This document shows, one piece after another, positions 1-64,000 of a stretch of 64,000 nt of DNA. Source of the stretch: a virus; IMG/VR virus record IMGVR_UViG_3300045988_103544, positions 18,803-82,802 of that record. One strand, given 5' to 3'. Position 1 is the stretch's first letter; every line of letters starts with the position of its first letter. The position numbers were made by a program, and so were the translations under genes. The notes below the pieces were generated by a model. The model saw nothing but the letters and a program-made list of their open reading frames with translations. It was not told the DNA's origin and did no database searches.

Positions 1-1406
1 TGTGTAATCCAATCTACTGGGAAACAACATTTATTGGTATCAACATCAATATGGTCTTTATAATCAGACCAAGTATGCTGCCAATCTTGAATAATTCTAT
101 TTAAATCAAGAGTAATAACATTTTTACTACCAGTCATTATACCTATTTGACCATTAGTAGTATTAAATGTATTTTCTTGTACGGCATTCTGTAAACGACA
201 ACATGAACTTAAACTATCTACACTACGAGACAAATAAGTAAAGAAAGAATTTCCTTGAGCATATTCATTGCATATAAAATGGAAAGTATCTAAATCTTTA
301 AAATTACCTTCCTTATCTGTTAAGCAAGCATAACTACACACAGGAAATGTTAAGATACATTTTAATCTTTCTTGATTTAACCAATGTAAATAACGTCTTT
401 GTAACCAATTAGTAGAATTCCATTCTGGCTTTGTTCCATCTGGAAATACAAATTCTCCAAACATACCTTCAAAGAAATATTTATCGAAGAATGAAAAATT
501 TGTAAATGGGGACTGCATTCCTCTAGCTCCTGCTATTTGATTAATGGAATAAGTTACCTGTTGGAAATATTGATCAATTTGACTGCCAATAGTTTTCTGT
601 TTTATACAATAATCTGTAGTTATTTTTACACTTGGTTTGAGATAATAATTATTTCCCCATTCTTTTCTACAGAAATAATCCATGTACATCAGAAACTCAG
701 GAGTAGCTACTGCTCCTTTAATTTCAGAGGCTAATGCAAAGTTTAAATTTACATAAATACCACAGAATGAATCAAGGTTCTTTGGAACAGCTGATTTACC
801 TCCTAATTTCTCTAATCCAAACAACAAGAAAGGATACATAGAAGCTGCCATACAATATGGTTCCCCTACTTGAGAAGATGAGTCATGAGGATACAAAATA
901 GTTTTAAAGTCATTCCTCATAACTTTTATATTAAAGTTAGGGTCTCTCTTCCTTACAAAACTTTCCCACCATTCTGTATTAGTAAGTTTATTATCGACTT
1001 TATGTATTTCAGCGTTTAATACTCCAATACCTTTAGTTCCAACATTACTATTATCATCAATAGTAGCATTAGCAGTATTATCAGACTTTACAAAATTATG
1101 AATAAATTTAATATCCCTAGTAGCATGATTTCTAATATCTTCACGTTCTTTACGATATAGAATATATTTTTTAGCTACGTTGTAGTATCCTAAATCCATT
1201 AAGAGTTCTTCAATTTGGTCTTGAATATCCTCAATAGATTGATCTTCAGTCTCTACTACAGAATTAGTTATCTCAGTAACTGCTCTGTAAATATCTTCGT
1301 CCATTGTCTTACTAGAATTTTGGGTAATTCCAAAAGCCTTTAGTACAGCATCTCTAATTTTGTTTCTGTTAAATTCTTCTTTAGTTCCGTCTCTTTTTAT
1401 TACCAT
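1..1406 (-). CDS. nrdD: Anaerobic ribonucleoside-triphosphate reductase (class III, NrdD), partial; runs off the window start
   Basis: Open minus-strand frame from ATG 1406 to the window edge, which is why it is missing from the ORF track. N-terminal ATP-cone (MVIKRDGTKEEFNRNKIRDAVLKAF...IEELLMDLGYYNVAKKYILYRKERE) then NrdD-like core, close to E. coli NrdD MKRDGCKVPF...YIEYRHDRD. Confidence 0.7.
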   Translation of the reverse strand, partial: MVIKRDGTKEEFNRNKIRDAVLKAFGITQNSSKTMDEDIYRAVTEITNSVVETEDQSIEDIQDQIEELLMDLGYYNVAKKYILYRKEREDIRNHATRDIKFIHNFVKSDNTANATIDDNSNVGTKGIGVLNAEIHKVDNKLTNTEWWESFVRKRDPNFNIKVMRNDFKTILYPHDSSSQVGEPYCMAASMYPFLLFGLEKLGGKSAVPKNLDSFCGIYVNLNFALASEIKGAVATPEFLMYMDYFCRKEWGNNYYLKPSVKITTDYCIKQKTIGSQIDQYFQQVTYSINQIAGARGMQSPFTNFSFFDKYFFEGMFGEFVFPDGTKPEWNSTNWLQRRYLHWLNQERLKCILTFPVCSYACLTDKEGNFKDLDTFHFICNEYAQGNSFFTYLSRSVDSLSSCCRLQNAVQENTFNTTNGQIGIMTGSKNVITLDLNRIIQDWQHTWSDYKDHIDVDTNKCCFPVDWIT

Positions 1407-1512
1407 AAATAACATTTATAAATTAACATTTTAAATCATCTACGAAATAAGCACTATAATACTAGTACTGAACTAATAATATAGTGCTTATATAGTTATT
1501 TCAAAATATTAT

Positions 1513-2307
1513 TTACAAAGTTAAAATGCTATTTACTAATAAAGTTTTCTCAACTTGATTCATAATATCCTTTTTCATAGAATCAGTTATAATTTGAGTA
1601 AATGCATTATATACAGTAAACATATTTGCGTTATCATCTGATATAAGATATGGACTATCTTTTTTATCAAATAATAATTTATAAGCATCAATAGGAGTTG
1701 ATGTGGCTAATTTTACTTTACCAAAACCATTATCAATAGATTCAGACATACAGTTACGAATCCATCTACCCAAATGTTCATTTACAAAACTTTTATTAGT
1801 ATAGTCAAAATCTGTATCTGCAAAGCGTCTGAGGGTGACTCCTATCTCTGTAGTTTGCTCTACAAGTCTTGTAATTGGTTTAAAGTCAATGGGAGTCTCT
1901 GGTTCTATCTCATTAACTACTAAACTATCTGGATTAAACACACAAAGGTTAGTGCAAGCAGAATTTACGGCACCTGAGTATATTTTTACAACAGCTTTTC
2001 TAGTATCTAGACCATATACCATACCAATTACTTGCTGATGATTAGCATATTGATATTCATTTGGTAATACTGCTTCCAACCATACTCTATTAAAAGTTAA
2101 ATCAGCAGTATCTATGTCACCATTTTTATTATAAGTGATTTGATCAGGTAATTTTACATGTACTCTAATATCAGAAGTTAATTTTTGAACTCTTTCTAGG
2201 AAAGGCTCAATATATCCTCTAGTAGGAAGATAATCTTTACCTTTAATACTAGTAGCTTTTCCTTTTAATACTTCTTCTAAAGTAAATTCAGTTGGCATTC
2301 TCTCCAT
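1513..2307 (-). CDS. hypothetical protein (264 aa)
   Basis: Long minus ORF, standard code, tightly packed. Confidence 0.55.
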   Translation of the reverse strand: MERMPTEFTLEEVLKGKATSIKGKDYLPTRGYIEPFLERVQKLTSDIRVHVKLPDQITYNKNGDIDTADLTFNRVWLEAVLPNEYQYANHQQVIGMVYGLDTRKAVVKIYSGAVNSACTNLCVFNPDSLVVNEIEPETPIDFKPITRLVEQTTEIGVTLRRFADTDFDYTNKSFVNEHLGRWIRNCMSESIDNGFGKVKLATSTPIDAYKLLFDKKDSPYLISDDNANMFTVYNAFTQIITDSMKKDIMNQVEKTLLVNSILTL

Positions 2308-2517
2308 TATATGTGAAAAACATTATGTTATCAATAATTTCTTTATCTAATAATTTTTGTACTAAATTATGAGGAGTATCTTCCGCATAATTAACTTTAT
2401 TTATATCTACACTAGTAATATATATCCACTTACTCCCGTTGTATAATATTTGCCCACAGGGATATGAATTTTTATAGCAGATAAGTAGTGTCTTGTTATC
2501 TTTAGTAATTTCATTAG

Positions 2518-3138
2518 TTACCATCTTAATGTAGTGAGAAACTCTTCATCAGATACTTCTTCAAAGTCTCCGTCTCCGTAAATAACATCTGAGATATTAT
2601 ATTCTACTATTTTAAACTCTGGTTTGCCATGACTATGCCAATATTCTGTAACATGTTTTGCATTACAATTGGGACTAGGACCTAATGCAATACTACAAGA
2701 AAATTTATTAGTTTCATAGCAATGTCCTTTATAAAAGTTTTGACATTTCTTTATATAGTCAATAATAGTATTAACTTCTCCTGGGCAAGTAATAACTTCT
2801 TTTAGTGGGAGAACTTTTTTATAATCTCTATAAGCAGGTTTATCAGGAGTAGCTTCTTTATAATCATCTTCTATACCTCCTTCTAAGAGTTGCTTAATTA
2901 ATATTTCAAAAGTATCATCCCAAGTATCCTTAATACCATATGCATACATATAAGTGTCTCTTATATAATTAAAATTATCTTGAGATAAATAATGTCTAGC
3001 ATATAAAGGATCTTTTTCACTATCTTTAAATCCATTCTTAATAAGCTCATCCAAATCTATAGAAGGCTGAGCCCATCTATACATTTCTACAAAACACTTA
3101 TGTAAAGCTTCCTGTAAAATGTCTTCTCTGCTAATCAT
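2518..3138 (-). CDS. hypothetical protein (206 aa)
   Basis: Minus ORF overlapping its neighbours by a few nt. Confidence 0.5.
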   Translation of the reverse strand: MISREDILQEALHKCFVEMYRWAQPSIDLDELIKNGFKDSEKDPLYARHYLSQDNFNYIRDTYMYAYGIKDTWDDTFEILIKQLLEGGIEDDYKEATPDKPAYRDYKKVLPLKEVITCPGEVNTIIDYIKKCQNFYKGHCYETNKFSCSIALGPSPNCNAKHVTEYWHSHGKPEFKIVEYNISDVIYGDGDFEEVSDEEFLTTLRW

Positions 3139-3681
3139 CGTTGTTAGTATAAAATTCTAATAATCTAAAATTATCTGCTATATGTTTAGTATCTATTAAG
3201 TCATTGACTAATTCTAATAATGTACCTTTACATGTATCAAATTGATCATTATCTATATTGTCACAAAAATACCACAGATCGGTATCTGAACAATATGAAA
3301 TTCTTCCTACAGCCATACCTTCTTTGTAAACAATAATTATGCCTTTATAATTATTAGTAATAGCTGCTAAATCTATAGTAGTATCACTACTTTTAGGAAT
3401 AGTAATATATTTTATTGTTTAAAGTCAATTAATTTAAAACTATCGGCGTAATTATTTGACATTATAGCTTTTAGTAATGCTAGCAAATTTTCATTACATT
3501 TAAAACTACAATCTATAGTAATATCATCGAAATATTCCCATGTAATATCTTCATTGTTATAGCCAATGAATCCAACTGGTTTATTACATTTGTATGCTAA
3601 AATAATACCCCGAAGTATTCTCATTTATATCAGAAATATCTATAAATTTATCGGATATTTCTGGAAGTCTTATGTCTCTTA

Positions 3682-5208
3682 TTAATTATTTCCTTTAATA
3701 GTTCCCATCAAAATATCTTTATCTTTTACAATAGTATAATTAATACTCCATTTAGTATGTCCAAAATTAGCTGTAATATAATTACTACTACCATACATAC
3801 TACCTACTGATATATAATCAAACTGCTTACCAGTAGTATAAGCATAATTATGTAAATCACCTTTTACTACATAAATATGAGGACTACATATACCTTTTTC
3901 TGCTATATAATTAGCAAAGAATAATTCAGTCTGAGGATTTAAAGTAAGAGGAAATTGTCTAGTCTGAAAATTATTATCTTTACCATGAGCATATAGGAAC
4001 TGATGATCTCCAATGATAAAGTTATCAATAGGATAGTTACTAATATAACTCTTAATATTATATTTAGTTAAATATGCAGCTAAGAGTTTTTGATTTAACC
4101 ATTCAAAATCCCCACCATGATTAGATTCTCCTATAGAGAGATAATTAAAATCTTCACTTTTTACTTTTACTGTGAGAGTAGCAAAGAACTCCATCATACA
4201 CTCTATAAATGCTTCACTAATTTCTTTATTATCAAGAATCTCAGGAAGCTCATGACCTCCTCTAGTAGTTTCTTTATTGAATCCATCAATAGAATCTCCA
4301 AGATTAACTACATATACAGAATGATATTCTTGTCCCACAAAAGATTCCACAATTCTAGATAATCTAGATTTAATTTCTTGAACATCATAAGAAGGTAACT
4401 GTACAAAACTACTATATTTAGCATTATAAGCTCCGATATGTAAATCAGATAACCATATAATTAAATCAGGATATTTTGCTTCTTTATTATTAATATTTAC
4501 TGGAAGCTCTTTATAATCCTTTACTGTATTTTTAATAGTATCTTCTATAAGTTCCCTATTTAAAGACTTAGAGGTTTCCTTAGTTAACTTAGTAACTAAA
4601 GCTCTTAAATCCTTTACCTCATCTTTCTCTATTCTTTTTAAGAAATCATTCTCTTTTTCTCTAAGATGCATTTCTTTTAATTCATCTTCAGTATATTCTT
4701 CATACATATGAGGAGCAAATGGAGAGGATGCTTTAGTAATATTAAAAGCTCGTAAAATTCTTTTAAAGTCAATAAGAGAATAGTCTGGGAAATATCTGCT
4801 GACAATCTGCTGGGTTAAACCAGAACCGTAATAAGTATACATTCTATATACACTATTCATTTCGTTTCTAGTAAAGACTCCTGTGATTGCGGGCTTATTT
4901 CTTCTGAAAATCTCAAACTTATATTCAGTAATTTTACCAGTCTCCTCGTCTCTTATTTCCCAAGTATTAGAAGCATCATCTGTATCTCTCTTTACTTCTT
5001 TTTTCTTAGTATCCTTTAGTCTATCATATAATTCCAATATCTTCTTGTCATCTTCATCTTTATTTTCTTTCTTTCTAAGATTTCTCATTGTAATATATAC
5101 AGTATTTATATTTTTTCCTGATATAGTACACTGAGCTTTTAAAGAACGATTATTATTAATTGCATCATTAAAGAACTTAATATAAGAAGATTTTGTTGCT
5201 TGTTTCAT
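3682..5208 (-). CDS. Calcineurin-like metallophosphoesterase with ~250-aa N-terminal extension
   Basis: Motifs in order: DLHIG (D-x-H), LGDSIDG (GDxxD), ESNHGGD (GNH[DE]), YAHGK, GDLHN. Confidence 0.55.
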   Translation of the reverse strand: MKQATKSSYIKFFNDAINNNRSLKAQCTISGKNINTVYITMRNLRKKENKDEDDKKILELYDRLKDTKKKEVKRDTDDASNTWEIRDEETGKITEYKFEIFRRNKPAITGVFTRNEMNSVYRMYTYYGSGLTQQIVSRYFPDYSLIDFKRILRAFNITKASSPFAPHMYEEYTEDELKEMHLREKENDFLKRIEKDEVKDLRALVTKLTKETSKSLNRELIEDTIKNTVKDYKELPVNINNKEAKYPDLIIWLSDLHIGAYNAKYSSFVQLPSYDVQEIKSRLSRIVESFVGQEYHSVYVVNLGDSIDGFNKETTRGGHELPEILDNKEISEAFIECMMEFFATLTVKVKSEDFNYLSIGESNHGGDFEWLNQKLLAAYLTKYNIKSYISNYPIDNFIIGDHQFLYAHGKDNNFQTRQFPLTLNPQTELFFANYIAEKGICSPHIYVVKGDLHNYAYTTGKQFDYISVGSMYGSSNYITANFGHTKWSINYTIVKDKDILMGTIKGNN

Positions 5209-5280
5209 ACTTTTTTAAAAATTAGATAGCTGTTACGCCTTTATAAATAAAAGTATCTAGTAAAATAAAAGGTATCTAAA

Positions 5281-5316
5281 TTAAAAAAGGCAGATACTCT
5301 CGCGAGCACCTGCCTT
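5281..5316 (-). terminator. Rho-independent terminator downstream of CDS 5339-5983
   Basis: Minus-strand hairpin AAGGCAG...CTGCCTT (7 bp) followed by TTTTTTAATTT. Confidence 0.5.
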
Positions 5317-5338
5317 ACTTTAAAAATTATGAATAAAA

Positions 5339-5983
5339 TTAAAATTCCAAACCAAAGAACATATAGCGACCATTCTTAGTACTCTTAGATGGAGCATAAG
5401 TTACAGTAGCTACTACTGGGTCAGAGCCAATAGACTCCTTACCCTGAACGATATCGATCTGACCCTTAAAGCCCTTCTTAATAAGTTCCTTAGCCATTTC
5501 CTTAGCTGCGGTCTTAGTAGGACGAATAACCTTTGTATCTGGCTCAACACGACCAGTATCGTTACCATCCTTATCAAGAATTGCTTCACCAGCCTTTTCG
5601 TTCTTTACACGCTCAGACTTCAAAGTTTTCAGTACTTCCTTTGTATCGTGGTCTACCAAATCAAACTTCTTCTGAGTATCACGCTTACCCTCAGTCTTAA
5701 TATCAACAACCTTCCAAGGACGCTCACGTGTACTTACAACAGCACTAGAAAGAGTTACAATGAAACCACTACCAGGAGCATTCTTAGTCTTTTTCTTCAA
5801 ATACTCCAGCTTAAATTCCTTCTCATCATTAGAAGTTACTTTAGCATTCTTCTCATGGAACTTCTTCCATGCCTGTGTTGCATCACCATTAATATGAAAA
5901 TTCTCTTTCTCTACCTGTGCTACTGCTGCTTCCTTTGTTTCTGCACTTACTTCAAAACTCTTAAAATTAAAAATTTCACTCAT
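5339..5983 (-). CDS. hypothetical protein; GC-richer than flanks; likely start MSEIFNF
   Basis: 226-aa ORF with internal Met preceded by non-coding-looking codons; GC-rich codons (GCG, CCG) unlike neighbours. Confidence 0.5.
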   Translation of the reverse strand: MSEIFNFKSFEVSAETKEAAVAQVEKENFHINGDATQAWKKFHEKNAKVTSNDEKEFKLEYLKKKTKNAPGSGFIVTLSSAVVSTRERPWKVVDIKTEGKRDTQKKFDLVDHDTKEVLKTLKSERVKNEKAGEAILDKDGNDTGRVEPDTKVIRPTKTAAKEMAKELIKKGFKGQIDIVQGKESIGSDPVVATVTYAPSKSTKNGRYMFFGLEF

Positions 5984-6113
5984 TTTCAAAAATATATTAA
6001 CATTAATTCTTATTATCAAATCATCTGCGATGTTTTTTTCTTTATCTTTATAAGGCTAATATAATCTATATTTTTTGCCTCCAAAAAGAAAATTATAAAA
6101 AAATTAATTTTTT

Positions 6114-6473
6114 TTAGAATGGAAGAAATTTTCCCATTAATTCTCTTATTTTTGTTGGCATATCTTTTGGTTGCACGCCAAATGTTGGAAAATCGGTACA
6201 TCCATATGAAAAATCCTCAGTGATGATAGCAATAGCTTGTATTGTATCTTCATCAAGACCTGTTTTTTCTGCTAATTTAGCAGTTACTTCATAATAAGTA
6301 ACTCCAGGTTTTTTCTTCTTCATAGAATTTACCATATATCCAAGTAATGATATAAGTGCAAATTTTAAATTTATACTTTCCCCTAAAGACCCTAAACTAA
6401 AGTATTTACGATATAAATCGGAAAGTTTAGTATAATCAGGTCTCTTGAGTAATTCCGAATCCCTCATAACCAT
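6114..6473 (-). CDS. hypothetical protein (119 aa)
   Basis: Minus ORF. Confidence 0.4.
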   Translation of the reverse strand: MVMRDSELLKRPDYTKLSDLYRKYFSLGSLGESINLKFALISLLGYMVNSMKKKKPGVTYYEVTAKLAEKTGLDEDTIQAIAIITEDFSYGCTDFPTFGVQPKDMPTKIRELMGKFLPF

Positions 6474-7482
6474 GCATACAATAGAATGCTACTAATTTAA
6501 GAAGGTGAGTAAACTCTTTAAATCCTTTATTAAAAAGTTCTCTAGTCATAGGAACTACTTTAGTATTAAAATTTGGAATAGTTTCTACTACTAAGAAATT
6601 ACTTCTAATTTTAGGATTCTCAATGTTATAATTCTTCTTAGCAGCCATAGTTAATAACCAACTATATAAAGCCATCTCTCTATAATAGTGATATTTAATA
6701 AGAGCTCCTTTAGCAAAATTATTTATTAAATCTCCTGTGGTTTTTAAATCATTTACAGTGATTATTCCTTCTTCTTTATCTATACTATAATTATCAAGTT
6801 TAGACTTAATTTTTAGTATAAAAGGTTTATGCTCTGGAGCCTCTACTAAAACATCTATAAGGAAAGCTATCTCATTACCAATAATTGGTTGTTCTAGTGA
6901 CCCTTCAGGGTTTAGTAAAGATTGAATTTGTGTATCACTATCTAGAGACTCTAGACAGACTTTCAGTTTAGCATGATTTTTAGGATCTGTAAATATTGGT
7001 GTTCTAGCATCATTATTTTCTTTTTCAAAAGCTTTTCTATTACACCAGTATTGAGCGCAGTCTGCTAACACTTTTTCTATTTTTTTATCTGACATTTTAT
7101 CTTTATAATAATCACATTTATCAGATGCTTCTAATATAATATCATTAGTAACATTGATACCTTGTGTTTTCTTATAAATATAGTCTGCCATTGACCCCAT
7201 TTTAGCAGTAGGTCTGCTAACATCTGTTAGAAAGAAGTCATCAGGTTGTAAAACTAAAGTATGTAGCCAACTACCAAATTCCAAACTAGTTGTATTTAAC
7301 TTAGTCTTACCCCAATTATCAAAGAACTCTGTTGGAGAACCCTCTTGATCTGGATTTATCTTAGATAATCTAGAGTTTGAGATATAATTATTATACTTTT
7401 CTGAAAAATAAGTATTATCATCAATATCTTCAACTCTTAAAGTCTCTATCAGAGGTTTAATAGAAATTTGACTTAATTTCAC
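6436..7482 (-). CDS. Putative PD-(D/E)XK-type nuclease (348 aa)
   Basis: VNDLKTTG (D..K) and downstream YHYYREMALYS resemble the PD-(D/E)XK core; weak. Confidence 0.35.
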   Translation of the reverse strand: MKLSQISIKPLIETLRVEDIDDNTYFSEKYNNYISNSRLSKINPDQEGSPTEFFDNWGKTKLNTTSLEFGSWLHTLVLQPDDFFLTDVSRPTAKMGSMADYIYKKTQGINVTNDIILEASDKCDYYKDKMSDKKIEKVLADCAQYWCNRKAFEKENNDARTPIFTDPKNHAKLKVCLESLDSDTQIQSLLNPEGSLEQPIIGNEIAFLIDVLVEAPEHKPFILKIKSKLDNYSIDKEEGIITVNDLKTTGDLINNFAKGALIKYHYYREMALYSWLLTMAAKKNYNIENPKIRSNFLVVETIPNFNTKVVPMTRELFNKGFKEFTHLLKLVAFYCMHGYEGFGITQET

Positions 7483-7993
7483 GTAAGTAATTGTTAAAGT
7501 CTTCCGACTCTTTTATACATTCATACCCATATTCTATCTCTTCTTTATCTAAACTATAAATCTTACCATAAGGACCCCATTTTTCATTAGATTCAGAAGC
7601 TATTAATAAGCAAGGCAATCCTGCTAGATTCATCTGAATAAAATTATTAATAGAATCATCAATGAAAATATCAACTCTACCTTTTATATACCGAGCTTTA
7701 TTAGCACGCTGATATAAGACTTGATAAACAGGTTTATTAGGATAACCATTATTCTTTAGCCATGTTTTACTATAGTCTTTATTGCATACTCTTTTAGTAC
7801 AATATAATTCAGGTATAAAGTTTATTTTATTTTTTACTGGAAGATTTATCCACCATTCTCTGTCTTTTATTAAAACTTGTTGTACATTTTTTGTTATTTC
7901 TTCATCAGACTTAGGATATCCAAATCTTTTTAAATATGGATTCATAAACTCATTTAAGGTATCATCTAAATCTAAACCAATTCTTAATTTCAT
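7457..7993 (-). CDS. HAD-superfamily 5'(3')-deoxyribonucleotidase-like protein
   Basis: N-terminal HAD motif I, MKLRIGLDLDDTL (DxDxT). Confidence 0.55.
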   Translation of the reverse strand: MKLRIGLDLDDTLNEFMNPYLKRFGYPKSDEEITKNVQQVLIKDREWWINLPVKNKINFIPELYCTKRVCNKDYSKTWLKNNGYPNKPVYQVLYQRANKARYIKGRVDIFIDDSINNFIQMNLAGLPCLLIASESNEKWGPYGKIYSLDKEEIEYGYECIKESEDFNNYLREIKSNFY

Positions 7994-8416
7994 AGATTAA
8001 ATAATTCCTCAATATCTCTTATATATGTTACCCCAATACCTTTCTTAGCCAATTCAGCTCTGATATTTATCCAGCTATCATTGTTATCAAGAATAGCATA
8101 TGTATCATCGTCTAAATTTAAGTACTTATCAACTTCTTCTTTAGCCTTTTCAACAGCTTCCTCATATGAAGATGCTGTTAACTTATGAAGTTTATTTTTA
8201 TTACTCTGACAAATTGCAAAAATATAATTATTCATTTGGTATTGTTATATATAATTATCATTATAAAAATAAATAATATCATTACAGCGATTGGGAGTGA
8301 TAAAAATATCACCATTATTAATGTTACCCAACTCCATAACAATATTCCAAAAATCTTAAGTAAAATTAATATTATACTTATTATAAAATCTATTACTCCT
8401 AAGGCTAATAGTTCTC

Positions 8417-8926
8417 TCATATTAAATTATTACTTTTAGAATAACATTCTAATAAAGTATAAAAGAAATCCATAGGAACCATTGCTATTGCTCCTGGACT
8501 AACACTACCTTCTGTTGGAGCCTTCTTCCAGCATAGTACGAATGACTTGTCCTTATAAGGGCAAAAATTTTCTATCTTAAAATATGCTGGAGTATTAGCA
8601 GTATGTTTTGCTTGAATATTTATAGGTAATTTTCCAGACCTATCAATTATATCAACTTTATTATTATCTGTAAACTTACTCTCTCCTCTAGCACTTACAC
8701 ACTCAGTATACCCCATATCTCTGAGATGATGAATTATATCTGCTTCCCATGCACTTCCTTTATTTCTAGATTTTTTAGCTTGATAACTCTTCTTAGTATG
8801 GCTATCTATCCATTCATATAAAGTGCCATCAGCCATTTTTCCAGATTTATTACATCTAATTTTAAGAGCTGCTTGACTTATTTTAGTTTTCTCAGAGCAT
8901 TCCTCTATAGATGTATAATCGTGCAC
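8417..8926 (-). CDS. hypothetical protein (169 aa)
   Basis: Minus ORF. Confidence 0.45.
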   Translation of the reverse strand: MHDYTSIEECSEKTKISQAALKIRCNKSGKMADGTLYEWIDSHTKKSYQAKKSRNKGSAWEADIIHHLRDMGYTECVSARGESKFTDNNKVDIIDRSGKLPINIQAKHTANTPAYFKIENFCPYKDKSFVLCWKKAPTEGSVSPGAIAMVPMDFFYTLLECYSKSNNLI

Positions 8927-8972
8927 ATCGCCGTTTTTATATGTTATTCTAATAGCAGTATTCAGATTCTAA

Positions 8973-9983
8973 TTACTTTTTGACATAGTTACTTAATTTT
9001 TTTATATAATACTTTATAAACTTTAAAGTATTCTGTCGACCATATTTTTTATAAAAATCACTTATATCTTTTACTTTGAATTTATGAGGTATAAAGAAAT
9101 AAAGTAATTCTGGATGATTCCTTCTTATTTTAGCCATATTAAACATTCCAGGTCTATCATTATCATAAAAAGTTACTATATAAGTAAATCTTTCTTTTAG
9201 ATCATTTAACATATTTTCAGACAACCATTGTGTTTCACTATTTGGAGCACAGGCTGTTACACCTAAACTTCTTAAACACATAGTATCTTTCATACTTTTA
9301 GTTATAACTAATAAAGTACCTTTTTTAGGTAACTGACTATAACCCTGAACCTTTTTAGAGGGCCAATTTGTTAGAAATCTATATTCTTTACGTTTAGGAT
9401 AATAAATTCTCCACAATTCTTTACCTTGCATTGTTCCTCCATAATATCCGAAGATAAAGTTATCTTTGGTCTTTATAGTTTGAATATTACCATTTAAAAA
9501 TACAGTACGACAAGAATATACTTTATATTTATTTAGTAATTCTAAAGAAACTCCTTGTTTACCCCACCATTTTAATTCATCTTCTGAGAAATCTTTTATT
9601 TCTACTCGTATATCTGCTGGCTCATTTGTTTTAATAAAAGAAGTGCTTGATTGTATTACAGAATGATAATTATTTTGTCCTTTTAATAAGCCAAAATCTT
9701 TAGCTATAATGTCTAATGCTTGATGGTATTTACAAGCATACTTAGTCATAACTACTGATATAAAGTTTCCATAAAAGCTCCCATTAAAATCATGGAATAT
9801 AAGTTCTCCTTTAGAGTTACGAAAAAAGGAAGCCGTAGGATTTTTATCTTTACGTAAAGGATTACAAATTAATTTTTTTGAAACTTTTACGCCAAGATAA
9901 TACTCCATATAGGCTTCCTCTGTGTTATATTTAAGTAAGTAGTCCTTAGTAATATCTGGTTTATAGGAAAAATCTAATTCCAT
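8973..9983 (-). CDS. hypothetical protein (336 aa)
   Basis: Minus ORF. Confidence 0.5.
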   Translation of the reverse strand: MELDFSYKPDITKDYLLKYNTEEAYMEYYLGVKVSKKLICNPLRKDKNPTASFFRNSKGELIFHDFNGSFYGNFISVVMTKYACKYHQALDIIAKDFGLLKGQNNYHSVIQSSTSFIKTNEPADIRVEIKDFSEDELKWWGKQGVSLELLNKYKVYSCRTVFLNGNIQTIKTKDNFIFGYYGGTMQGKELWRIYYPKRKEYRFLTNWPSKKVQGYSQLPKKGTLLVITKSMKDTMCLRSLGVTACAPNSETQWLSENMLNDLKERFTYIVTFYDNDRPGMFNMAKIRRNHPELLYFFIPHKFKVKDISDFYKKYGRQNTLKFIKYYIKKLSNYVKK

Positions 9984-10006
9984 AAAAACTACTTACTTTA
10001 TAATTA

Positions 10007-10777
10007 CTACATATCTGCCAGCATAGCATCGAAGTCTTCATCTTGAGCCTCCTTGCCTTCAGTAGAGTCAATAGATTTAGCCTCTTCTGAATCAGCTGCT
10101 GGTACAGGAGCAGTAGGCTTACGCTTCTCCATATCTTCTTTCTGCTTAATCTCATAACTAGAGAATGACAATTTATCTTCCTCTAAGCTAGCAAAATTAT
10201 CACGGATATAGAACTGTCCATCACTATTAATAGCTCCAATATCAGGAATCTTAGCAAATACATTGCCAGTTTCCTTTGAGATTCCCTTTTCATCCTTTTT
10301 CTTTTCCTTACGACCGCTAAGCTTTAAATAAAAGTTTTTATTCATACAATGCTTAGTCAATACTGCCTGGAAAAGCTGCATGAATTGGTCAGTACTCTTA
10401 CAAGCAGGAGCTTTAGTTATAAACAATTCTTTAGCTTTATCACCACCTACTACTGTTATAATATGCAGCATAAAACCTTTAAGCTGTTCAAATGCTGAAG
10501 GAAGTACATATGGGAATTCTACACCCTTAGAATCCTTTCTCTTACCCTCATATCTTTTAGCAGAACTTTCATTAGGATAAAATAATGATTCTTGATAAGT
10601 TCCTTGTTCTCCTTCAAAATGAAGTACCAGAGATTTCCAAGTTGTACTAGGGTCTTGTTTACCTTGACCCTCCTTAGTTTCTACACTTTTTAACTGAACG
10701 AGATAAATTCCATAAGGACGAAGACCTTTCTTACTTGTAGGATTAATATCACCAAGACCCCCAAAATTCAAATTCAT
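10007..10777 (-). CDS. hypothetical protein with acidic C-terminal tail (possible SSB-like)
   Basis: 256 aa ending EAQDEDFDAMLADM, reminiscent of SSB acidic tails; speculative. Confidence 0.3.
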   Translation of the reverse strand: MNLNFGGLGDINPTSKKGLRPYGIYLVQLKSVETKEGQGKQDPSTTWKSLVLHFEGEQGTYQESLFYPNESSAKRYEGKRKDSKGVEFPYVLPSAFEQLKGFMLHIITVVGGDKAKELFITKAPACKSTDQFMQLFQAVLTKHCMNKNFYLKLSGRKEKKKDEKGISKETGNVFAKIPDIGAINSDGQFYIRDNFASLEEDKLSFSSYEIKQKEDMEKRKPTAPVPAADSEEAKSIDSTEGKEAQDEDFDAMLADM

Positions 10778-10789
10778 ATTGCTATATTA

Positions 10790-11395
10790 TTAAAGATTAT
10801 CGAAATTAAAATCATTATCTGAGATTTCTGTATCATCTGTGTTGCCGTCAATAAGACTAGCCATTTCGTCATCTAATTCATCTTCTGATGCAATATCTTC
10901 TGCTTCAGGAACTACATCTTCTTTAATCTCAGGCTCTCGATTACCTGTTAATATAAACAATCCATCAATTTTAGGATGTGGAGTAAAAGTAAACTCATTA
11001 CCATGCTCAGCAAGGTTCTGGTTATTCTTTCCTCTATATGAAACTGCATTCTTCTGAGTTAATTTATTACCTGACTGCGTACCAAATGTTTCAGCAGCTC
11101 CGATAACTAAGCACTCCTTCTTATTAAGCTTCTGCTGTTTAATATCTACTTTATCTCCTGGTTCTACACCAAGAGCTTCAACAGCAGCCTTATTAAGAGT
11201 ATACTTATTATCCTCAAGAATTAATAGTGGATTAGGATTTGTATCATCTACTTCTGAGTCTTTCTTTTTAGAAGAAGACTTACGAGTAGACGGCTTCTTT
11301 ACAGAATCATCCTTCAATTCACGTGTATCAGTAAAAATTTCACCAGTTTCTTCATTAAGCCACTCGGACTTAATTGTCATTTTAATTAGCTTCAT
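10790..11395 (-). CDS. acidic hypothetical protein (201 aa)
   Basis: Minus ORF, D/E-rich. Confidence 0.45.
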   Translation of the reverse strand: MKLIKMTIKSEWLNEETGEIFTDTRELKDDSVKKPSTRKSSSKKKDSEVDDTNPNPLLILEDNKYTLNKAAVEALGVEPGDKVDIKQQKLNKKECLVIGAAETFGTQSGNKLTQKNAVSYRGKNNQNLAEHGNEFTFTPHPKIDGLFILTGNREPEIKEDVVPEAEDIASEDELDDEMASLIDGNTDDTEISDNDFNFDNL

Positions 11396-12137
11396 TTAAA
11401 ATATTGTCATCATTATTGGTTTCATTATGGTCATCTGCGATTTCTTCTTCTTCCTCACCATATTCAAAGTTATGGATAGTATCTAAAACCTTCTGCATAT
11501 TAGGTTCAATCAGTTTATCTTTAAAACATCCATCAACACTACGACAAGTATCGTTACCATTGGTTTTGGTTCTAAAGAAATAACTAATATTGCCCTCATT
11601 ATCAACCTGACGTTCAGTATATAAAATATAAGAAAATAAACCATCAATATTTACAGTTCTATCCAACATTTTACCACTAGAATATAACTGCCAATGTTCA
11701 TCGAGGTCAGTACCAGCATTAATAATATGACTAATGAATACTACATTAAGATCTTCACGCAGTTCACTAGCTTCCATGATTAAATCATAGTAATTTTTAG
11801 CAAACACAACGTGCTTATCCCAACCTTTGTCAAGGGCAGAATCCATTATATTATTTGAAAGACAATAGTTAGCATCATCTACGACTACTGTCTTAATATC
11901 AGAACGTAATTTATCAATAATCTTTAACCACTTACCAATAGTAGTATAATCATTAGACACAAGCCAATTTCCAACTGGCTTCTTATTTACAACTTCAGCT
12001 TTCTTGTACTTACGTCTAAATCCAGGAATTTGAAGTTGCTTGTTAGTACAACTAATGATAAATGTTGATTTATAATCTAAATAACGCAAAGAAGTGCTTT
12101 TTCCGGTACCACTCAAACCTGCTAAACCAATAATCAT
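11382..12137 (-). CDS. P-loop NTPase (kinase-like)
   Basis: N-terminal Walker A, MIIGLAGLSGTGKST. Confidence 0.5.
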   Translation of the reverse strand: MIIGLAGLSGTGKSTSLRYLDYKSTFIISCTNKQLQIPGFRRKYKKAEVVNKKPVGNWLVSNDYTTIGKWLKIIDKLRSDIKTVVVDDANYCLSNNIMDSALDKGWDKHVVFAKNYYDLIMEASELREDLNVVFISHIINAGTDLDEHWQLYSSGKMLDRTVNIDGLFSYILYTERQVDNEGNISYFFRTKTNGNDTCRSVDGCFKDKLIEPNMQKVLDTIHNFEYGEEEEEIADDHNETNNDDNILNEAN

Positions 12138-13216
12138 AAACTATAGTCTAATTTACTTTTCACTTTTTCATCTTTATCTTCATTCTTTATTGTATTATCT
12201 GTTGAACTGTTATTTGTAGCTCGATATCTAGAATAATCAAAGATTTCTTCTGGCTTAGGCATTTCCATCCACTTATTTACTGCTCCGTCAAAGAAACAGC
12301 AATCAGCTACTTGGTTTTCTCCATATCTTGACTTTAGTACAAGAATACTTCGAAACCTATAACCCATTTCTTTAACTTGGTAACCTCTATAAGTTATTCT
12401 TTTATCAACTTGAGGATTATATACAGCTAAAATAATTTCAGAATTCTCTGAAACAGTGGATGTTTCCTTAATATCCTCCACCATTGGCTCCATGAAAGCT
12501 TCATTCTTTTTTCTTTCCATGTTAGCCACTGCTCTATTGGATTGCATAACAATAATTGGAGATAATCCTGTTTTATTTCTAATGATAACTAATTTATTAG
12601 TATAATCATCAATTTCTCCTTTTCTGTTCCTTCCATTGGATGGTTGGATCAATCCAACATGGTCAGTTACTGAAAGTATTACTTTTTCAGGGTCTTTCGG
12701 AATATATTTATTCTCTGTAAATTCTCCTTCTTTTTTAAGCTCTTCCATTGTAACTTTTATGAGCCTATCAGAATTAAAAGAGCCTTCGTATATAGTTAGT
12801 ACTTTATATACTTTTTCTAGCCAATCATATCCTAGTTGTACATACTCATATAAATCATCAGGTAAAATATAATCTTTACCTATAGATAATATTTGTTTAG
12901 CAGTCACAACAATATGATAGGTATCATATAAATAGGTACTTAATAATTTAGCTATAATAAAGTCTTCTTTCATTTCAAGAGCAAAGAAAATAATTTTTAA
13001 TTTATTATCTTCTAAATGTTCTTTTAAAGGAGCATATATGTAAGAATATAATACACATGAACTTTTACCTTGTCCTGAACTCGCAAATAAAAGAGTCATG
13101 GTACTTTTAGTAATACCTCCTATTAATTCTTCCAATTTAGGAAGACCCATACTAAATCCTTGATTAAGTCCTTGTCTACCAAGCTCTATCGAACGTTTAA
13201 AACTTTCTAAACTCAC
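12134..13216 (-). CDS. RecA-fold ATPase, DnaB/gp4-like helicase domain protein
   Basis: Walker A LLFASSGQGKSS, later VTDHVGLIQ. Confidence 0.45.
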   Translation of the reverse strand: MSLESFKRSIELGRQGLNQGFSMGLPKLEELIGGITKSTMTLLFASSGQGKSSCVLYSYIYAPLKEHLEDNKLKIIFFALEMKEDFIIAKLLSTYLYDTYHIVVTAKQILSIGKDYILPDDLYEYVQLGYDWLEKVYKVLTIYEGSFNSDRLIKVTMEELKKEGEFTENKYIPKDPEKVILSVTDHVGLIQPSNGRNRKGEIDDYTNKLVIIRNKTGLSPIIVMQSNRAVANMERKKNEAFMEPMVEDIKETSTVSENSEIILAVYNPQVDKRITYRGYQVKEMGYRFRSILVLKSRYGENQVADCCFFDGAVNKWMEMPKPEEIFDYSRYRATNNSSTDNTIKNEDKDEKVKSKLDYSL

Positions 13217-13824
13217 AGAGTGGTGATTGAATTATAATTCATACCTGAATCTCCATTCTTTAAAGCTTCAAGGTCTTCCCATTTTTCATCTACAATAAAT
13301 GTAGCTAAGCTATAATTAATAATACCATTATCAGTATTAGCTTCCCAATCTAGTAAATCAATAATCTTTTTATGAAGTTCTTCATTCCAATGGATTTTCT
13401 TTCCATAAGTTCTATAAGCATCTTCAAGACTATTAAACTTTTTAGAAACACCTAGCATACTAGTTAAGCATCCATTAATATTTCTAAATCTAGGATAATG
13501 TTCTCTAAGTTCTTTTCCCATTTCAAAGGAACTCTTAGCTAAACATTTTAGGAAGTTTTTATTAAATGGTATCTCTTCAGGAACTAATTTCATTCCTGGA
13601 ATAATTTTATAACTTTTAAGGATAAGACCTTTATCTTGTAAAGATTTAAGTATATCTATAAAACTTCCTACATACTTTTTATCAATAGCCAAATACCTAC
13701 GAAGATAATCTTCTGAATAATCTTCTATATAAGCATTAATAGCTTTAATAACAAATAATTCAGTAGGAGTAATATTATATTTTTCTAAAATTGTTATTTC
13801 TTCATCAATGTTTAAATCAAACAT
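13213..13824 (-). CDS. hypothetical protein (203 aa)
   Basis: Minus ORF. Confidence 0.45.
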   Translation of the reverse strand: MFDLNIDEEITILEKYNITPTELFVIKAINAYIEDYSEDYLRRYLAIDKKYVGSFIDILKSLQDKGLILKSYKIIPGMKLVPEEIPFNKNFLKCLAKSSFEMGKELREHYPRFRNINGCLTSMLGVSKKFNSLEDAYRTYGKKIHWNEELHKKIIDLLDWEANTDNGIINYSLATFIVDEKWEDLEALKNGDSGMNYNSITTL

Positions 13825-13902
13825 ACAGTAATTCGGATAATTAAAAGTCTTCCATACTGTAATTAAGTTAATCTCTTCTCAGAGCGATATTAATACATAG
13901 AT

Positions 13903-15192
13903 TCAGAATCTAAAATCAAATTTAGGAACTATCTTTTCACCTGGGGTAAAGTCTTTACCTTGTAATACTTTATCCAATTCTGATTCGTCTATAGTTATAA
14001 AAGAATCTCCCTTATGAGAATCATAAAACCACTTGGTCTCTTGAGTCCTATTTAATACTATATTGAATATCTCTGCTGTCTTACCTTTTTCAAAGCGGAT
14101 TGATCTTCCTCTCCGTTGACAAGCTCTAGTAGTTGAACTATCTAATCCAAATATAATAGCTACAGAAAGACCTTTTACATTAAGTCCTTCATCAGCTTTT
14201 TTTACTGTAGATAATAGAGTTACCTTTCCAGAGTTAAAATCTTCAATAGCTGTAGCACTTCTTTTCTTAGAAGTTCTACTAGAATATACAGTAGCATTAG
14301 GAATTTTTTCTGCCATTTTAATATTATTAGCAAAAGTTATTATTTTTTTATCCTTTCTAGCTTCTATAATTTTCTTTACTATTTCAATTTTCTTTGGATG
14401 ATTATTTATGAAAGCTTTTTTCTCATGCATAGTAGACCAAAATCTGATAGCATGATAATTTATACTTTGTAATACTTCAGACTTTTTATTAGGATCACTA
14501 CACATAGAATCTCTTAGGAGTAGCTTATTTCGCCAACCCATAGGACCAGCTAATTTATTAACTAACTCCCAAGAGAATCCGAAGAATTCAAAATGAGAAA
14601 TGAATTCTTTATTTATTTTTTCATATTCTTCTAAATCATCAACATTTACTAAGACTAGATATTCTTTATATGGGCTAACCCAACCATTTGCAAGACAAGT
14701 ATTAATATCAATAGTATCAATTACTGGGCAGTATTTTGCTAATATTTTATCTCTACCATCAAGACGCTCAAAAGTAGCTGTAAGACCTAAGATAAATTGG
14801 TATTTTACTACTTCAAATAATCTTACAAAAGTCTCAGCTGCATATCTATGCGTTTCATCCAGTACTAAAAGATCATATTTGGCAGGATGTTTTATTACAG
14901 TGTTTATTATTTGTACATCACAACTTAATCCTAGCCCATTAGAATCTATATGACCACACCATTGTTTTTGTAAAGTTTCTGTTGGCACAATTATTAGTAC
15001 TCGATATTGTGGAAAGTGTTTTAACACTGTTTTAATACAGTTTAGTCCTATTCTGCTCTTACCAAATCCAGTAGATGCGACTATTGTCCCTACACAACGA
15101 TTTTTTATCCATTTTCTACGACACTCTTCTTGTCGTTCATCTCTAGTGATTTTATGAAATAGTTCTCCTTCAATCAGAGAGTTTGTAGCCAT
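13903..15192 (-). CDS. Superfamily-2 DEAH-box helicase
   Basis: Motif I VASTGFGKS, motif II LVLDETH, motif VI QRRGRSIR. Confidence 0.65.
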   Translation of the reverse strand: MATNSLIEGELFHKITRDERQEECRRKWIKNRCVGTIVASTGFGKSRIGLNCIKTVLKHFPQYRVLIIVPTETLQKQWCGHIDSNGLGLSCDVQIINTVIKHPAKYDLLVLDETHRYAAETFVRLFEVVKYQFILGLTATFERLDGRDKILAKYCPVIDTIDINTCLANGWVSPYKEYLVLVNVDDLEEYEKINKEFISHFEFFGFSWELVNKLAGPMGWRNKLLLRDSMCSDPNKKSEVLQSINYHAIRFWSTMHEKKAFINNHPKKIEIVKKIIEARKDKKIITFANNIKMAEKIPNATVYSSRTSKKRSATAIEDFNSGKVTLLSTVKKADEGLNVKGLSVAIIFGLDSSTTRACQRRGRSIRFEKGKTAEIFNIVLNRTQETKWFYDSHKGDSFITIDESELDKVLQGKDFTPGEKIVPKFDFRF

Positions 15193-16156
15193 TGTAATCA
15201 GCTACTGCTTTGATTTGTTTAATACGCTTCTCCCACTCTGAAGCTTGCCATCTAACCTTATTTTCGAGATGCAGTAAAACTTTATCTCTTAAGGTTTCCA
15301 ATTGTACTTTAGTCAGATCATTATAACGCTTATCATATTTATCCTTACGGAAGGTAAGCATTGCGCTAAACTCTTTTAGAGTTAAGCCTTTTCTATCATC
15401 AATTTTTAAAACAAGACCTTTTCTATCTTCAGGATTCTTAGGGTCTCTCAATTTAATATTTAGAAGTTCAGCAACTTGCTTAATTCTATCTACTAAACGA
15501 CCATTCTCGTCTTTTTTATTTAATTCTAATAACTCAGAACGTGTAAACCACAATCCAAGCTCAGTAATAAATGTAAGAGTAATGTGTTTACGGGCACATT
15601 TACCTAAAGCAGATAAACAAGCTTCTCTAACGATATACAATGGTAATGAAGCAAACATGGTAAATGAATCTTCATCACTATTCATAATATCATTAAGAGT
15701 CCACTCTTTAAAGAGAGTCTCTGCAATAGCACTAACATTTGTCTCGCCCTCACCACTTTCTGCATTCTCTTTAGCAAACTGTTCTGCCTGAGCAGTAATC
15801 TGCTGATTGAGCATATTAAAGAAACTAGTTCTTACAATACCTTGTCTAGTACTACCTTCACCTGGGTACAATAGCCAAATTAAGAACAACTCAGCATTAC
15901 AGCGAGTTCTTTGATCTTCAATCTGTTCCAACAAAACTCGTCGTCCAGGATTTTCATAGTTGTCACTATAAAGCATTGATTCACAATGTTTATATGCTTT
16001 ATGTAATTCTTCTTCAGTCATATCTACCATTTTCATGGAAGATTGAATGCGTTCACCATCTACAATTTTTCTGGAACCTTTCCAGAGAAATGTTTCTACA
16101 TCATTATTCTTAGCTTCAAAAGCTTGATTGAGTTTATCACCTAAAACTGTTGTCAT
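15170..16156 (-). CDS. hypothetical protein (328 aa)
   Basis: Minus ORF. Confidence 0.5.
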   Translation of the reverse strand: MTTVLGDKLNQAFEAKNNDVETFLWKGSRKIVDGERIQSSMKMVDMTEEELHKAYKHCESMLYSDNYENPGRRVLLEQIEDQRTRCNAELFLIWLLYPGEGSTRQGIVRTSFFNMLNQQITAQAEQFAKENAESGEGETNVSAIAETLFKEWTLNDIMNSDEDSFTMFASLPLYIVREACLSALGKCARKHITLTFITELGLWFTRSELLELNKKDENGRLVDRIKQVAELLNIKLRDPKNPEDRKGLVLKIDDRKGLTLKEFSAMLTFRKDKYDKRYNDLTKVQLETLRDKVLLHLENKVRWQASEWEKRIKQIKAVADYNGYKLSD

Positions 16157-16172
16157 AAATCTTAAAGATTAT

Positions 16173-16511
16173 TTATTGTATTATTACATCATCTACGTTT
16201 TTAGGTCTCTGAGGGACAAACTTAATAAACCAGACATTATTATATCTGTATTTCTGTTGTGTGTCTCCATCGTACCATTCATCTATCCCTGCTATTACAG
16301 GCTTCACTTCAAGATAACCAATATCCCCATAATTTATAGTAGCAGCGCTCCAATTAGGAGGTTGAGTACACATAAGGTATTTAGTCTTTTCTCTAAGCTT
16401 ATCCTCATTATCTAACAATTCGAATACATATATCACATAGCCTAAGCTATCATTAAATTTCTCAAGTAATTTACTATAAACAACCATTAATTGATAAATA
16501 AATTTCCGCAA
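16173..16511 (-). CDS. hypothetical protein (112 aa)
   Basis: Minus ORF. Confidence 0.4.
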   Translation of the reverse strand: MRKFIYQLMVVYSKLLEKFNDSLGYVIYVFELLDNEDKLREKTKYLMCTQPPNWSAATINYGDIGYLEVKPVIAGIDEWYDGDTQQKYRYNNVWFIKFVPQRPKNVDDVIIQ

Positions 16512-16719
16512 TAATATGGTAATCCTTTTTCAAGGCGTAAATATTATTTATCAATTTTTAGTAATTTTAGTTATCTAGGATTATAATTTCTGCATCCATA
16601 CTTAGCAAAATTACATTTAAGCATGTCCATATTTACTAAGCATTTATATCTTTTACAATTCTTACAATCTCTATCTGGAAATTTAAATTTCTTACCGTCA
16701 GTATCCTTTATGTAAGTAT

Positions 16720-17085
16720 CTAATGTATTAGAGCACATATTATAGATAATATACTTATACCTCCAAATAAATAATTCAATTTTGATAATTTTTTATTTTG
16801 TATATACAATTCATTATTTTTATCAGATTGAATCTTTATTTGATAATTTTTATATGTTAGCGTACTATCCAGCGTATTTACTAAAGATTTGTAGTTATTT
16901 ATTTGAATTTTTTGTAGACTATCATTTACTAGTAAATATTTATGCTCATTAAAAATAAGATTAGTTATTTTTAATTGATACGGTGTCAATAAGAAGTTTT
17001 CTCCCGACTTCTTGAATGTAGTTTGTGAAAAACTGCATGTCGCTATCAGGAGACTGCTTAATAATATTGTCCTTCTCTTTAACAT
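16720..17085 (-). CDS. putative lipoprotein/secreted protein
   Basis: Internal start MLKRRTILLSSLLIATCSFSQ (signal peptide with Cys); overlaps the next ORF, so one of the two may be shorter. Confidence 0.3.
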   Translation of the reverse strand: MLKRRTILLSSLLIATCSFSQTTFKKSGENFLLTPYQLKITNLIFNEHKYLLVNDSLQKIQINNYKSLVNTLDSTLTYKNYQIKIQSDKNNELYIQNKKLSKLNYLFGGISILSIICALIH

Positions 17086-17293
17086 AGATAGTTTTATTAT
17101 AGTAGATAGCAGTATCACACTTATTGATATCAACTTTAATAGAATTTTTCTTACTATTTAATGAGTCTATTTTTCTTTCTAAGGTATCTGTAGGCATTAC
17201 AGTAGTAGATTTAAACCCTTTATATAAAAAGATAGTAGCTCCTATAATAGTAATAAAAATTAATATTAAAATTAATCTATCTAAAAGTTTCAT
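16961..17293 (-). CDS. membrane-anchored hypothetical protein (110 aa)
   Basis: N-terminal TM helix LILILIFITIIGATIFLY. Confidence 0.4.
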   Translation of the reverse strand: MKLLDRLILILIFITIIGATIFLYKGFKSTTVMPTDTLERKIDSLNSKKNSIKVDINKCDTAIYYNKTIYVKEKDNIIKQSPDSDMQFFTNYIQEVGRKLLIDTVSIKNN

Positions 17294-17715
17294 TAATCTG
17301 CTACTGCCTTATTATATAAAGCTGCTTTTTGAGCTAAAGCTTTAGCTTTTTCATATTTATCTTTAGCTTTAGCATATGCCACACTATACTGCTCAGGATA
17401 TTGTTTTACGTGATTAACTTCATTATCAAGTATATATTTTACAGTCTCAATATTAAGAAGTCCTGCTCTACCTAATAGTACGTTGGTACTTCTATCACTA
17501 ATACTTTTACCATAAGCAATTTTCTTACCAAGTTCGTTGTTGTGTTTATCTACCGGATTACAGAAAGATACTCCAAAACTAAGAATTCTAGTAGGATTTT
17601 CAAATACAGCACTTTCTCTAAGAACAGCGCATACTACAAAGTAATGATCTTTACCTTCAAAGTCTACAAAACTACCTTCTCTGTAATCTACGAGTTTCTG
17701 CTTAGTGTTTGTCAT
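17293..17715 (-). CDS. hypothetical protein (140 aa)
   Basis: Minus ORF. Confidence 0.45.
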   Translation of the reverse strand: MTNTKQKLVDYREGSFVDFEGKDHYFVVCAVLRESAVFENPTRILSFGVSFCNPVDKHNNELGKKIAYGKSISDRSTNVLLGRAGLLNIETVKYILDNEVNHVKQYPEQYSVAYAKAKDKYEKAKALAQKAALYNKAVAD

Positions 17716-17977
17716 AATTTTTTAAATTTGGAATTATTAATAATATAATCTAGAGGAGCTGATACTAAGTCAATGGATTTTATAATTCTGTATCCAATTT
17801 TTTTAGTAACTTGTATCCTCTCTTTAAGAGGTTTACTTGAAGATATAAACTTGCTACCTAGCAATTCCTCTCTATCTTTATAGTGAGCATATGCTGTAAG
17901 TTCATAGACGAACATCTTAGAAACTGTAATGTCTCTATGATGTTCGTCTCTCCAAGTAGTTATAGGAATGGACTTAA

Positions 17978-18295
17978 TCATTCCTCCATCAAAGTAGTAT
18001 TGTTAGGAGTTTCCCCCACAATATCATATAATCTATGAAGTTCTTTTGTATAGGAATCTAAATATTGTTGCATAGTAAAAGCCTTTTCAGAATTAGCTTT
18101 AGCTACTCTATATCTAGCAATTGATGCCATAGCTCCAGATAAGGTTAATCCATATCCTGCTAAAGTAAGTTCCTCTCTAGCCTCTCTAGTTTTAGATTTG
18201 GCATTAACGGTCTTCATAATATATAAATCCCAATGAGGACAACTTTCATCATTTGTTGAAGATCTTAATTCAAAATCAGACTCTTTAATTATCAT
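17978..18295 (-). CDS. hypothetical protein (105 aa)
   Basis: Minus ORF. Confidence 0.4.
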   Translation of the reverse strand: MIIKESDFELRSSTNDESCPHWDLYIMKTVNAKSKTREAREELTLAGYGLTLSGAMASIARYRVAKANSEKAFTMQQYLDSYTKELHRLYDIVGETPNNTTLMEE

Positions 18296-18969
18296 AGATT
18301 ACTTTGATCCAATACCACCAGGTCTTGTTGTTGCATTCTTTACTGTTTGAGGGAGCTTATCCCACCATACCTGCTTCTGACGAAGTCTTTCAAGCTTTGC
18401 CTTATACTTCATTTTAACTAGAATTGAAAATTAAAAGAAAATTAATCATCTGTGTAATATTAAAATTATCTAGGTAAAATACCATAATTTAGTCATAGAC
18501 ACATCTAGAATAGCCTACAAACTTCTAAATTTAGAATCATGAACAATTTATCACTCTAGAAATGAAAATGTCTTAGAGAGACTCTGAGACATTGCCTTCA
18601 AAGTGCTCATCAGCATACTTACGAGCATCTTTGATATCATCGAAATATCTACTTGGTTTTAATCGGTCACTACGTTTTACCGCAATTTTACCACCAGTAG
18701 TACGATAAATAGTAATAGTGTCCACTGTTGCTTTTACAATTTCTTTAGCCATAATTAATTATTTTTAAAAATTTTACTTAAAGTTTCTGTTAATTCAGGA
18801 TATAGGTAATACAGTGCTAATAACGTATTTATAATTGGACATACTAATATTAATATTGTTATTATATTAGTAGGAACATTAATTTCAGTCCATCTGTCTA
18901 TAACAGCAAATGCAGATCCAATATAAATAGTTATACCTGCAACAATTATTATTGATATAACTAAATACA

Positions 18970-19383
18970 TTATTCTAATAATTCTAAACTAGCATTACTA
19001 GCTAATTCATCCGCTAGATTATTACCAAAACAATCTTGATGTCCCCTAACATGGGTAAATTTAATATTTTTTATTAAAGATTTAACTCTTTCATATTCTT
19101 TATCTAAAATATTCCAGAGCTCTACATTCTTTTTTTTCTTCCATCCTTTAGTAAGACATCCTAATACATATTGACTGTCACTTATAAATTCTACTTCATC
19201 TATTGGAGTTTTAATGGACTTAAAAGCACATAGCATAGCAATTAATTCCATTTTATTATTAGTAGTATGTTTAAAGCCTTTAGAGTATTTTTTAAATACT
19301 TTATCATCCTTCATCCATACTATTCCAATACCTCCCTGGTCAATAGAAGATTTATAAGCACCATCAGTATAAATCTGTAACAT
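18970..19383 (-). CDS. rnhA: Ribonuclease H (RNase HI-like)
   Basis: MLQIYTDGAY...NNKMELIAML...FISDSQYV...THVRGHQD, the RNase H catalytic D/E/D/D pattern. Confidence 0.75.
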   Translation of the reverse strand: MLQIYTDGAYKSSIDQGGIGIVWMKDDKVFKKYSKGFKHTTNNKMELIAMLCAFKSIKTPIDEVEFISDSQYVLGCLTKGWKKKKNVELWNILDKEYERVKSLIKNIKFTHVRGHQDCFGNNLADELASNASLELLE

Positions 19384-19385
19384 AG

Positions 19386-19712
19386 TTATAAAGATATGTA
19401 ATCTGCATATTCAAATACTATTCCGTTCTTTTCAGGATCAAAATACGTTGTAGACATACAAAAAGTATCAAAACTATGATCTTTTCTATAACCATTTAAT
19501 AAATCCCTAACATACTTTTCAGTATCCTCTATTGTGGAAATATAACAGTGTCCCTCACCTTTAATAACAATTCGTACATCTGAAGCATCATCTAAATCTC
19601 CAGTACTAGAACTAATTTCCCAAGTTCTATTATCTGTAAATAATGCTTCTAACTCTAAATTAATGTCATGAATTAAGTTAGGGTCTAATTCATTTTTATT
19701 TATAATGATCAT
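19386..19712 (-). CDS. hypothetical protein (108 aa)
   Basis: Minus ORF. Confidence 0.4.
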   Translation of the reverse strand: MIIINKNELDPNLIHDINLELEALFTDNRTWEISSSTGDLDDASDVRIVIKGEGHCYISTIEDTEKYVRDLLNGYRKDHSFDTFCMSTTYFDPEKNGIVFEYADYISL

Positions 19713-19853
19713 TTTTATTCCAAAGTATTAAATAACAACGTTCTCCTTCTAAATTTGAATACCACAATATACATTGGTTATCTGTAATATCTAATCTTGG
19801 ATCAATTATGATTATTACCAAAATAATAGTTATAATAAGTCCCAAAATATACA

Positions 19854-20663
19854 TTAGATAACCTTAAACATTGTAACATTCTCAGGAAGATTGTCCCAGT
19901 CTTTATAAGAATTAGTAAACCATACGTGATTAAAGTTTTCTGATAGATTCTTTATACCCTTAGGATTTACCATATGAGTAATTGCGATATTCAAACGTTC
20001 CTTAGGAATACCTAAAGCATTAAATGCTTTAGTAATACCACAAAAAGTGCCTCCACCATCACATAAATCATCAAGAATTAATAATGGTTTATCACTAATT
20101 ATTTCAGGATTGTCTATTTTAATCTCTAAGATTCTTCCAGTAGTTAAATCTCGAACTTTACTACAAGTAATTGCTGTACGATTATATCTGAATTCATTTC
20201 TCTTTTCAGCTCCAGCATCTGGGAAAACTAATTGAAATTCTCTCCAAGTATTATTAGATGGATTCTTTTCAGCGTAAAGAGGCATGAATTTAACTCCGAA
20301 TCTAGGATCATAATAAACATCAGAATGAGGTTCTAAAATTTCAATAGTCTCTGCATTACAATTTTTTAATACATTTAAGACTATTTTTAAAGTGAATGGT
20401 CTATTGAAAACCATTACTCGATCCATTCTCATACTCATTAAGTAATAGATATTTATTTTATATAGAACTTCATGTCTATCAAGGATATCTAAAACTTGCA
20501 TAAGTATAAATAAGTCTTCAGCATTAGTAATTCTACATTGCACTAATACTTGCTCCTTATGGCTGAATTCTTCTAATGAAATTTGAACTTCCCCATCAGG
20601 GAATCTAGAGATAGAATACTTAATATCACTATCTTCTAAATGTACTAAATTTAATTGTTGCAT
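19854..20663 (-). CDS. Ribose-phosphate pyrophosphokinase homolog (PRPP synthetase / possible ADPR-PP synthetase)
   Basis: PRPP-binding motif LLILDDLCDGGGTFCGI; start overlaps the NAMPT gene. Confidence 0.65.
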   Translation of the reverse strand: MQQLNLVHLEDSDIKYSISRFPDGEVQISLEEFSHKEQVLVQCRITNAEDLFILMQVLDILDRHEVLYKINIYYLMSMRMDRVMVFNRPFTLKIVLNVLKNCNAETIEILEPHSDVYYDPRFGVKFMPLYAEKNPSNNTWREFQLVFPDAGAEKRNEFRYNRTAITCSKVRDLTTGRILEIKIDNPEIISDKPLLILDDLCDGGGTFCGITKAFNALGIPKERLNIAITHMVNPKGIKNLSENFNHVWFTNSYKDWDNLPENVTMFKVI

Positions 20664-22696
20664 AATTTATAAATATAAAGAGTTATTGTTGAATCATTAG
20701 CAAAAAGTTCTTGAAGCATAGGATAAACTACTCCATCCCAATCTCCTCCTGCTAATCCACATCCTAATTTATAAGGAATACCTACTTCTGTTACTTCTTC
20801 GTCCTCACAAAAAGCTTTTAAATTTAACAAAGCTTTTTTAAGAGCATTATAATCAGTATGTCTATTTTCAAAAGGAGCTATTGATTCAGTAAAAGAATAT
20901 TCTCCAAATAAATTAGCTACAAATTTAATAGGAAATTCTCCAGTTACACATATTTGACATTTACCTAATAAATTTTTAGAGTATTCAAAATTTTTACAAT
21001 AATTAGCATATTGTGTATATACGCTATTCCATTTATTTTTAATAGCTTTAGCTATACCTGCCCCCATTACTCCTAAACAATTAGTTTGATGGGCTATAAG
21101 AGGTAAATTTGACTGCAGTAAATCTCCATTAACAATTTCTATCATACTAATGTTGAATTTTACACGTTTACGAATTTCAGAAAGAGAATATTTTCTTACT
21201 AATTCTCCATCTACAAAGACTGTTTTAAGACAACCTTGCAGTTCTGCATTCTTAGTCTGCTGGTCATAAGCGACATACTTACCATTCTCTTCTTCAATTC
21301 TAATAAGACCTTTGAGAGAGTTCTTTGTTCCATCATCAGTCTTTGGATGCTTATAGATTTCTATAAGCTTTCCATTAATTATACAAGCAGTTGCTTTAAC
21401 TGCGAAACCCAAAGAATCTCTACTCTTAAATTGATAAGTATAAGATCCAATACCTAGAACAAGATTACAAGCTGCCATATGAGCGTTTTCCAATCTAGCA
21501 TAGATATCACGCTGACGCTCCAGAGTAATAGAATCTCCATAAAGTAATCCAACCTTGGTACTTGGATAACGATAGTCATTTACAGTAGTATTCCATCCAA
21601 AGATTTTTCCTAGCATATAATATGCTCCATAGTACTGACCTTCAGATACTTCTACATAATGATTTTCATCATCGTCCATAAATGGATTGAAATCACAGTA
21701 ATACTTACCTTCTTTCATAGCAGTATGATAGTGAGGATTTGTACGAAGACCACAAATAATGTCTACTGGATCACCACTATCAGGACGAATTACTACTCGA
21801 CCAACACGTTTCATAATATCTGCCTTAAGCTTAGGCAAGAATTTCTCAACTACCTGCCAAAAATCCCAAGTATCAGATACTATTGAGATAATACCTGTTG
21901 GATATAAGTCATTAATAAGACGGCAGTATGTTTCAATCTCACCATCCTCACCTCCTGCGCACATTACTGAATGTTCCGAAGCCGGAACAGTTGCAGCTAC
22001 AAGTTCTTCAGTAACATTTGCATTGTAATAATGTTCTACTGCTTCAATAGCAGGAATTGTTTCACTACCACAGAATGAAGTCATATGAGCCATACCAGAG
22101 ATAATAGCAGCATCAAGTCCTGCCATACCTCTCATTGAGAAATCGTGACAAGAGAAACCTAGATTTACTTCCTCTGGGAATCCAGTCTTTCTAGCATGTT
22201 CCATAAGTCTCTTTTTATAGAGACGAGCACTTGTTGCAGAAGTACAAGGAAGCCATAGAGTACAACTAATTAAAGTTTCCAAGTAATTAGTCAACCAAAA
22301 GAAGTCCGGAAGAGTGTTCTTAATAGTCATCATAGGTACTCTTATAGGACAGATAGAACCTTCAGGAAGAGCTTTAATTTCAATAGAAAGATATCCTAAA
22401 TCATAGAGTTCTTCAATATGCTTTGTCCCAACCTGGTTAAGGTCTACAAAGTTACCTACACGATAAGCAAATTGCTTAATAGCTTCTTCCTTAGGAAGAG
22501 CAAACCATTTGTTAAATTCCTCTATCAAATACTTCTTTACAAAGTACTGAATACCAAATACTACAGAACCTTCTGTAGCTTCTGGGAAGTAACGATTACT
22601 TCTAGGAGTCCAGTTACTATAGACCATTTGTGTACCCTCTGGGTACATACGATGATGACCAAGCTTGTAGCCATCAGTTGCATTAATAATTTCCAT
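20651..22696 (-). CDS. Nicotinamide phosphoribosyltransferase (NadV/NAMPT family) fused to a C-terminal macro domain
   Basis: 681 aa. The N-terminal ~480 aa is NAMPT-like. The C-terminus has the macro-domain signature IAHQTNCLGVMGAGIAKAIKNKW...GIPYKLGCGLAGGDW. Confidence 0.7.
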   Translation of the reverse strand: MEIINATDGYKLGHHRMYPEGTQMVYSNWTPRSNRYFPEATEGSVVFGIQYFVKKYLIEEFNKWFALPKEEAIKQFAYRVGNFVDLNQVGTKHIEELYDLGYLSIEIKALPEGSICPIRVPMMTIKNTLPDFFWLTNYLETLISCTLWLPCTSATSARLYKKRLMEHARKTGFPEEVNLGFSCHDFSMRGMAGLDAAIISGMAHMTSFCGSETIPAIEAVEHYYNANVTEELVAATVPASEHSVMCAGGEDGEIETYCRLINDLYPTGIISIVSDTWDFWQVVEKFLPKLKADIMKRVGRVVIRPDSGDPVDIICGLRTNPHYHTAMKEGKYYCDFNPFMDDDENHYVEVSEGQYYGAYYMLGKIFGWNTTVNDYRYPSTKVGLLYGDSITLERQRDIYARLENAHMAACNLVLGIGSYTYQFKSRDSLGFAVKATACIINGKLIEIYKHPKTDDGTKNSLKGLIRIEEENGKYVAYDQQTKNAELQGCLKTVFVDGELVRKYSLSEIRKRVKFNISMIEIVNGDLLQSNLPLIAHQTNCLGVMGAGIAKAIKNKWNSVYTQYANYCKNFEYSKNLLGKCQICVTGEFPIKFVANLFGEYSFTESIAPFENRHTDYNALKKALLNLKAFCEDEEVTEVGIPYKLGCGLAGGDWDGVVYPMLQELFANDSTITLYIYKLCNN

Positions 22697-23186
22697 TAAT
22701 TGATTCTTTTAATGTTAAACCTATACTATATTTATAAAACACTTCAGTTATATAACTCTTAGTTTTTTTGTGGATTTTCATATGAGGTTGTTGTTTAAGC
22801 CACCATGTATATTCTCTTCTAGGGTCAGCTCCATATGTTTTAGCTGCTGCTAAATAATCACATATAAGTTCTAGAACATATTTTTTAGGCATTTTAGCAG
22901 GAATTCCTCCATTATCTAAGGAATGTATCCAATATTCATAATGGTGAGGATTCCTCCCTCTATGATGAAGGAATGTTTGACTATATCCTAGTATTCTACA
23001 CTCATTCGCTAAAGAGCTCATTTTATCATCCCAATACTTAATAGCTCTTGAAAATTCTGTAAAACTAAATTTAGACAAATCATGAGTAATACCTTGCCAA
23101 TATAATCCTATTTGAAAGCAATATTTAGCAACATAATACTTATGAGTTAAGATTCGCTTTATTAATTTCAACCAAACTAAGTTCAT
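22683..23186 (-). CDS. hypothetical protein (possible HD-domain)
   Basis: 167 aa; an isolated H...HD(L)SK pattern; weak. Confidence 0.35.
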   Translation of the reverse strand: MNLVWLKLIKRILTHKYYVAKYCFQIGLYWQGITHDLSKFSFTEFSRAIKYWDDKMSSLANECRILGYSQTFLHHRGRNPHHYEYWIHSLDNGGIPAKMPKKYVLELICDYLAAAKTYGADPRREYTWWLKQQPHMKIHKKTKSYITEVFYKYSIGLTLKESINGNY

Positions 23187-24391
23187 AATGCTGATAATTT
23201 ATTTATATAAATATCTGAATATTTCTTTCCAAGTTTTTGCATTATACTATAGAAACTTCTTCTAAAACTGCTATCTTTCATACACAATATCTTTATATTA
23301 GAAATTAAATCTTCTGGTATATGTGCTTCAGAATATTCTTTAGACACTATTTCAGAAGATTTAATTAATTCTACTAATAAAGATACTTGATTAGCTTTTT
23401 GATAATTCATAAGTGAAAATCCCTAATTGCTGTATAATATCCTAGAATAAAAAGTCTTTACACTTTCCTAACTCTCTATTAAACATTAATAGATATATAG
23501 GAGACTCTGCAATTAATGTTTTCCAAGCTTTATTTACTTTTATTTCAAGAGTATCTGAATTCATAATCCTTCTTTTTCTAAGGAATTCCAATAGTCTGCT
23601 TCTAGATCATTCCAATAATCATCTAGATCACTTATAATATCTGTTAGATTTTCCATCAGGTATACAATATAAAATTAGCAATATAATACAGAGTATAATT
23701 ATAAGTCCTATTCCTATTAAGAATGGGCTAAAAACAACTAACCATGAAATATTTGAATGTAGAATAACTTTAGCAACTAATAAAATAATAAAAGTTACTG
23801 GAATAACCCATCCTCCACATCCTAAATTCACATTTACTTTATCACTTGACATTGTCTAATAGAGATTTTATATAATCAATAGATTCCTTCACAGAAAGAT
23901 AGTCACCACTCTTTAACATTACATAAGAGCTTTCTCCAGCTTTTTCTACTACGGAAATATCATCTACGGCTATTAAATATCTTCTATTAATATTGTCATT
24001 GTCTAATGTTAAATCAATAAACACATTTAATCATATTAATAATTTTCTATAATAATCATCTACGTTATGATAAGTAAGATACTATAATACTATAAAGATT
24101 TAATCCTAGTACAGATCGTTTCTACAGCATTATTAAACTCTTGCTTATTACTATCTAAAATAGTTTCTCTTAAAAACCCTAAATATGAAGTACTACGACT
24201 AGTAATAGATGGTAATTTAAGATTTACTACAATACATTTATTACCATCTATTCTAATTCGTAATGCTCCACACTTTTTATACTTAACCATTTAAATTAAT
24301 AAATATTAGTAATGCTAATACGAAAATAGGGACTAATAAGATAAACTTACTAGTCCCTTCTCCTTGCCATCAAAGGCTTCTACAATTTCTT

Positions 24392-24820
24392 TTAATGTCG
24401 TCTGTTCATCATATAATTAAAAAATTTATTTTTTGGAAGAGTTCTTAATAATTTTAAAGTATCACTTGCGTAGAAATATCCATCAGTATAATAGTGACTT
24501 CCTTCAGGAATTATAAATAAACCTATAGTATCAATAGATTCATCAATATCAAAACTATTATGTGTATCTCCACGACATTCATATCTTCCAGCATAAGGAC
24601 TTACTATCTTTATATTATATCCAAAAGAATGTAGTCCTATATCTACAGATACACTATTCTTATTTCTGTCTAAGTATGATGTATAAGTTTCTCCTATATT
24701 ATATCTATAATTAAATATTGGTGAATAATAACCTAACCTACCATAATTTATTAGAGCTTTCCATACATATATGTTAGAAGTAGCTACACATTCTTCTTTA
24801 TATCGCAAATATAAACACAT
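24392..24820 (-). CDS. hypothetical protein (142 aa)
   Basis: Minus ORF. Confidence 0.4.
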   Translation of the reverse strand: MCLYLRYKEECVATSNIYVWKALINYGRLGYYSPIFNYRYNIGETYTSYLDRNKNSVSVDIGLHSFGYNIKIVSPYAGRYECRGDTHNSFDIDESIDTIGLFIIPEGSHYYTDGYFYASDTLKLLRTLPKNKFFNYMMNRRH

Positions 24821-24851
24821 TATTTAGGAATTTTAACTTTACACATCTATA

Positions 24852-25163
24852 TTAATTATCACCCAATAAACCTAATTCTTCCAATTTAGAAGTATCATTG
24901 ATATGTATATCTAATGGGTACTCTACATTTTTAATATCCCTCATAAATTCCATATGTGTAGCTCCATAATAAGCATCTGAATAAGCTTTTCGTAAAAGCT
25001 TTAAAAATAGATCAGTAGATAAAGTAATAGTTCCATTAACTTCTTCTAACCCTTCTAAATACTTACGACACCATTCATATGATGCAACTTTGGCTGTAGG
25101 TTGTGAAGTGCACATAGCAAAGCCATCAAAATCAGGACATTCTGGACATTTTAACTTAGCCAT
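24852..25163 (-). CDS. hypothetical protein (103 aa)
   Basis: Minus ORF. Confidence 0.4.
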   Translation of the reverse strand: MAKLKCPECPDFDGFAMCTSQPTAKVASYEWCRKYLEGLEEVNGTITLSTDLFLKLLRKAYSDAYYGATHMEFMRDIKNVEYPLDIHINDTSKLEELGLLGDN

Positions 25164-25170
25164 AATTAAT

Positions 25171-25554
25171 TTATTTAAGAATTTTAACTTTTACATGTTT
25201 GATACTGATTCGTTTAGAATTTTTGGGGTGTATTAATATATCAATACGATGTTTAAATCGTTTATTAGTAATATCTCTAACTTCATATATCCCAAATCCT
25301 TCTATAAATACTTTTTTAGGTTTATTCTTTGGAAATAAATAAAGTAAATCACGAGATATAGCACACCACTTAATTTTATTATGTTTTAAATGGTGTAAAT
25401 TTATTTTAGAACCATCAGCTGTAACTAATGGTTTATTATCACACTGACTCTTTACTGGTTGATAACAAGTAAGAGTTACATGAGTTACAGTTTGAGCAAT
25501 ACTTTTAGTGCATAAGAAACATAATAATATTAATATAAATTTAAATCTTCTCAT
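25171..25554 (-). CDS. secreted hypothetical protein
   Basis: Signal peptide MRRFKFILILLCFLCTKSIAQ. Confidence 0.45.
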   Translation of the reverse strand: MRRFKFILILLCFLCTKSIAQTVTHVTLTCYQPVKSQCDNKPLVTADGSKINLHHLKHNKIKWCAISRDLLYLFPKNKPKKVFIEGFGIYEVRDITNKRFKHRIDILIHPKNSKRISIKHVKVKILK

Positions 25555-25569
25555 TATAAATAATCTTTA

Positions 25570-25971
25570 TTAGTTATGGTATATATTACCACTCATAGTA
25601 CTAACATTTCCACCAACATTACCACAAGTAACATCGCCACTCATTGTTAATACTCCACCTTTAACGTCTTTACAGGATACATCACCACTAGTTGTATTAA
25701 CAGTTGAAACATCCCCTGTAATTGAGACATCCCCACTATCAGTACGTACACTAGCTACATTACCTTCTATTTTTACTTCTATAGATGGACTTTTAAGATC
25801 TTCTCTTAAATTTCCATTTACATAAATTTTACCATTATTAATACTAATGGTTTGTGCTCCTTCTATTTTAACATTGTTAATCCAAGTAGCACCATTAACA
25901 CCATTTAATGTTGTTTTAATTGTGTTAATTATTCCCATAATATATAAAATTTTTAAAATGTATACAAACAA
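25570..25971 (-). CDS. repeat-containing beta-rich protein (SGDV repeats)
   Basis: Repeated SGDV(S/T) motifs typical of beta-helical fibrous proteins. Confidence 0.4.
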   Translation of the reverse strand: MFVYILKILYIMGIINTIKTTLNGVNGATWINNVKIEGAQTISINNGKIYVNGNLREDLKSPSIEVKIEGNVASVRTDSGDVSITGDVSTVNTTSGDVSCKDVKGGVLTMSGDVTCGNVGGNVSTMSGNIYHN

Positions 25972-25999
25972 AAAAAAAAGTCGAGCTTATTGCCCGACT
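25971..25999 (-). terminator. Rho-independent terminator
   Basis: Minus-strand hairpin AGTCG-11nt-CGACT followed by T9. Confidence 0.45.
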
Positions 26000-26406
26000 C
26001 AACATCAGTAAGTACCCCTTTGGTACTTACAAATTAAATAATAAGATTAAATAATTGGAGGCATGTATAATCTACAATACTGATTAGCATACCAAGTCCA
26101 ACCCTTCTTAAATGCTTTTAAAGTTCTTTTTAAAATTTTCATCATAATAAATCAAATTTAAAGTTTAACTTATAAAATATCTAGGAGGAGAGTTTAAAAA
26201 ATTAAGAATCCCAGGTAAATCACCCCTGTTAGAGACAATCTTATGGTCTCTATTTTTATTATTTAGGATTCTATAGGAATGCAAAAAACCATCGAATCAT
26301 TCCAGTTCGTAGGTTCTACGACACCTAATAGGCGAGTATGCATCGTTGAGAGGCACCCTATAAGTTACGTTGCTCCTGTAACTAGTATTCTAGAGCTTTA
26401 TCATAG

Positions 26407-26484
26407 TGCAAGATGTGGGAATCAAACCCACGCAAGCCTTCTGGTTGGAAGCCAGATATGCGCCTTCAGCTACACTAATCTTGC
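26407..26484 (-). tRNA. tRNA-Gly (anticodon TCC)
   Basis: Cloverleaf folded by hand: acceptor GCAAGAT/ATCTTGC, anticodon stem TCTGG/CCAGA, loop CTTCCAA, T-arm GTGGG-TTTGATT-CCCAC. Confidence 0.65.
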
Positions 26485-26486
26485 AT

Positions 26487-26825
26487 TTATTTATAAGATA
26501 TCTTTCCAACGCATGAAGAATAAGAAATTTTTTTATTATTATCTTCTAATATATAATAATAATCCTCAAATGTTTCTTGAATACCTTTAAAGACATATTC
26601 TTTATTCATATGCCCATCCATATAACAGGTTTTTCCTACATTAAGTAGTTCTTCTTTTACCCATTTTGGAGCATCTTCAGGAACATTGTCTACAGAATAA
26701 TAATTCCCTATTACTTCATACATTAATTTATTTATTAATTGTTGGAAAGTCTTCATTAAAATAGGAACATCTTCAGTTTTATACTTTAATGTTTCTAAAT
26801 TGTCTGTATCAATAGTTATTTCCAT
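26487..26825 (-). CDS. hypothetical protein (112 aa)
   Basis: Minus ORF. Confidence 0.4.
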   Translation of the reverse strand: MEITIDTDNLETLKYKTEDVPILMKTFQQLINKLMYEVIGNYYSVDNVPEDAPKWVKEELLNVGKTCYMDGHMNKEYVFKGIQETFEDYYYILEDNNKKISYSSCVGKISYK

Positions 26826-26843
26826 AAATATTTAATTTAATAG

Positions 26844-26917
26844 TGGAGCGTAGGAGATTCGAACTCCTAAGAATGCCTGCGTGCAAAGCAGGTGCTGACC
26901 ATTTGAGCCGACGCCCC
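26844..26917 (-). tRNA. tRNA-Ala (anticodon TGC) with G3-U70
   Basis: Acceptor GGGGCGT/ACGCTCC (G3.U70), anticodon loop TTTGCAC, T-arm GGAGTTCGAATCTCC. Confidence 0.75.
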
Positions 26918-26927
26918 AAATTGGAGA

Positions 26928-27404
26928 TTACTCTCCAGTTAATTGTTTTATTTTAAGTTTAGCTTGTGTTAATTCATATACTAAATCAGATATAGTTTTT
27001 TTATTATCTTTAAGATGTTTTTTGAGAGCTTTAATAGCTAATTTCATGCTATTAAAGTCTTTCAAATTATTTGCTATAGATTCTAATTCTCTAAAAGACT
27101 TAGTATTATCAAATAAAGATATATTAACTTTAGCTCTTAACTCTCTAATTTTAAGATTCTGTTTCTCAATCTCATTTTCTAAAGACTGAATCTTATTATT
27201 TAAAGATTCTATACCAAGTCCATTTTCTAATTCATCTATATAGGATTCTAATTCTCCGATTTTTTGTTCTAATCCAGCATAATGCTTTTTTCTTTCAGCA
27301 TCATACTCTTTAAACCTATTTATTTTGCTTTTTAAAACAGCTATAATAAAATCCTTTTTATCATAAAAGTTTGCGTCAGATTGATAATTAAAAGTTTTTT
27401 TCAT
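26928..27404 (-). CDS. coiled-coil hypothetical protein (158 aa)
   Basis: Minus ORF rich in heptad-like K/E/L. Confidence 0.45.
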   Translation of the reverse strand: MKKTFNYQSDANFYDKKDFIIAVLKSKINRFKEYDAERKKHYAGLEQKIGELESYIDELENGLGIESLNNKIQSLENEIEKQNLKIRELRAKVNISLFDNTKSFRELESIANNLKDFNSMKLAIKALKKHLKDNKKTISDLVYELTQAKLKIKQLTGE

Positions 27405-27427
27405 ATTATTTATTTTTTTTAATTAGT

Positions 27428-27497
27428 TGTGGGTATTGGACTCGAACCAATGACCGTTTGCTTATGAGACAAACAAGCTACCACTGCTACAACCCAC
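27428..27497 (-). tRNA. tRNA-Met/Ile2 (anticodon CAT), copy 1
   Basis: Anticodon stem TTTGT/GCAAA, loop CTCATAA, T-arm ATTGG-TTCGAGT-CCAAT. Confidence 0.6.
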
Positions 27498-27507
27498 GAT
27501 ATTAAAG

Positions 27508-27579
27508 AGCTTCAAGTAGGATTTGAACCTACGACCCGCACTTTACAAGAGTGCTGCACTACCACTGTGCTATTGAAGC
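27508..27579 (-). tRNA. tRNA-Thr (anticodon TGT)
   Basis: Acceptor GCTTCAA/TTGAAGC, anticodon stem GCACT/AGTGC, loop CTTGTAA, T-arm GTAGG-TTCAAAT-CCTAC. Confidence 0.75.
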
Positions 27580-27593
27580 TTAAATAAAGGCGA

Positions 27594-27641
27594 ATATGGC
27601 ATTAGACGGGCGAACTATCGTGACCATATTCTAATAATACA
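27594..27641. other. 8-bp perfect hairpin (GAATATGG...CCATATTC) with 24-nt loop in the unassigned 130-nt spacer between tRNA-Thr and tRNA-Asp
   Basis: Perfect inverted repeat; the spacer could not be folded into a tRNA. Confidence 0.3.
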
Positions 27642-27724
27642 TTGAGCTATCAGGCATACTCGTGGATCGCCACCGCTACCTCTAACAACCGCCTAGTTAA
27701 ATGCTAGGTCCTCTCCATTATTTG

Positions 27725-27801
27725 CGGAATATAAGGGACTCGAACCCTTAGTTTTACTAGAGTGACAGTCTAGTTCCCTTACCAACAGGGCTTAATACTC
27801 C
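27725..27801 (-). tRNA. tRNA-Asp (anticodon GTC)
   Basis: Acceptor GGAGTAT/ATATTCC, anticodon stem CTAGA/TCTAG, loop CTGTCAC, T-arm AAGGG-TTCGAGT-CCCTT. Confidence 0.7.
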
Positions 27802-27812
27802 ATGTGTCTTTG

Positions 27813-27883
27813 CGCCTAGACTAGGATTCGAACCTAGGAACCTTTCGGGGCAAGTTAACAGCTTGCTGCCGTTGACCACTTGG
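27813..27883 (-). tRNA. tRNA-Asn (anticodon GTT), unusual 12-nt variable region
   Basis: Acceptor GTCTAGG/TCTAGGC with two G.U pairs, anticodon stem GCAAG/CTTGC, loop CTGTTAA, T-arm CTAGG-TTCGAAT-CCTAG. Confidence 0.45.
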
Positions 27884-27904
27884 CTACCTAGACGAAAGTC
27901 CTGA

Positions 27905-28060
27905 TTAATCAGGACATACAGTTGAATCAATAGCAGTAGTATCAACTACTGTAGTATCAACATTAATAGAATCATTTGAAGTTGAATTTACTGAATTATT
28001 TGAACCAGTAGAACAACTCAAGAGTGTAAATAACACACTAAATACAAGTAATTTCTTCAT
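27905..28060 (-). CDS. small putative lipoprotein (51 aa)
   Basis: MKKLLVFSVLFTLLSCSTG lipobox-like signal; not in the track because <60 aa. Confidence 0.35.
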   Translation of the reverse strand: MKKLLVFSVLFTLLSCSTGSNNSVNSTSNDSINVDTTVVDTTAIDSTVCPD

Positions 28061-28134
28061 TTTTTATTCTTTTTTATCGTATTGACTATTATAAATCTAA
28101 ATTTTATTATTCAAAATATAATTTTAATAAAATT

Positions 28135-28175
28135 TAAAAATGAACCGAGAACTTCCCAATTCTCGGTTCTGTGTA
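28135..28175 (-). terminator. Rho-independent terminator
   Basis: Minus-strand hairpin ACCGAGAA-8nt-TTCTCGGT followed by a T-run. Confidence 0.4.
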
Positions 28176-28727
28176 CTAAGGTAAGTACGACCCTTCCAAT
28201 TTCATGTTGAAATCTTCAAAAAAGTCAGTATATTTATAGATATATACATCTGGGAATCAGGTTAATCGTGAAATTCGTAACTATAACAGTCCTAACCCGT
28301 TTGTGATATAAATATAATTTAACTATAAAAATTATAAAAGTTAATTTTTGTTTACTTTATTATTTTTAATTAAATTATTTATTTCTGTCTCTGTGAGTTC
28401 TATCTTGTAATCCCCATAACTTAAAGAATAATTAAAATCAAATAAATAGACAAATTTATTATCTATATATTGAGCACATTGTGGAATTACACTAATATTA
28501 ATAACTGTAAATTTAATATTGTCTAAGACAATACTTTCATACAATTTAAATTTGCTAGTCATAATAAACCAAAAGAGGGAACTCTAAATAGAGTCCCCTC
28601 AAAAGATTGAGTTTCCTTTTAATTATCACGACTATAATTCACGTTTCACAACGTTCAATAAGTATTCCTTATTACTGATGCTATTATAGTTGTGAATTTT
28701 TTTTCTAAAAATAAAATCTTAAAAATT

Positions 28728-29096
28728 TTAATTCTGAATCATAGCACGAAGCTCTTCAATAGATTTATTCTCAAGAGCTTCGTCCTCTTTCTTTGCGATA
28801 AGCTCAGCAATACGTTTGTTACGAGCATCAATCTGTGCTCTATTAATATTGTCTTTACGAGCCTTTAATTTAATATTAATTACATCTTTTACGATGCTGA
28901 AACGAAGTTCATCATCATTTTCTTCAGCTGGAAGCTCTTCAATGAAAGACTTCTTAGGAGCCTCACTAATTTTCTTATCCAGCATAATAGCTAAAGTGTT
29001 AAGATTCTGCAGAGATAAGTCGAACAAATCTTCTGTAGTAATCATACCCTTGTTTGTCTTAAAACGTAATTTCTTTTGTAATGCTTCTTTGTACAT
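28728..29096 (-). CDS. hypothetical protein (122 aa)
   Basis: Minus ORF. Confidence 0.45.
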   Translation of the reverse strand: MYKEALQKKLRFKTNKGMITTEDLFDLSLQNLNTLAIMLDKKISEAPKKSFIEELPAEENDDELRFSIVKDVINIKLKARKDNINRAQIDARNKRIAELIAKKEDEALENKSIEELRAMIQN

Positions 29097-29108
29097 TGTT
29101 GTTAATTA

Positions 29109-31094
29109 TTAAATGTTTACTTTATAAATTTTACCTGAGTCTACTCTAACCATAAGTGAATTACGAGAAGTAGCTATAAATCCTAAACCACTCATCTGAT
29201 TATCATCATAAGGAGTCAAAGCTTTAGATGCTAATACTTCAAATACTCTCTTATGATTTTTAGTGAGTTCGTCTTTAAGATATTCATTAAAATATCCACG
29301 AACAGCATCTGGATTCTTACAATCCTTCAGCATAAAGAAATAGTGCTTAGCACCTACCTTATTATTTCCCCAGTAATTTGGAGATAAACATATAGCAGAC
29401 ACTTCAACAAAGTTTTGAGTCTTTACTCCCCAAATTTCTTTAGATGCTGTAGTACTACTCAAATGTTCCTTAGTAAAGATAACTTCATGTCCATTAGAAG
29501 TAAAGTCTAATACTAAAACATCGCTTTTATGAGGGACGTCTTTATCATACACATAAGTATGAATAACTCCATTGAGCTCTACTTCTACTTCAAATCCTAA
29601 ATCAATATTTTCAACTTTAGCAAAGTTGTTAACAAATACTTTATAAGTACCTGCTTTAGGAATTCCTGAGAAAATGATATTTTCTACAGCATTGCGAGAG
29701 AATTTCTTAGGATTATTACGTTCTTCAAAAGCACTACCTCCACAGGCATTCATATCTACATCAAGAAGGTCTGCTTTATTACCATAATAAATGTGTCCAT
29801 AAGGACTATCCATATGTAAATCTAAATCATCGTAATTATACCAATGAAGAGAGATTCTCATATAGCCATCTACCTTACCTCCTACTTCTTTAACACGTTG
29901 TTTAATAGCATCAGAGATATTACCATTATATGCCCAAGCAAACCCATTATTCCATTTAAACATAGAAGGAGCTTCTTTATTAACTGGGGCAGTAAGAGTT
30001 ACTAAATTATTATTTAACTTATTGTCAAAGAATAATTCAAGCTTACTAGCCTTAGAAACAATATTATTAAGGAACTCTTCCATAGTTGTTGGAATCGCAG
30101 TCTTCTCAAAGTCTGTAGCAGTTTTGCTAGTATTAGAAGTTTCATTCATAAGAGAATCAAATCCTCCTAACATTCTCTTACGAGTTTCTCTATTTACAAA
30201 GATAACATCTTCAATAGATATATCTTCTACTTTAGCATGACGACGCTCTAAAGAATCTTCATAGCCAAGTTCTACTACAGTTTTATAAGCATTTTCTACC
30301 TGAGTTTTAGTGATAATACCCTTAGGTCTCTTATAATTATAAGGAGCAACCATAGCTTCAAACTTCTTAACTGAACTTTCAACATTGTTAGTATCAGTTA
30401 TGTCTTTAAGAAGCTGACCTATAGCACTATTAAGTATATGTGTTACAGCATCAGGAAGTACACAAGAAGATATCCAAGTATAATTATCTAACTCAAAACC
30501 TTCCAAGTGCTTATTCTCTATTGTATCAAGAGCAGTCTTTAAAGCACTCACTTGACGTAGATAAGTGTCACCTCTATAGAGGTTATCATCTGCAATTAAG
30601 TTTAATACTGTTTGTACAGAATTATAGTTAATTTCAGATAAAGTTCTTATCCATACATCATGTGAAGATTTAGCACCTGCACGGAATGTTGGAGTCTGAG
30701 ACTTATCCATAATTAAATTACTTGTAGGAGTAGCATAAAAATGATTCCAAGTAATTATTTCTTTAGAAGGTAATATCTGCTGATTACATTTACAACCCAT
30801 TGTAGTCTCTTCTGTAACAAATGCATTTCTAATTTTAGTATTTTTAAGCACTTGTAACATATTGTCTACAACTTTAGCAAACATTCCTTCAGCGTGAACA
30901 TCCTCCCAGTAAGAATGTATTTTATAGTTCTCATCTACAGAGACTAATGCTCCATAGCGAGTAATGAAATGTTTACAATTTACACAGTTAAATTCTTGAC
31001 GTACGGCTCCTTCAGGGAAAGATTCCATATAAGCCATCCATAAAAACTCTTTTTGAGTGTCAAGAATAAAGAGATGTTTGTTCTCTTTAATCAT
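29109..31094 (-). CDS. large hypothetical protein (661 aa)
   Basis: Long minus ORF; contains GKVDGYMR (KxDG-like), not enough to call a ligase. Confidence 0.55.
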   Translation of the reverse strand: MIKENKHLFILDTQKEFLWMAYMESFPEGAVRQEFNCVNCKHFITRYGALVSVDENYKIHSYWEDVHAEGMFAKVVDNMLQVLKNTKIRNAFVTEETTMGCKCNQQILPSKEIITWNHFYATPTSNLIMDKSQTPTFRAGAKSSHDVWIRTLSEINYNSVQTVLNLIADDNLYRGDTYLRQVSALKTALDTIENKHLEGFELDNYTWISSCVLPDAVTHILNSAIGQLLKDITDTNNVESSVKKFEAMVAPYNYKRPKGIITKTQVENAYKTVVELGYEDSLERRHAKVEDISIEDVIFVNRETRKRMLGGFDSLMNETSNTSKTATDFEKTAIPTTMEEFLNNIVSKASKLELFFDNKLNNNLVTLTAPVNKEAPSMFKWNNGFAWAYNGNISDAIKQRVKEVGGKVDGYMRISLHWYNYDDLDLHMDSPYGHIYYGNKADLLDVDMNACGGSAFEERNNPKKFSRNAVENIIFSGIPKAGTYKVFVNNFAKVENIDLGFEVEVELNGVIHTYVYDKDVPHKSDVLVLDFTSNGHEVIFTKEHLSSTTASKEIWGVKTQNFVEVSAICLSPNYWGNNKVGAKHYFFMLKDCKNPDAVRGYFNEYLKDELTKNHKRVFEVLASKALTPYDDNQMSGLGFIATSRNSLMVRVDSGKIYKVNI

Positions 31095-31204
31095 CTTATT
31101 ACATGCTTCTGTAACAAGATTTCTAAAATCTAAGTATTCAATAAAATTTTTAAAAGTTAGAAAAAGAGGAAGAGAATAATCTCTTCCTCTGTGATACTTA
31201 ATGT

Positions 31205-32758
31205 TTATACATTTACATTGGTGTTTTCTACATCGCCATTAACGTTAACATTCTTGTTAACCTTAGCATCAATGGTGTTAGCCTTCATAATGTCTGCCAT
31301 ATCTACACCTGTGGCATCTTTTACAATGTCACGAGTCTGCTTAATAATAGCAGGCACATTACCAGAAATACCAGAAGCCTCAGAGCCATTAGTTCCATAA
31401 ACTGTCATATTACCAATCTTACTCATAGGTTCAGCAATATACTTAGCCATATCAGGAAGAACTTTCTCATTAAGTTTAGAAAGCATGTCAATTACAGCAA
31501 TAGAACCATACTTACTATATGCTTCAGCCTTCTTCTGCATAGCCTCAGCTTCTGCAAGACCCTTAGCCTTCACACCTTCAGCTTCTGCCAAAAGTTTAGC
31601 TTTAGTACCTTCAGCTTCTGCAGTCAAGGTCTGCTGAGTAGCATATGCTTCAGCTTCACCCTTAGCACGAATACCTGCTGCCTCCTGCTCCTGAGAATAA
31701 CGATTAGCTTCAGCCTTAGCTTTTACAGCCTTAGCAGTTTGCTCTGCTTTATAAGCTTCAGCCTCAGCCTCACGCTTCTGCTTCTCCAAAGCAGCCTGAG
31801 CATCAATTTCTGTCTGATACTTGTCAGCATCAGCCTTAGCATTTACATCTGCAAGATACTCATTCTGCTTAATCTTAATCTTCTCCTCAGACAAGGTCTG
31901 TTCCTTACGAGTCTTCTCAATATCAGCATCTACAGTCTTGATATTAATAGTTTTCTGCTGCTCTTGCTGCTGAATTTCATATGCGGCATCAGATTCAGCC
32001 TTCTTAATATCAGATAATCTCTTCAGTTCAGCTCTCTTAATAGCTAATTCATTATTACGTTCAGCAATAATGGTGTCAGCTTTTACTCGTGCTTCATTAG
32101 CCTCATTGTCAGCCTCAGCCTGAGCCTTAGCTACATCTCTATCAGCATTAGCACGGGTAATCTTAGCATTCTTCTGAATAGCTGCTGTATTATCAGCTCC
32201 CAAATCACGGATCAAGCCTTTCTCATCAGTAATATTCTGAATATTGCAAGACAAAATCTCAAGACCTAACTTAGCCATATCAGGAGCTGCCTTCTTCTGA
32301 ATTTCATCAGAGAATGCATCTCTATCAGTGTTAATCCTAATCAAGTCAAGAGAACCTACTACTTCACGCATATTACCTTCCAAGGAATCTTTCACCTGAG
32401 CAGCAATCTGAACAGAATTCATATTCAAGAAGTTCTTAGCTGCAAGTCTAGTGCCTTCTGTATCAGGTTTTACCCTAACTTTACATACGGCATCTACCAT
32501 TACATCCAAGAAATCATGAGTAGGAACTGGTTGTGAAGTCTTAACATCAACTGTTACTTGACCAAGATATACTTTATCTAATCGTTCAAGTACAGGAATT
32601 TTTACTCCACCACCACCGATAAGTACTCGTGGCTCCTTACGAAAACCTGAAAGAATATACGCCATCGAAGGAGGAGCTTTAACATACATTGTAGCAATAA
32701 TAACAAGCAGTACAATAATAACGACTGCGATAACACCAATAAAAACTAAATGTTCCAT
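31205..32758 (-). CDS. SPFH/band-7 flotillin-like membrane protein
   Basis: N-terminal TM helix, SPFH-like core, then a long Ala/Glu/Lys coiled-coil (AEAEAYKAEQTAKAVKAKAEA...) typical of flotillins. Confidence 0.6.
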   Translation of the reverse strand: MEHLVFIGVIAVVIIVLLVIIATMYVKAPPSMAYILSGFRKEPRVLIGGGGVKIPVLERLDKVYLGQVTVDVKTSQPVPTHDFLDVMVDAVCKVRVKPDTEGTRLAAKNFLNMNSVQIAAQVKDSLEGNMREVVGSLDLIRINTDRDAFSDEIQKKAAPDMAKLGLEILSCNIQNITDEKGLIRDLGADNTAAIQKNAKITRANADRDVAKAQAEADNEANEARVKADTIIAERNNELAIKRAELKRLSDIKKAESDAAYEIQQQEQQKTINIKTVDADIEKTRKEQTLSEEKIKIKQNEYLADVNAKADADKYQTEIDAQAALEKQKREAEAEAYKAEQTAKAVKAKAEANRYSQEQEAAGIRAKGEAEAYATQQTLTAEAEGTKAKLLAEAEGVKAKGLAEAEAMQKKAEAYSKYGSIAVIDMLSKLNEKVLPDMAKYIAEPMSKIGNMTVYGTNGSEASGISGNVPAIIKQTRDIVKDATGVDMADIMKANTIDAKVNKNVNVNGDVENTNVNV

Positions 32759-32837
32759 AAATTTGTAAATGTTTAAATAATAAAAATTAAATATCTAAGA
32801 ATTAACTGATGTTAATTCCAAGGGGGCATTTATTTTT

Positions 32838-33992
32838 TTATAATTCGTAATTTACAAGACCTGTAGCTTTACTTGTAGAATAGCAACTATTAATTATATG
32901 TATTCTAATATTCCCATAATCAGTCATAGTTACTACATATTTTTCTTTAATACTTACCATCAATATACGACCATCCTCAAAATAATCTCCAGGTTCCAGA
33001 TATTTTAACTCTTTATCCTCAGTAGTGGAACCATAATCCTCATTGAACTTAATAGACCATTCATTATAGAATTTTCTTTCTTCACTAGTATATTTCTCCC
33101 AATCTTTCTTTTTAATTTCTTTAAACTTATAAAAAGCTTTTAATATATTCTTTATATTTTCAGGAGTAAATTTTAAGTCACAATGTCTGATTTGTACTTC
33201 TCTATACAAATAAGTAAACCTAGAGAACTCAATATTAAAGGTTTCTTTAATATTAGGAAGAGCTTCTACTCCATGAATATTAATTTCAGTTGCTATAGCT
33301 TTAATTAAGTCTATAGTAATAATATTCATAGAATGAGTTAACTCTATAACCTTCTCTATAGCAGTTTTATCTTCCAAAATATCGTTAAGAATTTCTCTAG
33401 TAACTTCCTCGGAAAGATTACTAAAAGACTTTTTATATCTTATTCTAGAAGGTCTACCAAGAAGATTTGGGTCTACATTTAACTCATTAGTAGTAAGTAA
33501 AAATACCTTACGATAAATAGAGTTATAAGTACCATCCATGAAAGAAAGAACATCAGAAGAATTTTTAAATTCTTTCTCATATTCATCAAAGAAGAAGATA
33601 CAGTCAAAATCAATAGATGTAGATAAATATTTTATTAATTTACTATTAGTATCAACACCCATTGATTGCACTAAGATTACAGGAAGCTGTAAACGATTAC
33701 AAAGTTCCTTTGCAACGACCGTCTTACCAGTTCCTTTGATTCCATCTAACAGAACACCTAAATTTCCTGTAGTGTTCTCATATGTCTTTAAGACATAATC
33801 AATAAATTTTTGGTTTAGACCATACAGTTTGTAGTCAAACGTAAAAGACTCAGCGATTTTACTTAAGTAAAATCCAGTCATTGAGACTTTTACTTCATAA
33901 ATACCTTTCGGTAATCCTTCAGGATGAGATACTGTTGTCGCACTACCCTGACTAAAAACGTTGCCATCTTGCAACCAAATTTGTTTACCCAT
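32838..33992 (-). CDS. AAA+ ATPase
   Basis: Walker A LLDGIKGTGKTVVAKEL, Walker B CIFFFDEYEK. Confidence 0.6.
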   Translation of the reverse strand: MGKQIWLQDGNVFSQGSATTVSHPEGLPKGIYEVKVSMTGFYLSKIAESFTFDYKLYGLNQKFIDYVLKTYENTTGNLGVLLDGIKGTGKTVVAKELCNRLQLPVILVQSMGVDTNSKLIKYLSTSIDFDCIFFFDEYEKEFKNSSDVLSFMDGTYNSIYRKVFLLTTNELNVDPNLLGRPSRIRYKKSFSNLSEEVTREILNDILEDKTAIEKVIELTHSMNIITIDLIKAIATEINIHGVEALPNIKETFNIEFSRFTYLYREVQIRHCDLKFTPENIKNILKAFYKFKEIKKKDWEKYTSEERKFYNEWSIKFNEDYGSTTEDKELKYLEPGDYFEDGRILMVSIKEKYVVTMTDYGNIRIHIINSCYSTSKATGLVNYEL

Positions 33993-34110
33993 TTTGATAA
34001 ATGTTTAATAATTATTTTAATAAATTTATAAGAATATCTATGTTATATAACATATTATCAATTATTTTAATAGAGTTATTAATATGTTCTTCCATAATTA
34101 ACAGTTAAAA

Positions 34111-34150
34111 TTAAACAAAAATCCCTGAACTATAATAATAGCCCAGGGAT
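34111..34150 (-). terminator. Rho-independent terminator
   Basis: Minus-strand hairpin ATCCCTG...CAGGGAT (7 bp) followed by TTTTTGTTT. Confidence 0.45.
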
Positions 34151-34185
34151 TAAAAACAAATAATAAAAAACAGTTCTATGAACTA

Positions 34186-34515
34186 GTGGAGCATTGGAGA
34201 GTCGAACTCCAGTCACTCCGATTTGCATCAAAACGTTCTTACAGCATAGGTTTTAAAGACTATCCTTGTCTGTTAGGGTTGACAAGATTAATATTGTCAA
34301 CTTCCACCACTCTGTTCCTAAAGTATACAGAGAACTAATAAAGAAATGAAAAATAGTGCACCTTTCTGTTCCTAAGCAAGTGCTGCTCGACTTATTAGGC
34401 AGCAGCCTGATAAGCAGGAGTCATATTGATAACTCTAGCGATTATTGTTTTGTTGTCTCTCCAACTGTCTTGCTGTGTTTCTTATCTCCTCGAAGTTCAA
34501 AACCACGAATGCCCC
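34186..34515 (-). ncRNA. ssrA: tmRNA (SsrA-like), ~330 nt
   Basis: 5' end GGGGCAT pairs with 3' ATGCTCC-A, including the G3.U70 alanine identity pair. T-arm GGAGTTCGACTCTCC. Internal tag-like frame ...ARVINMTPAYQAAA followed by TAA TAA. Confidence 0.6.
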
Positions 34516-34646
34516 ATACTTAAAAGAGTCCTAAATTAGAACTCTTTAATATCTTCTGATTCTTCGGCTATATGGAAAACCCATATTATACCAATCATCT
34601 GGATCTATTTTATCTTCATTACCCATAATTTAAAACTTAATTAATG

Positions 34647-34976
34647 TTAAAAACTAAATTGAATATCTCTATTAACATCTAATAATCCTCCTTGCCAATT
34701 AGATTGAATATCCATACTAAACCATGTACCATATTTAGTTCTTGCAAACCAAATAAGATGATCGTCGTACTCAGGAATATAACAACCTATAAAATAGTCA
34801 GTATCTCCATTCCATATCCAACTACAGTTAAGAGCACTATTTACTAAATGTATCTTTAGATGTATATTAGCCTTATTAAAAGGAATTACTTTCTTTATAT
34901 AAGCTTTATATAATCTACCTGGTGAACATTTACCGTCGTCAAAGAAATTATAAATCTGTTTCTTTTTTGGAATCAT
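34647..34976 (-). CDS. hypothetical protein (109 aa)
   Basis: Minus ORF. Confidence 0.4.
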   Translation of the reverse strand: MIPKKKQIYNFFDDGKCSPGRLYKAYIKKVIPFNKANIHLKIHLVNSALNCSWIWNGDTDYFIGCYIPEYDDHLIWFARTKYGTWFSMDIQSNWQGGLLDVNRDIQFSF

Positions 34977-35574
34977 TTATTATACACTGTCTTAATATAT
35001 TTTCATTAACTATGTTATCATTTGCTCTTGCGAGTTTATCTAATAACTCTAGATTAAATTCTTCCTTTTGAAACTTGAATTGAATCCAGTTAGGTTCAAA
35101 TTCTCTATAATCTAGATGAGACAGAGGTTCATCTGTGTTAAGTACATATTTAACTAATCTAGTTAAACGTTCTCCAGCTAATTTAGATACTACAAAACCA
35201 GATAAATCATAACCTACACCTCTACTTCTCCAATATTCACCTACTTCAGGTTTAGAATCCGGAGCAACATAGAACATTTTACAATAATCTGAAGACTCTA
35301 AAGTTACATAAGTACCTAACTGACTACTACAACATATACCTAAACCAATATTAGAATACAAATTATTATCACGCTTTAATGTAAGAAATACTGGAACTTT
35401 ATCAGGGTCTAAATTATTAATCTCACAATTACGTAGTGCAGTGTGAGCATACTCAAGTAATTTAGATACTGATATAGTACTTAGTTTAGTATCTTCTTCA
35501 CTTTTGTTCTCTTTAATGGCAGCATCAGAACATCTAGTGTGCCAATTTTTCCATTTATCTCCTTCTAAATACAT
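34948..35574 (-). CDS. hypothetical protein (208 aa)
   Basis: Minus ORF. Confidence 0.45.
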   Translation of the reverse strand: MYLEGDKWKNWHTRCSDAAIKENKSEEDTKLSTISVSKLLEYAHTALRNCEINNLDPDKVPVFLTLKRDNNLYSNIGLGICCSSQLGTYVTLESSDYCKMFYVAPDSKPEVGEYWRSRGVGYDLSGFVVSKLAGERLTRLVKYVLNTDEPLSHLDYREFEPNWIQFKFQKEEFNLELLDKLARANDNIVNENILRQCIINDSKKETDL

Positions 35575-36047
35575 ATTTTTAAATATTTAATTAATCACCA
35601 CCAGGCAGGCTATCCAAATATTGAGGAATAGTTACTTCCGTATTATTCTTCTCTTTTTCAAGTTGCTGAATAGCATTTGACTGTCTATCTACAATTATTT
35701 GCAATTCCAGAATTTTTACTTTCTGATAATAGTAGCTAGGAACTGACCAAGCTAAAACAATTATAAAACAAATTGTTGGTAATATCCAAAGTTTATTCAT
35801 ATTTTTTATTTTTAACACCAAACTACATAAACTCCATGTTCACCCTTATAACGAAAGCTAATCTCAAATCCTAACTCTTTAAGGTAATTATAATATTTGT
35901 CAACATTAGTTGTCGGAAGTATAGAACCAATCCAAGCTGCATAATTACCTTTACTAGCTTCTTTAATTATAGCAAAGTTTATTTGATCTAATATATGCGG
36001 GTCTAATACAGCAGACCTAGATATAGTCTTTGCTTCTGTTGCTTTAA

Positions 36048-36452
36048 TCATAACTTTTTAATTTTTAAACTAGCATCTTTAAACCATATATTAAGTCTAT
36101 CTATGGCACTTTCCCACTCAGATTGAGAGCAGATTTTATAATATTTTAAAAAGTTAGTATTATCTGCACTAAATTGGTATATACCTATACATTTACCACC
36201 AGGAGTGATTTTAGTTACAGTATATCCAGTACCATCATTGATAACTACTTTTAGATAAGATGTGTTATCTTTATAGTAGGGATGTTCTCTAAGAGCGCAA
36301 TTATTAACTTTCAGTTTTTTAGCTCTTATATTATTTATTATTTCTCCTATAGTATTCTCTAAATTATCTCTTTGACTTAAAAACTTTATTTTGAGTTTTT
36401 CCAAGTCCTCAATAGACATTTCCGAATAGTTATTTATATTTTCTGTTTTCAT
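36048..36452 (-). CDS. hypothetical protein (134 aa)
   Basis: Minus ORF. Confidence 0.4.
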   Translation of the reverse strand: MKTENINNYSEMSIEDLEKLKIKFLSQRDNLENTIGEIINNIRAKKLKVNNCALREHPYYKDNTSYLKVVINDGTGYTVTKITPGGKCIGIYQFSADNTNFLKYYKICSQSEWESAIDRLNIWFKDASLKIKKL

Positions 36453-36901
36453 AACTATAATTTCTTTAATATTTTTACATTCTTAATTAATGGTTCACCA
36501 TCAGTACCAGTTTCATTTAACAAATCACCTGTTACTAGATATTTATTGCCAGTAAAGTATGCTACATTTATTATAAAACTATTAAGTGCTATTTCACTTG
36601 TTGGAAATGGAAGAACAGGAGAGTATGTTCCATTTATGTTTTTATGAGCTTCATAAACAGACACACCTTTTTCTTTACCTATTACTTCATTATTATTGTT
36701 CCATATAGATGAACATTCATCTTCTGGAATTTCACCAAATCTATAGAATATCATTTATTTTTTTTAAGTTCTATACTACTAAATGCCAAAAATATCCATC
36801 TACTAGTTGAGATATACCTGGTTCTAAACTTTTTAGGTCTTTGAGAATGGAGTATGTAAATTCTTCTAAGATTTCTAAGTTATTATCGTTATTATTCATG
36901 T

Positions 36902-37252
36902 TCATTTTTCTTTAATACCTAGAATATCGTTGATTTTCCTTTCAATAAACTCATCAGAAGTATTTTCTTTTATTAGAGCATCAATGTCAGGCAACTCTAC
37001 ATCAACTTTATCTTCTTGTACTTTTGAAGTGAACATACCAATTACTAATTTCGCCCAAGGACTATTAGCCATATTTGTTAATGAATCCTTTTGGATTTCA
37101 TAAGCTTTCTTTAATTCTTCATTATCACGGAAATATCTGAGAACATCTGTTAATGCAGCAACAAAGTTTTTGTCAGACATTGAATTGCTTTTAGCCTCTT
37201 CCAGTTTAATCATTAGAAAAAGCAATGATGAATGTAAATCTGTTTTGCTCAT
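36902..37252 (-). CDS. hypothetical protein (116 aa)
   Basis: Minus ORF. Confidence 0.4.
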   Translation of the reverse strand: MSKTDLHSSLLFLMIKLEEAKSNSMSDKNFVAALTDVLRYFRDNEELKKAYEIQKDSLTNMANSPWAKLVIGMFTSKVQEDKVDVELPDIDALIKENTSDEFIERKINDILGIKEK

Positions 37253-37634
37253 AACTATTCTTCTCTTATACCAAATGGAGTCCCATCTGCAAATGTATAT
37301 TCTTTAATAGCACCTGAATAATTAGTATTATCATCAACATCTGTTATAAAACTATATTCGATTGCTCCTATTAGTTTAGTCCACCCAAACGGCTGGTGCT
37401 TTTGCATTTCTGCCCAGCACTCTTTTGCATCCTTGAATGGACGATACTTTGGTTCTGGCTTAACACGGTACTCTGTATTATTTCAAAACTCAATCTCTTT
37501 TATTTCCGTCCAATCATTCGGAACACTTGTGCCTTTTACGGCACTCAGCTTTGTCCTACACTCAATTGCCTCTCCTTCTGCAAAAGCTTGCAGAATAGGA
37601 TAAAATTTTTTAGCTTGATTTCTGTTCATATTAA

Positions 37635-37979
37635 TTATAATTTGATTGGAAAACCATGAACATAAACTTCACGATTGTCATAAGTACCATCTTTTTTCTC
37701 CATATGGAAGAAAAGGGTCAAACTCAATGTCGCACACATAAACCTTTCCGATGGTGAACGATATGGAACTATTCTGGAAAGCTGACCTACACGTCCATCC
37801 TCATCCATAATCTTATCTCCAATTTTAACAGGCAAGGCTTTAATATAGTCTTCTTGAAATTGTTTCATTTCTTGAAGTAGCTTATCGCGTCTTACATTTA
37901 ATTTGTCCCTTTTATCTATAAAAGATCTAATAATTTCTAGCCATCTTTCTGCATTCCTTTCTACTTCTTCTTTAGTCAT
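37635..37979 (-). CDS. hypothetical protein (114 aa)
   Basis: Minus ORF. Confidence 0.4.
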   Translation of the reverse strand: MTKEEVERNAERWLEIIRSFIDKRDKLNVRRDKLLQEMKQFQEDYIKALPVKIGDKIMDEDGRVGQLSRIVPYRSPSERFMCATLSLTLFFHMEKKDGTYDNREVYVHGFPIKL

Positions 37980-38085
37980 ATTCTATTTATTTCTTTTATA
38001 GTAATATTAACACGAATTGAGAATCCATTACCTATTTTATACACTCTATGACCAACATAGACAGTTTTAATTTCGTAGGAGTGCT

Positions 38086-38427
38086 TCATTCTTTAGTTTT
38101 AGATTGATTTTTGTAAAACTCTGGAACTCTATTTACTTTCCACCAAGAACCTCCTTCATCGCCACGAGATTCTATCCATACAGGTTCTTTAGTATCTTTA
38201 TCTTGACAGTATACAGTACCTAAAACGTCATCATGCCAAAAGACAGAATCTACTTCAAAGTCTAAGTCCTCTAAAGTGATATAGACTTTACAGGAAAATA
38301 TATTTCTATCTTCATTATAGCGTCTAGCAAAAGCTTCATCACTATTTACTAAGTCTATTTTAAGTATTTCTAGATTATTCTTTTCGACAATCTCTAGAAT
38401 TGACTTTTTAACATTTATTTTACCCAT
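38086..38427 (-). CDS. hypothetical protein (113 aa)
   Basis: Minus ORF. Confidence 0.4.
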   Translation of the reverse strand: MGKINVKKSILEIVEKNNLEILKIDLVNSDEAFARRYNEDRNIFSCKVYITLEDLDFEVDSVFWHDDVLGTVYCQDKDTKEPVWIESRGDEGGSWWKVNRVPEFYKNQSKTKE

Positions 38428-39098
38428 TATTCATCCTCCAACTCTTTAAGTGCATCCTCAATATTACCCATAGCCTTCCAAAGAAGATTATGCTGAGTAG
38501 CACCGCCTTTATTGTATTCATCAAGCTGACTGAATGCTTGACTTAATAATTCCTTAATTTTGCTCATTATTTTCTCTCCTTTGTATTACATGTTGCTTGG
38601 TCTCCTTCATAGTAAGGAGCACCAACTTTAGGTAATACTTGAGTATCCATATTACAGGAACATTGCATCACCCAAGGTGCGTTTACCTTTCCACATCTAG
38701 GGCATATCCATCCTTCTTGTGCCATATTATTTTATTTTTTAAAAACTACCGCAGAATCTACTGGTGTATTTCCTTCATACGTGATACGTAATTCAGTTTT
38801 ACCTTTATATACATCGATTGCTCGTGGTCTACTATTTATGTATCCAATAATAAGTAATAAACCAGTTATAAATCCGACATAAGATATTATAATACCTATT
38901 TTTTCATCAGATTCATGTATGATTGCTATTCCTAAACAGATAGCAAGAATCACAAGAAGAATTCCTAATATTAACCAAATTACCATATTCTTTTATTTTA
39001 TCTTTTTCCTTTTATAGGAAAGAGTAGTTAATTACTCAACTATAACTTTCCAATCTTCTGCTAAGATATCACACTGAGTTGGAGTATAGAATCCAACA

Positions 39099-39545
39099 TC
39101 ACCAGTTTGGCTTCCAATCCCCATTATAATATTTAGCAATATTCATTAGTCTACTTAAATTAACTAACTTAGAGGCATTGCTTTCATTGATAATTATACT
39201 CTTACAATTCTTGCCTAGCTTTAAGGTATCTTCAACATCTTCATAAGTAATAGTACTCTGCTTAAATCTAACTATACCTTTAGCTAAATCACTATTTTCT
39301 AAATCTATCTCCATTCCTTCAGGAATATTAATAGTTAATTGATTATTTTTTATTTCCATATTATTTATTTCTTTAAATATTACATTAGTTTTATCAAATC
39401 TTATACTAGAGACGCATAGACCTATACGTGATCTAATAATACTACAATCGTTCTCTCTAAATGCACAATTCGCACATATATCAGATTTTACTACCTGATA
39501 AATTTTACCATTATAAGTAAATATTTCACCTATTTTTCTTTCCAT
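39099..39545 (-). CDS. hypothetical protein (148 aa)
   Basis: Minus ORF. Confidence 0.4.
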   Translation of the reverse strand: MERKIGEIFTYNGKIYQVVKSDICANCAFRENDCSIIRSRIGLCVSSIRFDKTNVIFKEINNMEIKNNQLTINIPEGMEIDLENSDLAKGIVRFKQSTITYEDVEDTLKLGKNCKSIIINESNASKLVNLSRLMNIAKYYNGDWKPNW

Positions 39546-39565
39546 AATCCTTTTGTATCATATGC

Positions 39566-39913
39566 TTAACTTTTAAAATGTTTAACTATATAATCTAGAG
39601 CTTTGTCATACTCTTCTCTAGTGCACTCTCTACAATATGCATTACTAAAGGCTCTATAATAAGGATGAACTTCCATGGTAGCATACAGCTCAGATGTATT
39701 AACTTCATATACAAATATAACATCTTCTTTAATATCATAGACTTTACAGTATAAACCATTATTATCAGTATAATAGCCCTTCTTGATATTCTTTAATGCT
39801 ATTTTATCTCTTAGCTCATTAATCTTATTTACTAAAGCTGTATCTTGCGCACTTAATAGAGTTCGTTGCTTTTGCAATTCTCTAATTTGATTAAAAATTT
39901 CTTGATTGTCCAT
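39566..39913 (-). CDS. hypothetical protein (115 aa)
   Basis: Minus ORF. Confidence 0.4.
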   Translation of the reverse strand: MDNQEIFNQIRELQKQRTLLSAQDTALVNKINELRDKIALKNIKKGYYTDNNGLYCKVYDIKEDVIFVYEVNTSELYATMEVHPYYRAFSNAYCRECTREEYDKALDYIVKHFKS

Positions 39914-39940
39914 AATTTATTTGTTAATGTGTTAAATATA

Positions 39941-39978
39941 AAAAGGAGTATATTAACTTTTAGTTAGTATACTCCTAT
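39941..39978 (-). terminator. hairpin terminator
   Basis: Minus-strand stem GGAGTATA...TATACTCC (8-9 bp) followed by TTTTT. Confidence 0.4.
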
Positions 39979-39979
39979 G

Positions 39980-40290
39980 AAACCTGGCATTTCAGTCTAT
40001 CAAAGACTTTGGAGAAGTAATACGAATCGAACGTACTTCGACTACTTAGATAATAATCATGTTTCGCCTTATCACCTGTCCTACATACTCCGGATTATGT
40101 AGGTAACTTCTCTTTTCCCTAATTAGGTACAACGATTGAAACTTCGCAGTGGAGGACTTACGAATCTAACGTACTTTGAAACTTTCGTTTACAAATTCCT
40201 GGGGGTTACTAGAATTACCTATTCATTGTTTCCGTTTCTTATCAATCTGCCCTATAATATTCACGACTATATAGGTATCCCCCAAATTGG
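39980..40290 (-). ncRNA. candidate structured non-coding RNA (~300 nt)
   Basis: No minus-strand ORF. GC-richer than flanks. Two similar segments (TACGAATCGAACGTACTTCGAC / TACGAATCTAACGTACTTTGAAAC) and several hairpins such as CCTACAT-ACTCCGGATT-ATGTAGG. Bounded downstream by the terminator at 39941-39978. Confidence 0.3.
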
Positions 40291-40668
40291 TTATTCTTCT
40301 AATAATCCTAAATATTTAATATCAGTACTAACTACTTCTCTATATGCATAGTTGATATATACAGTAGCACCTACTGGAATTTCAAATATTTCTATTTCAG
40401 CACTATACATTCTACCCTTAGCCATTTCTTCAGTTAAGTATGAATGATAACCTTCATGTATATAAAAACGATCATAATTCCAAAGTTCTCCCACACATCC
40501 CATAACAGATATACACCTTTCAAATTTAGGTCCTATCTTTACTGTAGGCATAGTCTGAGATTTATAGTATCTAAAATTTTGATATAAACTTATAAAGATA
40601 CCTAAAGTTTTTGCCGTGCCTACTTTATAAACTTTCAAAGGCTTCTTCAATACAATTGGAGTTGCCAT
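40291..40668 (-). CDS. hypothetical protein, member of local paralog family
   Basis: Shares EGYHSY...IPxGxxYxxxxxxEIVS...Y(L/T)G motifs with 41151-41588 and 41593-41959. Confidence 0.45.
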   Translation of the reverse strand: MATPIVLKKPLKVYKVGTAKTLGIFISLYQNFRYYKSQTMPTVKIGPKFERCISVMGCVGELWNYDRFYIHEGYHSYLTEEMAKGRMYSAEIEIFEIPVGATVYINYAYREVVSTDIKYLGLLEE

Positions 40669-41150
40669 ATAATTTGACTAACACATAATTTAATTATAAA
40701 TTGTTTTACTTTATTTAAATAATTCTATAATTCTCCAATAGATGATTGTATGATGAATACTATATTGTAATATCCAAAATAACAATAGAAGTGTACTATA
40801 CGTTCCTATTCCAAAACTATAAAATATTCGCTTATCTGAATAACTGGAACTAGTATACATTCCCATAAATATAGCAATATAAAGTATTATCATAAATATA
40901 GCCATTATTAATTGAATAAACCAAGGCATAATTATTTATATGTATTGGCATCCAAATCAATAGCCGCCATACCTACTCTCCGCCTACTATAGATAACTAT
41001 CTTATGAGGGCGTTTCTTAGAATCATACATTATTTCTAATGTTTTATACTCATAAGCCCAGCTTCTCTTACCTGTCCACGTGTCAGGATAGTTATAACTA
41101 TTAACTAAAACAACAATTAATAATAATCCTATAATTAATAATACTTTTTT

Positions 41151-41588
41151 TCATAATTTTATATATTTACCTGTGTAGCGAATTTTATTAGAAACAATTT
41201 CACCTTCTTCGTTTGTAAAATATACATAACCTGAGGGAATTATAAAGGTAGCTAAATATAAAGAATTGTCTACTTTAAATATTCTATCACGATTTCCACA
41301 CTGTATAGTTTTTACACAACCTCCAAAGATGCTTGGCACTATTGAATCACATACGAAATTTACAGAAGAGTAACTATGATAACCTTCTGTAATCTTTGCA
41401 AAAATTGAACGAGGTTCAATCATTACTCCTAAAGTTAAAGAAGGCTGTATATTTTTTGAATAGTAGGTATAATCCATAAATGGAGATATACAATATTTCT
41501 TAGTAGCTTTCTTAACTATTTTATATACATTAATATCTTCTTTAGCTATTTGAGCTTTTAATTTATTAATATTACAAGTCCAATACAT
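41151..41588 (-). CDS. hypothetical protein, paralog family member (145 aa)
   Basis: See paralog motif above. Confidence 0.45.
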   Translation of the reverse strand: MYWTCNINKLKAQIAKEDINVYKIVKKATKKYCISPFMDYTYYSKNIQPSLTLGVMIEPRSIFAKITEGYHSYSSVNFVCDSIVPSIFGGCVKTIQCGNRDRIFKVDNSLYLATFIIPSGYVYFTNEEGEIVSNKIRYTGKYIKL

Positions 41589-41592
41589 AATT

Positions 41593-42040
41593 TTACAGTT
41601 TTAAATATCTACCAGTATACATAATTTTATTAGACACAATTTCCCCACAACTATTAATAGTATAGACAGCGCCTTTAGGAATTATAAAAGTTGCTATATA
41701 ACTATCATTTTCAAAAGGTATAAACATTCTTCTATTTCCGAATATCATACGTTTGCATCTATATATCCCCTTAACTATGTGAAAAGGCAGAATTACATAC
41801 AAATTGTACTCCAGTATAACTATGATAAGCTTTTTCTATCTTAAGCGTCCCATACCTTCTAGCTATCTCATTACATTCAAGGGTTGGTATTTTATATAAT
41901 ATATTTGCAGCATAATTAAAGTTTTTAATGATAGATACACACGATTGCTTATTAGCCAATGTAACTATTTTATAAACTTCAATATCTTTATCTGCAACTT
42001 GATATTTTACATTTCTTAAAATTTCTATCCAACATATAAT
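41593..42040 (-). pseudogene. frameshifted paralog of 41151-41588
   Basis: Homologous N- and C-terminal halves lie in different frames (ORFs 41771-41959 and 41593-41802). The N-terminal segment is also out of frame with the ATG at 42040. Confidence 0.4.
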
Positions 42041-42181
42041 TATTTAATTAATTTATAATCACCAATTTCAAATCCTAGTTCTGTGGTATCTAAAGACCAA
42101 ACTTCAGGAAATATTATGAAACCATCAAATGAATGACACTCTATTTCTACGCTTGAGAAAAAATACCATTTACCTGTAATA

Positions 42182-42499
42182 CTACTTTGCCCACTCTGAA
42201 TCAATATTAAGAAGTCTGAACACGTATTTAATATTATCTATTATATCTGTGAAACTATCCTGAGTATTTAAATAAATAACATAAGCTAAACGAGCCATTT
42301 CAGGAGTTTCAAAAGCAAGATTACATATAGTTCCATGATCGCCATTCTCATATTTATCACTTGGTTTAATAGAATATCCAAGTTCATTCTTCTTAATAGT
42401 GTACTCGGGACCTTTATTAAGTCTCTTTTGTAATGCATTATACATTACATTTTGTTCTCCTGGACTTAGTGAATCAATAATTTTATTTATATCCTTCAT
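42182..42499 (-). CDS. hypothetical protein (105 aa)
   Basis: Minus ORF. Confidence 0.4.
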   Translation of the reverse strand: MKDINKIIDSLSPGEQNVMYNALQKRLNKGPEYTIKKNELGYSIKPSDKYENGDHGTICNLAFETPEMARLAYVIYLNTQDSFTDIIDNIKYVFRLLNIDSEWAK

Positions 42500-42590
42500 A
42501 TGTTAATGTGTTATTTAATTAAACAAAAAGAGCCTAATTAGATTAACTAATTAGACTCTTTAAAATAGAATAATATAATAAAAGAAATAG

Positions 42591-42663
42591 TGGGCTCGCC
42601 CGGGATTGAACCGAGAATAAGAGATTATGAGTCTCCCGTTTTAACCGATTGAACTACAAGCCC
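42591..42663 (-). tRNA. tRNA-Met/Ile2 (anticodon CAT), copy 2
   Basis: Acceptor GGGCTTG/CGAGCCC, anticodon stem GGAGA/TCTCT, loop CTCATAA, T-arm CTCGG-TTCAATC-CCGGG. Confidence 0.6.
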
Positions 42664-42667
42664 GAAG

Positions 42668-42738
42668 ATGTGTCTGAGGGTCGTTAATCCTCCCCTTTCT
42701 CAGTCAAGAGAACGTTGCAACTTGCCACTAAGACACAC
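42668..42738 (-). ncRNA. tRNA-like element, non-canonical (6-nt anticodon-type loop TTGACT)
   Basis: 7-bp acceptor-like pairing TGTGTCT/AGACACA and stem TTCTC/GAGAA, but aberrant D and T arms. Confidence 0.25.
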
Positions 42739-42866
42739 TGTTTTTGAGTTTTTGTAAGTCCTCCGACTTATTAAAGTTTTCGCATAATTTTGATAAGAGC
42801 TCTACTTTCACAAGCAAAGCTCTTTTATTTTTAATAAATTAAAAGTTAAGATAATGATAGAAAAAG

Positions 42867-42944
42867 GAAATGTGGACAGATTTGAACTGTCAACCTTTGA
42901 GCTTTAACCCAACGCTCTACCCACTGGACTTGAGCTACACATTT
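42867..42944 (-). ncRNA. tRNA-like element with 6-nt anticodon loop (TTAAAG) and 14-nt D-loop
   Basis: Acceptor AAATGTG/CACATTT, D-stem GCTC/GAGC, T-arm GACAG-TTCAAAT-CTGTC; anticodon arm non-canonical. Confidence 0.3.
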
Positions 42945-43149
42945 CTATTTATACTAGTATTGCTATATAGCCTTATTTAAAAACTCATACTACTTTCGCA
43001 AGCAGTTTGAGTTTAAAAAAAAGATAAAATCTTTTACAAAACGAAAATTTTACATTACTTATAAATTTTCACAAATTCACAGTAATTATGAATGATTTTA
43101 ATTTTTCAAAACATAATAAATAATCAATTATGTAGCTCAGACAAGCTAA

Positions 43150-43254
43150 CTTAAACAAAAGGATTCGAACCTTTAATCCTCAAGAAATATTTAACGACGA
43201 CTTTAGAGGCGCTTCCGTCAATCTACTGCCGTATACCAATTCCGCCATATTTAA
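43150..43254 (-). ncRNA. 104-nt tRNA-like element carrying a CCTCTAAAG (CUCUAAA) loop motif
   Basis: Canonical T-arm AAAGG-TTCGAAT-CCTTT and 7-bp terminal pairing TTAAATA/TGTTTAA, but too long and no canonical anticodon stem. TTAAATA occurs twice, suggesting insertion/duplication. Confidence 0.25.
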
Positions 43255-43339
43255 TTAGCTTATAATCTGAACTATATTAATTTTATGAGAATTAGCATTA
43301 CCCGAATAGCACCACGTGGAGGTTTCTCATTTGCTATTC

Positions 43340-43423
43340 TAGCTCAGACGGGACTCGAACCCGTACGGACACATGTCCAATGGTGTTTAAGACCATCTCC
43401 TATACCAATTCGGATACTGAGCC
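43340..43423 (-). tRNA. tRNA-Leu (anticodon TAA), class II
   Basis: Acceptor GGCTCAG/CTGAGCT, anticodon stem ATGGT/ACCAT, loop CTTAAAC, long variable arm GGACA..TGTCC, T-arm ACGGG-TTCGAGT-CCCGT. Confidence 0.75.
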
Positions 43424-43428
43424 AAAGA

Positions 43429-43460
43429 GCAACTAATTATCTGCTAGTTGCCAACAATAT
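43429..43460. repeat. 32-nt repeated hairpin element (copy 1) immediately 5' of tRNA-Leu
   Basis: GCAACTAATTATCTGCTAGTTGCCAACAATAT, identical at 46626-46657; 7-bp stem GCAACTA/TAGTTGC. Confidence 0.6.
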
Positions 43461-43490
43461 TTATTTTATAAACCTTAAACTATTATGGTA

Positions 43491-43850
43491 CTACAATTGT
43501 TTTAACATGTTTGTAGCTATATGTAATGAAATATCCACAGTTGTATGAATATCATCATTTAATTTTAAGATATATGTATTGTTTTCATCATTCTTTCTAG
43601 TTATTTCAGATATGTATTTATGATTTATCAAAAATCCTTGTGTTGCAAGAATAAAATCAATACATAAAACATGTGTAATATCTTTTAATGAACAACACAC
43701 ATCAGTTTTATAGCCATGAACATCTATTATAGTACTATATTTACCAGATGTTTTTATACATACAATGTCATTTATGTTTATCTGTCTGTACTCTCGTCCC
43801 TTAAACACTAAAAATGTATCAGAGTCAATCTGTATTGTTTTTATTTCCAT
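43491..43850 (-). CDS. hypothetical protein (119 aa)
   Basis: Minus ORF. Confidence 0.4.
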   Translation of the reverse strand: MEIKTIQIDSDTFLVFKGREYRQININDIVCIKTSGKYSTIIDVHGYKTDVCCSLKDITHVLCIDFILATQGFLINHKYISEITRKNDENNTYILKLNDDIHTTVDISLHIATNMLKQL

Positions 43851-43855
43851 ATCTC

Positions 43856-44245
43856 TTAACCCATAATAAAACGAGCATCTACAATATTTTCAGGATGATA
43901 AATAGTCTTAATTAATCCTTCCATTACCCATTTTACAACATCAGAATGTTTAACTCCACTTTTAAGTTCATGGTAAAACATTAAATCATAAGCTTCTCCA
44001 CTTTTAAAAGTTACTTTGATTTTAAATGTAGGTTTTTCATCATTTCTAATAAGTTCGTCCATTTCTTCATCAGTTACCATGTAACTGAACAGGGAATTAG
44101 AAAGATGTTCTTTTTCGTACTTCTTTTCAAGTTCAGTTAAGTTTAACTTTGCACACTTGAGTACATGTTTACAATCAAATTTCTTAGCATTTTCTATTTG
44201 TGCTATTAAATTGGTTTTACTAATAAAATAATCTTGTCTTGTCAT
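43856..44245 (-). CDS. hypothetical protein (129 aa)
   Basis: Minus ORF. Confidence 0.4.
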   Translation of the reverse strand: MTRQDYFISKTNLIAQIENAKKFDCKHVLKCAKLNLTELEKKYEKEHLSNSLFSYMVTDEEMDELIRNDEKPTFKIKVTFKSGEAYDLMFYHELKSGVKHSDVVKWVMEGLIKTIYHPENIVDARFIMG

Positions 44246-44436
44246 AATTTATCTATAATTAATGTGTTAATAATCTATTTAAATAATAGGCGATTTTCAC
44301 TGGTTATATTTAAACTATTCCATTGTCCTCAGCTATCTAACGTTCTTTCTCTTTTTAACCCAAATGATTAATTTTAAGGTAATTACGCTATTTAATAGAG
44401 TTACTGAGAGTTGTTTAGTACCTATTTATTAATTAG

Positions 44437-44509
44437 TAGAGGATGGCAGAGTCGGACTGCCTATTAGGAATCCAAAGTTCCTCGTGTGAAGCCGTTACAC
44501 TAATCCTCC
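44437..44509 (-). tRNA. tRNA-Gln (anticodon TTG)
   Basis: Acceptor GGAGGAT/ATCCTCT, D-stem GTGT/ACAC, anticodon stem AGGAA/TTCCT, loop CTTTGGA, T-arm GGCAG-TCCGACT-CTGCC. Confidence 0.7.
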
Positions 44510-44563
44510 GAATAAAATACTATTCTCACGAACCATATTTTATAATTACAAGTATGAATAAAG

Positions 44564-44644
44564 CGGAGAAAGAAGGATTCGAACCTCCGAGCCATGACTA
44601 ACACCTTAGCAGGGTGCCACTTTCGACCACTCAGTCATTTCTCC
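44564..44644 (-). tRNA. tRNA-Ser (anticodon GCT), class II
   Basis: Acceptor GGAGAAA/TTTCTCC, anticodon loop CTGCTAA, long variable arm, T-arm GGAGG-TTCGAAT-CCTTC. Confidence 0.7.
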
Positions 44645-44757
44645 AATAAAGCTTCCTATCTTCACAGACAAGAAGCCTAACAACTCTTTAACGTTATAAA
44701 GTCCGCTGACTTTATATTTTAAACATTAATCGTATTAGTTTTTTAAATATGGAAGAG

Positions 44758-44791
44758 TAGCACTAGCGATGCTTGAAATCGCCTTTCCACT
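44758..44791 (-). tRNA. 3' half (anticodon-stem 3' strand, T-arm, acceptor 3' strand) of a tRNA gene split by the HNH insertion
   Basis: AGTGG-AAAG-GCGAT-TTCAAGC-ATCGC-TAGTGCT-A; pairs with the 5' half at 45542-45575. Confidence 0.45.
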
Positions 44792-45498
44792 TATTTATTT
44801 TCTAATATTAATTCTCTTAATTCTTTTTTAGTATGGGGTATACCATAATTTTTACACCATTTTCCAATGGTATTATCAGTAACTCCATACATTTCCCCTA
44901 TTTTAGTGAAAGGGTATTCTTTTATTAAACTTAATAGTTTTTCTTTATCAGGTCTATCTTTAGGATCTACTTTAAATTGGTTTCTGTGTTTTACAGCACA
45001 TTTTATACAGTATGTAGAACCTCTAGATATTTCTTTTCCACAATCTTTACAATAGTTTATATTTTTTAATTTTTTAGTACCCCAATTATCAGTTTGAGAA
45101 TGACAATTTGGACATAATATCTATAAGTTCTCTAATCTATTATCATCATGTTTACCATTAATATGATGTAATTGATAAGAGATAGGATTATCTAACCAAT
45201 ATCCATTCTTACAAGGACATTTAGGATTTTCACATTCATTCTTTTTAAGACCTTCTTTAATTAGTCTCTTTAAAAGATTGCTAGATTTATAATTACATCC
45301 ATCTACTAAAATATCTTCTAAGCTTTTAGCTTTTACTATATCTCTTTTATTTAGAAAGTGATATTGTATTCCGTAACTATTTAAAGTTTCTTCTAAAACT
45401 TTTATAGCTGAACCGGAAACTGATTTACCTAGATGCCTTAATACATCACTTAAACTTGTAGATTTATTTACAATTTCCTATAATTCTTCTTTACTCAA
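44791..45498 (-). CDS. HNH homing endonuclease, paralog of 54798-55616; uses TAG as a sense codon (2 in-frame TAG); probable TTG start
   Basis: Continuous frame ...KLSKEEL(TAG)EIVNKSTSLSDVL...SYQLHHINGKHDDNRLENL(TAG)ILCPNCHSQTDNWGTKK... ending TAA. The second TAG sits where the paralog has ENLRFLCPNCH and many HNH proteins have ENLQ. No long ORF in the track here. Confidence 0.6.
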
Positions 45499-45541
45499 TT
45501 TATTATTAATTTAATTATTGTTTAATATAATATCTTTTAAA

Positions 45542-45575
45542 TAAGTGGCGTCCTAACCAGCTAGACGATAGTGCC
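45542..45575 (-). tRNA. 5' half (acceptor, D-arm, anticodon-stem 5' strand) of the split tRNA gene
   Basis: GGCACTA-TC-GTCT-AGCTGGTTA-GGAC-G-CCACT. Acceptor GGCACTA pairs with TAGTGCT and anticodon stem CCACT with AGTGG in the 3' half ~770 nt away. Confidence 0.45.
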
Positions 45576-45640
45576 AAGTAGATTCTCTATCTTCACAGAC
45601 TGAAAATCTCGTGTATTACAAATGAATACTTTTAATAAAT

Positions 45641-45714
45641 TAAAAATTAATGGTGCTCTCTGACAGTACTGACCTGTCTTCCCGAAATTAAAAGTTTCGT
45701 GCTTCACCTTAAAG
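45641..45714 (-). tRNA. tRNA-Lys (anticodon TTT), CCA encoded
   Basis: Acceptor GCTCTCT/AGAGAGC-A-CCA, anticodon stem CGAAA/TTTCG, loop CTTTTAA, T-arm GACAG-GTCAGTA-CTGTC. Confidence 0.65.
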
Positions 45715-45770
45715 CTTAGAGAGCTAATTTATAATCTTATTTTGCATAAGAATTTTATTCTTGTATATAG

Positions 45771-45840
45771 TGGAGATACGTGGAATCGAACCACAATCTC
45801 AGGATTTTCATCGTGCTCTAACCTTTTGAGCTATATCTCC
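45771..45840 (-). ncRNA. tRNA-like element (70 nt) with canonical acceptor, D and T arms but no foldable anticodon arm
   Basis: GGAGATA/TATCTCC acceptor, GCTC/GAGC D-stem, T-arm TGTGG-TTCGATT-CCACG; middle ACGATGAAAATCCTGAGAT does not form a 5-bp stem/7-nt loop. Confidence 0.3.
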
Positions 45841-45948
45841 ATAGCCCACATTTCTATAAAGGAGAATAGTGGTAACACCTACCTATACTAATAAATTTAT
45901 TAGTCAGGATTTATCTAAACACACTAACAATATATCAAATTAAATTTG

Positions 45949-46032
45949 TACGGTAGAAAGGATTCGAACCAATGACCTTCTCGAAATGACCTATTATAAA
46001 AAGAGATGCTCTAACCACTGAGCTACTACCGT
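45949..46032 (-). ncRNA. tRNA-like element (84 nt) with enlarged 20-nt anticodon-region loop
   Basis: ACGGTAG/CTACCGT acceptor, GCTC-AGTGGTTA-GAGC D-arm, T-arm ATTGG-TTCGAAT-CCTTT; central stem TCTC/GAGA encloses TTTTTATAATAGGTCATTTC. Confidence 0.35.
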
Positions 46033-46087
46033 AAGTACTAGTTTATATCGGAAAACTAGTAAAACGTTAACACATTATTATGGAAAC

Positions 46088-46486
46088 TTAAAAGCCGAAT
46101 GAAAACATGGTATCTGCGGAAGTACTAAGAGTTACGTAAGGAATTTTATTTCTTACTGTAATAAAGACAATAAAGCGTCTTCCTGTATTAACCTCTCCGC
46201 AATTATGGATTTCTACTCCATCCTTCATTTCAGAAGAGTATATTTTTAATACCATTTTACCAAACTTACTATTACTAAAAGTAATAGTTTTTCTAGCTTC
46301 ATTATATACTACTGAAGTTTTAATATATAATGGGTCACTCCATTCACCATCTTGATAAACAGTGATAGAACCATAATTAAACGCATGAGCTATTGTAGTT
46401 AATACAATAAAACTCATTAATAAAATAATCTTTTTCATATTACTCAATCTTTTTAATGTTAGTACGGAGTAAAGGATTCGAACCAA
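46088..46486 (-). CDS. secreted hypothetical protein (132 aa)
   Basis: Signal peptide MKKIILLMSFIVLTTIAHA. Confidence 0.45.
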   Translation of the reverse strand: MVRILYSVLTLKRLSNMKKIILLMSFIVLTTIAHAFNYGSITVYQDGEWSDPLYIKTSVVYNEARKTITFSNSKFGKMVLKIYSSEMKDGVEIHNCGEVNTGRRFIVFITVRNKIPYVTLSTSADTMFSFGF

Positions 46487-46543
46487 TATAACCTCTCTAT
46501 GAATTGTGGAAATGAGGCGCTCTAGCCATTAAGCTAACTCCGC
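46463..46543 (-). ncRNA. tRNA-like element (81 nt) with enlarged 20-nt anticodon-region loop
   Basis: GCGGAGT/ACTCCGT acceptor, D-stem GCTT/GAGC, same unusual T-arm ATTGG-TTCGAAT-CCTTT; stem GCCTC/GAGGT encloses ATTTCCACAATTCATAGAGA. Confidence 0.35.
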
Positions 46544-46548
46544 ATGTG

Positions 46549-46621
46549 TGGTCCTGGTGAGAATCTAACTCACGACCCGGAATTTAGAAGATTCCTGCTC
46601 TATACACTGAGCTACAGGACC
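46549..46621 (-). tRNA. tRNA-Arg (anticodon TCT)
   Basis: Acceptor GGTCCTG/CAGGACC, D-arm GCTC-AGTGTATA-GAGC, anticodon stem GGAAT/ATTCC, loop CTTCTAA, T-arm GTGAG-TTAGATT-CTCAC. Confidence 0.75.
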
Positions 46622-46625
46622 AAGT

Positions 46626-46657
46626 GCAACTAATTATCTGCTAGTTGCCAACAATAT
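46626..46657. repeat. 32-nt repeated hairpin element (copy 2) immediately 5' of tRNA-Arg
   Basis: Identical to 43429-43460. Confidence 0.6.
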
Positions 46658-47053
46658 ATATGAACTTTACAGAATTACTCTATTATTTCAGTTTCAGATA
46701 TACACCATTTACCATTAATTTTAACGGCTTCTACCTGTTTATTATTTACTGTCTCAAGAGATACTTTATTTTCTAAAGTTCTATTGAGAGAAATAATGTA
46801 TTTGTTAGCCTCTTCTTTAGAATTGACTACACGAGACTGAATGCTATTGTTAATAACATTATATATCTTTCTTAAAACTTTCATAATTATAATTTTTATA
46901 AAGTTAATAGCATATAGAGCATTGTTTCTCAACAACACTCTACTATAGTTTCAAATATCCATTGTAAAAGTAAAAATTTGTTAATTTCAAATTTTATAGT
47001 TTAAATCATCATATTTTGCAAATTTTAAACTTTAATACAATACATAGACAATT

Positions 47054-47569
47054 TTATAGTATGTCTGCAATATCCACATCATCATCTCCTGGATCTGGAT
47101 AATCTTCAATATCACATGTTGTATCATCCTCATTATATTTTGAATGATAAGCAATGTGCTCTAACTTATTAATAATATTGTTTACTTTAGCTAATCTATT
47201 ATAAGTAGAATCCAAAGCCTGATTTAAAGCATTTGCAATAACTTTACACATAGTATGCATAGCTTTATCTCTTACAATTCGATTAGCTACTACCTGGTCG
47301 TCCTTATCATTTTTACTTAAAGTAATTTTAGAAACGACTGTTACAGTAGAATTATCAACAGTAAGTCCCCAAGAAGCAAGATTTTTAATGAAAATCTTTC
47401 TTTCTTTAGAAGTCGCAATTTTAAGGAATATAGAAGTATCAGCACTTGAAACTTTTATATTAGCTCCTTCTAAGTAATCCATTATATACTCTAAATCACA
47501 AGACATAGTACAAAACGTACTGTTACCAACTCTTTCAATGCTGTACTTTACTTTCTTAATTGTCTGCAT
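47054..47569 (-). CDS. hypothetical protein (171 aa)
   Basis: Minus ORF. Confidence 0.45.
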   Translation of the reverse strand: MQTIKKVKYSIERVGNSTFCTMSCDLEYIMDYLEGANIKVSSADTSIFLKIATSKERKIFIKNLASWGLTVDNSTVTVVSKITLSKNDKDDQVVANRIVRDKAMHTMCKVIANALNQALDSTYNRLAKVNNIINKLEHIAYHSKYNEDDTTCDIEDYPDPGDDDVDIADIL

Positions 47570-47951
47570 TTTCTTTCGTTTTAGATTGTTTGAACAATTT
47601 AATGATGCCTTTTAAAGCATATTCTGGAACATTTCCACAAAGGCATCCACCATTTACATACAGTTTAATATTACCATAAGTAAATTTAGTAATCTCAAGA
47701 TTTCCTTCAGCGCCATTAGATTCATTCTCTAACCATACTGGAAAATCTTTCCACTCATCTACAGTTAATGACTCATCAATAACTGAATGTTCTTCAATAG
47801 TTGGTTTCAGAGCTTTAAAATGCTTTAAGACTAAAGTCTTATGCACTGAATCAGCAAACTCTAGTTTCTTTGGGTTCTTGCTAAGAAAGAAGTAATCTTC
47901 ACCAATCTTAGCCACAACATTTTTCTGTTTAACATTAAATAATAATTCCAT
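47556..47951 (-). CDS. hypothetical protein (131 aa)
   Basis: Minus ORF. Confidence 0.4.
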   Translation of the reverse strand: MELLFNVKQKNVVAKIGEDYFFLSKNPKKLEFADSVHKTLVLKHFKALKPTIEEHSVIDESLTVDEWKDFPVWLENESNGAEGNLEITKFTYGNIKLYVNGGCLCGNVPEYALKGIIKLFKQSKTKENADN

Positions 47952-47962
47952 AATTTTTAAAA

Positions 47963-48361
47963 TTAATAGTTATATCTATCTAGTTCAAGATTAACTTCAG
48001 AAATTAATCTAGATTTATATGTAGCTAATGCTGTTTTATAAGTTTCAGAGTCAGCTTCATAATGACCTTCGATATATTCTAAAGTTTCCTCTTTGAACAT
48101 TACAGTTTTAGATGATAAGTTATCTGATAGAAATACTATTCCATCAGATGTCAAAGATTTACTCCTAGTAAATCCTTTATTATACATATTAATATGTATA
48201 TACAAACAATCGTAGAGACTTAAAGCATTGTTTATATTGCTTCTTATATCTCTTAGCTGATTAAGTTTTACTTGTTTTATTACTTTATTATGACTGGCAA
48301 TAATCCAAATCACACATAGAATAAAAGCAAGTATAACAATTCCTAGCAAACCTTTATCCAT
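47963..48361 (-). CDS. membrane-anchored hypothetical protein (132 aa)
   Basis: N-terminal TM helix LLGIVILAFILCVIWIIA. Confidence 0.4.
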   Translation of the reverse strand: MDKGLLGIVILAFILCVIWIIASHNKVIKQVKLNQLRDIRSNINNALSLYDCLYIHINMYNKGFTRSKSLTSDGIVFLSDNLSSKTVMFKEETLEYIEGHYEADSETYKTALATYKSRLISEVNLELDRYNY

Positions 48362-48713
48362 ATATTCTTGGTTCTGTATTAATGTTTTTAGAACTCATAT
48401 ATTGGTAAAGCCATTTAACATTATTTACAACAAAAGTGTTACCTTTTATATCTGTAAATAATATTTTCTTGTACTTATCCATAATCAGTCCCGATAATAC
48501 TAACAAAGGATTTCTAATATATGCTGCAAATGTTCCTCCCTTTATACTTTCTCCAGAAATAATTCTTAATGTATTATTAAGATATTGATATTTCTTATTG
48601 AAAGCATTAGCATAGTTAGCATGTGTAGTCTTAGAAATATTGTACTCTGCATCAATCTGTGCTGAGAGCATTATTACTAATTCTCCCAGAGTATTGTGAT
48701 TCATTGTCACCAT
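48354..48713 (-). CDS. hypothetical protein (119 aa)
   Basis: Minus ORF. Confidence 0.4.
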   Translation of the reverse strand: MVTMNHNTLGELVIMLSAQIDAEYNISKTTHANYANAFNKKYQYLNNTLRIISGESIKGGTFAAYIRNPLLVLSGLIMDKYKKILFTDIKGNTFVVNNVKWLYQYMSSKNINTEPRIYG

Positions 48714-49149
48714 TGATAAATTCCTCCCAAAGATAATTGTGCTTGTAATGTTTCTAAGTCACTCTTGATTGGAAGTTCTTTACCATGAATAGCTTTGTAC
48801 TCCTTACTTACTTGTGCAATAGTTTTCTTTTTAGAAAAGACTAATGCTGTAATCTTAATAATGTCTTTTGTCTCCATTTTTTTTTAAACTATTTAATTAT
48901 TAATAATGTGCCATCACCTTTCTCATTAAGAGTCTGCTACTTTGGATATGCAGGATGTAGGTTTACACTAGAGCTCTATCTATCACAGACCGAACTAGCG
49001 AAAATGATCTAAACTGTATATTGTTGATAACTATTTTATTTTAAAAATACATAAGTCTTGTCTTATGATTAACCAATTTTCTTTCCAAGATGTCAACTAT
49101 TTATTATACTCTATAGTACTAGAGTGCAGAGATTATCTTCATCTTTTAC

Positions 49150-49524
49150 TTAATAAACTTCACTTCTTAAAGATTCGTAACCTTCATACATTGGAAATTC
49201 TGAATTAAGAGTAATCTTAATAAAGACTTTGTCGTCGATAGTTACAAGTCCTACAGTTTTAATATTGCGATTACAATTATCAAAACTAGTACAAATAACT
49301 GTATTAGAGGTAAAATCTGCTACGCCTTTAAAACCCATATCAACAAGAACTTTACACATTGGTGTTAAGTAATAAATTTTACCTTCTTTAATAACACAAG
49401 AAGAAAATGGAATTACTCTATCACCAATGTGATAAGTTCTAGCATCATGATCTATTGTGAGAGCTTTACCGGCAAGACTCTCACAACCTGATACAATTTT
49501 TTTATTTAAGTTCCCTGTATTCAT
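49150..49524 (-). CDS. hypothetical protein (124 aa)
   Basis: Minus ORF. Confidence 0.4.
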   Translation of the reverse strand: MNTGNLNKKIVSGCESLAGKALTIDHDARTYHIGDRVIPFSSCVIKEGKIYYLTPMCKVLVDMGFKGVADFTSNTVICTSFDNCNRNIKTVGLVTIDDKVFIKITLNSEFPMYEGYESLRSEVY

Positions 49525-49963
49525 CTATTACATCAATTAAGTCTTGGAATGTATATTTTCCAATATCTGATTTATCTTCAACCCAATAAAGAGCTTTAGC
49601 AATCTGTTTGAGTTCAGACTTAGTTAATTCACCCAACTTATATTGCTGAATTTTTTTAACTAATCTTTGCATAGTACCATAAGCATTATAAGAGAAAGTA
49701 TGTTCTCCACCAGATTTTCTAGTGTATGTAATATATTTACTATCACAATACTTTACATCATCTGAATGTTTAATAAGACCATTAACACAAGCATTCATTT
49801 GAGCTTCCAAAGCTTCTACTATAATATTAGTATAAGCCTCAAATACTTCTTCTGCAAACTTCTTGAAATCTCTTTTTGATGGAGTTTCAGAGAAATTTAC
49901 TTTTTTAATAGGAATAGTCACAGAAATTGTATATTCCTTCTCATTTTGAAATACATTTATCAT
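49502..49963 (-). CDS. hypothetical protein (153 aa)
   Basis: Minus ORF. Confidence 0.4.
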   Translation of the reverse strand: MINVFQNEKEYTISVTIPIKKVNFSETPSKRDFKKFAEEVFEAYTNIIVEALEAQMNACVNGLIKHSDDVKYCDSKYITYTRKSGGEHTFSYNAYGTMQRLVKKIQQYKLGELTKSELKQIAKALYWVEDKSDIGKYTFQDLIDVIDEYRELK

Positions 49964-50045
49964 AAATTCATTTCTTTAAAATCATCGTATGCTATTTTAC
50001 TCATTCCTATAAGTAGAATAATTAAAATAATATTTTGTAAGAATA

Positions 50046-50510
50046 TCATAACTTATAATTATTTTGTTGGTATTCTGCTACTAATAACTTAGCATTATCT
50101 GCAAGTGCTATAATATTAGATTTTAACAATCTTTTATAAGCACATAAGACAATGTCATAGCATGTCTGTGTAGAATCATATGATTCTTCTTTACGATCTT
50201 CCCATTGTGCAATGGTTAAAGTATTAAGACCATAGATTCCTCCAATATAAACCTCATTTATTGTCATAAGGTTTATATCTTTAGTTCTAAACATTCCATA
50301 TTTATCTGGACCAAGGTTAGCATTACGAAACCCTTTACGCCAAATTCTTTTATGGAGTATCATACACTCAGATAGAGTATTGGCATTACCAATTTTAGTA
50401 AGCCAACACTCATAACTATTAACAAGACCTTGTTGAAGTTTATAATCTGCAACATTCTTGTTTAATTCCCTTTTATGAAAAATTTTATTCCAAATGTTGT
50501 ATTTCTTCAT
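50046..50510 (-). CDS. hypothetical protein (154 aa)
   Basis: Minus ORF. Confidence 0.4.
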   Translation of the reverse strand: MKKYNIWNKIFHKRELNKNVADYKLQQGLVNSYECWLTKIGNANTLSECMILHKRIWRKGFRNANLGPDKYGMFRTKDINLMTINEVYIGGIYGLNTLTIAQWEDRKEESYDSTQTCYDIVLCAYKRLLKSNIIALADNAKLLVAEYQQNNYKL

Positions 50511-51118
50511 TTTATTTAAATAGTTAAATTGTTTATAAGTTTAAATATCGCAGTATCAATAGATACATAATACATTTTTCGTTGGGTAAATTTCCCATTA
50601 ATTATAAGATTCATCAACTTAGCTAATTCTACTGAATATGGAATATTAGTAGCTTTTACCAAGAGTTGGACTGCATAATTATGAGATTTACGATTGGCTA
50701 CAGCTATGTTACGTGTCTTAATGACTTGTTTACGCCAATGTAAATGTTCCTTAGTTTTTATCTCTCGCAGATACAATTGATGTACCTGCAAGAGACTTGA
50801 TCGACCTGTTAACATATTATATGGAATTATTTATTTACGTCCGTCTAATGCTTTATATGCTGCAGCATTCATACCTCTAGCTATAACATTATTATAGTAT
50901 CTGTCCATTTCACTAGTTTGAATAGCTTGATTACGTACTACATTATGTAAGTCAGAATTTTCTGACTGAAGAGTAGCTATTGTAAATAACAATGCTACAA
51001 CTACTATTCCTAAAAGAATAGTAGAGATTACAAAGATATTCTTTTTCATTTCTGTAAAGTTTATTTGTTTAACTAAAAAGTAAGCAGTTTATAGTCTTAC
51101 TCAGGACTAAAACAATCA

Positions 51119-51493
51119 TCAAATGATATCCCACTCTCTGAGAGCTTCTAGTGGTGTAGCACCATTATTAAGCTCTCTTTGTACCTCTTCCTCAAGGTTA
51201 AATTTAGCTGAAATACGAAGTGCATCTTCAGCAGTTTTAACCATTGAAGATTTAGCAGTTTTTACAACCACTTCTGTTTTAGTAGTAACTTTAATTTGTT
51301 TAGCTACTACATATTTACTCGAAAGAATGAGTATAATCAACATCATAACGCTCATTGCTTCCTCACTACTTTTTGGAGTAAGTTCATTGAGATACTTTAC
51401 TGCGGAATTTCTTCCAGTGTTTCCGTACACTACTTTACTTTCAGAGTCCGCTGCTATGAGCAACTCCTCTGATTTAAACAATACTTTTATCAT
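51119..51493 (-). CDS. hypothetical protein (124 aa)
   Basis: Minus ORF. Confidence 0.4.
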   Translation of the reverse strand: MIKVLFKSEELLIAADSESKVVYGNTGRNSAVKYLNELTPKSSEEAMSVMMLIILILSSKYVVAKQIKVTTKTEVVVKTAKSSMVKTAEDALRISAKFNLEEEVQRELNNGATPLEALREWDII

Positions 51494-51583
51494 TTTTTAT
51501 GTGTTAATGTATTAAACAATAGAACTCCAGTCAGGTTACAACCCTGATACAATGCTTTTATTTACTGGAGTTATAATGAATAA

Positions 51584-52077
51584 TTATCTTACGAATCCTG
51601 GAACGGATACGATAAATCCGTTTTCTCTAACGCAATCAGGATGACCTGTTGCAGGAGCAACTACATCCGTTCTACCTTTCTCTTTTGCTGCTGCTAGTAC
51701 CATTGCTGATACTATATAGATTGTACCTTCTTCAGGCTCTGGGAGATTCTCAATCTCACCATAGAACACTGTGGAAATACCACAGCAAAAGTTGCTAAAC
51801 TTATTAGCAACACGAGCAACTTTACCTGATGGATGGTATTCTGTACCATTATTGAGTGTGTGGTGTTAAGTTGGTGAACTTATTAGGAACAACCTCAAAG
51901 TCTTTTCTCATAAGATTGTCCAAATCACCCTCAGTGCCATCAAGTTCTTTATAATGGCACTCGTACATGAGTTTACCATCCATAGTTGACCAATGACCCA
52001 CCAGCCACACTTGTATCCTCTGTATCTAATGCAAAGAGGATAACCTTTGTCCCGTCTTTTACGATTTTTTCTTCCAT
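51584..52077 (-). pseudogene. disrupted GC-rich gene (~165 codons) broken by one frameshift and one in-frame TAA
   Basis: ATG 52077 gives MEEKIVKDGTKV...NYGW then TAA. The +1 frame continues MDGKLMYECHYKELDG...PHTQ, then an in-frame TAA, then WYRIPSGKV...GFVR (ORF 51584-51769). Coding-like composition throughout. Confidence 0.4.
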
Positions 52078-53450
52078 TGTTAATGTGTTAAATTTAATTA
52101 TGTGATATAGTTATTTTATTTCCATTCTTTACATATGAGATGAATCTAATGATTTAGCAAATTTATCTGCCAAGTCATTATTATGAAATATTATTTCAAT
52201 TCCACATTCTGATATAAAGCAGCTTTGAATACTATTATCTGCTTTTCCTTTTTCGATTATCGCTTTCATATTTAATGTTATTATTGTTCATTACCGATAA
52301 TAGTTATGGATTTAATATCTTTATATTCAAGAATAATATTATTCATGTATTCATTACTAAATACTATTCTATCAAGATACTCATATTTATTCATTTCATA
52401 AGCATTAGTTATAACACCACCATTAGTAATAATAACTCCATGTACTTTCTCAATATTTGCATATAAGATATTTACTATATCATTTAATACATTTCTATCC
52501 ATAATTTTAATGTTAAAGAGTTAATAATCTAGTTAAGAGCAGTTTATACACATGCTCAGGTGTTTGTGGTTATCTACAAATATCAATATCCATATCAGCC
52601 CCTCGATTTGCTTCAAACGCGTCCCAATCAAAACCTTCTTTTGCAACTTTTAAACTATGCTCTACTTCAGTTGCATATGATTTAAGTTGTTTATAGAATG
52701 TAATTTTACCAGTATGTGTTATAGACTGTCTGTACAGTTTATAACTACGTTCAGGATATTTTGTAACCTCTCTTCTTCCCCATTTAGTTAGTTGATGAGG
52801 ATTGAGTCCTATTTTACACATTGTCAAATCATCACCAACAATTGTGTATACTATCGCGAGGATTAAGCACTTTAGTTTTAAGACCTATAAACCACGTTGA
52901 GGTATGCTCTATGATATAGGATTTCGTCTAAAGTAAACTTTAGACAGGGATTTCAACCTTAAAGTCATTAAACAAAACATTTGTTTATTTTTTATTTGTG
53001 TTGTTTTGATTTTAGTTTAACTCAATATTTAAAATAAAATAATAAAGTGTTGTATTTTGTGATAAATATTGAATTTGTAATATGGTTTAAAAGTGATTTT
53101 AGGTATGAATTTGTAGTGAATATTTGAGATTTGTTGTAAATTGGAGATTGAGTTTTGGGGAGTCGTATATGCTCCCTACTTTATCTCTTTAGATTCCTCA
53201 ACATCGGAAATTAATCCAATAAGATAGTTTTTATATCTTATTTTCAAGATTCCACTACTAACATGTTTCACTTCTTCCCATGTAGCTCCTCCATCAACCG
53301 AGACAATTAAAAACCAACCATAAACAATATTTGAAATATATTTATTACGATAAAGTTCTAATGTTTCAGAGTTAATGAAATAATGTTTAAATGCTAATCC
53401 ATAAAATGTCTTAAACATACAAACACTACAAAAAAATAAATAGAAACAGT

Positions 53451-53475
53451 AAAAAAAGGGGACAAAGTCCCCTTT
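53451..53475 (-). terminator. Rho-independent terminator after CDS 53478-53948
   Basis: Minus-strand hairpin GGGGAC-TTT-GTCCCC followed by T7. Confidence 0.55.
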
Positions 53476-53477
53476 AA

Positions 53478-53948
53478 TTACTTCTTGATACTAAACTCCG
53501 ACCAAATCTTACCTCTAGCGGACTTAGTAGCTTTCATTACTACTTTCTTGTTGTTCTTAACGGCTTTATCATAAGCCTCCGCGCACTCTTTGCAAGTCTT
53601 ACCGGCGAAAACTGTTGCAAAGTTGCCGGCAATCATTACGTGGTTACCGCCGCCGAAGACTACGTTACCGTCATCGTCCTTAGTGAAACCTACCCCCACT
53701 AAGATTGGGGCTTCACCATTTGGAACACGCCCGTCAGGTGTCAACTCTATTCCTAACTGATGAGTGCGTTGCAAGAGCTGCTCATCAGCAGTGAGTTCAC
53801 GGGACATCTGACGTGTCGTGAGCTCTACACTGTCAGGGAAGCTGACAGCAAACTCAGTGTTTTCTACTAAGGCTTCACCTAAGTCAGCCTTGTACATTTT
53901 CTCCAAGCCTAAAAGGCTGAGACTGATTTCATTGTTTGAACCTTTCAT
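53478..53948 (-). CDS. hypothetical protein, GC-rich compositional outlier (156 aa)
   Basis: Minus ORF with GC-rich codons (CCG, GCG, GGC) unlike the rest of the window. Confidence 0.5.
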   Translation of the reverse strand: MKGSNNEISLSLLGLEKMYKADLGEALVENTEFAVSFPDSVELTTRQMSRELTADEQLLQRTHQLGIELTPDGRVPNGEAPILVGVGFTKDDDGNVVFGGGNHVMIAGNFATVFAGKTCKECAEAYDKAVKNNKKVVMKATKSARGKIWSEFSIKK

Positions 53949-54341
53949 AATCTTAATGTTTAATTGTTATTAATTTTTTGTTTTGTTTTTTGACTAAATA
54001 TGGTGGGGGGACTAAGGAGGTAGTCTACTCCCTCCCACATAATAAAAATTAATTTTTAAATTTTAACCTCATCCTACTTACTTACAAAAATTCCTATTTT
54101 TTAAACCCCAGGGGGCTATATAAAATCTTCTCTAAAAAAATTTTAAAATTTTTATTTTAATTTCTTAGAATATTAACTTTTACAAAAATTAACTTTTAAT
54201 ATTCTCTACCTCGACTATATTACTCGTGTAATCAAAAAGAAATATTAAATGAATAAAGAACAACTAATACAAAGTATTAAAGACCTTCCTGATTAGTATA
54301 ATATAAATTTATAGGTTATTGATAATGTAATTCATATAACC

Positions 54342-54551
54342 ATGACTAAAAAGGTAGATGAATTTGAAGAATATTGTAGTAAATTAGATGATGAAACATT
54401 TAACAATGCTTGTCTAATATTTGGAATTATCTCAGATATATCTTTAGAAGATTTTTCTTCTAATTTAGATAATTCTAAATATAAAAAATATAAACAAGAA
54501 TTTAAACACATAGTGGATTTTTTAAATGATAGAAACATTACAAAAAATTAA
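54342..54551 (+). CDS. hypothetical protein (69 aa)
   Basis: Plus ORF at the start of a plus-strand unit. Confidence 0.4.
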   Translation: MTKKVDEFEEYCSKLDDETFNNACLIFGIISDISLEDFSSNLDNSKYKKYKQEFKHIVDFLNDRNITKN

Positions 54552-54738
54552 TAAGATAGTTCCTAATCTTACAGTATCTCAATTAATAGAACTAGTAAAT
54601 ATTATTAATGGACCTAAATTAACTATAGATAATATGGTTTTAAAAGATATACCACATAACGGGTTTATTTCAATAGACACTAGTGATAATAAAACTACTT
54701 CTACTGAAAATCCTTTTAGTGTTAGTAGTTATCTATAA
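54526..54738 (+). CDS. hypothetical protein (70 aa)
   Basis: Plus ORF overlapping the previous one by a few codons. Confidence 0.4.
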   Translation: MIETLQKINKIVPNLTVSQLIELVNIINGPKLTIDNMVLKDIPHNGFISIDTSDNKTTSTENPFSVSSYL

Positions 54739-54747
54739 AGATAATAC

Positions 54748-54782
54748 TCTCCTATGGTGTAATGGTTAGCACAGAAGACTCT
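54748..54782 (+). tRNA. 5' exon of intron-containing suppressor tRNA (predicted anticodon CUA after splicing; Gln-type U1-A72)
   Basis: TCTCCTA-TG-GTGT-AATGGTTA-GCAC-A-GAAGA-CTCT, ending on U (a group I 5' splice site follows a U). Confidence 0.6.
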
Positions 54783-55785
54783 TAAAAATTTTAAAGTATG
54801 GAAAATAAAATTTATAAACTTACGGATAAAGAGTTTTCAGACTTAGTTAAGTCAAGTCTGAATATCTCAGAAGTTTTATTTAAACTTGGATATACTACTG
54901 TTGGAAACAGTTGGGGATATTCACAAGTTAAACAAAGAATGCAAGATTTAAATTTATCAGGTAAAGATTTTAGAGGCAAATCAGCTATAGTCGACTGTAA
55001 TGAAAAGAAAGAAATAGATGCTTCTAAATTATTATGTGAAAATTCAAAACACGCACGTAATATATTAAGAAGCTATATATTAAGAAACAAATTACTTCCT
55101 TATACATGTGCAATATGTGGAATTACAGAATGGCAGGGTAAGACTTTATCTCTAGAATTAGACCATATTAATGGTGTAAATAATGATAATAGAATAGAAA
55201 ATCTAAGATTTTTGTGCCCTAATTGTCATAGTCAAACCACTACTTATGGTGCTAAAAATAAACAAAAAGTAGAATCTAAATACGAACTTTCTGATGAATT
55301 AAAGAATTTAATTATTAGTTCTTATATAGAATTAAAAAATCAAAAGAAAGTTGCTGATAGATATAATTTAAATCCTAAAGCAGTAAAACAAGTTTTATCA
55401 GAAGCTGGATTAACTAAACAAAATCAAAAGTATGTTATACAATATGACTCTTCTCATAATGAAATAAGAAGATTTGGGTGTATAGCAGAATGTTGTCAAT
55501 GGTTAATGGATAATAATTTAGTAACTACTAAATTAATGAAAACTTGTAGAGCAACTCTAAATAGAAATGTTGGCATTCTTTGGAAAAACTATTACTTTGA
55601 AATATTGGATGCTTAAAGGATAATCCATAATCTTTAAGTAGAATCTCTTTTAATCGACTTGGAAGCGTATATACTTAGTATAAAGTGACAGGGCGCAAGT
55701 TTAAATACAGCGTGAACGACTAAATAAAGAGACTGGTCCTAGGACTGGATGTGATAGTCTAATCCTCTACAGAGGTGTTAAAATG
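54783..55785 (+). mobile_element. Group-I-like self-splicing intron (~1003 nt) in the tRNA anticodon loop, carrying an HNH homing endonuclease ORF
   Basis: Starts 15 nt before the HNH ORF. The 3' 170 nt are GC-richer and structured, with R-like (AACGACTAAATA) and S-like (GATAGTCTAATCC) group I core elements. The last nucleotide is G (55785), as expected for omega-G. Confidence 0.5.
54798..55616 (+). CDS. HNH homing endonuclease (intron-encoded)
   Basis: 272 aa, standard code; HNH motif LELDHINGVNNDNRIENLRFLCPNCHSQ; paralog of 44791-45498. Confidence 0.7.
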   Translation: MENKIYKLTDKEFSDLVKSSLNISEVLFKLGYTTVGNSWGYSQVKQRMQDLNLSGKDFRGKSAIVDCNEKKEIDASKLLCENSKHARNILRSYILRNKLLPYTCAICGITEWQGKTLSLELDHINGVNNDNRIENLRFLCPNCHSQTTTYGAKNKQKVESKYELSDELKNLIISSYIELKNQKKVADRYNLNPKAVKQVLSEAGLTKQNQKYVIQYDSSHNEIRRFGCIAECCQWLMDNNLVTTKLMKTCRATLNRNVGILWKNYYFEILDA

Positions 55786-55822
55786 AAATCTTTTAGCCAG
55801 GGTTCGAATCCTTGTGGGAGAA
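55786..55822 (+). tRNA. 3' exon of the suppressor tRNA
   Basis: AAA-TCTTT-TAGC-CAGGG-TTCGAAT-CCTTG-TGGGAGA-A. Pairs with the 5' exon (acceptor TCTCCTA/TGGGAGA, anticodon stem GAAGA/TCTTT). Spliced loop is CTCT+AAA = CUCUAAA. Confidence 0.6.
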
Positions 55823-55823
55823 C

Positions 55824-56105
55824 ATGATAGCAGCAATTTATGAATTAAATGGTAAGATTTTAAAAACAACTAATCTTACTAAAAAATTAAAACGATTAAA
55901 ATCAGAACCTAAGATTCTATTTCAATTAGAGAATGGAACAGAAGCTGATTTAGACCAATGGATTAAAGACAACCAAAATATAAATTCTAATTCAGAAGAA
56001 GATATAGAAATTAAAAAATATCATTATAGAAATCCAATTACAGGATATACAATGACTTCTATATATGATAATCTAGATGTTAATGGTTATATAAAAATTG
56101 ATTAA
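55824..56105 (+). CDS. hypothetical protein (93 aa)
   Basis: ATG right after the tRNA 3' end; the track entry 55812-56105 uses an upstream TTG inside the tRNA exon. Confidence 0.45.
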   Translation: MIAAIYELNGKILKTTNLTKKLKRLKSEPKILFQLENGTEADLDQWIKDNQNINSNSEEDIEIKKYHYRNPITGYTMTSIYDNLDVNGYIKID

Positions 56106-56263
56106 TGACTAACAAAGAATTAAAAGACTTAAAGTCTAAAATGAACAAAGTACTTAATGAAGTACAGTAGATTATTGATACTATAGGAGATAATGATTTA
56201 CAAGATAATCAATTAACTCTTGATTTTTGCGATAAGTTAAATGAATTATCTGTTACTTATTAA
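56105..56263 (+). CDS. small hypothetical protein with one in-frame TAG (recoded)
   Basis: MTNKELKDLKSKMNKVLNEVQ(TAG)IIDTIGDNDLQDNQLTLDFCDKLNELSVTY then TAA. Confidence 0.4.
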
Positions 56264-56294
56264 TAAATATTTGGGGATGGATATTTATTAATTT

Positions 56295-56336
56295 TAAAAA
56301 AAATAGCCGAGGCTTCTCATTTGAGAAACTTCGGCT
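56295..56336 (-). terminator. Rho-independent terminator at the end of the minus-strand late operon
   Basis: Minus-strand hairpin AGCCGAAG...CCTCGGCT followed by T8. Confidence 0.55.
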
Positions 56337-56345
56337 ATTGTGGTA

Positions 56346-57485
56346 TTATTGCTTTATATATAAAAAATTTCCTCCACCAGTATTCTAAGCATCATATTTT
56401 AATAAATCATCTCTGGTAAATATTTTATCAAAGGTTCTTAATCCTGAATGATAAGTTCCATTATCTAGAGTATATAAATCTACTGTTTTAACATTATTTC
56501 TAGATTTCATAGCTTCTATCTCATCTCTAATATTATCTATACTTCCGGAAACTAAACGAATTTCTTTACCAGCCTATATAATTATTCTTCCTCCAGCTAT
56601 AGAACCATATTCATCAGTTCTATTATTATTAGCTAAAAAATTTAGTCTGTTATTTACAGATTTACCATTTACTATAGCATTTAATATAGGACTTTTTCTA
56701 GAACCATTAGAATTACTTTCCATGAATAATACATTACCTTTAGAATCTGTTTTAAAACCAGTAACAGTATTTTTATATATTGGAGAAATCATACTTCCAT
56801 TAGGAATATCTGAATATTTACCAAAAACAAATTTACCAATAGAATCTATACCTATATAATTCTAATTATTAGGAGATATACTTTCTTTAGATTTGAAATT
56901 AGAAAAAGCAGTAATAGGAGCTGCTATACTATTTATAGGAGTATAATCACCTCTATTTCTATAACCAAAAGTATGCTTTGTTAAATTTATGGATTCTGGT
57001 ATACGATATCTTCTAGAGTTTATTTTAGTAGTATCATTTATAGTATAACTATTTGGAGATATTTCTATTTCTAAATTTTCTCTCCCCTTATTTTTAGTTA
57101 CTTTTTTATTAGGAATTTTAATTCTTTTACTAGTATGCTCAGGTTCTGAATCAAAAAATAACTATAGTTTTCTACTTAATCCATTTCCTACTAAATTAAT
57201 CAACTATTTACCACGTTCCCACATTGTTTCTTCTTTCTATTTAGAAGTAGATATTTTTTTAGCAGTGGGCATTTCTTTATATTTTGCCGGGTGGTATACT
57301 AAAGTAGATGTTGGTTTATAGGGATCTACTCCTTTAGCCTAAACCTATGGAAATATTATACTATTAGCTTTATCAGAATTAATTTTAAAAGGAATCTTAT
57401 TTGATTTTCTTCTACCATACAACTACCCATCTTCATACCAGTAATCATATATTGAATCATTATCAGTAATTACCTATACAGCCAT
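56346..57485 (-). CDS. late protein L8 (~379 aa), TAG-recoded (~11 in-frame TAG)
   Basis: Continuous frame from ATG 57485 (MAVQVITDNDSIYDYWYEDGQ...) through ORF 56574-56792 to ...KYDAQNTGGGNFLYIKQ then TAA at 56346. Only TAG interrupts it. Confidence 0.55.
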
Positions 57486-58606
57486 GGTGTTATTATTATT
57501 ACTGGAGTTCCTAATTTATCTAATATTTTTAATCCTAACACAGCTTTACTGTCTAAATCATATGAACTCCATTTCTACTTATATTCATTAGGATTAAACT
57601 TCCAAATATCTTGTGCCCTATACACTTTCTTACCATTAGATGTTCCTTCCTAAACTAAATGTCCAGCAGCATCAACTCCATTATCTCCAAAGTCTAGATT
57701 ATTATTAGCACCTTTCCAAGGAGTTTTATTAGTTATATTAGAAGCTTTCTGCATAGGTTTCTTAGTAAAGAAATCTAAAGTTTCAGTATTTTCATATACA
57801 GGAATATCTTTATATGGATATATCTTTCTTATATAGTTCTCATGTGGACCATAATCTACATTTATTTTCTTTACTCCATAAGAAGGATTTATAGTTTTAT
57901 TATATAAATAAGCATCAATCATATCATTACCTTTAGCTGCTTTCTAAAATCCAGTATATGCTTCAGGAGCATAGGTATTGTAACCTACACCAGTTGATAT
58001 ATAAGACAATACTCCAGCATGCTTTTTAGGACTTGCTTTATGCATATTATATACTATGTCTTCTATAGGATTAGCATTATTAGAAGTTCTCATAGCTACT
58101 TCTACTCCACGTTTTAAAGGAGCTTTTACAGCATATCCTATTGCAGGAAGCATTACTAAATAATTACTAGCTTTAGTTGGATTCTTAGATATATCTAAAG
58201 CACCTTTAGTATAATCATATACTGCCTAAGCAGCTGGAGCTAAAGCATAACCTATTCCTGAATTAACTAATGCTTTAATAGGACTAGTATTATTATTCCA
58301 ACTATCTACTTCTCTAGCATAAGCTCCTTTTATAGGATGGGTTCTATTCTTATTACTATAATTATATAATTTAGAATGAGTATGTCCTCCCTATTTTATA
58401 GTCCCTCTATTATCTACAAATACATCTTGTACCCCATTTAAAGTTCTAACTGGAATAACTCTCTACTAATATTTAGCACCAAGATATGGAGATTTAAATC
58501 TAAGATGATTTAGTCTATTATAATATTCCATATCTATAGCCATCTATTTATTCCGAGTATTATTATTTACTCCTTTATTTTGTTTACTTTCATCTACTAT
58601 TGGCAT
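57470..58606 (-). CDS. late protein L7 (~378 aa), TAG-recoded
   Basis: ATG 58606 (MPIVDESKQNKG...) runs continuously through track ORFs 57944-58153 and 57650-57922, joined by TAGs, to TAA at 57470. Confidence 0.5.
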
Positions 58607-58608
58607 AT

Positions 58609-58824
58609 TTATACTTTATTTTTCCATATACTAGTTATACTATCTATACCTAGTAATCCCATACAACAATATAAAACTGTATCTATCATATCAGGAGCTT
58701 GTATCTAACTAATAGAACAGTATATTAGAATAATTAAACTTACTATCCATCCTAATATTCCACATACTCTTTTACTACTTATTCCAGTATGTGCTGTTAT
58801 TAATTTAATTAAAAACTATTTCAT
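58609..58824 (-). CDS. small 2-TM membrane protein (holin-like, 71 aa), TAG-recoded
   Basis: MK(TAG)FLIKLITAHTGISSKRVCGILGWIVSLIILIYCSIS(TAG)IQAPDMIDTVLYCCMGLLGIDSITSIWKNKV; its ATG overlaps the upstream TGA stop (ATGA). Confidence 0.4.
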
Positions 58825-59959
58825 TTCTAAGAATTATTTAAGAACGGTAAACTCATACCTATAGGTGCTGCTATTTTGAATACATTAGGATCTAACTTAG
58901 GAATAGTTAATCTAGAATCTCGTAATATATTTCCAGTTATTCCTTTAAGAGGTATTCTATTCCTTTTCATATTAAGTGGAATTAAAAAATCCTCATTTAT
59001 TTCATACTCAATATTAGGATAATTACCTATTATATTAGAAGCTTTATACTAGTTAAGCTACGTTTTTGGTATATCTATATACTATAATTCTATAGGATTG
59101 TCAACTCCTTCTTTTATAGCTTTTCTTCGAGTATTAGAAGCATATATTAATGTTTTTCTTGGGTTATCAGTAAACCACATTCCTGTATATTTAGCTGTCC
59201 CATCCGGAGATGGAGTAAATTTACCATTAGTACCAGAAGCTCTATATAATCTCACCATACCCTAATCTAATTTAGGTTTCTAAAATATTCCTACTTCAAT
59301 AGGTTCTTTAGTTCCTTTCATAGTAAGTTGTCTAGTTTCATTCTAGATAAATCCAAAGTCTTTACCAAATCTATTTATACCATGAATACCTCCTTTAGAT
59401 ACAGAACCCCAAGTAGAGAGATTAGCACCTTCAGGTACTTCATCTGCAACCTTAGCAAATAGCTACATTTTATTACCATAGCTTAAACCATTTCTATCTG
59501 TTTTAAAATGAACTGAATAATTATTAGGTTCAGCATCCTTTACTAGTCCAAATCTTTGATTAGGCTATTGTTTAAAGAAATAAGAAGTAGCTTCATTTCC
59601 TTCAGCTTTTCTAGTACTCCAAGCTTTTCTAGTAGGTCTGTAATAAGATAACTGCATAATAGGATTATCTCCTGTTGTGTATTCTTTAGCAGCTAAGTTA
59701 TTAGTAATTCCTTGAGATACATTTCTAGTTAAATTTCCAGCAGTCTCATTAAGTAAACTATTTCTTGCCCAATGTGAAACTGTATTCTAACCCATCTTAG
59801 AGAGTGCTATTTTACCTAAACCTAATCCTAAATTTCCTGCAGCAATTCCTACTACAAATTCTCCTACTGGATCTGCTCCTGACATAGCTCCTGCTTGAGG
59901 ATTAGTACTAGTTTTAGTATTTCCATACTAATCTTTTACTGTAACTATCTCACTATGAG
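58821..59959 (-). CDS. late protein L5 (~379 aa), TAG-recoded (~13 in-frame TAG)
   Basis: ATG 59959 MPHSEIVTVKDQYGNTK...GGIHGINRFGKDFGFIQNE...LPFLNNSQK ending TGA 58821; possible longer N-terminus upstream. Confidence 0.45.
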
Positions 59960-60262
59960 GCATACTCCTCTTAGCTAAAGCTAATCTTTCTTTAATTGGT
60001 AGATTATTATATTTAGCTTTTAAATTTTTAGCGGCAGGCTATAATCTATTTTTTAAATTAGTAGGATTAAGAATTCCTCTAGATTGAGTATTTCTAGTTA
60101 TTTCTTAATCCTACTTAGATTGTTGCCACGGTAATCCAGTGGTTTTAAAATTTAATTTACCTGTTTTCTAATATTTAGATATCCATTTCATATCTCTTTA
60201 AATATTTATCCCATAACTATTTATCTCTCTCACTTACAAAATCTAAAAATCTTTGTAATTCC

Positions 60263-60778
60263 TCAATCTTTTCTGTCAAAATATATGTATCCATTATTAT
60301 TTTTATTGGGTTTTAAATTAAATCCACTACCTTTAGTTTTAGTAACATACAATGTTGGGAGAACATTAGCTCCATCATAAACTACTTTAGTTCCGCCATT
60401 ATTATAGTCATAATCGGAACCTAGATAGTCCATAGTATAATCTAAAGGCTAACCACTATTAGGTTTTATATATTGATCTTTACTTAAATAATATATCTTA
60501 TTATCTTTACTCCAAGATTTATCTCCTAAATCTGGATAAGTCGGATGAGTTTTAGTTTTATAAGTCCCTGAAGCTCCTTCATCAGGAAAATGCCCAGTAG
60601 GAATATACCTATTCCAATTATGTGCTAGAATACTGTTTAACTATAACCAAGCTACTATAGGTTGGTCATTATAGTATTTTCTATAATCGTAATGGTCTTT
60701 AGATAAATCCTAATTACCCCATGCTTGAGATAACTATTTACTCCAAATATTATAATTATTATTATTTATTTCTGGCAT
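60263..60778 (-). CDS. late protein L4b (~171 aa), TAG-recoded
   Basis: MPEINNNNYNIWSK(TAG)LSQAWGN(TAG)DLSKDHYDY...YFDRKD ending TGA; start overlaps the upstream gene end. Confidence 0.45.
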
Positions 60779-61406
60779 GTATATCAATAATATTAGGTAT
60801 AATCTAAATAGGTAACTATATCTTAGGACTTAATTTAATAACATCATTTGCTATTATAGTATTCCTTTTAGCTACCTATTCTAAATAAGATCTATTTAAT
60901 TCCTAGTTCAACTTAGATGTGAAGTATGAACCTTGACTTGGTCGAACTCCTTTTTTAGCTAATTTTTTAGTAGTTTCTTTTTTCTACTAATTTAATACTA
61001 CGTCGACTTGTCTCTTCCGCATAGCATTAACTCTTGGAGAATGATGTTTAGGGTAATAACCAGGTTTGTGTACGCTAGATCTAAGAAAATTAGAACCTCC
61101 CTTAGCTAAAGCTGATGCAAATTTAGCTCCTAATATATCTGCCCCAGTTTCCAAAGTATTTCATACGGCATTTCCAAAATTACTTGGGGATTCTTTAAAA
61201 GTCTTGTACCATCCTCTACCAGCTTGATAACCATCTATAACTAAAGAAGGCAACTAACCTACTCCAGCAATAATTCCTCCTATAGGAGCACCTACAGCGG
61301 TAGTACTTATACCTGCACCTAGTCCTAAACTACCTAAAGATATAGCTGCCGCGGTAGGTTCCCATTTATCTACTTGACGATCCAATTCTTCAAAAATTTT
61401 AGGCAT
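60762..61406 (-). CDS. late protein L4, Gly-rich membrane-like segment; TAG-recoded, plus one in-frame TGA
   Basis: MPKIFEELDRQVDKWEPTAAAISLGSLGLGAGISTTAVGAPIGGIIAGVG(TAG)LPS...FGNAV(TGA)NTLETGADILGAKF...; ATG overlaps the TAA of the upstream gene (ATGCCTAA). Confidence 0.4.
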
Positions 61407-62201
61407 TTCTAAATTTATTTATATATTTTGCAACACTAGTACCATTGGCATCAGACCCTCCTGCAATACCATACTTATAATAATTTTTAGTCCATTTTGG
61501 ATTTAACCATGATGCTGCTATAGCTTCTCCAGTAGCTGCTATACCATTATTTCTTAAAAATCTTGCATTATCATCATATAATTGTGATGCGGCTAATACT
61601 TGTGCATCAGGACTATTTTTAAACTGTTCTCTAGATAAATTAGAATATTTATTTCTAGTACTATCTATAAACTAGAACCATCCAGCAGCAGAACTATTTT
61701 TAGACTAAGCTTTAGGATTAAATCCTGATTCTAGAGAAGCTATTTTCATTAAAGTAGTTTTCTTGTTTCCAGTGATACCATATTTATCTAAAGTTTGTTC
61801 TAGTATCTTTTTACTTTTACTAGGGTTAGACTAAGCTTTAGGATTAAATCCTGATTCTAGAGAAGCTATTTTCATTAAAGTAGTTTTCTTGTTTCCAGTG
61901 ATACCATATTTATCTAAAGTTTGTTCTAGTATCTTTTTACTTTTACTAGGGGTATTATGATTTAATTTAAGCTGAGTATATTTATATTGTACAGGTTCTT
62001 TAGCTTTATTAATAGAAAAATATCCATCTAAATTTAAACCATTAATATGAAAATCTCCAGTATTTAATTCAGGAATATACTAATATTGTTTAGGAGTAAA
62101 ATCTAAATCTAAACCTTTACTTTTTAGTACTTCTGTAGCAGGCTTATCAGGAATATCTAAAGCTTCATATTTAAAATATTCACTCATAATTTTATCAAAC
62201 C
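61399..62201 (-). CDS. Lytic transglycosylase (SLT domain) protein, TAG-recoded (5 in-frame TAG), with a 42-aa tandem duplication
   Basis: MSEYFKYEALDIP...KIASLESGFNPKA(TAG)S...SSAAGWF(TAG)FIDSTRNKY... TAG falls on the conserved Q of the SLT GLMQ motif. ES catalytic motif present. Confidence 0.6.
61702..61953. repeat. Perfect 126-bp tandem duplication (2 copies) inside the SLT gene
   Basis: AGACTAAGCTTTAGGATTAAATCCTGATTCTAGAGAAGC...TTACTTTTACTAGGG occurs twice back to back with period 126; duplicates 42 aa including the ES catalytic motif. Confidence 0.8.
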
Positions 62202-62429
62202 ATTATGTATTTTAGAATGACAATTTTTACAAACACAAACTGTTTGAGATAATTCTTTAATAAATAAATCTGTAGGTATATGACTTACAGCTTGTGATAT
62301 ATTAAATAATTTTTCTCCAGTATGATGAAATTCTAAACAACATTTAGCTGATTCACCACATATTATACATTGTGTTTTATGTTCATTTAAAATCTTTTTA
62401 TTTTCTTTATAATATTTATTCTTACGCAT
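62184..62429 (-). CDS. Small HNH endonuclease (81 aa), standard code, inserted between recoded late genes
   Basis: CIICGESAKCCLEFHHTGEK...CVCKNCHSKIH zinc-finger/HNH motif; no in-frame TAG; overlaps both flanking recoded genes. Confidence 0.6.
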   Translation of the reverse strand: MRKNKYYKENKKILNEHKTQCIICGESAKCCLEFHHTGEKLFNISQAVSHIPTDLFIKELSQTVCVCKNCHSKIHNGLIKL

Positions 62430-63186
62430 AACTAGAATAATTACCAGGCTAATTAAAATTAACTAAAGCTAATGGTCCTAATCCTTTAGTAGCTCTATAA
62501 TAATTAATTCTTTTCTTTACCCCAGGTCTTGTAAGTAATAAATCTTTTCTGTAACCATTATAGCCTTTTTCAGAGTTATACATGTACTTAGCATTTTTTT
62601 GTATTCCATCATAGTACTACTAAAAATTCTAGGCTTTAAGTGAGTCTGGATACATTCTACTATGCCAATTAATTAGATGGTCTGCAAAAGATTGTGCATT
62701 AGGATATTTTTTATCATCTCCAGTAGCGAATCCAGTCCAACCTTTTTCTGCAACCTTTTGGTTAGTTAAATCTAAAGCTGCCTGTGGGGTAACTCCTTTA
62801 TCTACTAAAGCTTGATATATCTAAGTCACATTATTATATTGACTCCTAGTTCCAGGCATCTTACCTGCTAACTACATTTTAAGAATAGTGCCTCCATTAG
62901 CATGTTTCCATTTAGCAGCATTTCTAGCAAAATTAGCTCGACGTTTTTGTAAAGGAGTAGCATTAGGATTATTTAATACAGATTTAGCATGCTCCTGTAC
63001 AGATTCTCCAGCTGCTTTAGCTGAGGCAGTAAACTTACCCTTATTTTTATCTTTTATATGAATAGTATCTTTTCTATCTTTTATCTATCCGCCTTTCTTT
63101 AGTTTATTTATAAAACTATACTGATTTTTAATCTTAAAATCCTAATAGGCAGAACAAATTCTTTCTTGTAATTCAGAATTAGTCAT
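62422..63186 (-). CDS. late protein L1 (~254 aa), TAG-recoded (6 in-frame TAG)
   Basis: ATG 63186 MTNSELQERICSAY(TAG)DFKIK...KGG(TAG)IKDRK...ILKM(TAG)LAGKMPG... ending TAA 62422. Confidence 0.5.
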
Positions 63187-63189
63187 AAT

Positions 63190-63332
63190 GTAATAAATAA
63201 GATTAAAATACTTTTGAATATAAATAACCTATATATATACTTAAATAGTACAAAATAATAATAACTTTACCTATTAAATATAGTAATAATGTTATTATAG
63301 ATAACATATATATAAATATTACTTATAGTAAT
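63190..63332. promoter_or_regulatory. AT-rich divergent intergenic region between minus- and plus-strand recoded late genes (probable bidirectional late promoters)
   Basis: ~140 nt of >85% AT between divergent ATGs at 63186 and 63333. Confidence 0.3.
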
Positions 63333-64000
63333 ATGAAAAAAATTGTAATGGTTATTTTAGATTATTTAAAAAAATTATGGAATTTTATTTCCAACTTAAC
63401 TTCAGAAACTAAAACTATAATTATTTTTGTATTATTAATATTTATACTAAATCCAATTCCTAGAAGTTATTATGAAGAAACTCTTTCTAGTGCTTTAAAA
63501 AAATAGAAAGAAGAATTACGTAAAAAAGAAGATAATGGATTTAAACAAGCTCCTTATATAGCTTAGTGTATTGATAATATAAAAATAAAAGATCCTGATT
63601 GTAGTAATGTTTTGCTATTAAGTTATCATAATACTAAGCATAGCTTACAGGGTTTTAGTTATATTTATTTAGATTGTATAAGAGAAAGTGTAAAATCATA
63701 TTCTGATGAATATGTCGGAGATTATTGGCAGACTTTATAGTATACTAATTACCAAGAAGAATTAAGTAAAATTGATGATACTGCTTATTTAAGAGTTGAT
63801 AGTCTTCCTCAAATTAAAAACACTTTCCCTAGATTATATAAAAAGTTAGAATAGAGTGGGGCATACTCAGCTGCTTTATATCCTATAGAAGGAGTTAGAA
63901 ATCCTATAGGAATAATAGTAGTTTTGTATAAATAGCCTAAACAATATGAGTTAGGTTATTATAATACAGTTATTTCTCCACAAATTCAACGATTATCTAC
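63333..64000 (+). CDS. plus-strand late membrane-anchored protein, TAG-recoded, partial (runs off window end)
   Basis: MKKIVMVILDYLKKLWNFISNLTSETKTIIIFVLLIFILNPIP...ALKK(TAG)KEELRKK... at least 7 in-frame TAG and no other stops to the window end. Confidence 0.45.

Follow-up and report, generated by a model that had tools for sequence, protein, structure and literature searches.

A TAG-recoded crAss-like phage with an amber-suppressor tRNA gene probably split by a mobile group I-type intron encoding an HNH endonuclease

Bacterial group I introns are found in tRNA anticodon loops, as in cyanobacterial and plastid tRNA-Leu(UAA), cyanobacterial tRNA-fMet, Azoarcus tRNA-Ile(CAU) and Agrobacterium tRNA-Arg(CCU), and to our knowledge they are inserted at positions 34/35 or 36/37. 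The tRNA-fMet intron on the Synechocystis chromosome encodes I-Ssp6803I, an endonuclease of the PD-(D/E)XK type. T4-type phages carry group I introns with homing endonucleases in protein-coding genes (td, with I-TevI, nrdB and nrdD). The introns described in tRNA genes of Lak megaphages are short and "enigmatic"; they interrupt sense tRNAs (Tyr, Thr), and neither a ribozyme core nor an endonuclease was reported for them (Devoto et al. 2019, PMC6784885). That a suppressor tRNA gates late genes in recoded phages, crAss-like ones among them, has been proposed by Yutin et al. (2021, PMC7886860) and by Borges et al. (bioRxiv 10.1101/2021.08.26.457843), and the latter study describes a "code change module" adjoining the lysis genes of Jade phages. 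The suppressor tRNAs described in these studies are intact, and many recoded genomes are reported to lack a detectable suppressor; the searched text of the two papers makes no mention of a suppressor split by an intron that carries a homing endonuclease.

We analyzed a 64,000-nt stretch of viral DNA (the window) whose initial annotation had also proposed that a suppressor tRNA gates late genes, an idea that is not new, having been published for crAss-like and other recoded phages. We are fairly confident that the locus is a Gln-type amber-suppressor tRNA gene of a TAG-recoded crAss-like gut phage, tentatively of the Zeta group, and that this gene has been invaded by a mobile group I-type HNH intron between U35 and A36. 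The features of the locus are listed in Table 1.

Table 1. Features of the split suppressor tRNA locus and its surroundings (window coordinates).
Feature	Position	Strand	Remarks
Standard-code gene, 156 aa, function unknown	53478..53948	-	Last TAG-free gene; transcription directed away from tRNA unit
A/T-rich conserved leader of plus-strand unit	54139..54248	+	Inverted repeat AGAATATTAA/TTAATATTCT
ORF1, 100 aa	54249..54551	+	Two in-frame TAG (54294-54296, 54312-54314), upstream of tRNA
ORF2, 70 aa	54526..54738	+	Frame-breaking 7-nt and 26-nt indels in some relatives
tRNA-Sup(CTA) 5' exon	54748..54782	+	Acceptor arm, D arm, 5' anticodon stem, loop C32 U33 C34 U35
Group I-type intron (predicted), 1003 nt	54783..55785	+	Between anticodon positions 35 and 36; terminal G = G55785
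Intron-encoded HNH homing endonuclease (putative), 272 aa	54798..55616	+	phrog_10822, E 2.7e-42
Ribozyme core	55639..55785	+	P3-P9 with P3/P7 pseudoknot
P3	55644-55650/55726-55732	+	Covariation
P4	55658-55661/55689-55692	+	Covariation
P6	55693-55700/55707-55713	+	Covariation
P7 (pseudoknot)	55718-55722/55755-55759	+	Covariation
P8	55733-55738/55743-55748	+	Covariation
P9	55764-55767/55772-55775	+	
tRNA-Sup(CTA) 3' exon	55786..55823	+	A36 A37 A38, 3' anticodon stem, variable loop, T arm, acceptor 3' strand
ORF3, 93 aa	55824..56105	+	TAG-free; strongly conserved among relatives
ORF4, 52 aa	56105..56263	+	Single in-frame TAG (56168-56170)
Intrinsic terminator of recoded minus-strand operon	56303..56336	-	16-bp hairpin, then U8
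TAG-recoded operon	56346..63186	-	45 in-frame TAGs, 6 genes; TAG 58% of Gln-type codons
SLT transglycosylase (murein)	61399-62187	-	TAG at the Q of the SLT motif
Free-standing HNH gene	62184-62429	-	TAG-free
Protein whose homologues are fused to cell-wall hydrolase domains	62422-63186	-	

In agreement with the initial annotation, the tRNA lies in a plus-strand island flanked by minus-strand blocks. The GC skew of the window flips at 54-56 kb only. That annotation let the unit start at 54342 and placed the tRNA exactly at the boundary between the standard-code and the recoded genes, and on both points it has to be revised. ORF1 most likely begins at ATG 54249: in the relative L023 the ATG at 54342 is replaced by TTA, yet the reading frame that begins at the upstream ATG is uninterrupted and retains the two TAGs. 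The TAGs of ORF1 precede the tRNA, and the code boundary is the divergent intergenic region at about 53949-54248, since transcription of the last standard-code gene leads away from the unit and into a separate terminator-like hairpin (53455-53475), while the ORF at 53176-53418 ends in TAG, with an open extension of 48 codons beyond. The in-frame TAG of ORF4 was annotated correctly, but it is not the first of the unit. The split tRNA also stood. ORF2 is doubtful as a gene because of its frame-breaking indels, and the intron HNH ORF had been omitted. No PHROG or Pfam match was obtained for ORF1-4, and no PHROG match for the product of the last standard-code gene. Homology to several relatives begins at the leader, presumably the promoter region of the plus-strand unit. 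A promoter consensus scan and repeat searches yielded nothing above chance and no motif common to both divergent intergenic regions, so no promoter or temporal class can be assigned. The strong terminator assigned to the recoded operon was confirmed (dG -22.6, z -7.65), with the U8 tail on the minus strand and a U-poor tail on the plus strand.

Recoding of that operon was likewise borne out. Its genes contain 4-11 in-frame TAGs each, compared with essentially zero in the replication and nucleotide-metabolism block at 1-53948, whose products include NrdD, two helicases (DnaB-like and SNF2) and NAMPT. TAG, CAA and CAG together make up 4.2% of the codons of the recoded genes. Wherever a TAG of the window differed in a close relative, the relative had CAA (n = 13), and TAGs of relatives aligned with CAG (10), CAA (7), AAG (4) and TAT (1) in the window. 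One TAG occupies the Q of the SLT motif and one TAG position is Q in distant homologues. These alignments indicate that TAG is Gln in the recoded genes. Most recoded proteins had no PHROG or Pfam match, and a tblastn search of GenBank phages with one of them returned a near-identical sequence, MT835539, as the sole match. The genes are presumed to have late functions, as judged from the SLT and cell-wall-hydrolase-associated proteins only; the lytic transglycosylase of the initial annotation was confirmed as a murein transglycosylase (SLT), while the evidence for a holin-like protein consists of hydrophobic segments only. The apparent restriction of TAG to late or lysis-type genes, with replication genes in the standard code, matches the published code-switch architecture. 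The suppressor tRNA itself does not have to be translated, but two conserved TAGs lie in ORF1, at the head of its unit.

Joining 54782 to 55786 is the only arrangement that combines a U at -1, a terminal intron G, a 7-nt loop, the anticodon CTA and a 73-nt tRNA. ARAGORN recognized the exons spliced in silico as a 73-nt tRNA with anticodon cta and a canonical cloverleaf, the ligated junction being predicted as GAAGACUCU-AAAUCUUUU. The junction is fixed by intronless alleles of related phages (L024, L018, L006, L010, L011), whose identical exons are joined exactly between CTCT and AAATC. These alleles of five relatives read CTCTAAATC, that is, anticodon CTA, and the first two have the same downstream ORF as the window. 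The intronless allele scored 63.6 bits with the Rfam tRNA model, and ARAGORN read its anticodon as cta. The intron-containing suppressor tRNA of the initial annotation is thereby confirmed as a split gene. The 3' exon does not encode CCA. In some relatives both strands of the acceptor stem have changed in a compensatory manner (TCTCTTA/TGAGAGA), and the U1-A72 pair is present in 14 of 14 suppressor tRNAs spliced in silico. The D arm is shared with phage tRNA-Gln(TTG) genes; at 60% identity, however, the suppressor is neither a close paralogue nor a recent copy of the tRNA-Gln(TTG) gene in the window. The tRNA is probably charged with Gln, presumably by the host GlnRS, as the U1-A72 pair and the D arm indirectly hint. 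Default ARAGORN, ARAGORN with introns of 0-1500 nt allowed, and Rfam all missed the gene because of the 1-kb intron at position 35/36; for the intron option of ARAGORN, the probable reason is an insertion point other than the canonical 37/38. No second tRNA with a CTA anticodon was found in the window, and the TAG-rich genes need a TAG reader for full translation, in line with the initial annotation: the sole CTA tRNA found is unusable until the 1003-nt insert is removed.

The splice sites of the window (CTCT/T...ATG/AAA) combine a U at -1 with a final intron G, as is the case in 20 of 21 homologous loci, the exception being Bohxovirus L002, in which the terminal G is absent. In an alignment of the core from 13 homologues (30 pairs) 99.5% of the cells were paired and 11 pairs had changes on both sides; the covariation score was reached by 0 of 500 shuffles, and slid controls were 34-46% paired. 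Such compensatory evolution argues for selection on RNA structure. In P7 and J8/7 (GACUAAA; GAUAGUCU) the intron is similar to the group I consensus of Rfam. RF00028 gave no match to it at the gathering threshold, nor at E<=10 when 1.4 kb or the 181-nt core was searched. At 20 other loci with the core motif, Rfam missed the motif-bearing introns and recognized unrelated introns in L062 only, which places this intron lineage beyond the reach of RF00028, perhaps owing to the large ORF and to membership in a divergent subgroup. An ORF-less intron at the same site in L014 aligned with RF00028 over its full length at 16.8 bits (E 0.049), under the 50-bit cut-off. For P1 and the internal guide sequence two candidates were found by eye, each pairing with CUCU over 3 bp only and with no covariation to discriminate between them: GGA in AUGGAA at the HNH ORF start (54798-54803), and GGA in the invariant UUGGAUG at the ORF end (near 55603-55609). 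P1 helices formed by UUAAAG/CUUUAA across the ORF or by ACUUA/UAAGU were dropped, the pairing being broken without compensation in relatives. We infer that the insert is a group I-type intron, predicted to be self-splicing.

The HNH ORF contains 12 Gln codons, all CAA or CAG, and zero TAG, and its nearest named DNA matches are T-even HNH genes. Among phages 96-98% identical in the flanks, the tRNA site occurs in three states: empty, with the HNH intron, or with another intron. Four of the intronless alleles are from phages within this range of identity to the window (L006, L010, L018 and L024) and the fifth, L011, is at 91%; L020 and L025 carry the intron (91-98% across the compared flanks), and L014 and L023 have a different, ORF-less intron of about 223 nt at the identical site. 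The HNH intron was found in at least 14 different suppressor-tRNA bodies, other phage lineages included, which ARAGORN called tRNA(cta) after in-silico splicing, and a core-motif search returned 18 further HNH-intron suppressor loci, partly overlapping the 14. Searches of IMG/VR with a few peptide or core motifs revealed dozens of similar split suppressors. The endonuclease ORF of the HNH intron and the presence of this intron in unrelated suppressor-tRNA bodies of other phage lineages point to selfish mobile behavior, and the intron looks like a tolerated, optional element and not a conserved part of the code switch. The cleavage target of the HNH enzyme is assumed to be the intronless tRNA allele.

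The initial annotation took placement and splicing together as a regulatory switch, in which regulated splicing times the suppressor and, with the position at the boundary, delays late and lysis translation. The suppressor tRNA is indeed set apart from the other tRNA genes (12 or more, in minus-strand clusters at 26-28 kb and 42-47 kb), lies on the opposite strand and adjoins the TAG-rich operon. This convergent layout is kept in more distant relatives (L028, L029, L031 and L045), whose HNH proteins are 70-76% identical. Moreover, the HNH ORF begins 15 nt past the 5' splice site and in a second clade of intron homologues extends through P3-P8, so translation and folding of one transcript could compete. 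Against a timer, however, the near-identical phages that are intronless or have a different intron carry the same TAG-rich genes, and a homing endonuclease is the typical cargo of an element that spreads selfishly. The split tRNA of the second clade lies among TAG-free plus-strand genes, beside a putative dUTPase (N-terminal sequence), and ORF1, upstream in the tRNA's own unit, already requires TAG read-through. The phage group I introns known to us are spliced constitutively. We consider a timer unlikely.

A tRNA pseudogene would leave the TAGs to a host tRNA, to a phage tRNA outside the window, or, via wobble, to the tRNA-like gene at 45948-46032, for which ARAGORN reported a TTA anticodon whose U34 could in principle read UAG. 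The failure of RF00028 to match, P1 candidates of 3 bp only and the Bohxovirus copy without a terminal G would fit such decay, but we regard it as highly improbable: the exons are identical to those of intact alleles, 14 divergent tRNAs with the intron have retained the cloverleaf, and the core evolved by compensatory change. In the TTA gene itself the stems contain mismatches and position 37 is a pyrimidine, and the anticodon loop of this gene differs by one T from that of L024, where ARAGORN reads ATA. A shifted intron register, which would make the split gene a sense tRNA such as tRNA-Lys(CTT), can be dismissed, since, although alternative joins such as 54783/55787 yield a 73-nt tRNA with CTT, these registers end the intron in A, not G, and the CTA of the intronless alleles of five relatives refutes the tRNA-Lys(CTT) reading.

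Taking the locus as an intron-invaded suppressor gene, we propose the following course of events. The plus-strand unit at 54249-56263 would be transcribed as a precursor in which the intron RNA folds its P3-P9 core and splices itself out. CUCU would thereby be ligated to AAAUC, and the anticodon loop would form again. After processing and charging by the host, probably with Gln, the tRNA would read the TAGs, more than half of the Gln codons, in the neighboring cell-wall-degrading and other presumed late genes. The endonuclease, translatable without suppression, would cut intronless tRNA alleles of co-infecting relatives and so spread the intron.

The family of HNH-bearing introns in amber-suppressor tRNAs of crAss-like phages, hidden from standard tRNA finders, looks new. 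We tentatively raise the broader possibility, which we think less than even, that HNH introns specifically colonize the amber-suppressor tRNA, that overlooked split suppressors explain a share of the recoded phages without a suppressor, and that the endonuclease is a weapon in competition. If so, intron-split suppressors would be widespread and would account for a real share of the "no detectable suppressor tRNA" cases; in mixed infections a rival's only suppressor gene would be cut, crippling its late translation, and the allele would be converted to the intron-bearing form. In a weaker variant, competition between ORF translation and ribozyme folding on one precursor would delay the supply of suppressor. 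As the tools miss the split CTA tRNA and IMG/VR holds dozens of cases, a simple screen by in-silico splicing could bring "missing" suppressors to light, and the genetic codes assigned and genes called in gut viromes would become more accurate. A selfish intron in the key gene of a code switch would also be a tractable system for studying how mobile elements exploit essential RNAs, and with what effects on phage competition.

Like the bacterial tRNA introns, the intron of the window follows an anticodon U, ends in G and has a compact P3-P9 core; its candidate P1 pairings are likewise very short, and its splicing would restore the anticodon loop. Unlike them, it lies at 35/36 in a phage stop-codon suppressor, has a core under the RF00028 threshold and carries a large HNH ORF near its 5' end. 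With the Synechocystis tRNA-fMet intron it shares a homing endonuclease inside an anticodon-loop group I intron, presumably recognizing the intronless anticodon region, but in contrast to I-Ssp6803I the enzyme is an HNH protein (phrog_10822), found in phage genomes and in many different suppressor-tRNA bodies. As in Lak megaphages, phage tRNA genes bear inserts whose excision point is set by presence or absence between genomes (PMC6784885), whereas here a ribozyme core and an endonuclease are present and the tRNA is a suppressor. The window resembles published recoded phages in reading TAG as Gln in presumed late, structural or lysis-type genes, in its standard-code replication genes and in a CTA suppressor beside the recoded genes. 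The intron is, like those of T4-type phages, an optional and apparently mobile element with an endonuclease ORF in an essential phage gene, polymorphic among close relatives; unlike in those phages, it sits in a tRNA gene, and an entire set of recoded genes depends on this tRNA.

ARAGORN and Rfam place every one of the 12-14 tRNA genes they find in the window on the minus strand, in the intervals 26-28 kb and 42-47 kb; a tRNA with anticodon CTA was found by neither tool. A tRNA 5' half (TCTCCTA-TG-GTGT...GCAC-A-GAAGA-CTCT) was located from position 54748, and a matching 3' half (AAA-TCTTT-TAGC-CAGGGTTCGAATCCTTG-TGGGAGA) from 55786. When all pairs of candidate exon ends were joined, 54782|55786 was the sole join with a 73-nt tRNA, a 7-nt loop, a U before the splice site and a terminal intron G, and its anticodon was CTA. 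Viral contigs were scanned for the D arm of this suppressor tRNA, yielding insert-free alleles in relatives. These read ...GAAGACTCTAAATCTTTTAG..., are called tRNA(cta) by ARAGORN and score 63.6 bits with the Rfam tRNA model; in contigs L024 and L018 the insert-free tRNA is accompanied by the same downstream ORF as in the window. At the level of sequence, the insert-free alleles are the decisive evidence for a split tRNA, and with the unique join they bear out the intron-containing suppressor proposed in the initial annotation. In three relatives the acceptor stem has changed in a compensatory way (TCTCTTA/TGAGAGA), and a U1-A72 first pair is present in all in-silico spliced versions. The D arm is common to phage tRNA-Gln(TTG) genes; comparison with the window's own tRNA-Gln revealed no close copy relation. 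Two viral contigs (L010, ~7671-7747; L011, ~7730-7806) have a 76-nt insertion, absent from the window, between an intronless suppressor tRNA and ORF3, the ORF 3' of the tRNA, with an internal inverted repeat (GAATAGC...GCTATTC).

The insert carries an ORF matching HNH endonuclease families (phrog_10822, E = 2.7e-42). Because no Rfam group I model matched the window's insert, the fold was tested directly. About 20 homologous inserts were gathered with the HNH protein as probe, all in the anticodon loop of a suppressor-type tRNA, with 5' CTCT and 3' AA(A/C). Thirteen distinct 3' parts were aligned and pairs were scored for P3, P4, P6, P7 (crossing P3), P8 and P9: 99.5% of cells were paired, and 11 of the 30 pairs had changed on both sides. 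The covariation score was reached by none of 500 shuffles, and partners slid by 1-3 columns gave only 34-46% pairing. The helix order, P3/P7 pseudoknot, J8/7-P7 sequence and terminal G are those of a group I core. Two GGA elements are P1 candidates able to pair with exon UCU; the first overlaps the HNH start codon, and the second is part of a UUGGAUG near the ORF end, a sequence invariant in all homologues, wobble positions included. In a second clade the ORF extends through P3-P8. Bohxovirus PV686213 (~5943-6992) contains a homologous HNH intron in an unannotated suppressor-type tRNA; its final base is A, not G, its ORF start lacks the GGA element, and this copy may be in decay or fail to splice. 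Rfam recognises three group I introns (66-74 bits) within 3 kb of an environmental viral contig (L062, 4099-7072, minus strand), and a fourth site adjoining them bears the core motif of the window intron.

Phages whose flanks match the window at 96-98% identity show three states at the site: L006, L007, L010, L018 and L024 have no insert, L020, L025 and MT835539 have the same HNH intron, and L014 and L023 have a different intron of ~223 nt without an ORF. The latter has a classical CUCU/GGAG P1 and a full-length RF00028 alignment (E = 0.049, below threshold). TAG-rich neighbour genes are common to all three site states. Judged from these comparisons, the intron is optional and mobile. After in-silico splicing, ARAGORN called tRNA(cta) at 14 of the 21 HNH-intron loci; the remaining 7 have an unusual T arm. 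A core-motif scan gave at least 120 matches, and among those listed at least 18 loci yielded a spliced tRNA(cta), with introns of ~980-1000 nt. In L039-L044 and L046 the T arm of the intron-bearing suppressor-type tRNAs is non-canonical (GTGGG-GGCAGCA-CCTAC, no TTC), and these tRNAs go unrecognised by ARAGORN even when spliced in silico. L024 also encodes a RAGATH-1 hammerhead ribozyme (6350-6434, minus strand, 76.6 bits) in a region not alignable with the window, where this ribozyme has no match.

Reading through TAG opened six long genes. In the recoded genes TAG makes up 58% of TAG+CAA+CAG, and the trio 4.2% of codons, which is a normal glutamine level; in ten standard-block genes the TAG share is zero, upholding the earlier division into TAG-recoded and standard-code regions. 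Window TAGs that differ in a close relative are CAA there (13/13), a two-base change, and relatives' TAGs correspond in the window to CAG (10), CAA (7), AAG (4) and TAT (1). The SLT protein (PF01464, 52.5 bits) has a TAG within AGWF*F, at the position where the family motif has a conserved Q. Both HNH genes, in the intron and in the recoded block, are TAG-free. Standard-block ORFs end in TAA (54), TGA (21) or TAG (8), and 7 of the 8 ending in TAG have a further stop 0-17 codons on (e.g. TAG-TAA at 10004-10009). The remaining TAG-ended ORF has a long open extension (see table) and is a candidate for a gene with an in-frame TAG on the "standard-code" side.

As a minus-strand terminator the hairpin was confirmed to be strong; the plus-strand unit runs towards it, and this convergent layout is kept in four divergent relatives. 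The initial annotation had placed the tRNA exactly at the code boundary and the first in-frame TAG after it. Both placements are contradicted by ORF1, the first gene of the plus-strand unit, whose open frame runs from ATG 54249 across two TAGs. L023 has TTA in place of the ATG at 54342 and retains the upstream ATG, the open frame and the two TAGs; in more distant relatives the ORFs directly 5' of the tRNA also have one or two TAGs. The tRNA is therefore already ~500 nt into the recoded part; the ORF1 TAGs place the change in the divergent intergenic region. In the second clade the intron-bearing suppressor stands among TAG-free plus-strand genes and adjoins one that reads as a putative dUTPase from N-terminal sequence alone. 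A hypervariable slot adjoins the tRNA unit: L020, L024 and L025 align on either side and are unrelated within. Homology of MT835539, L011 and L014 to the window begins only at 54138.

Homologues of the protein at 62422-63186 are fused to tail-lysozyme, LysM, CHAP, NlpC/P60 and glucosaminidase domains; with the SLT match, at least two block genes therefore act on the cell wall. No family match was found for the other recoded-block proteins. Of the lysis functions proposed earlier, the lytic transglycosylase stands, and "holin-like" reflects hydrophobic stretches only. The duplication in the SLT gene, apparently single-copy in relatives (overlapping alignments), may be genuine or a product of assembly. 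The broken coding at 60263-61406 persists despite TAG read-through; possible explanations are a frameshift, a further small intron or a second recoding event.

The window has a G+C content of ~30%, almost all genes on the minus strand, and positive GC skew only at 54-56 kb. The standard block encodes replication and nucleotide metabolism; the closest named relatives of its helicase are crAss-like phages (Cellulophaga phi14:2, cr127_1). Several IMG/VR contigs of 160-188 kb are near-identical to the window, a size at which the phage may belong to the intron-rich "Zeta" crAss-like group described in PMC7886860.

Positions of features in the window
Feature	Positions	Strand	Remarks
Anaerobic ribonucleotide reductase; DnaB-like helicase; SNF2/ResIII helicase; NAMPT + Macro domain; AAA ATPase; SPFH/flotillin protein	1-53948	minus	standard block
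tmRNA-like gene	34186-34515	minus	intergenic gap; ARAGORN, tag peptide ARVINMTPAYQAAA; no tmRNA family from Rfam at gathering score
tRNA-like, abnormal anticodon loop	45771-45840	minus	Rfam only; low-stringency ARAGORN, 2-nt "anticodon"
tRNA-like, abnormal anticodon loop	45948-46032	minus	ARAGORN tRNA-Stop(TTA); mismatched stems, T at position 37; L024 counterpart: loop T-run 1 base shorter, ARAGORN anticodon ATA
tRNA-like, abnormal anticodon loop	46463-46543	minus	Rfam only; low-stringency ARAGORN, 2-nt "anticodon"
Hypervariable slot	~52960-53940		
TAG-ended ORF	53176-53418	minus	48-codon open extension to 53029
Divergent intergenic region	53949-54248		
Intron	54783-55785	plus	1003 nt
Intron ORF	54798-55616		272 aa
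Terminator hairpin	56303-56336		
Six recoded genes	56346-63186	minus	4-11 in-frame TAGs each
Four overlapping ORFs	60263-61406	minus	different frames; include glycine-rich hydrophobic 81-aa ORF, TGA end at 61161, next ORF start 61154
Tandem duplication inside SLT gene	61700-61951	minus	perfect 126-nt x 2 tandem duplication; in-frame 42-aa repeat
Free-standing HNH gene	62184-62429	minus	81 aa; within TAG-rich operon; overlaps both neighbours by a few bases
Gene with five TAGs	from 63333	plus	

A model in which recoded late genes await the suppressor is already published (PMC7886860; bioRxiv 10.1101/2021.08.26.457843), as is a "code change module" with the suppressor next to lysis genes (bioRxiv 10.1101/2021.08.26.457843); dependence of late genes on the suppressor is a reasonable idea, already known. 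Splicing as part of the switch is unsupported, because sister phages do without the intron and it behaves as a homing element. The initial observation is largely real, and its regulatory reading is mostly the known model plus this extension. What appears to be new, and worthwhile, is a set of related group I-type introns with HNH genes that occupy amber-suppressor tRNAs of crAss-like phages and hide these tRNAs from annotation. In the open-access literature searched, no phage suppressor tRNA was described as carrying a group I intron or a homing endonuclease, and an earlier description is possible; the nearest case to an intron-split phage suppressor is that of the "enigmatic" introns in sense tRNAs of Lak phages (PMC6784885).

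What the first reader, a model, noticed from the sequence alone, without database searches (positions are those of the whole stretch)
54748..55822. Amber-suppressor tRNA(CUA) gene interrupted by a group-I-like intron that encodes an HNH homing endonuclease
Two short segments 1 kb apart on the plus strand assemble into a complete cloverleaf. The acceptor stem is TCTCCTA/TGGGAGA with a U1-A72 pair, the D-stem is GTGT/GCAC and the T-arm is CAGGG-TTCGAAT-CCTTG. The anticodon stem GAAGA/TCTTT has its two strands on opposite sides of the insertion. The 5' segment ends ...GAAGA-CTCT, on a U. The 3' segment begins, right after a G at 55785, with AAA-TCTTT. Splicing at those canonical group I sites (after U, after omega-G) gives the 7-nt loop CUCUAAA, anticodon CUA, a TAG reader. 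U1-A72 is the hallmark of bacterial tRNA-Gln, consistent with TAG being read as Gln downstream. The intervening 1003 nt carry an intact HNH endonuclease ORF plus a 170-nt 3' region with R- and S-like core elements. Suppressor tRNAs are known in stop-codon-recoded phages, and group I introns with homing endonucleases are known in tRNA genes. A suppressor tRNA whose maturation depends on self-splicing looks unusual and could couple decoding of the recoded genes to intron splicing.
Basis: partly seen in the sequence, partly recalled or inferred. Interest (0 to 1): 0.95.

Follow-up and report, generated by a model that had tools for sequence, protein, structure and literature searches.

The report
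Self-splicing intron splits phage suppressor tRNA
A gut phage that reads the stop codon TAG as glutamine in its late genes has the tRNA for this job split by a mobile group I intron carrying its own HNH endonuclease gene; standard tRNA finders miss such split genes, which may explain why some recoded phage genomes seem to lack a suppressor tRNA.

Summary
Window 54748-54782 and 55786-55822 are the two halves of a tRNA(CUA). The 1003 nt between them (54783-55785) are a group I intron inserted between tRNA positions 35 and 36. It encodes an intact 272-aa HNH endonuclease.

- **Junction:** related phages with about 97% identical flanks carry the uninterrupted gene, with exactly the predicted loop CUCUAAA.
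- **Family:** 36 distinct homologous introns all sit at this site in tRNA(CUA) genes, including one in a classified crAss-like phage.
- **Core:** P2-P9, including the P3/P7 pseudoknot, are 99% paired, and 22 of 38 pairs show compensatory changes.
- **Covariance models:** a model built only from capsid-gene group I introns hits the window once (E 8e-16). Rfam RF00028 and ARAGORN miss it.
- **tRNA halves:** they co-vary across the intron.
- **Code:** late genes carry 4-12 in-frame TAG each, and these exchange with CAA/CAG in relatives.

Splicing itself and the P1 guide pairing (UCU/GGA) are inferred. Intron-less sister alleles argue that the intron is a selfish passenger rather than a required regulator. 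I found no prior description in the held literature. The closest known case is HNH-bearing introns at position 35/36 in Patescibacteria tRNA-Asn.

The parts
54748..54782 (+). tRNA(CUA) 5' exon, tRNA positions 1-35: acceptor 5' strand, D arm, anticodon stem 5' strand, and loop C32 U33 C34 U35
   Evidence: It is identical to the 5' part of the uninterrupted alleles in L003, L004, L005 and L012.
54783..55785 (+). Group I intron, 1003 nt, inserted between tRNA positions 35 and 36. It starts with U and ends with omega-G.
   Evidence: Boundaries come from the intron-less alleles. The core is supported.
54798..55616 (+). HNH homing-endonuclease ORF, 272 aa, with a TAA stop and no in-frame TAG or TGA. 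It lies between the 5' splice site and the inferred guide sequence, that is, in the P1 loop.
   Evidence: All 36 family members have an intact ORF of 265-304 aa.
55605..55611 (+). UUGGAUG. The inferred internal guide sequence is GGA (55607-55609), pairing with U33-C34-U35 of the exon with G.U at the splice site. The UU could pair with intron +1/+2 (P1) or with the 3' exon AA (P10).
   Evidence: GGAUG is invariant in 25 of 25 sequences, although the preceding codon changes amino acid (L, K, E). L022 and L032 change the two bases 5' of GGA together with the intron's first bases. This is an inference, not a demonstration.
55612..55638 (+). P2 hairpin (CUUAAAG...CUUUAAG). It contains the ORF stop codon.
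   Evidence: All five counted pairs show compensatory changes and 99.2% of cells are paired.
55644..55650 (+). P3 5' strand, UCUCUUU
   Evidence: Pairs with 55726-55732. Six of 7 pairs show compensatory changes and 100% are paired.
55658..55692 (+). P4 (55658-55661 with 55689-55692) enclosing the P5 hairpin (about 55670-55682) and A-rich J4/5
   Evidence: P4 is 100% paired with 2 compensatory pairs. P5 was read by eye and varies in length.
55693..55713 (+). P6 (GCGC/GCGU) and P6a
   Evidence: Invariant P6, and one compensatory pair in P6a. It is part of the motif GGCGCAAG..GCGUGA.
55716..55722 (+). P7 5' strand, A-(C bulge)-GACUA, with J6/7 GUGA upstream. The G:C pair next to the bulge is the putative guanosine-binding site.
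   Evidence: Pairs with 55755-55760 as a pseudoknot. Two pairs are compensatory (A:U vs C:G, and A:U vs G:C), and the G:C pair is invariant. It resembles the RF00028 consensus AGACUAAA / AUAGUC shown.
55726..55732 (+). P3 3' strand, AAAGAGA
55733..55748 (+). P8 hairpin
   Evidence: Six pairs, 3 of them compensatory, 98.7% paired.
55749..55760 (+). J8/7 (AUGUGA) and P7 3' strand (UAGUCU)
55764..55775 (+). P9 hairpin (CCUC UACA GAGG), present only in the window's subgroup
   Evidence: Three of 4 pairs are compensatory among the 9 sequences that have it.
55785..55785 (+). omega-G, the last intron nucleotide
   Evidence: It is G in 27 of 36 distinct family members.
55786..55822 (+). tRNA(CUA) 3' exon: A36 A37 A38, anticodon stem 3' strand, variable loop, T arm, acceptor 3' strand and discriminator A
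56349..63240 (-). Block of late-type genes written with in-frame TAG (4-12 per ORF). These are the presumed clients of the suppressor tRNA.

Best explanation
Window 54748-55822 is a phage gene for an amber-suppressor tRNA (anticodon CUA, glutamine-type). A mobile group I intron interrupts it between anticodon-loop positions 35 and 36.

Shown:
- The two exons are exactly the two halves of an uninterrupted tRNA(CUA) gene found in sister phages.
- The last ~150 nt of the intron form a conserved group I core (P2, P3-P8 with the P3/P7 pseudoknot, a bulged P7 with an invariant G:C pair, P9, and a terminal G). This core is homologous to ~200-nt introns that precisely interrupt phage capsid genes.
- The intron carries an intact HNH endonuclease gene written in the standard code.
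- The downstream late genes need UAG to be decoded, most probably as Gln.

Inferred:
- The primary transcript self-splices. An external guanosine attacks after U35, which is held in a short P1 helix (U33-C34-U35 with the invariant GGA at 55607-55609). The ~820-nt ORF region loops out of P1.
- The exon's 3' end then attacks after omega-G 55785. This ligates CUCU to AAA and yields a 72-nt tRNA with anticodon CUA.
- The HNH enzyme cuts intron-less tRNA(CUA) alleles in co-infecting relatives and so spreads the intron (homing).
- The intron is a selfish passenger. It survives because it sits in a gene the phage cannot lose and because it splices out.
For: - **Exact junction:** L003, L004, L005 and L012 carry the identical uninterrupted tRNA with the loop CTCTAAA. 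L006 and L008-L010 carry uninterrupted variants with the same junction. ARAGORN reads anticodon cta in the four it scanned (L003, L006, L009, L012). Where flanks align (L003-L006, L008, L012) they are 91-98% identical to the window, and 96-98% in L003, L004, L005 and L008.
- **Family:** all 49 homologues of the HNH ORF whose upstream sequence was held (out of 50 loci, L014-L063) are preceded by a tRNA 5' half ending CUCU (UUCU in one). 36 distinct introns of 969-1003 nt were resolved, and each is followed by AA(A/C) plus the complementary stem. Six more cases lie in MAG contigs.
- **Core structure:** on 25 sequences, 38 pairs are 99.2% paired and 22 pairs changed on both sides. Slid controls give 35-47% paired, and 0 of 500 shuffles reach the observed value.
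- **Homology to real introns:** removing the ~200-nt relatives at U|...G| restores continuous capsid-like ORFs and a conserved motif. A covariance model built from 31 of those introns hits the window once, at 55638-55763, with 89.8 bits and E 8e-16 over its full length. The next hit has E 2.7. It scores 77-92 bits on other tRNA-type introns and finds nothing in intron-less loci.
- **Selection on the joined tRNA:** across 24 distinct genes the acceptor stem is 97.6% paired and the anticodon stem 100% paired, with many compensatory changes, although the strands lie on opposite sides of the intron. Shuffled partners give 71-72%. ARAGORN of 33 spliced constructs tRNA(cta).
- **Need for the tRNA:** there are 0 TAG in 5433 codons of early genes and 50 in 1958 codons of the late block. 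In a 97-98% identical relative, the portal gene has 46 TAG and a 2071-aa ORF has 64. No other tRNA(CUA) is found in the window or in that 55-kb relative.
- **Gln:** window TAG codons align in relatives to TAG 146 times, CAA 10 and CAG 1. The reverse comparison gives CAG 9, CAA 4, TAT 2 and AAG 2. U1 is present in 23 of 24 tRNAs and the 1:72 pair is weak.
- **Endonuclease gene:** HNH by Pfam and PHROG. All 36 ORFs are intact and free of TAG.
Against: - No RNA data were available, so splicing was not observed.
- Rfam RF00028 gives no hit on the window intron even at E<=10 on short stretches.
- The minimum-free-energy fold of the 3' region is no better than that of shuffled sequence (z = 0.27).
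- No conventional 5-6-bp guide sequence could be found. The proposed P1 has only 3 exon base pairs and rests on invariance plus two co-varying sequences.
- The training set of the custom model was collected with a motif taken from the window's own core, so its E-value overstates its independence.
- Nine of 36 family members (none in the window's subgroup) end in A instead of the canonical G.
- Only 64 kb of the genome, plus a relative's 55 kb, were searched for a second suppressor.
Confidence: 0.85

Rival explanations
1. Domesticated timer. The intron is not merely selfish: the phage uses splicing, or competition between translation of the HNH ORF and folding of the ribozyme, to delay or gate the supply of suppressor tRNA and so the switch to TAG-containing late genes.
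For: - The tRNA sits at the boundary between standard-code and TAG-containing blocks.
- The ORF runs through the inferred guide sequence and stops inside P2. In the crAss-like subgroup it runs through P2-P6 and stops in or just after the P7 5' strand. A translating ribosome would therefore unfold the ribozyme.
- Another ribozyme class, theta, is already linked to phage suppressor tRNAs (PMC10879173).
Against: - Phages with about 97% identical flanks carry the same tRNA without any intron, or with a different, ORF-less 223-nt intron. The HNH intron is therefore dispensable for the recoding system.
- The tRNA's position at the block boundary is the same in intron-less alleles.
- There are no expression data.
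Confidence: 0.1
2. Dead gene. The insertion has inactivated the tRNA, the intron no longer splices, and UAG is decoded by another phage or host suppressor.
For: - Rfam finds no group I intron.
- P1 is very short.
- The whole genome is not in hand.
Against: - The exon halves keep co-varying across 24 diverged genes.
- The core helices are 99% paired with compensatory changes.
- All 36 ORFs are intact.
- No other tRNA(CUA) is found in the window, in the 55-kb relative, or in the complete Bohxovirus genome, which carries the same arrangement and in-frame TAGs.
Confidence: 0.04
3. The intron splices, but only with protein help (the HNH protein acting as a maturase, or a host factor), or the exons are joined by an RNA ligase after ribozyme cleavage. 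On this view it is not autonomously self-splicing.
For: - The core is minimal (about 150 nt), P1 has 3 bp, and the crAss-like subgroup has no P9.
- A clade lacks omega-G, which should impair the second step.
Against: - The homologous ORF-less capsid-gene introns of about 200 nt have the same core and no associated protein gene.
- By my recollection, a 3-bp P1 is sufficient in the Azoarcus tRNA-Ile intron (recalled, not tested here).
- No maturase motif was tested.
Confidence: 0.08
4. Splicing occurs at another site and gives a different anticodon (for example CUU, Lys), or the tRNA inserts an amino acid other than Gln at UAG.
For: The intron begins with U, so CUCU|U offers two adjacent U residues.
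Against: - The uninterrupted alleles read CUCUAAA. Using the next U would give an 8-nt loop.
- 24 of 28 TAG-to-sense exchanges between relatives involve CAA or CAG.
- U1 and a weak 1:72 pair fit recognition by glutaminyl-tRNA synthetase (GlnRS) (the identity rule is from E. coli and is established knowledge).
Confidence: 0.02

Closest known systems
Group I (subgroup IA) introns at position 35/36 of tRNA-Asn, -Asp and -Tyr genes in Patescibacteria, four of them with HNH (PF01844) endonuclease genes (PMC13011429)
   Same: - Same insertion point, after U35 in the anticodon loop.
- Same endonuclease family.
- They also escape ARAGORN and RF00028.
- They were shown experimentally to splice accurately.
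   Different: - Here the host is a phage, not a bacterium.
- The host gene is a stop-codon suppressor tRNA(CUA), not a sense tRNA.
Classical bacterial and plastid tRNA group I introns: cyanobacterial tRNA-Leu(UAA) at 34/35, tRNA-fMet at 33/34 with the PD-(D/E)XK enzyme I-Ssp6803I, Agrobacterium tRNA-Arg, and Azoarcus tRNA-Ile(CAU)
   Same: - A self-splicing group I intron in the anticodon loop.
- The anticodon stem must re-form from the two exons.
- A very short P1 (3 bp, CAU/GUG, in Azoarcus, from my own knowledge) resembles the UCU/GGA proposed here.
   Different: - Those are mostly subgroup IC3 and ORF-less.
- They have different insertion positions and cellular hosts.
- RF00028 recognises them, but it does not recognise this one.
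Phage group I introns with HNH homing endonucleases in protein genes (e.g. I-HmuI in Bacillus phage SPO1 DNA polymerase, I-PfoP3I in cyanophage Pf-WMP3, PMC3428280; T4 td, nrdB and sunY introns)
   Same: - Phage-borne, mobile, and carrying an HNH open reading frame looped out of the ribozyme.
- The core found here is homologous to ~200-nt introns in phage capsid genes.
   Different: The 2014 review states that every phage intron known by then lay in a protein-coding gene, although phages encode many tRNAs (PMC3984707). This one lies in a tRNA gene.
Theta (minimal HDV-like) ribozymes next to phage tRNAs, one fifth of them suppressor tRNAs (PMC10879173)
   Same: A ribozyme takes part in maturing a phage suppressor tRNA in recoded gut phages.
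   Different: Theta ribozymes are small self-cleaving motifs at tRNA ends. This is a splicing ribozyme inside the anticodon loop, and it has its own mobility gene.

Membership tests
Group I intron | Conserved core helices P3-P8, with P3 and P7 forming a pseudoknot | tested here: met
   38 pairs (P2, P3, P4, P6/6a, P7, P8, P9) are 99.2% paired on 25 sequences, and 22 pairs show compensatory changes. Slid controls give 35-47% paired.
Group I intron | Guanosine-binding site: a G:C pair in P7 next to a bulged nucleotide, with conserved J6/7 and J8/7 | tested here: met
   The G:C pair (columns 157:199) is invariant, column 156 is unpaired, and the closing pair co-varies (A:U vs C:G). The sequence GACUAAA...GAUAGUC matches the RF00028 consensus printed. 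Whether it binds guanosine cannot be tested here.
Group I intron | 5' exon ends in U, paired with G of an internal guide sequence (P1) | tested here: inconclusive
   The exon ends in U35 in all members. The only conserved candidate guide is the invariant GGA in GGAUG just 5' of P2, giving 3 bp. Weak covariation of neighbouring bases is seen in L022 and L032. No longer complement is conserved.
Group I intron | Intron ends in G (omega-G) | tested here: met
   G at 55785. It is G in 27 of 36 distinct family members and in all members of the window's subgroup. Nine members of the other subgroup have A.
Group I intron | Recognised by a covariance model of the family | tested here: inconclusive
   Rfam RF00028 gives no hit at E<=10, but it also misses 20 loci holding homologous introns. 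A custom model built from 31 capsid-gene introns scores 89.8 bits, E 8e-16, over its full length.
Group I intron | Precise excision restores the host gene | tested here: met
   Removing 54783-55785 gives exactly the uninterrupted allele of sister phages. For the capsid-gene relatives, excision restores continuous ORFs. This is a DNA-level inference, not observed RNA.
Group I intron | Self-splicing with guanosine and Mg2+ in vitro | not testable with these tools
   Needs an experiment.
Amber-suppressor tRNA (anticodon CUA), glutamine-type | Cloverleaf with a 7-nt anticodon loop, U33, anticodon CUA and a purine at position 37 | tested here: met
   The spliced sequence folds as a cloverleaf. ARAGORN reads anticodon cta in 33 of 33 spliced constructs. 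The loop CUCUAA(A/C) is invariant.
Amber-suppressor tRNA (anticodon CUA), glutamine-type | UAG used as a sense codon in the same genome, equivalent to Gln | tested here: met
   50 TAG in 1958 late codons against 0 in 5433 early codons. TAG exchanges with CAA or CAG in 24 of 28 substitutions between relatives.
Amber-suppressor tRNA (anticodon CUA), glutamine-type | GlnRS identity elements (weak 1:72 pair, U35, G73 in E. coli) | tested here: inconclusive
   U1 is present in 23 of 24 tRNAs. The 1:72 pair is U:A, U.G or U.U, and U35 is present. The discriminator is A in 23 of 24, not G. The host's rules are unknown, and charging cannot be tested here.
HNH homing endonuclease | HNH (beta-beta-alpha-metal) motif with flanking Cys pairs | tested here: met
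   PF01844 at 26 bits against a cut-off of 21.4, residues 104-147. phrog_10822 at E 2.7e-42. The sequences CAICG...DHINGVNNDNRIENLRFLCPNCH are conserved between the window and Bohxovirus.
HNH homing endonuclease | Cleaves the intron-less allele near the insertion site and drives homing | not testable with these tools
   Indirect support only. The locus is polymorphic for presence or absence of the intron among phages with about 97% identical flanks, and the ORF occurs exclusively in tRNA(CUA) genes.

The most novel reading that the evidence does not exclude
The intron is more than a passenger. Mature suppressor tRNA can appear only after the ribozyme folds, and the HNH reading frame runs through the guide sequence and P2 (through most of the core in crAss-like phages). 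Translation of the endonuclease and splicing would therefore exclude each other on a given transcript. The phage could exploit this as a post-transcriptional gate that times the switch from the standard code to the TAG=Gln code. A further possibility concerns the clade whose introns end in A: it may represent natural group I introns that carry out exon ligation without omega-G.
Probability: 0.12. Interest if true: 0.85.

Novelty: new member of a known kind. Interest (0 to 1): 0.6.

Why it matters
- **A known puzzle in recoded phage genomes.** Two surveys of crAss-like phages report genomes with obvious TAG or TGA reassignment but no detectable suppressor tRNA, and blame divergent tRNAs (PMC7886860; PMC12386605). 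Here a family of at least 36 distinct tRNA(CUA) genes is invisible to ARAGORN and Rfam because a ~1-kb intron splits the anticodon loop. One example is the complete genome of a classified crAss-like phage, Bohxovirus PV686213. It has many in-frame TAGs and no annotated suppressor, and its intron ORF is labelled 'hypothetical protein'. Pipelines that assign genetic codes or annotate phage genomes could recover these tRNAs with a simple split-tRNA search.
- **Group I intron host range.** A 2014 review stated that all known phage introns lie in protein genes (PMC3984707). A phage tRNA gene extends that range.
- **Dependence on a ribozyme.** If the intron splices as inferred, expression of the portal, terminase and tail genes of these phages depends on that reaction. 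This is experimentally tractable and is a possible control point.
- **Intron turnover.** Three allelic states occur at one site in near-identical phages: no intron, a short ORF-less intron, and the HNH intron.

Tried and rejected
- **Rfam:** cmscan at gathering threshold and at E<=10 on 1.3-kb and 241-nt stretches found no group I hit. I set this aside as uninformative once RF00028 also missed 20 loci holding homologous introns.
- **Minimum-free-energy folding** of the 3' region was no better than shuffled sequence. Covariation was used instead.
- **Search for a conventional guide sequence.** Scans for >=5-6 bp complementary to the exon end with G opposite U(-1) found only the SWG-codon run UGGGG inside the ORF and the tRNA's own acceptor strand. 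Neither co-varies with the exon. A 10-bp complement at 54827-54836 pairs U(-1) with A and is absent from Bohxovirus, so I rejected it. I also rejected the 3' strand of the hairpin 5' of P3 as a guide, because it cannot pair with CUCU.
- **Stop-set ORF statistics** over the whole window did not separate the codes. Per-ORF counts did.
- **Amino-acid composition** of late versus early genes could not identify the residue encoded by TAG. Codon exchange between relatives could.
- **tblastn** of a late protein against the phage records found nothing. In that query I had masked every Gln, not only the TAG positions.
- **BLAST** of the intron core against the phage records found only the near-identical MT835539.
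- **phmmer** of the HNH protein against PDB sequences found nothing.
- **PHROG scans** of the small ORFs flanking the tRNA found nothing.
- **ARAGORN's 'tRNA-Stop (tta)' at 45948-46032** was considered as a second suppressor and rejected. A 1-nt shorter T run in the L012 homologue changes the call to Tyr(ata), and the real feature is an 18-20-nt anticodon loop.
- **A bacterial origin of the intron** (for example Bacteroidota tRNA-Leu) was looked for with the HNH protein in 185,579 species genomes. Only six MAG contigs matched, and all again held a split tRNA(CUA).
Full report
**1. The observation**

The sequence is as described.

- Positions 54748-54782 read TCTCCTA-TG-GTGT-AATGGTTA-GCAC-A-GAAGA-CTCT.
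- Positions 55786-55822 read AAA-TCTTT-TAGC-CAGGG-TTCGAAT-CCTTG-TGGGAGA-A.
- The 1003 nt between them start with U and end with G (55785).
- They contain one long ORF, 54798-55616, of 272 aa. It is an HNH endonuclease: Pfam PF01844 above its cut-off and phrog_10822 at E 2.7e-42.

ARAGORN lists 13 other tRNA or tmRNA genes in the window but not this one. Rfam finds neither a tRNA nor a group I intron here, at gathering threshold or at E<=10. Joined in silico, the two halves fold into a cloverleaf at minimum free energy, and ARAGORN then reads a tRNA with anticodon cta.

**2. The junction is fixed by natural intron-less alleles**

An exact-match scan of viral contigs with the 3' half returned 11 loci.

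- Eight carry an uninterrupted gene with the loop CTCTAAA. In L003, L004, L005 and L012 this gene is identical to the window's two exons joined. L006 and L008-L010 are variants with the same junction. ARAGORN reads anticodon cta in the four it scanned (L003, L006, L009, L012).
- L011 and L013, together with GenBank MT835539 (L001; human faeces; 97.9% identical), carry the same 1003-nt insertion.
- One locus (L007) carries a different, ORF-less insertion of 223 nt at exactly the same point.

Intron ends and exon ends share no bases, so the boundary cannot slide. The intron is 54783-55785 and lies between tRNA positions 35 and 36. In L003, L004, L005, L007 and L008 the flanks are 96-98% identical to the window. 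Three allelic states therefore coexist in one phage lineage.

The short intron recurs in a contig from another sample (L214). It has an obvious P1 (CUCU|U with AGGAG, G.U at the splice site). It gets weak but full-length matches to RF00028 (16.8 bits, E 0.086) and to my own model (about 20 bits). It is probably a group I intron of another lineage.

**3. A family confined to tRNA(CUA) genes**

Searching viral contigs with the HNH protein gave 178 relatives, of which 80 were kept. Fifty of these loci (L014-L063) hold close homologues of the ORF.

- In all 49 whose upstream sequence was held, a tRNA 5' half ending in CUCU (UUCU once) lies 12-45 nt before the ATG.
- A systematic parse resolved 36 distinct introns of 969-1003 nt. 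Each is followed by AA(A/C) plus a stem complementary to the 5' half.
- One of them is in a complete, classified crAss-like genome: Bohxovirus PV686213 (Suoliviridae), where the ORF is annotated 'hypothetical protein'.
- In 185,579 species-representative genomes, only six MAG contigs hold the ORF, and all again show the split tRNA(CUA).
- All 36 ORFs are intact (265-304 aa) and contain no in-frame TAG.

**4. The RNA core is a group I core**

By eye, the last ~170 nt read like the Tetrahymena and Rfam consensus. GACUAAAU is followed by a purine strand, then a hairpin, then GAUAGUC (compare the RF00028 consensus printed).

I aligned 25 family members (A2) and tested an explicit structure: P2, P3, P4, P6/P6a, P7 as a pseudoknot with a bulged nucleotide, P8 and P9.

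- 99.2% of 886 cells are standard pairs.
- 22 of 38 pairs changed on both sides.
- No shuffle out of 500 reaches the observed values.
- Sliding the 3' partners by 1-3 columns drops pairing to 35-47%.
- P3 alone shows UCUCUUU/AAAGAGA, UCUCCUU/AAGGAGA, UCCUAUC/GAUAGGA, UCCCUCU/AGAGGGA and more.
- The G:C pair of P7 next to the bulge is invariant, and the closing pair switches between A:U and C:G.

**5. Link to proven introns**

The motif GGCGCAAG..GCGUGANNGACU occurs once in the window and in more than 120 viral loci. Most of these are ~200-nt elements in protein genes. They have a textbook P1 hairpin (exon ...U|, with G opposite), followed by UUAAAA and P3, and they end ...AAUG|.

Removing three of them at those sites restores continuous capsid-like ORFs. 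It also restores a conserved motif that is uninterrupted in the others: DKFG|TGPTRDAY in L189, against DRFGTGPVRSAY in L188 and DRFGSAPVRNAY in L114. They are therefore real introns.

RF00028 at gathering threshold misses all of them, so its silence on the window says little.

A covariance model built from 31 of these capsid-gene introns, with no tRNA-type sequence in it, gave these results:

- It hits the window once, at 55638-55763, with 89.8 bits and E 8e-16 over the full model. The next hit has E 2.7.
- It scores 77-92 bits on other tRNA-type introns.
- It finds nothing in intron-less loci.

One caveat applies. The training set was fished out with a motif taken from the window, so the model is not fully independent. 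However, the match includes P3, P4 and P8, which are outside that motif.

**6. P1 is the weak point**

I found no 5-6-bp guide sequence. The best candidate is the invariant GGAUG (55607-55611), two bases before P2. This is the canonical place for the 3' strand of P1.

- GGA pairs with U33-C34-U35, with G.U at the splice site.
- It overlaps the last codons of the ORF and stays unchanged while the preceding amino acid varies (Leu, Lys, Glu).
- In the two sequences where the UU before GGA is replaced (AA in L022, GA in L032), the intron starts with UU or UUG instead of UA. This keeps an extension of the helix.

A 3-bp P1 has a precedent in the Azoarcus tRNA-Ile intron (from my own knowledge). On this reading, the ~820-nt ORF region loops out of P1. 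This step is inferred.

**7. The tRNA is under selection as one molecule and is needed**

- Across 24 distinct genes, the acceptor stem is 97.6% paired and the anticodon stem 100% paired, with many compensatory changes. The two strands of each stem lie on opposite sides of the intron. Shuffled partners give 71-72%.
- Minus-strand ORFs from 56349 to 63240 contain 4-12 in-frame TAG each, while the large ORFs upstream mostly contain none.
- In total there are 50 TAG in 1958 late codons against 0 in 5433 early codons.
- The late block includes a transglycosylase or tail-lysin-like protein.
- In the 97-98% identical MT835539, the next 30 kb hold a portal gene with 46 TAG, part of the large terminase, and a 2071-aa ORF with 64 TAG.
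- No other tRNA(CUA) is found in the window or in that scaffold.
- The Bohxovirus genome likewise has many TAG-containing long ORFs, fragmented GenBank CDS calls, and no suppressor tRNA by annotation or ARAGORN.

**8. Which amino acid**

Window TAG codons align in related loci to TAG (146), CAA (10) and CAG (1). Where relatives have TAG, the window has CAG (9), CAA (4), TAT (2) or AAG (2). U1 is nearly invariant, with a weak or mismatched 1:72 pair. The discriminator, however, is A, not G. Gln is the best reading and agrees with code 15 in crAss-like phages (PMC9523058 abstract).

**9. Mechanism and its rivals**

The most likely course has four steps.

1. The split gene is transcribed.
2. The ribozyme folds.
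3. Guanosine attacks after U35, and exon ligation follows after G55785.
4. The mature tRNA-Gln(CUA) decodes the late genes, while the HNH enzyme homes the intron into empty alleles during co-infection.

A dead gene is unlikely, given points 4 and 7. A regulatory role for splicing is possible. The ORF runs through the guide sequence and stops in P2, and in the crAss-like subgroup it runs through P2-P6 and stops in or just after the P7 5' strand. Translation and folding should therefore compete. But intron-less sister alleles show that the recoding system works without the intron.

**10. What is known**

In the held literature I found no description of an intron in a phage tRNA or in a suppressor tRNA. 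Subscription journals are not covered.

- The 2014 review says all phage introns known then are in protein genes.
- The closest case is the 2026 report of IA introns at position 35/36 in Patescibacteria tRNAs, four with HNH genes. These are also missed by ARAGORN and RF00028, and they were shown to splice.
- Two crAss-like surveys note recoded genomes without a detectable suppressor tRNA.

I therefore rate this as a new member of a known kind, in a new and consequential host gene, with moderately high interest.

Noticed in passing
L002 (Bohxovirus PV686213) 3945-3955; also L023, L033, L034, L035, L037, L046, L049, L057: Nine of 36 distinct introns of this family end in A instead of the canonical terminal G (..CAGUCGGUUUAACA|AAC). 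The boundary is fixed by homology with L032, which has the same exons and ends ..UAUG. ORFs and tRNA halves look intact, and Bohxovirus has no other tRNA(CUA). It is unknown whether these splice without omega-G.
   Followed up: partly
L007 700-922 and L214 about 5351-5569: A different, ORF-less 223-nt intron sits at exactly the same 35/36 site of the same tRNA(CUA), in phages about 97% identical to the window. It has a clear P1 (CUCU|U with AGGAG) and only weak full-length matches to RF00028 (E 0.086) and to model R1 (E 0.06-0.11).
   Followed up: partly
window 45949-46032 (-), 46463-46543 (-), 45771-45840 (-): Three tRNA-like genes have abnormal anticodon arms. Two have a 4-bp stem closing an 18-20-nt loop and a T stem with two U.U mismatches. 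ARAGORN misreads one of them as 'tRNA-Stop (tta)'. Both are conserved in related contigs (L006, L012). Their function is unknown; possibilities include a mini-insertion, a decoy, or an expanded loop.
   Followed up: partly
window 34186-34515 (-): ARAGORN calls a tmRNA gene (tag peptide ARVINMTPAYQAAA), but the Rfam gathering scan of the window lists no tmRNA family hit.
   Followed up: no
They have a strongly conserved core (UUGACUUGGAA..GACAGGGCGCAAG..CAGCGUGAACGACUAAGU..AUGCGAUAGUCUGAA), and Rfam RF00028 does not detect them at gathering threshold. Some genes carry two copies (L111, L125).
   Followed up: partly
window 61402-62202 (-): The transglycosylase or tail-lysin-like late gene contains a tandem duplication of about 125 bp (repeat NPSKSKKILEQTLDKYGITGNKKTTLMKIASLESGFNPKAQS). 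The close relative MT835539 lacks it.
   Followed up: no
window 56377-56627: A 251-bp segment inside the first recoded ORF region is absent from the otherwise 97-99% identical MT835539.
   Followed up: no
window 2521-3195 (-), 8396-8992 (-), 13126-15288 (-): A few ORFs in the otherwise TAG-free early region carry 3 in-frame TAG each. The boundary between the two codes may therefore not be a single point.
   Followed up: no
L216 (MT835539) 8809-10749 (+): A 647-aa TAG-free ORF sits inside the recoded block. It combines an exonuclease-like N terminus with a region matching intein-bearing terminase profiles, which suggests another mobile element (an intein) in this phage lineage.
   Followed up: no
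L223/L224 (PV686213, whole record): The GenBank annotation of this complete crAss-like genome shows dozens of very short minus-strand CDSs between 4 and 60 kb. This is typical of a recoded genome annotated with the standard code. Even with TAG read as sense, the longest ORF is only 716 aa, so further interruptions (introns or another reassignment) are likely.
   Followed up: partly

What the first reader, a model, noticed from the sequence alone, without database searches (positions are those of the whole stretch)
56105..64000. Late lysis/virion gene block uses TAG as a sense (Gln) codon
From 56.1 kb to the window end the six-frame track has almost no ORFs. Yet the minus strand (and the plus strand from 63333) reads as continuous, overlapping, phage-like genes once TAG is translated. 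At least 9 genes of 70-380 aa appear, joined by ATGA and ATGCCTAA start/stop overlaps, each carrying 2-13 in-frame TAG and ending in TAA or TGA. In the SLT-domain gene, TAG occupies the invariant Gln of the GLMQ motif (SSAAGWF-TAG-FIDST). In the recoded HNH paralog at 44791-45498, TAG sits where HNH proteins have ENLQ-LCxxCH. TAA and TGA are still used as terminators. Genes upstream of 54 kb contain no in-frame TAG. The block begins immediately after the suppressor-tRNA locus. This is the stop-codon recoding of late genes described for some crAss-like and Lak-type phages, supported here by motif-level evidence for Gln.
Basis: seen in the sequence. Interest (0 to 1): 0.9.

Follow-up and report, generated by a model that had tools for sequence, protein, structure and literature searches.

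The report
Phage late genes read TAG as glutamine
[quoted passage not shown] That kind of recoding is already documented, but here the tRNA gene that reads TAG is itself split by a mobile intron.

Summary
Under the standard code, ORFs of at least 100 aa cover 13% and 0% of the bins at 56-60 and 60-64 kb. With TAG read as sense they cover 89% and 94%.

The recoded frames are real genes:
- The same TAGs are kept in relatives.
- Differences between relatives concentrate at third codon positions.
- One gene has an SLT lytic-transglycosylase domain.
- In a 96%-identical relative the block continues into terminase and portal genes.

TAG most likely means glutamine:
- TAG interchanges with CAA/CAG far more than with any other codon.
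- It aligns with the Q of GWFQF in phiKZ gp144.
- The closest homologs of a TAG-containing HNH have Q at both TAG positions.

This is the known late-gene amber recoding of crAss-like phages, so it is a new member of a known kind.

New details:
- The suppressor tRNA(CUA) gene at 54748-55822 is split between anticodon bases U35 and A36 by a 1003-nt insert encoding an HNH endonuclease. ARAGORN and Rfam both miss it. Relatives carry the same tRNA intact, or with a 219-223-nt ORF-less group-I-like intron at the same site.
- Two genes in the block carry extra in-frame stops unique to this sequence: TAA where relatives have TAG, and TGA where they have TGG.

The parts
54249..54551 (+). Small gene (100 aa) at the head of the plus-strand cluster that carries the suppressor tRNA. 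It has two in-frame TAG.
   Evidence: Both TAG are conserved as TAG in 14-15 relative HSPs.
54748..54782 (+). 5' exon of the suppressor tRNA(CUA). It runs from the acceptor stem to anticodon positions C34-U35 and ends ...GAAGACUCU.
   Evidence: Exact match to the 5' half of the intact tRNA(CUA) of relatives.
54783..55785 (+). 1003-nt insert splitting the anticodon between U35 and A36. It is inferred to be a self-splicing group I intron ('type A').
   Evidence: Relatives have the two exons contiguous (L004-L010). Identical 1003-nt inserts occur in L001, L013 and L015. The exon ends in U and the insert ends in G, and there is an AGACU/AGUCU pair resembling P7. Rfam does not recognise it.
54798..55616 (+). 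Intron-encoded HNH endonuclease, 272 aa, with no in-frame TAG.
   Evidence: Pfam PF01844 HNH, E=1.1e-5, 26 bits, cut-off 21.4.
55786..55822 (+). 3' exon of the suppressor tRNA(CUA). It runs from A36 to discriminator A73.
   Evidence: The joined exons fold as a cloverleaf, and ARAGORN calls the joined sequence a tRNA with anticodon cta.
55824..56105 (+). ORF of 93 aa directly after the tRNA, with no TAG. Function unknown.
   Evidence: No Pfam match.
56105..56266 (+). Small ORF (52 aa) with one in-frame TAG.
   Evidence: The TAG is conserved in 14 relative HSPs.
56346..57485 (-). Recoded gene, 379 aa, 10 TAG. Function unknown.
   Evidence: No family match.
57470..58606 (-). Recoded gene, 378 aa, 8 TAG. 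Function unknown.
58609..58824 (-). Recoded small hydrophobic protein, 71 aa, 2 TAG. Possibly holin-like, by inference only.
   Evidence: Weak match to the membrane-protein family phrog_1322, E=0.003.
58821..60191 (-). Recoded gene of 456 aa with 14 TAG. It also has an in-frame TAA at 60105-60107.
   Evidence: Public homologs of 456 aa, 90-96% identical, are already translated with Q at the TAG sites. The TAA site is TAG in 12 of 12 relatives.
60263..60778 (-). Recoded gene, 171 aa, 4 TAG. Function unknown.
60762..61406 (-). Recoded gene of 214 aa with 7 TAG, a glycine-rich hydrophobic N-terminal region, and an in-frame TGA at 61161-61163.
   Evidence: It is a single 214-aa ORF in L001. The TGA site is TGG in 6 of 6 relatives.
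61399..62187 (-). Recoded SLT-domain lytic transglycosylase, 262 aa, 4 TAG. It contains an exact 126-bp tandem duplication at 61700-61951.
   Evidence: Pfam SLT E=4e-12. Alignment to phiKZ gp144 puts a TAG on the Q of GWFQF. Duplication found.
62184..62429 (-). Short HNH-motif ORF, 81 aa, with no TAG. It lies inside the recoded block.
   Evidence: PHROG HNH endonuclease families, E=4e-13.
62422..63186 (-). Recoded gene, 254 aa, 8 TAG. Function unknown.
63333..64000 (+). Start of the divergently transcribed recoded gene block. At least 221 aa with 5 TAG; it runs off the window.
   Evidence: In L001 this strand continues for 20 kb with split terminase, portal (46 TAG) and other TAG-rich genes.
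44791..45510 (-). HNH endonuclease ORF with 2 in-frame TAG. It lies inside a disrupted tRNA-Glu gene (halves at 45550-45575 and 44760-44780).

Best explanation
The window comes from a large, divergent crAss-like phage, probably of the 'Zeta' type with a genome of about 145-225 kb.

Layout:
- The first 54 kb is a replication and nucleotide-metabolism block written in the standard code.
- From 56.1 kb onward, two divergent blocks use TAG as a glutamine codon. One runs on the minus strand from 63186 to 56346. The other runs on the plus strand from 63333.
- TAA and TGA remain the terminators in these blocks.

The decoder is a phage tRNA with anticodon CUA, encoded at the junction of the two regimes (54748-55822, plus strand). 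In this genome that gene is split between anticodon bases U35 and A36 by a 1003-nt mobile insert carrying an HNH homing endonuclease gene.

Proposed mechanism:
1. Before the suppressor tRNA accumulates, host release factor 1 stops ribosomes at the many TAGs. Only the TAG-free genes are made, including the intron's endonuclease.
2. The tRNA precursor is transcribed and the insert removes itself by group I self-splicing. This rebuilds the CUA anticodon.
3. The tRNA is charged with glutamine and the late genes become translatable. These include the transglycosylase, small membrane proteins and, further along, terminase and portal.

Shown here:
- TAG is a sense codon in conserved genes.
- Gln is the best-supported meaning.
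- The tRNA exons, the insertion site and intron-less alleles exist.

Inferred:
- self-splicing of the insert;
- charging with Gln;
- the early/late timing.
For: Recoding:
- ORF coverage rises from 0.13/0.00 to 0.89/0.94.
- There are 59 in-frame TAG in 2283 codons.
- 252 of 289 aligned TAG positions are TAG in relatives.
- Substitutions are in excess at third codon positions in all ORFs.

Glutamine:
- Of the window's TAG sites that vary among relatives, CAA or CAG is the alternative at 7 sites; no other residue exceeds 3.
- 11 of 47 Gln sites are TAG in a relative.
- Codon pairs: TAG with CAG 262 and CAA 244, against AAA 39 as the next. Q pairs with TAG 6.7% of the time, W 0.9%, all others 0.2% or less.
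- GWF-TAG-F aligns with GWFQF of phiKZ gp144.
- The closest HNH homologs have Q at both TAG sites.
- Counting TAG as Gln brings Gln content to 4.6%, from 2.0% for CAA/CAG alone.

Early versus late:
- Upstream genes are primase, DnaB, helicases, exonucleases and NAMPT.
- In L001 the block extends into terminase and portal.
- The portal is related to crAss-like portals.
- An early gene ends in TAG where 7 HSPs in relatives have TAA.
- Five of 6 early genes that end in TAG have TAA or TGA within 0-9 codons.

tRNA:
- Intact tRNA(CUA) genes occur in relatives.
- The exact exon halves are in the window.
- The joined exons form a cloverleaf and ARAGORN calls them a tRNA with anticodon cta.
- In IMG/VR, 4 contigs carry an interrupted allele and 21 other contigs carry the intact one. 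No contig appears in both lists.

Intron:
- The exon ends in U and the insert ends in G. It encodes an HNH ORF.
- A second, ORF-less 219-223-nt intron sits at the identical site in L012 and L014. It gives a full-length but sub-threshold alignment to Rfam group I (RF00028, 16.8 bits, E=0.055).

Literature:
- PMC7886860 and PMC12386605 describe TAG-to-Gln late-gene recoding and dense introns in Zeta crAss-like phages.
- PMC9523058 reports proteomic proof of TAG=Q in two crAss-like phages.
Against: - The 1003-nt insert gives no Rfam group I match, even when its 3' 200 nt are searched alone.
- I could not draw a complete P1-P9 structure for it. The best candidate P1 has U-A rather than the usual U-G pair at the splice site.
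- The suppressor tRNA is not visibly derived from the phage's own tRNA-Gln(UUG), at 55% identity. Its Gln identity rests on codon comparisons only.
- Only 64 kb of a genome of perhaps 160-180 kb was seen, so another suppressor could exist elsewhere.
- Timing of expression was not measured.
- Two genes in the block have in-frame TAA or TGA that this model does not explain.
- At the HNH motif, R is as common as Q across distant homologs.
Confidence: 0.85

Rival explanations
1. TAG is a sense codon throughout infection, a genome-wide code 15. Early genes merely avoid it, so there is no temporal code switch.
For: - Most early ORFs that end in TAG have a back-up TAA or TGA within 0-9 codons, so read-through would be harmless.
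- A TAG-containing gene (54249-54551) sits upstream of the tRNA in the same small cluster.
- Timing was not measured.
Against: - TAG is absent from inside the replication genes, while it is the majority Gln codon (59 against 45 CAA/CAG) in the late block. That contrast suggests selection tied to expression class.
- One early gene ends in TAG exactly where 7 HSPs in relatives have TAA, so TAG acts as a terminator there.
- Published analyses of crAss-like phages report the same early/late split (PMC7886860; 10.1101/2021.08.26.457843).
Confidence: 0.12
2. The intron-split tRNA(CUA) gene is dead. TAG is read by a different suppressor: one encoded elsewhere in the unseen part of the genome, one from the host, or the tRNA that ARAGORN calls tRNA-Stop(UUA) at 45948-46032 reading TAG by wobble.
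For: - The insert is not recognised as a group I intron by Rfam.
- A paralogous HNH ORF sits in a tRNA-Glu gene whose anticodon loop cannot be restored by removing the insert, so this HNH family can destroy tRNA genes.
- ARAGORN calls a tRNA with anticodon UUA.
- Only 64 kb was examined.
Against: - Both exons are identical to the intact gene of relatives, and the joined product is a perfect cloverleaf.
- Four independent contigs keep the interrupted allele with intact exons and an intact ORF. None of them has an intact copy matching the 31-nt probe, and two of them are 159 and 180 kb long.
- An ORF-less intron with a group-I-like core occupies the same site in other relatives.
- The anticodon of the 'UUA' tRNA is ambiguous: the T-run is 4 or 5 long among relatives, and position 37 is U.
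- An ochre suppressor would also read through TAA, the main terminator here.
Confidence: 0.12
3. TAG is read as an amino acid other than glutamine, such as Tyr, Lys, Trp or Glu, or as a mixture.
For: - A few TAG positions align with TAT, AAA, TGG or GAG/GAA in relatives.
- At one HNH TAG position, E (58) is more common than Q (39) among 120 homologs.
- tRNA identity elements were not tested.
Against: - Q is enriched more than 7-fold over the next residue and more than 30-fold over the rest.
- CAA needs two base changes from TAG, yet is as frequent a partner as CAG. That points to selection on the amino acid.
- A TAG aligns with the Q of the GWFQF motif.
- Proteomics in related phages found Q (PMC9523058).
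- GlnRS is known to accept CUA-anticodon tRNAs (established knowledge: supE, su+7).
Confidence: 0.04
4. The block consists of decayed pseudogenes or of assembly or sequencing errors, and the TAGs are real stops.
For: This sequence does carry two unique in-frame stops (TAA at 60105, TGA at 61161) and an exact 126-bp duplication. These could be errors or defects.
Against: - The same TAG positions are conserved in more than ten independent contigs.
- Substitution patterns show purifying selection.
- Only TAG interrupts the frames, never in a random mix with TAA and TGA.
Confidence: 0.01

Closest known systems
Zeta-group (and Beta/Delta-group) crAss-like phages with TAG-to-Gln recoding of late genes (Yutin et al. 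2021, PMC7886860; Zeta crAss-like phage study 2025, PMC12386605)
   Same: - Human-gut phage. Relatives are contigs of 144-225 kb.
- The portal is distantly related to crAss-like portals.
- Early genes use the standard code; late genes are full of TAG.
- There is a phage tRNA(CUA) and many tRNA genes.
- Introns, an intein-like insert and homing endonucleases are frequent.
   Different: The suppressor tRNA gene itself is interrupted by an intron with an HNH ORF, so ARAGORN and the Rfam tRNA model miss it. Both papers note recoded genomes with no detectable suppressor tRNA and leave this unexplained. I found no mention of split suppressor genes in them.
Genetic code 15 phages (Lak megaphages, crAss-like and others): Borges et al., bioRxiv 10.1101/2021.08.26.457843; Peters et al. 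2022, PMC9523058
   Same: - TAG is read as Gln.
- Recoding is concentrated in structural and lysis genes.
- A suppressor tRNA is encoded by the phage.
- The proposed role is blocking late-gene translation until the suppressor is present.
   Different: No proteomic or expression data exist for this genome. The decoder here needs RNA splicing.
Group I introns in bacterial and plastid tRNA anticodon loops, such as cyanobacterial tRNA-Leu(UAA) (my own knowledge, not checked in the paper library)
   Same: - The insertion is inside the anticodon loop, directly after a U.
- The intron ends in G.
- Intron-less alleles exist at the same site.
- A small ORF-less form of about 220 nt occurs in relatives, with recognisable P7-type elements.
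   Different: - It is in a phage and in a nonsense-suppressor tRNA.
- The window's version carries an HNH endonuclease ORF starting 15 nt into the intron.
- The window's version is not recognised by the Rfam model.
Lak megaphage tRNAs with 'enigmatic introns' (Devoto et al. 2019, PMC6784885)
   Same: Recoded gut phage whose tRNA genes carry extra sequence. This window also has tRNAs with short 11-13-nt inserts.
   Different: The Lak inserts are short and of unknown nature. The insert in the suppressor gene here is 1 kb with an endonuclease gene.
Theta (HDV-like) ribozymes next to phage tRNAs, often suppressor tRNAs (Kienbeck et al. 2024, PMC10879173)
   Same: - A weak HDV-like match abuts the 3' end of tRNA-Leu(UAA) at 43285-43339.
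- The same motif directly follows the intact tRNA(CUA) in relative L004.
   Different: In the window the suppressor tRNA is followed by an ORF, not by this ribozyme. RNA processing of the suppressor would here be intron removal rather than 3' cleavage.

Membership tests
Phage stop-codon recoding, code 15 (TAG to Gln), late-gene type | Conserved protein-coding genes contain many in-frame TAG and are intact only if TAG is read as sense | tested here: met
Phage stop-codon recoding, code 15 (TAG to Gln), late-gene type | TAG positions correspond to Gln in homologs | tested here: met
   Q is enriched more than 7-fold over any other residue.
Phage stop-codon recoding, code 15 (TAG to Gln), late-gene type | Phage-encoded suppressor tRNA with anticodon CUA | tested here: met
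   The exons lie at 54748-54782 and 55786-55822. The joined product is called tRNA(cta). The gene is split, so function depends on unproven splicing.
Phage stop-codon recoding, code 15 (TAG to Gln), late-gene type | Recoding confined to late (structural or lysis) genes, with early genes compatible with the standard code | tested here: met
   By gene content only: a replication block upstream; SLT in the block and terminase and portal in L001; TAG used as a terminator in an early gene. Expression timing was not testable.
Phage stop-codon recoding, code 15 (TAG to Gln), late-gene type | The other two stop codons keep terminating | tested here: met
   All block genes end in TAA or TGA. Two in-frame exceptions are unique to this sequence.
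Phage stop-codon recoding, code 15 (TAG to Gln), late-gene type | Gln found at TAG positions in the proteins themselves | not testable with these tools
   This needs proteomics. It has been done for other crAss-like phages (PMC9523058).
crAss-like phages (Crassvirales), large 'Zeta'-type | Hallmark proteins (portal, terminase) related to those of crAss-like phages | tested here: met
   The portal of the 96%-identical relative L001 matches annotated portals of crAss001, the cr-series phages and IAS virus at 24-30% identity. No phylogeny was made.
Group I self-splicing intron in a tRNA gene | Precise insertion, with an intron-less allele at the same site | tested here: met
   The exons are contiguous in L004-L010 and in 21 IMG/VR contigs. 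They are interrupted at the same phosphodiester bond in 4 contigs plus the window and L001.
Group I self-splicing intron in a tRNA gene | U before the 5' splice site and G as the last intron base | tested here: met
   ...GACUCU|UAAAAA ... AAAAUG|AAAUCU.
Group I self-splicing intron in a tRNA gene | Conserved catalytic core (P3-P9, with the G-binding site in P7) | tested here: inconclusive
   - Window insert: no Rfam hit. Only an AGACU/AGUCU pair and hairpins were seen by eye.
- ORF-less intron of relatives: full-length RF00028 alignment, but 16.8 bits against a cut-off of 50.
Group I self-splicing intron in a tRNA gene | Homing endonuclease ORF, where the intron is mobile | tested here: met
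   HNH, PF01844, E=1.1e-5.
Group I self-splicing intron in a tRNA gene | Self-splicing activity | not testable with these tools
   This needs an in vitro splicing assay or RNA sequencing.
Ochre (TAA) suppression by a tRNA(UUA) | tRNA with an unambiguous UUA anticodon, and in-frame TAA enriched at sense positions in genomes that carry it | tested here: not met
   - The anticodon loop varies (T4 or T5), position 37 is U and the stem has a mismatch.
- In-frame TAA at Gln/TAG sites occurs in 7 contigs, but only 3 of them carry this tRNA.
- Per transition opportunity, TAA at Gln/TAG sites is about as frequent as TGA at Trp sites (my estimate).

The most novel reading that the evidence does not exclude
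The tRNA that switches this phage from the standard code to the TAG=Gln code has to be assembled by self-splicing of a mobile intron that cuts its anticodon (CU|A). The splicing step would then act as an RNA-level timer or checkpoint on late-gene translation, not merely as a tolerated parasite. Split suppressor genes of this kind would also account for recoded phage genomes in which no suppressor tRNA can be found.
Probability: 0.15. Interest if true: 0.7.

Novelty: new member of a known kind. Interest (0 to 1): 0.4.

Why it matters
The recoding itself confirms, for one more lineage, something already described and proven by proteomics in related phages. Its practical value is for annotation. 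Under the standard code this 8-kb block, and at least 20 kb more in the close relative, look empty.

The added point is the split suppressor gene. Two tRNA finders, ARAGORN and the Rfam tRNA model, miss it. Published surveys of these phages report recoded genomes without a detectable suppressor. Searching for tRNA halves around endonuclease genes may fill some of those gaps.

It also gives a concrete experiment: does the code switch depend on intron splicing?

Tried and rejected
- **Family searches for the block proteins.** Pfam and PHROGs found only SLT and HNH. Six proteins have no family even after TAG was replaced by Q and the gene models were corrected.
- **Rfam on the window's tRNA insert.** No group I match in 54600-56000 or in 55600-55800 alone. 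I tried to draw P1-P9 by hand and with RNAfold and could not complete it.
- **Origin of the suppressor.** I compared it with the phage's other tRNAs. It is no closer to tRNA-Gln(UUG) (55%) than to others, so this is uninformative.
- **Ochre suppression.** I considered that the in-frame TAA at 60105 is read by the tRNA that ARAGORN calls Stop(tta). Rejected as unsupported, for three reasons. The anticodon is ambiguous. There is no association between that tRNA and in-frame TAA among relatives. TGA at Trp sites is about as frequent.
- **The HNH ORF at 44791-45510 as a second self-splicing tRNA intron.** Rejected. The ORF fills the insert and the tRNA-Glu anticodon loop is not restorable.
- **Sigma-70 promoter and terminator scan of 54-64 kb.** No enrichment over shuffles.
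- **TAA-sense and TGA-sense translations.** TGA gives no gain. TAA lengthens ORFs everywhere in this AT-rich sequence, so it is not specific.
- **Not attempted:** structure prediction of the unknown proteins. The listed homologs are all at least 90% identical, which makes a shallow alignment.

Full report
**1. The observation**

I listed ORFs under four codes. With the standard code, stop-to-stop ORFs of at least 100 aa cover 0.13 and 0.00 of the last two 4-kb bins (56-60 and 60-64 kb). The rest of the window scores 0.42-0.99. Making TAG a sense codon raises those two bins to 0.89 and 0.94 and hardly changes the others. Making TGA sense does nothing.

The TAG-sense ORFs form a chain of overlapping genes on the minus strand from 63186 down to 56346. 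A plus-strand gene starts at 63333. Ten of these ORFs hold 59 in-frame TAG in 2283 codons. In the two other frames TAA+TGA make up 5% and 14% of codons. Open runs of about 380 codons are therefore not chance, at roughly 1e-9 by my arithmetic.

**2. Are they genes?**

The window has a 96%-identical relative in GenBank, MT835539.1, from human faeces and unannotated. It also has relatives among IMG/VR contigs of 94-225 kb.
- At the window's TAG positions the relatives have TAG in 252 of 289 aligned cases.
- Differences between relatives fall mostly on third codon positions in every ORF.
- One gene has an SLT lytic-transglycosylase domain (Pfam E=4e-12). One is a short HNH ORF.
- The remaining proteins match no Pfam or PHROG family.
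- In the relative L001 the recoded region continues for 20 kb more. It contains a terminase large subunit split by an endonuclease-bearing insert, a portal with 46 TAG, and other TAG-rich genes.
- That portal is 24-30% identical to annotated portals of crAss001, the cr-series phages and IAS virus.
- The first 54 kb of the window encodes primase, DnaB-like helicase, helicases, exonucleases, NAMPT and similar proteins in the standard code.

**3. What TAG means**

Site by site, 19 of the 59 covered TAG sites vary among relatives. The alternatives are CAA at 4 sites and CAG at 3; no other residue appears at more than 3 sites. Conversely, 11 of the window's 47 Gln sites (23%) are TAG in some relative. 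The figures for other residues are 4 of 140 for Tyr, 4 of 239 for Lys and 1 of 28 for Trp.

I then made an all-against-all comparison of 183 recoded ORF segments. TAG pairs with CAG 262 times and CAA 244 times. The next codons are AAA (39) and TGG (34). The fraction of aligned residues facing TAG is 6.7% for Gln, 0.9% for Trp and 0.2% or less for the rest (pair counts are not independent events). CAA is two changes away from TAG, so its frequency points to selection on the amino acid.

Two further lines agree:
- In the SLT gene, 'SSAAGWF-TAG-FIDST' aligns with 'SSATGWFQFLTGT' of phiKZ gp144, PDB 3bkh.
- In the HNH ORF at 44791-45510, the two TAG columns hold R65/Q49 and E58/Q39 among 120 homologs.

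The public protein collection already holds 456-aa homologs of one block gene translated with Q at these sites. Existing pipelines therefore already treat this lineage as code 15.

**4. Code use in early genes**

Among early minus-strand ORFs, 52 end in TAA, 17 in TGA and 6 in TAG. Five of the six TAG-terminated ORFs have TAA or TGA within 0-9 codons. The gene at 43491-43850 ends in TAG where 7 HSPs in relatives have TAA. TAG therefore behaves as a terminator there. This fits a switch between early and late translation rather than one code for the whole genome, although timing was not measured.

**5. The decoder**

ARAGORN and the Rfam tRNA model find no tRNA(CUA) in the window. ARAGORN does find one in seven related loci, 1-5 kb from the block. 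Its two halves are present in the window with no mismatch, at 54748-54782 and 55786-55822, separated by 1003 nt.
- The break lies between anticodon bases U35 and A36.
- The joined exons fold into a cloverleaf, and ARAGORN calls them a tRNA with anticodon cta.
- The insert encodes a 272-aa HNH endonuclease without any TAG (PF01844).
- The exon ends in U and the insert ends in G.

The same 1003-nt insert, 98-99% identical, is in L001, L013 and L015. L012 and L014 instead have a different, ORF-less insert of 219-223 nt at exactly the same site. That one aligns over the full length of the Rfam group I model, but below threshold (16.8 bits, E=0.055). By eye it shows P1 with a U-G pair, then P2, P3, P5, P6, P7, P8 and P9.

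Exact-pattern scans of IMG/VR found 4 contigs with an interrupted allele and 21 with the intact one. No contig appears in both lists.

The window's own insert is not recognised by Rfam, and I could not complete its structure. Calling it a group I intron is therefore an inference. It rests on five things:
- the splice-site bases;
- a P7-like pair;
- the endonuclease ORF;
- the intron-less alleles;
- the fact that heavily recoded genomes keep it with perfect exons.

**6. Mechanism proposed**

- Early on, host release factor 1 terminates at TAG, so only TAG-free genes are made.
- The tRNA precursor is then transcribed from the small plus-strand cluster at 54.2-56.3 kb. The insert splices out and the CUA anticodon is formed.
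- The tRNA is charged with Gln. GlnRS is known to accept CUA anticodons, as in supE and su+7 (my knowledge).
- The late blocks then become translatable.

The recoding, the Gln assignment and the gene anatomy are shown. Splicing, charging and timing are inferred.

**7. Comparison with what is known**

Late-gene TAG-to-Gln recoding with phage suppressor tRNAs is described for crAss-like phages. Within them, the Zeta group has 145-192 kb genomes and many introns and inteins (PMC7886860; PMC12386605). It is also described across other gut phages (10.1101/2021.08.26.457843). Metaproteomics confirmed it (PMC9523058).

Both crAss papers note recoded genomes with no detectable suppressor tRNA. Neither they, nor my four full-text searches, turned up an intron-split suppressor gene. 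That library is incomplete, so this is not proof of novelty.

My verdict is a new member of a known kind, with one new anatomical detail.

**8. Extra in-frame stops**

The 456-aa gene has TAA at 60105-60107 where 12 of 12 relatives have TAG. The 214-aa gene has TGA at 61161-61163 where 6 of 6 relatives have TGG. Both are G-to-A changes.

I tested whether TAA might be read by the tRNA that ARAGORN calls Stop(tta) at 45948-46032.
- Similar TAA-at-Gln/TAG sites occur in seven contigs, but only three of them carry that tRNA.
- Its anticodon loop varies in length among relatives.
- TGA at Trp sites is about as frequent per opportunity.

Plain nonsense variants or sequence errors are the simpler reading.

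Noticed in passing
window 60105-60107 (-) and 61161-61163 (-): Two in-frame stops that are not TAG sit inside recoded genes. One is TAA where 12 of 12 relatives have TAG. The other is TGA where 6 of 6 relatives have TGG. Both are G-to-A changes unique to this sequence. They could be real nonsense variants, errors or tolerated read-through. Three different relatives have TAA within the first 30 codons of the same 456-aa gene.
   Followed up: partly
window 45948-46032 (-): ARAGORN calls a tRNA-Stop with anticodon tta. It has a 13-nt insert (TTCGAGAAGGTCA) that is absent from the copy in L024. It also has a run of 4 or 5 T in the anticodon loop among relatives, U at position 37 and a stem mismatch. 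The anticodon could be UUA or UAU. I found no evidence that TAA is recoded.
   Followed up: partly
window 44760-45575 (-): The tRNA-Glu(UUC) gene is split. Its 5' half is at 45550-45575 and its 3' half at 44760-44780, with an HNH ORF (44791-45510, two in-frame TAG, no ATG) filling almost the whole gap. The normal loop CTTTCAA cannot be restored, and there is no room for a ribozyme. L040 has the same allele without the ORF, with a 26-nt loop. Intact copies in relatives show compensatory changes in the anticodon stem.
   Followed up: partly
window 43285-43339 (-); L004 about 14580-14636 (-): An HDV-like ('theta'-type) ribozyme candidate starts directly at the 3' end of tRNA-Leu(UAA): RF02682, 26 bits, cut-off 44, E=0.004. 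The same ACCTCCACGTGGTGCTATTCGG motif directly follows the intact suppressor tRNA(CUA) in relative L004. Compare PMC10879173.
   Followed up: partly
window 34184-34515 (-): Phage-encoded tmRNA candidate. ARAGORN gives the tag ARVINMTPAYQAAA. Rfam RF00023 aligns full-length at 44.4 bits (cut-off 47), E=3e-16.
   Followed up: partly
window 46463-46543 (-), 45771-45840 (-), 43150-43254 (-): These are further irregular tRNA-like genes that the Rfam tRNA model finds but default ARAGORN misses. One has an 18-nt anticodon loop. One is a Phe-like tRNA with a 6-nt loop (the L001 copy is a normal tRNA-Phe). One is a 105-nt tRNA-like sequence. They resemble the 'enigmatic' tRNA inserts reported in Lak phages, PMC6784885.
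   Followed up: no
window 61700-61951: An exact 126-bp tandem duplication (2.0 copies, 100% match) lies inside the SLT gene. It duplicates 42 aa including the catalytic ES motif. The L001 homolog is 42 aa shorter. This could be a recent duplication or an assembly artefact.
   Followed up: partly
window 62184-62429 (-): An 81-aa HNH-motif ORF without any TAG is embedded between recoded genes, overlapping both neighbours. It matches only the C-terminal part of HNH endonuclease families.
   Followed up: no
L001 24808-26751, 29562-34322: In the close relative, a 647-aa TAG-free exonuclease carries an internal segment matching intein-bearing terminase families. The terminase large subunit is in two pieces separated by a 316-aa endonuclease ORF, phrog_4645.
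   Followed up: no
window 20651-22696 (-), 31205-32758 (-): Unusual early-region cargo: a nicotinamide phosphoribosyltransferase fused to a phosphatase-like domain, and an SPFH/flotillin-domain protein.
   Followed up: no
window 43491-43850 (-): An early gene ends in TAG exactly where 7 HSPs in relatives have TAA. TAG therefore serves as a terminator in the standard-code part of the same genome.
   Followed up: yes
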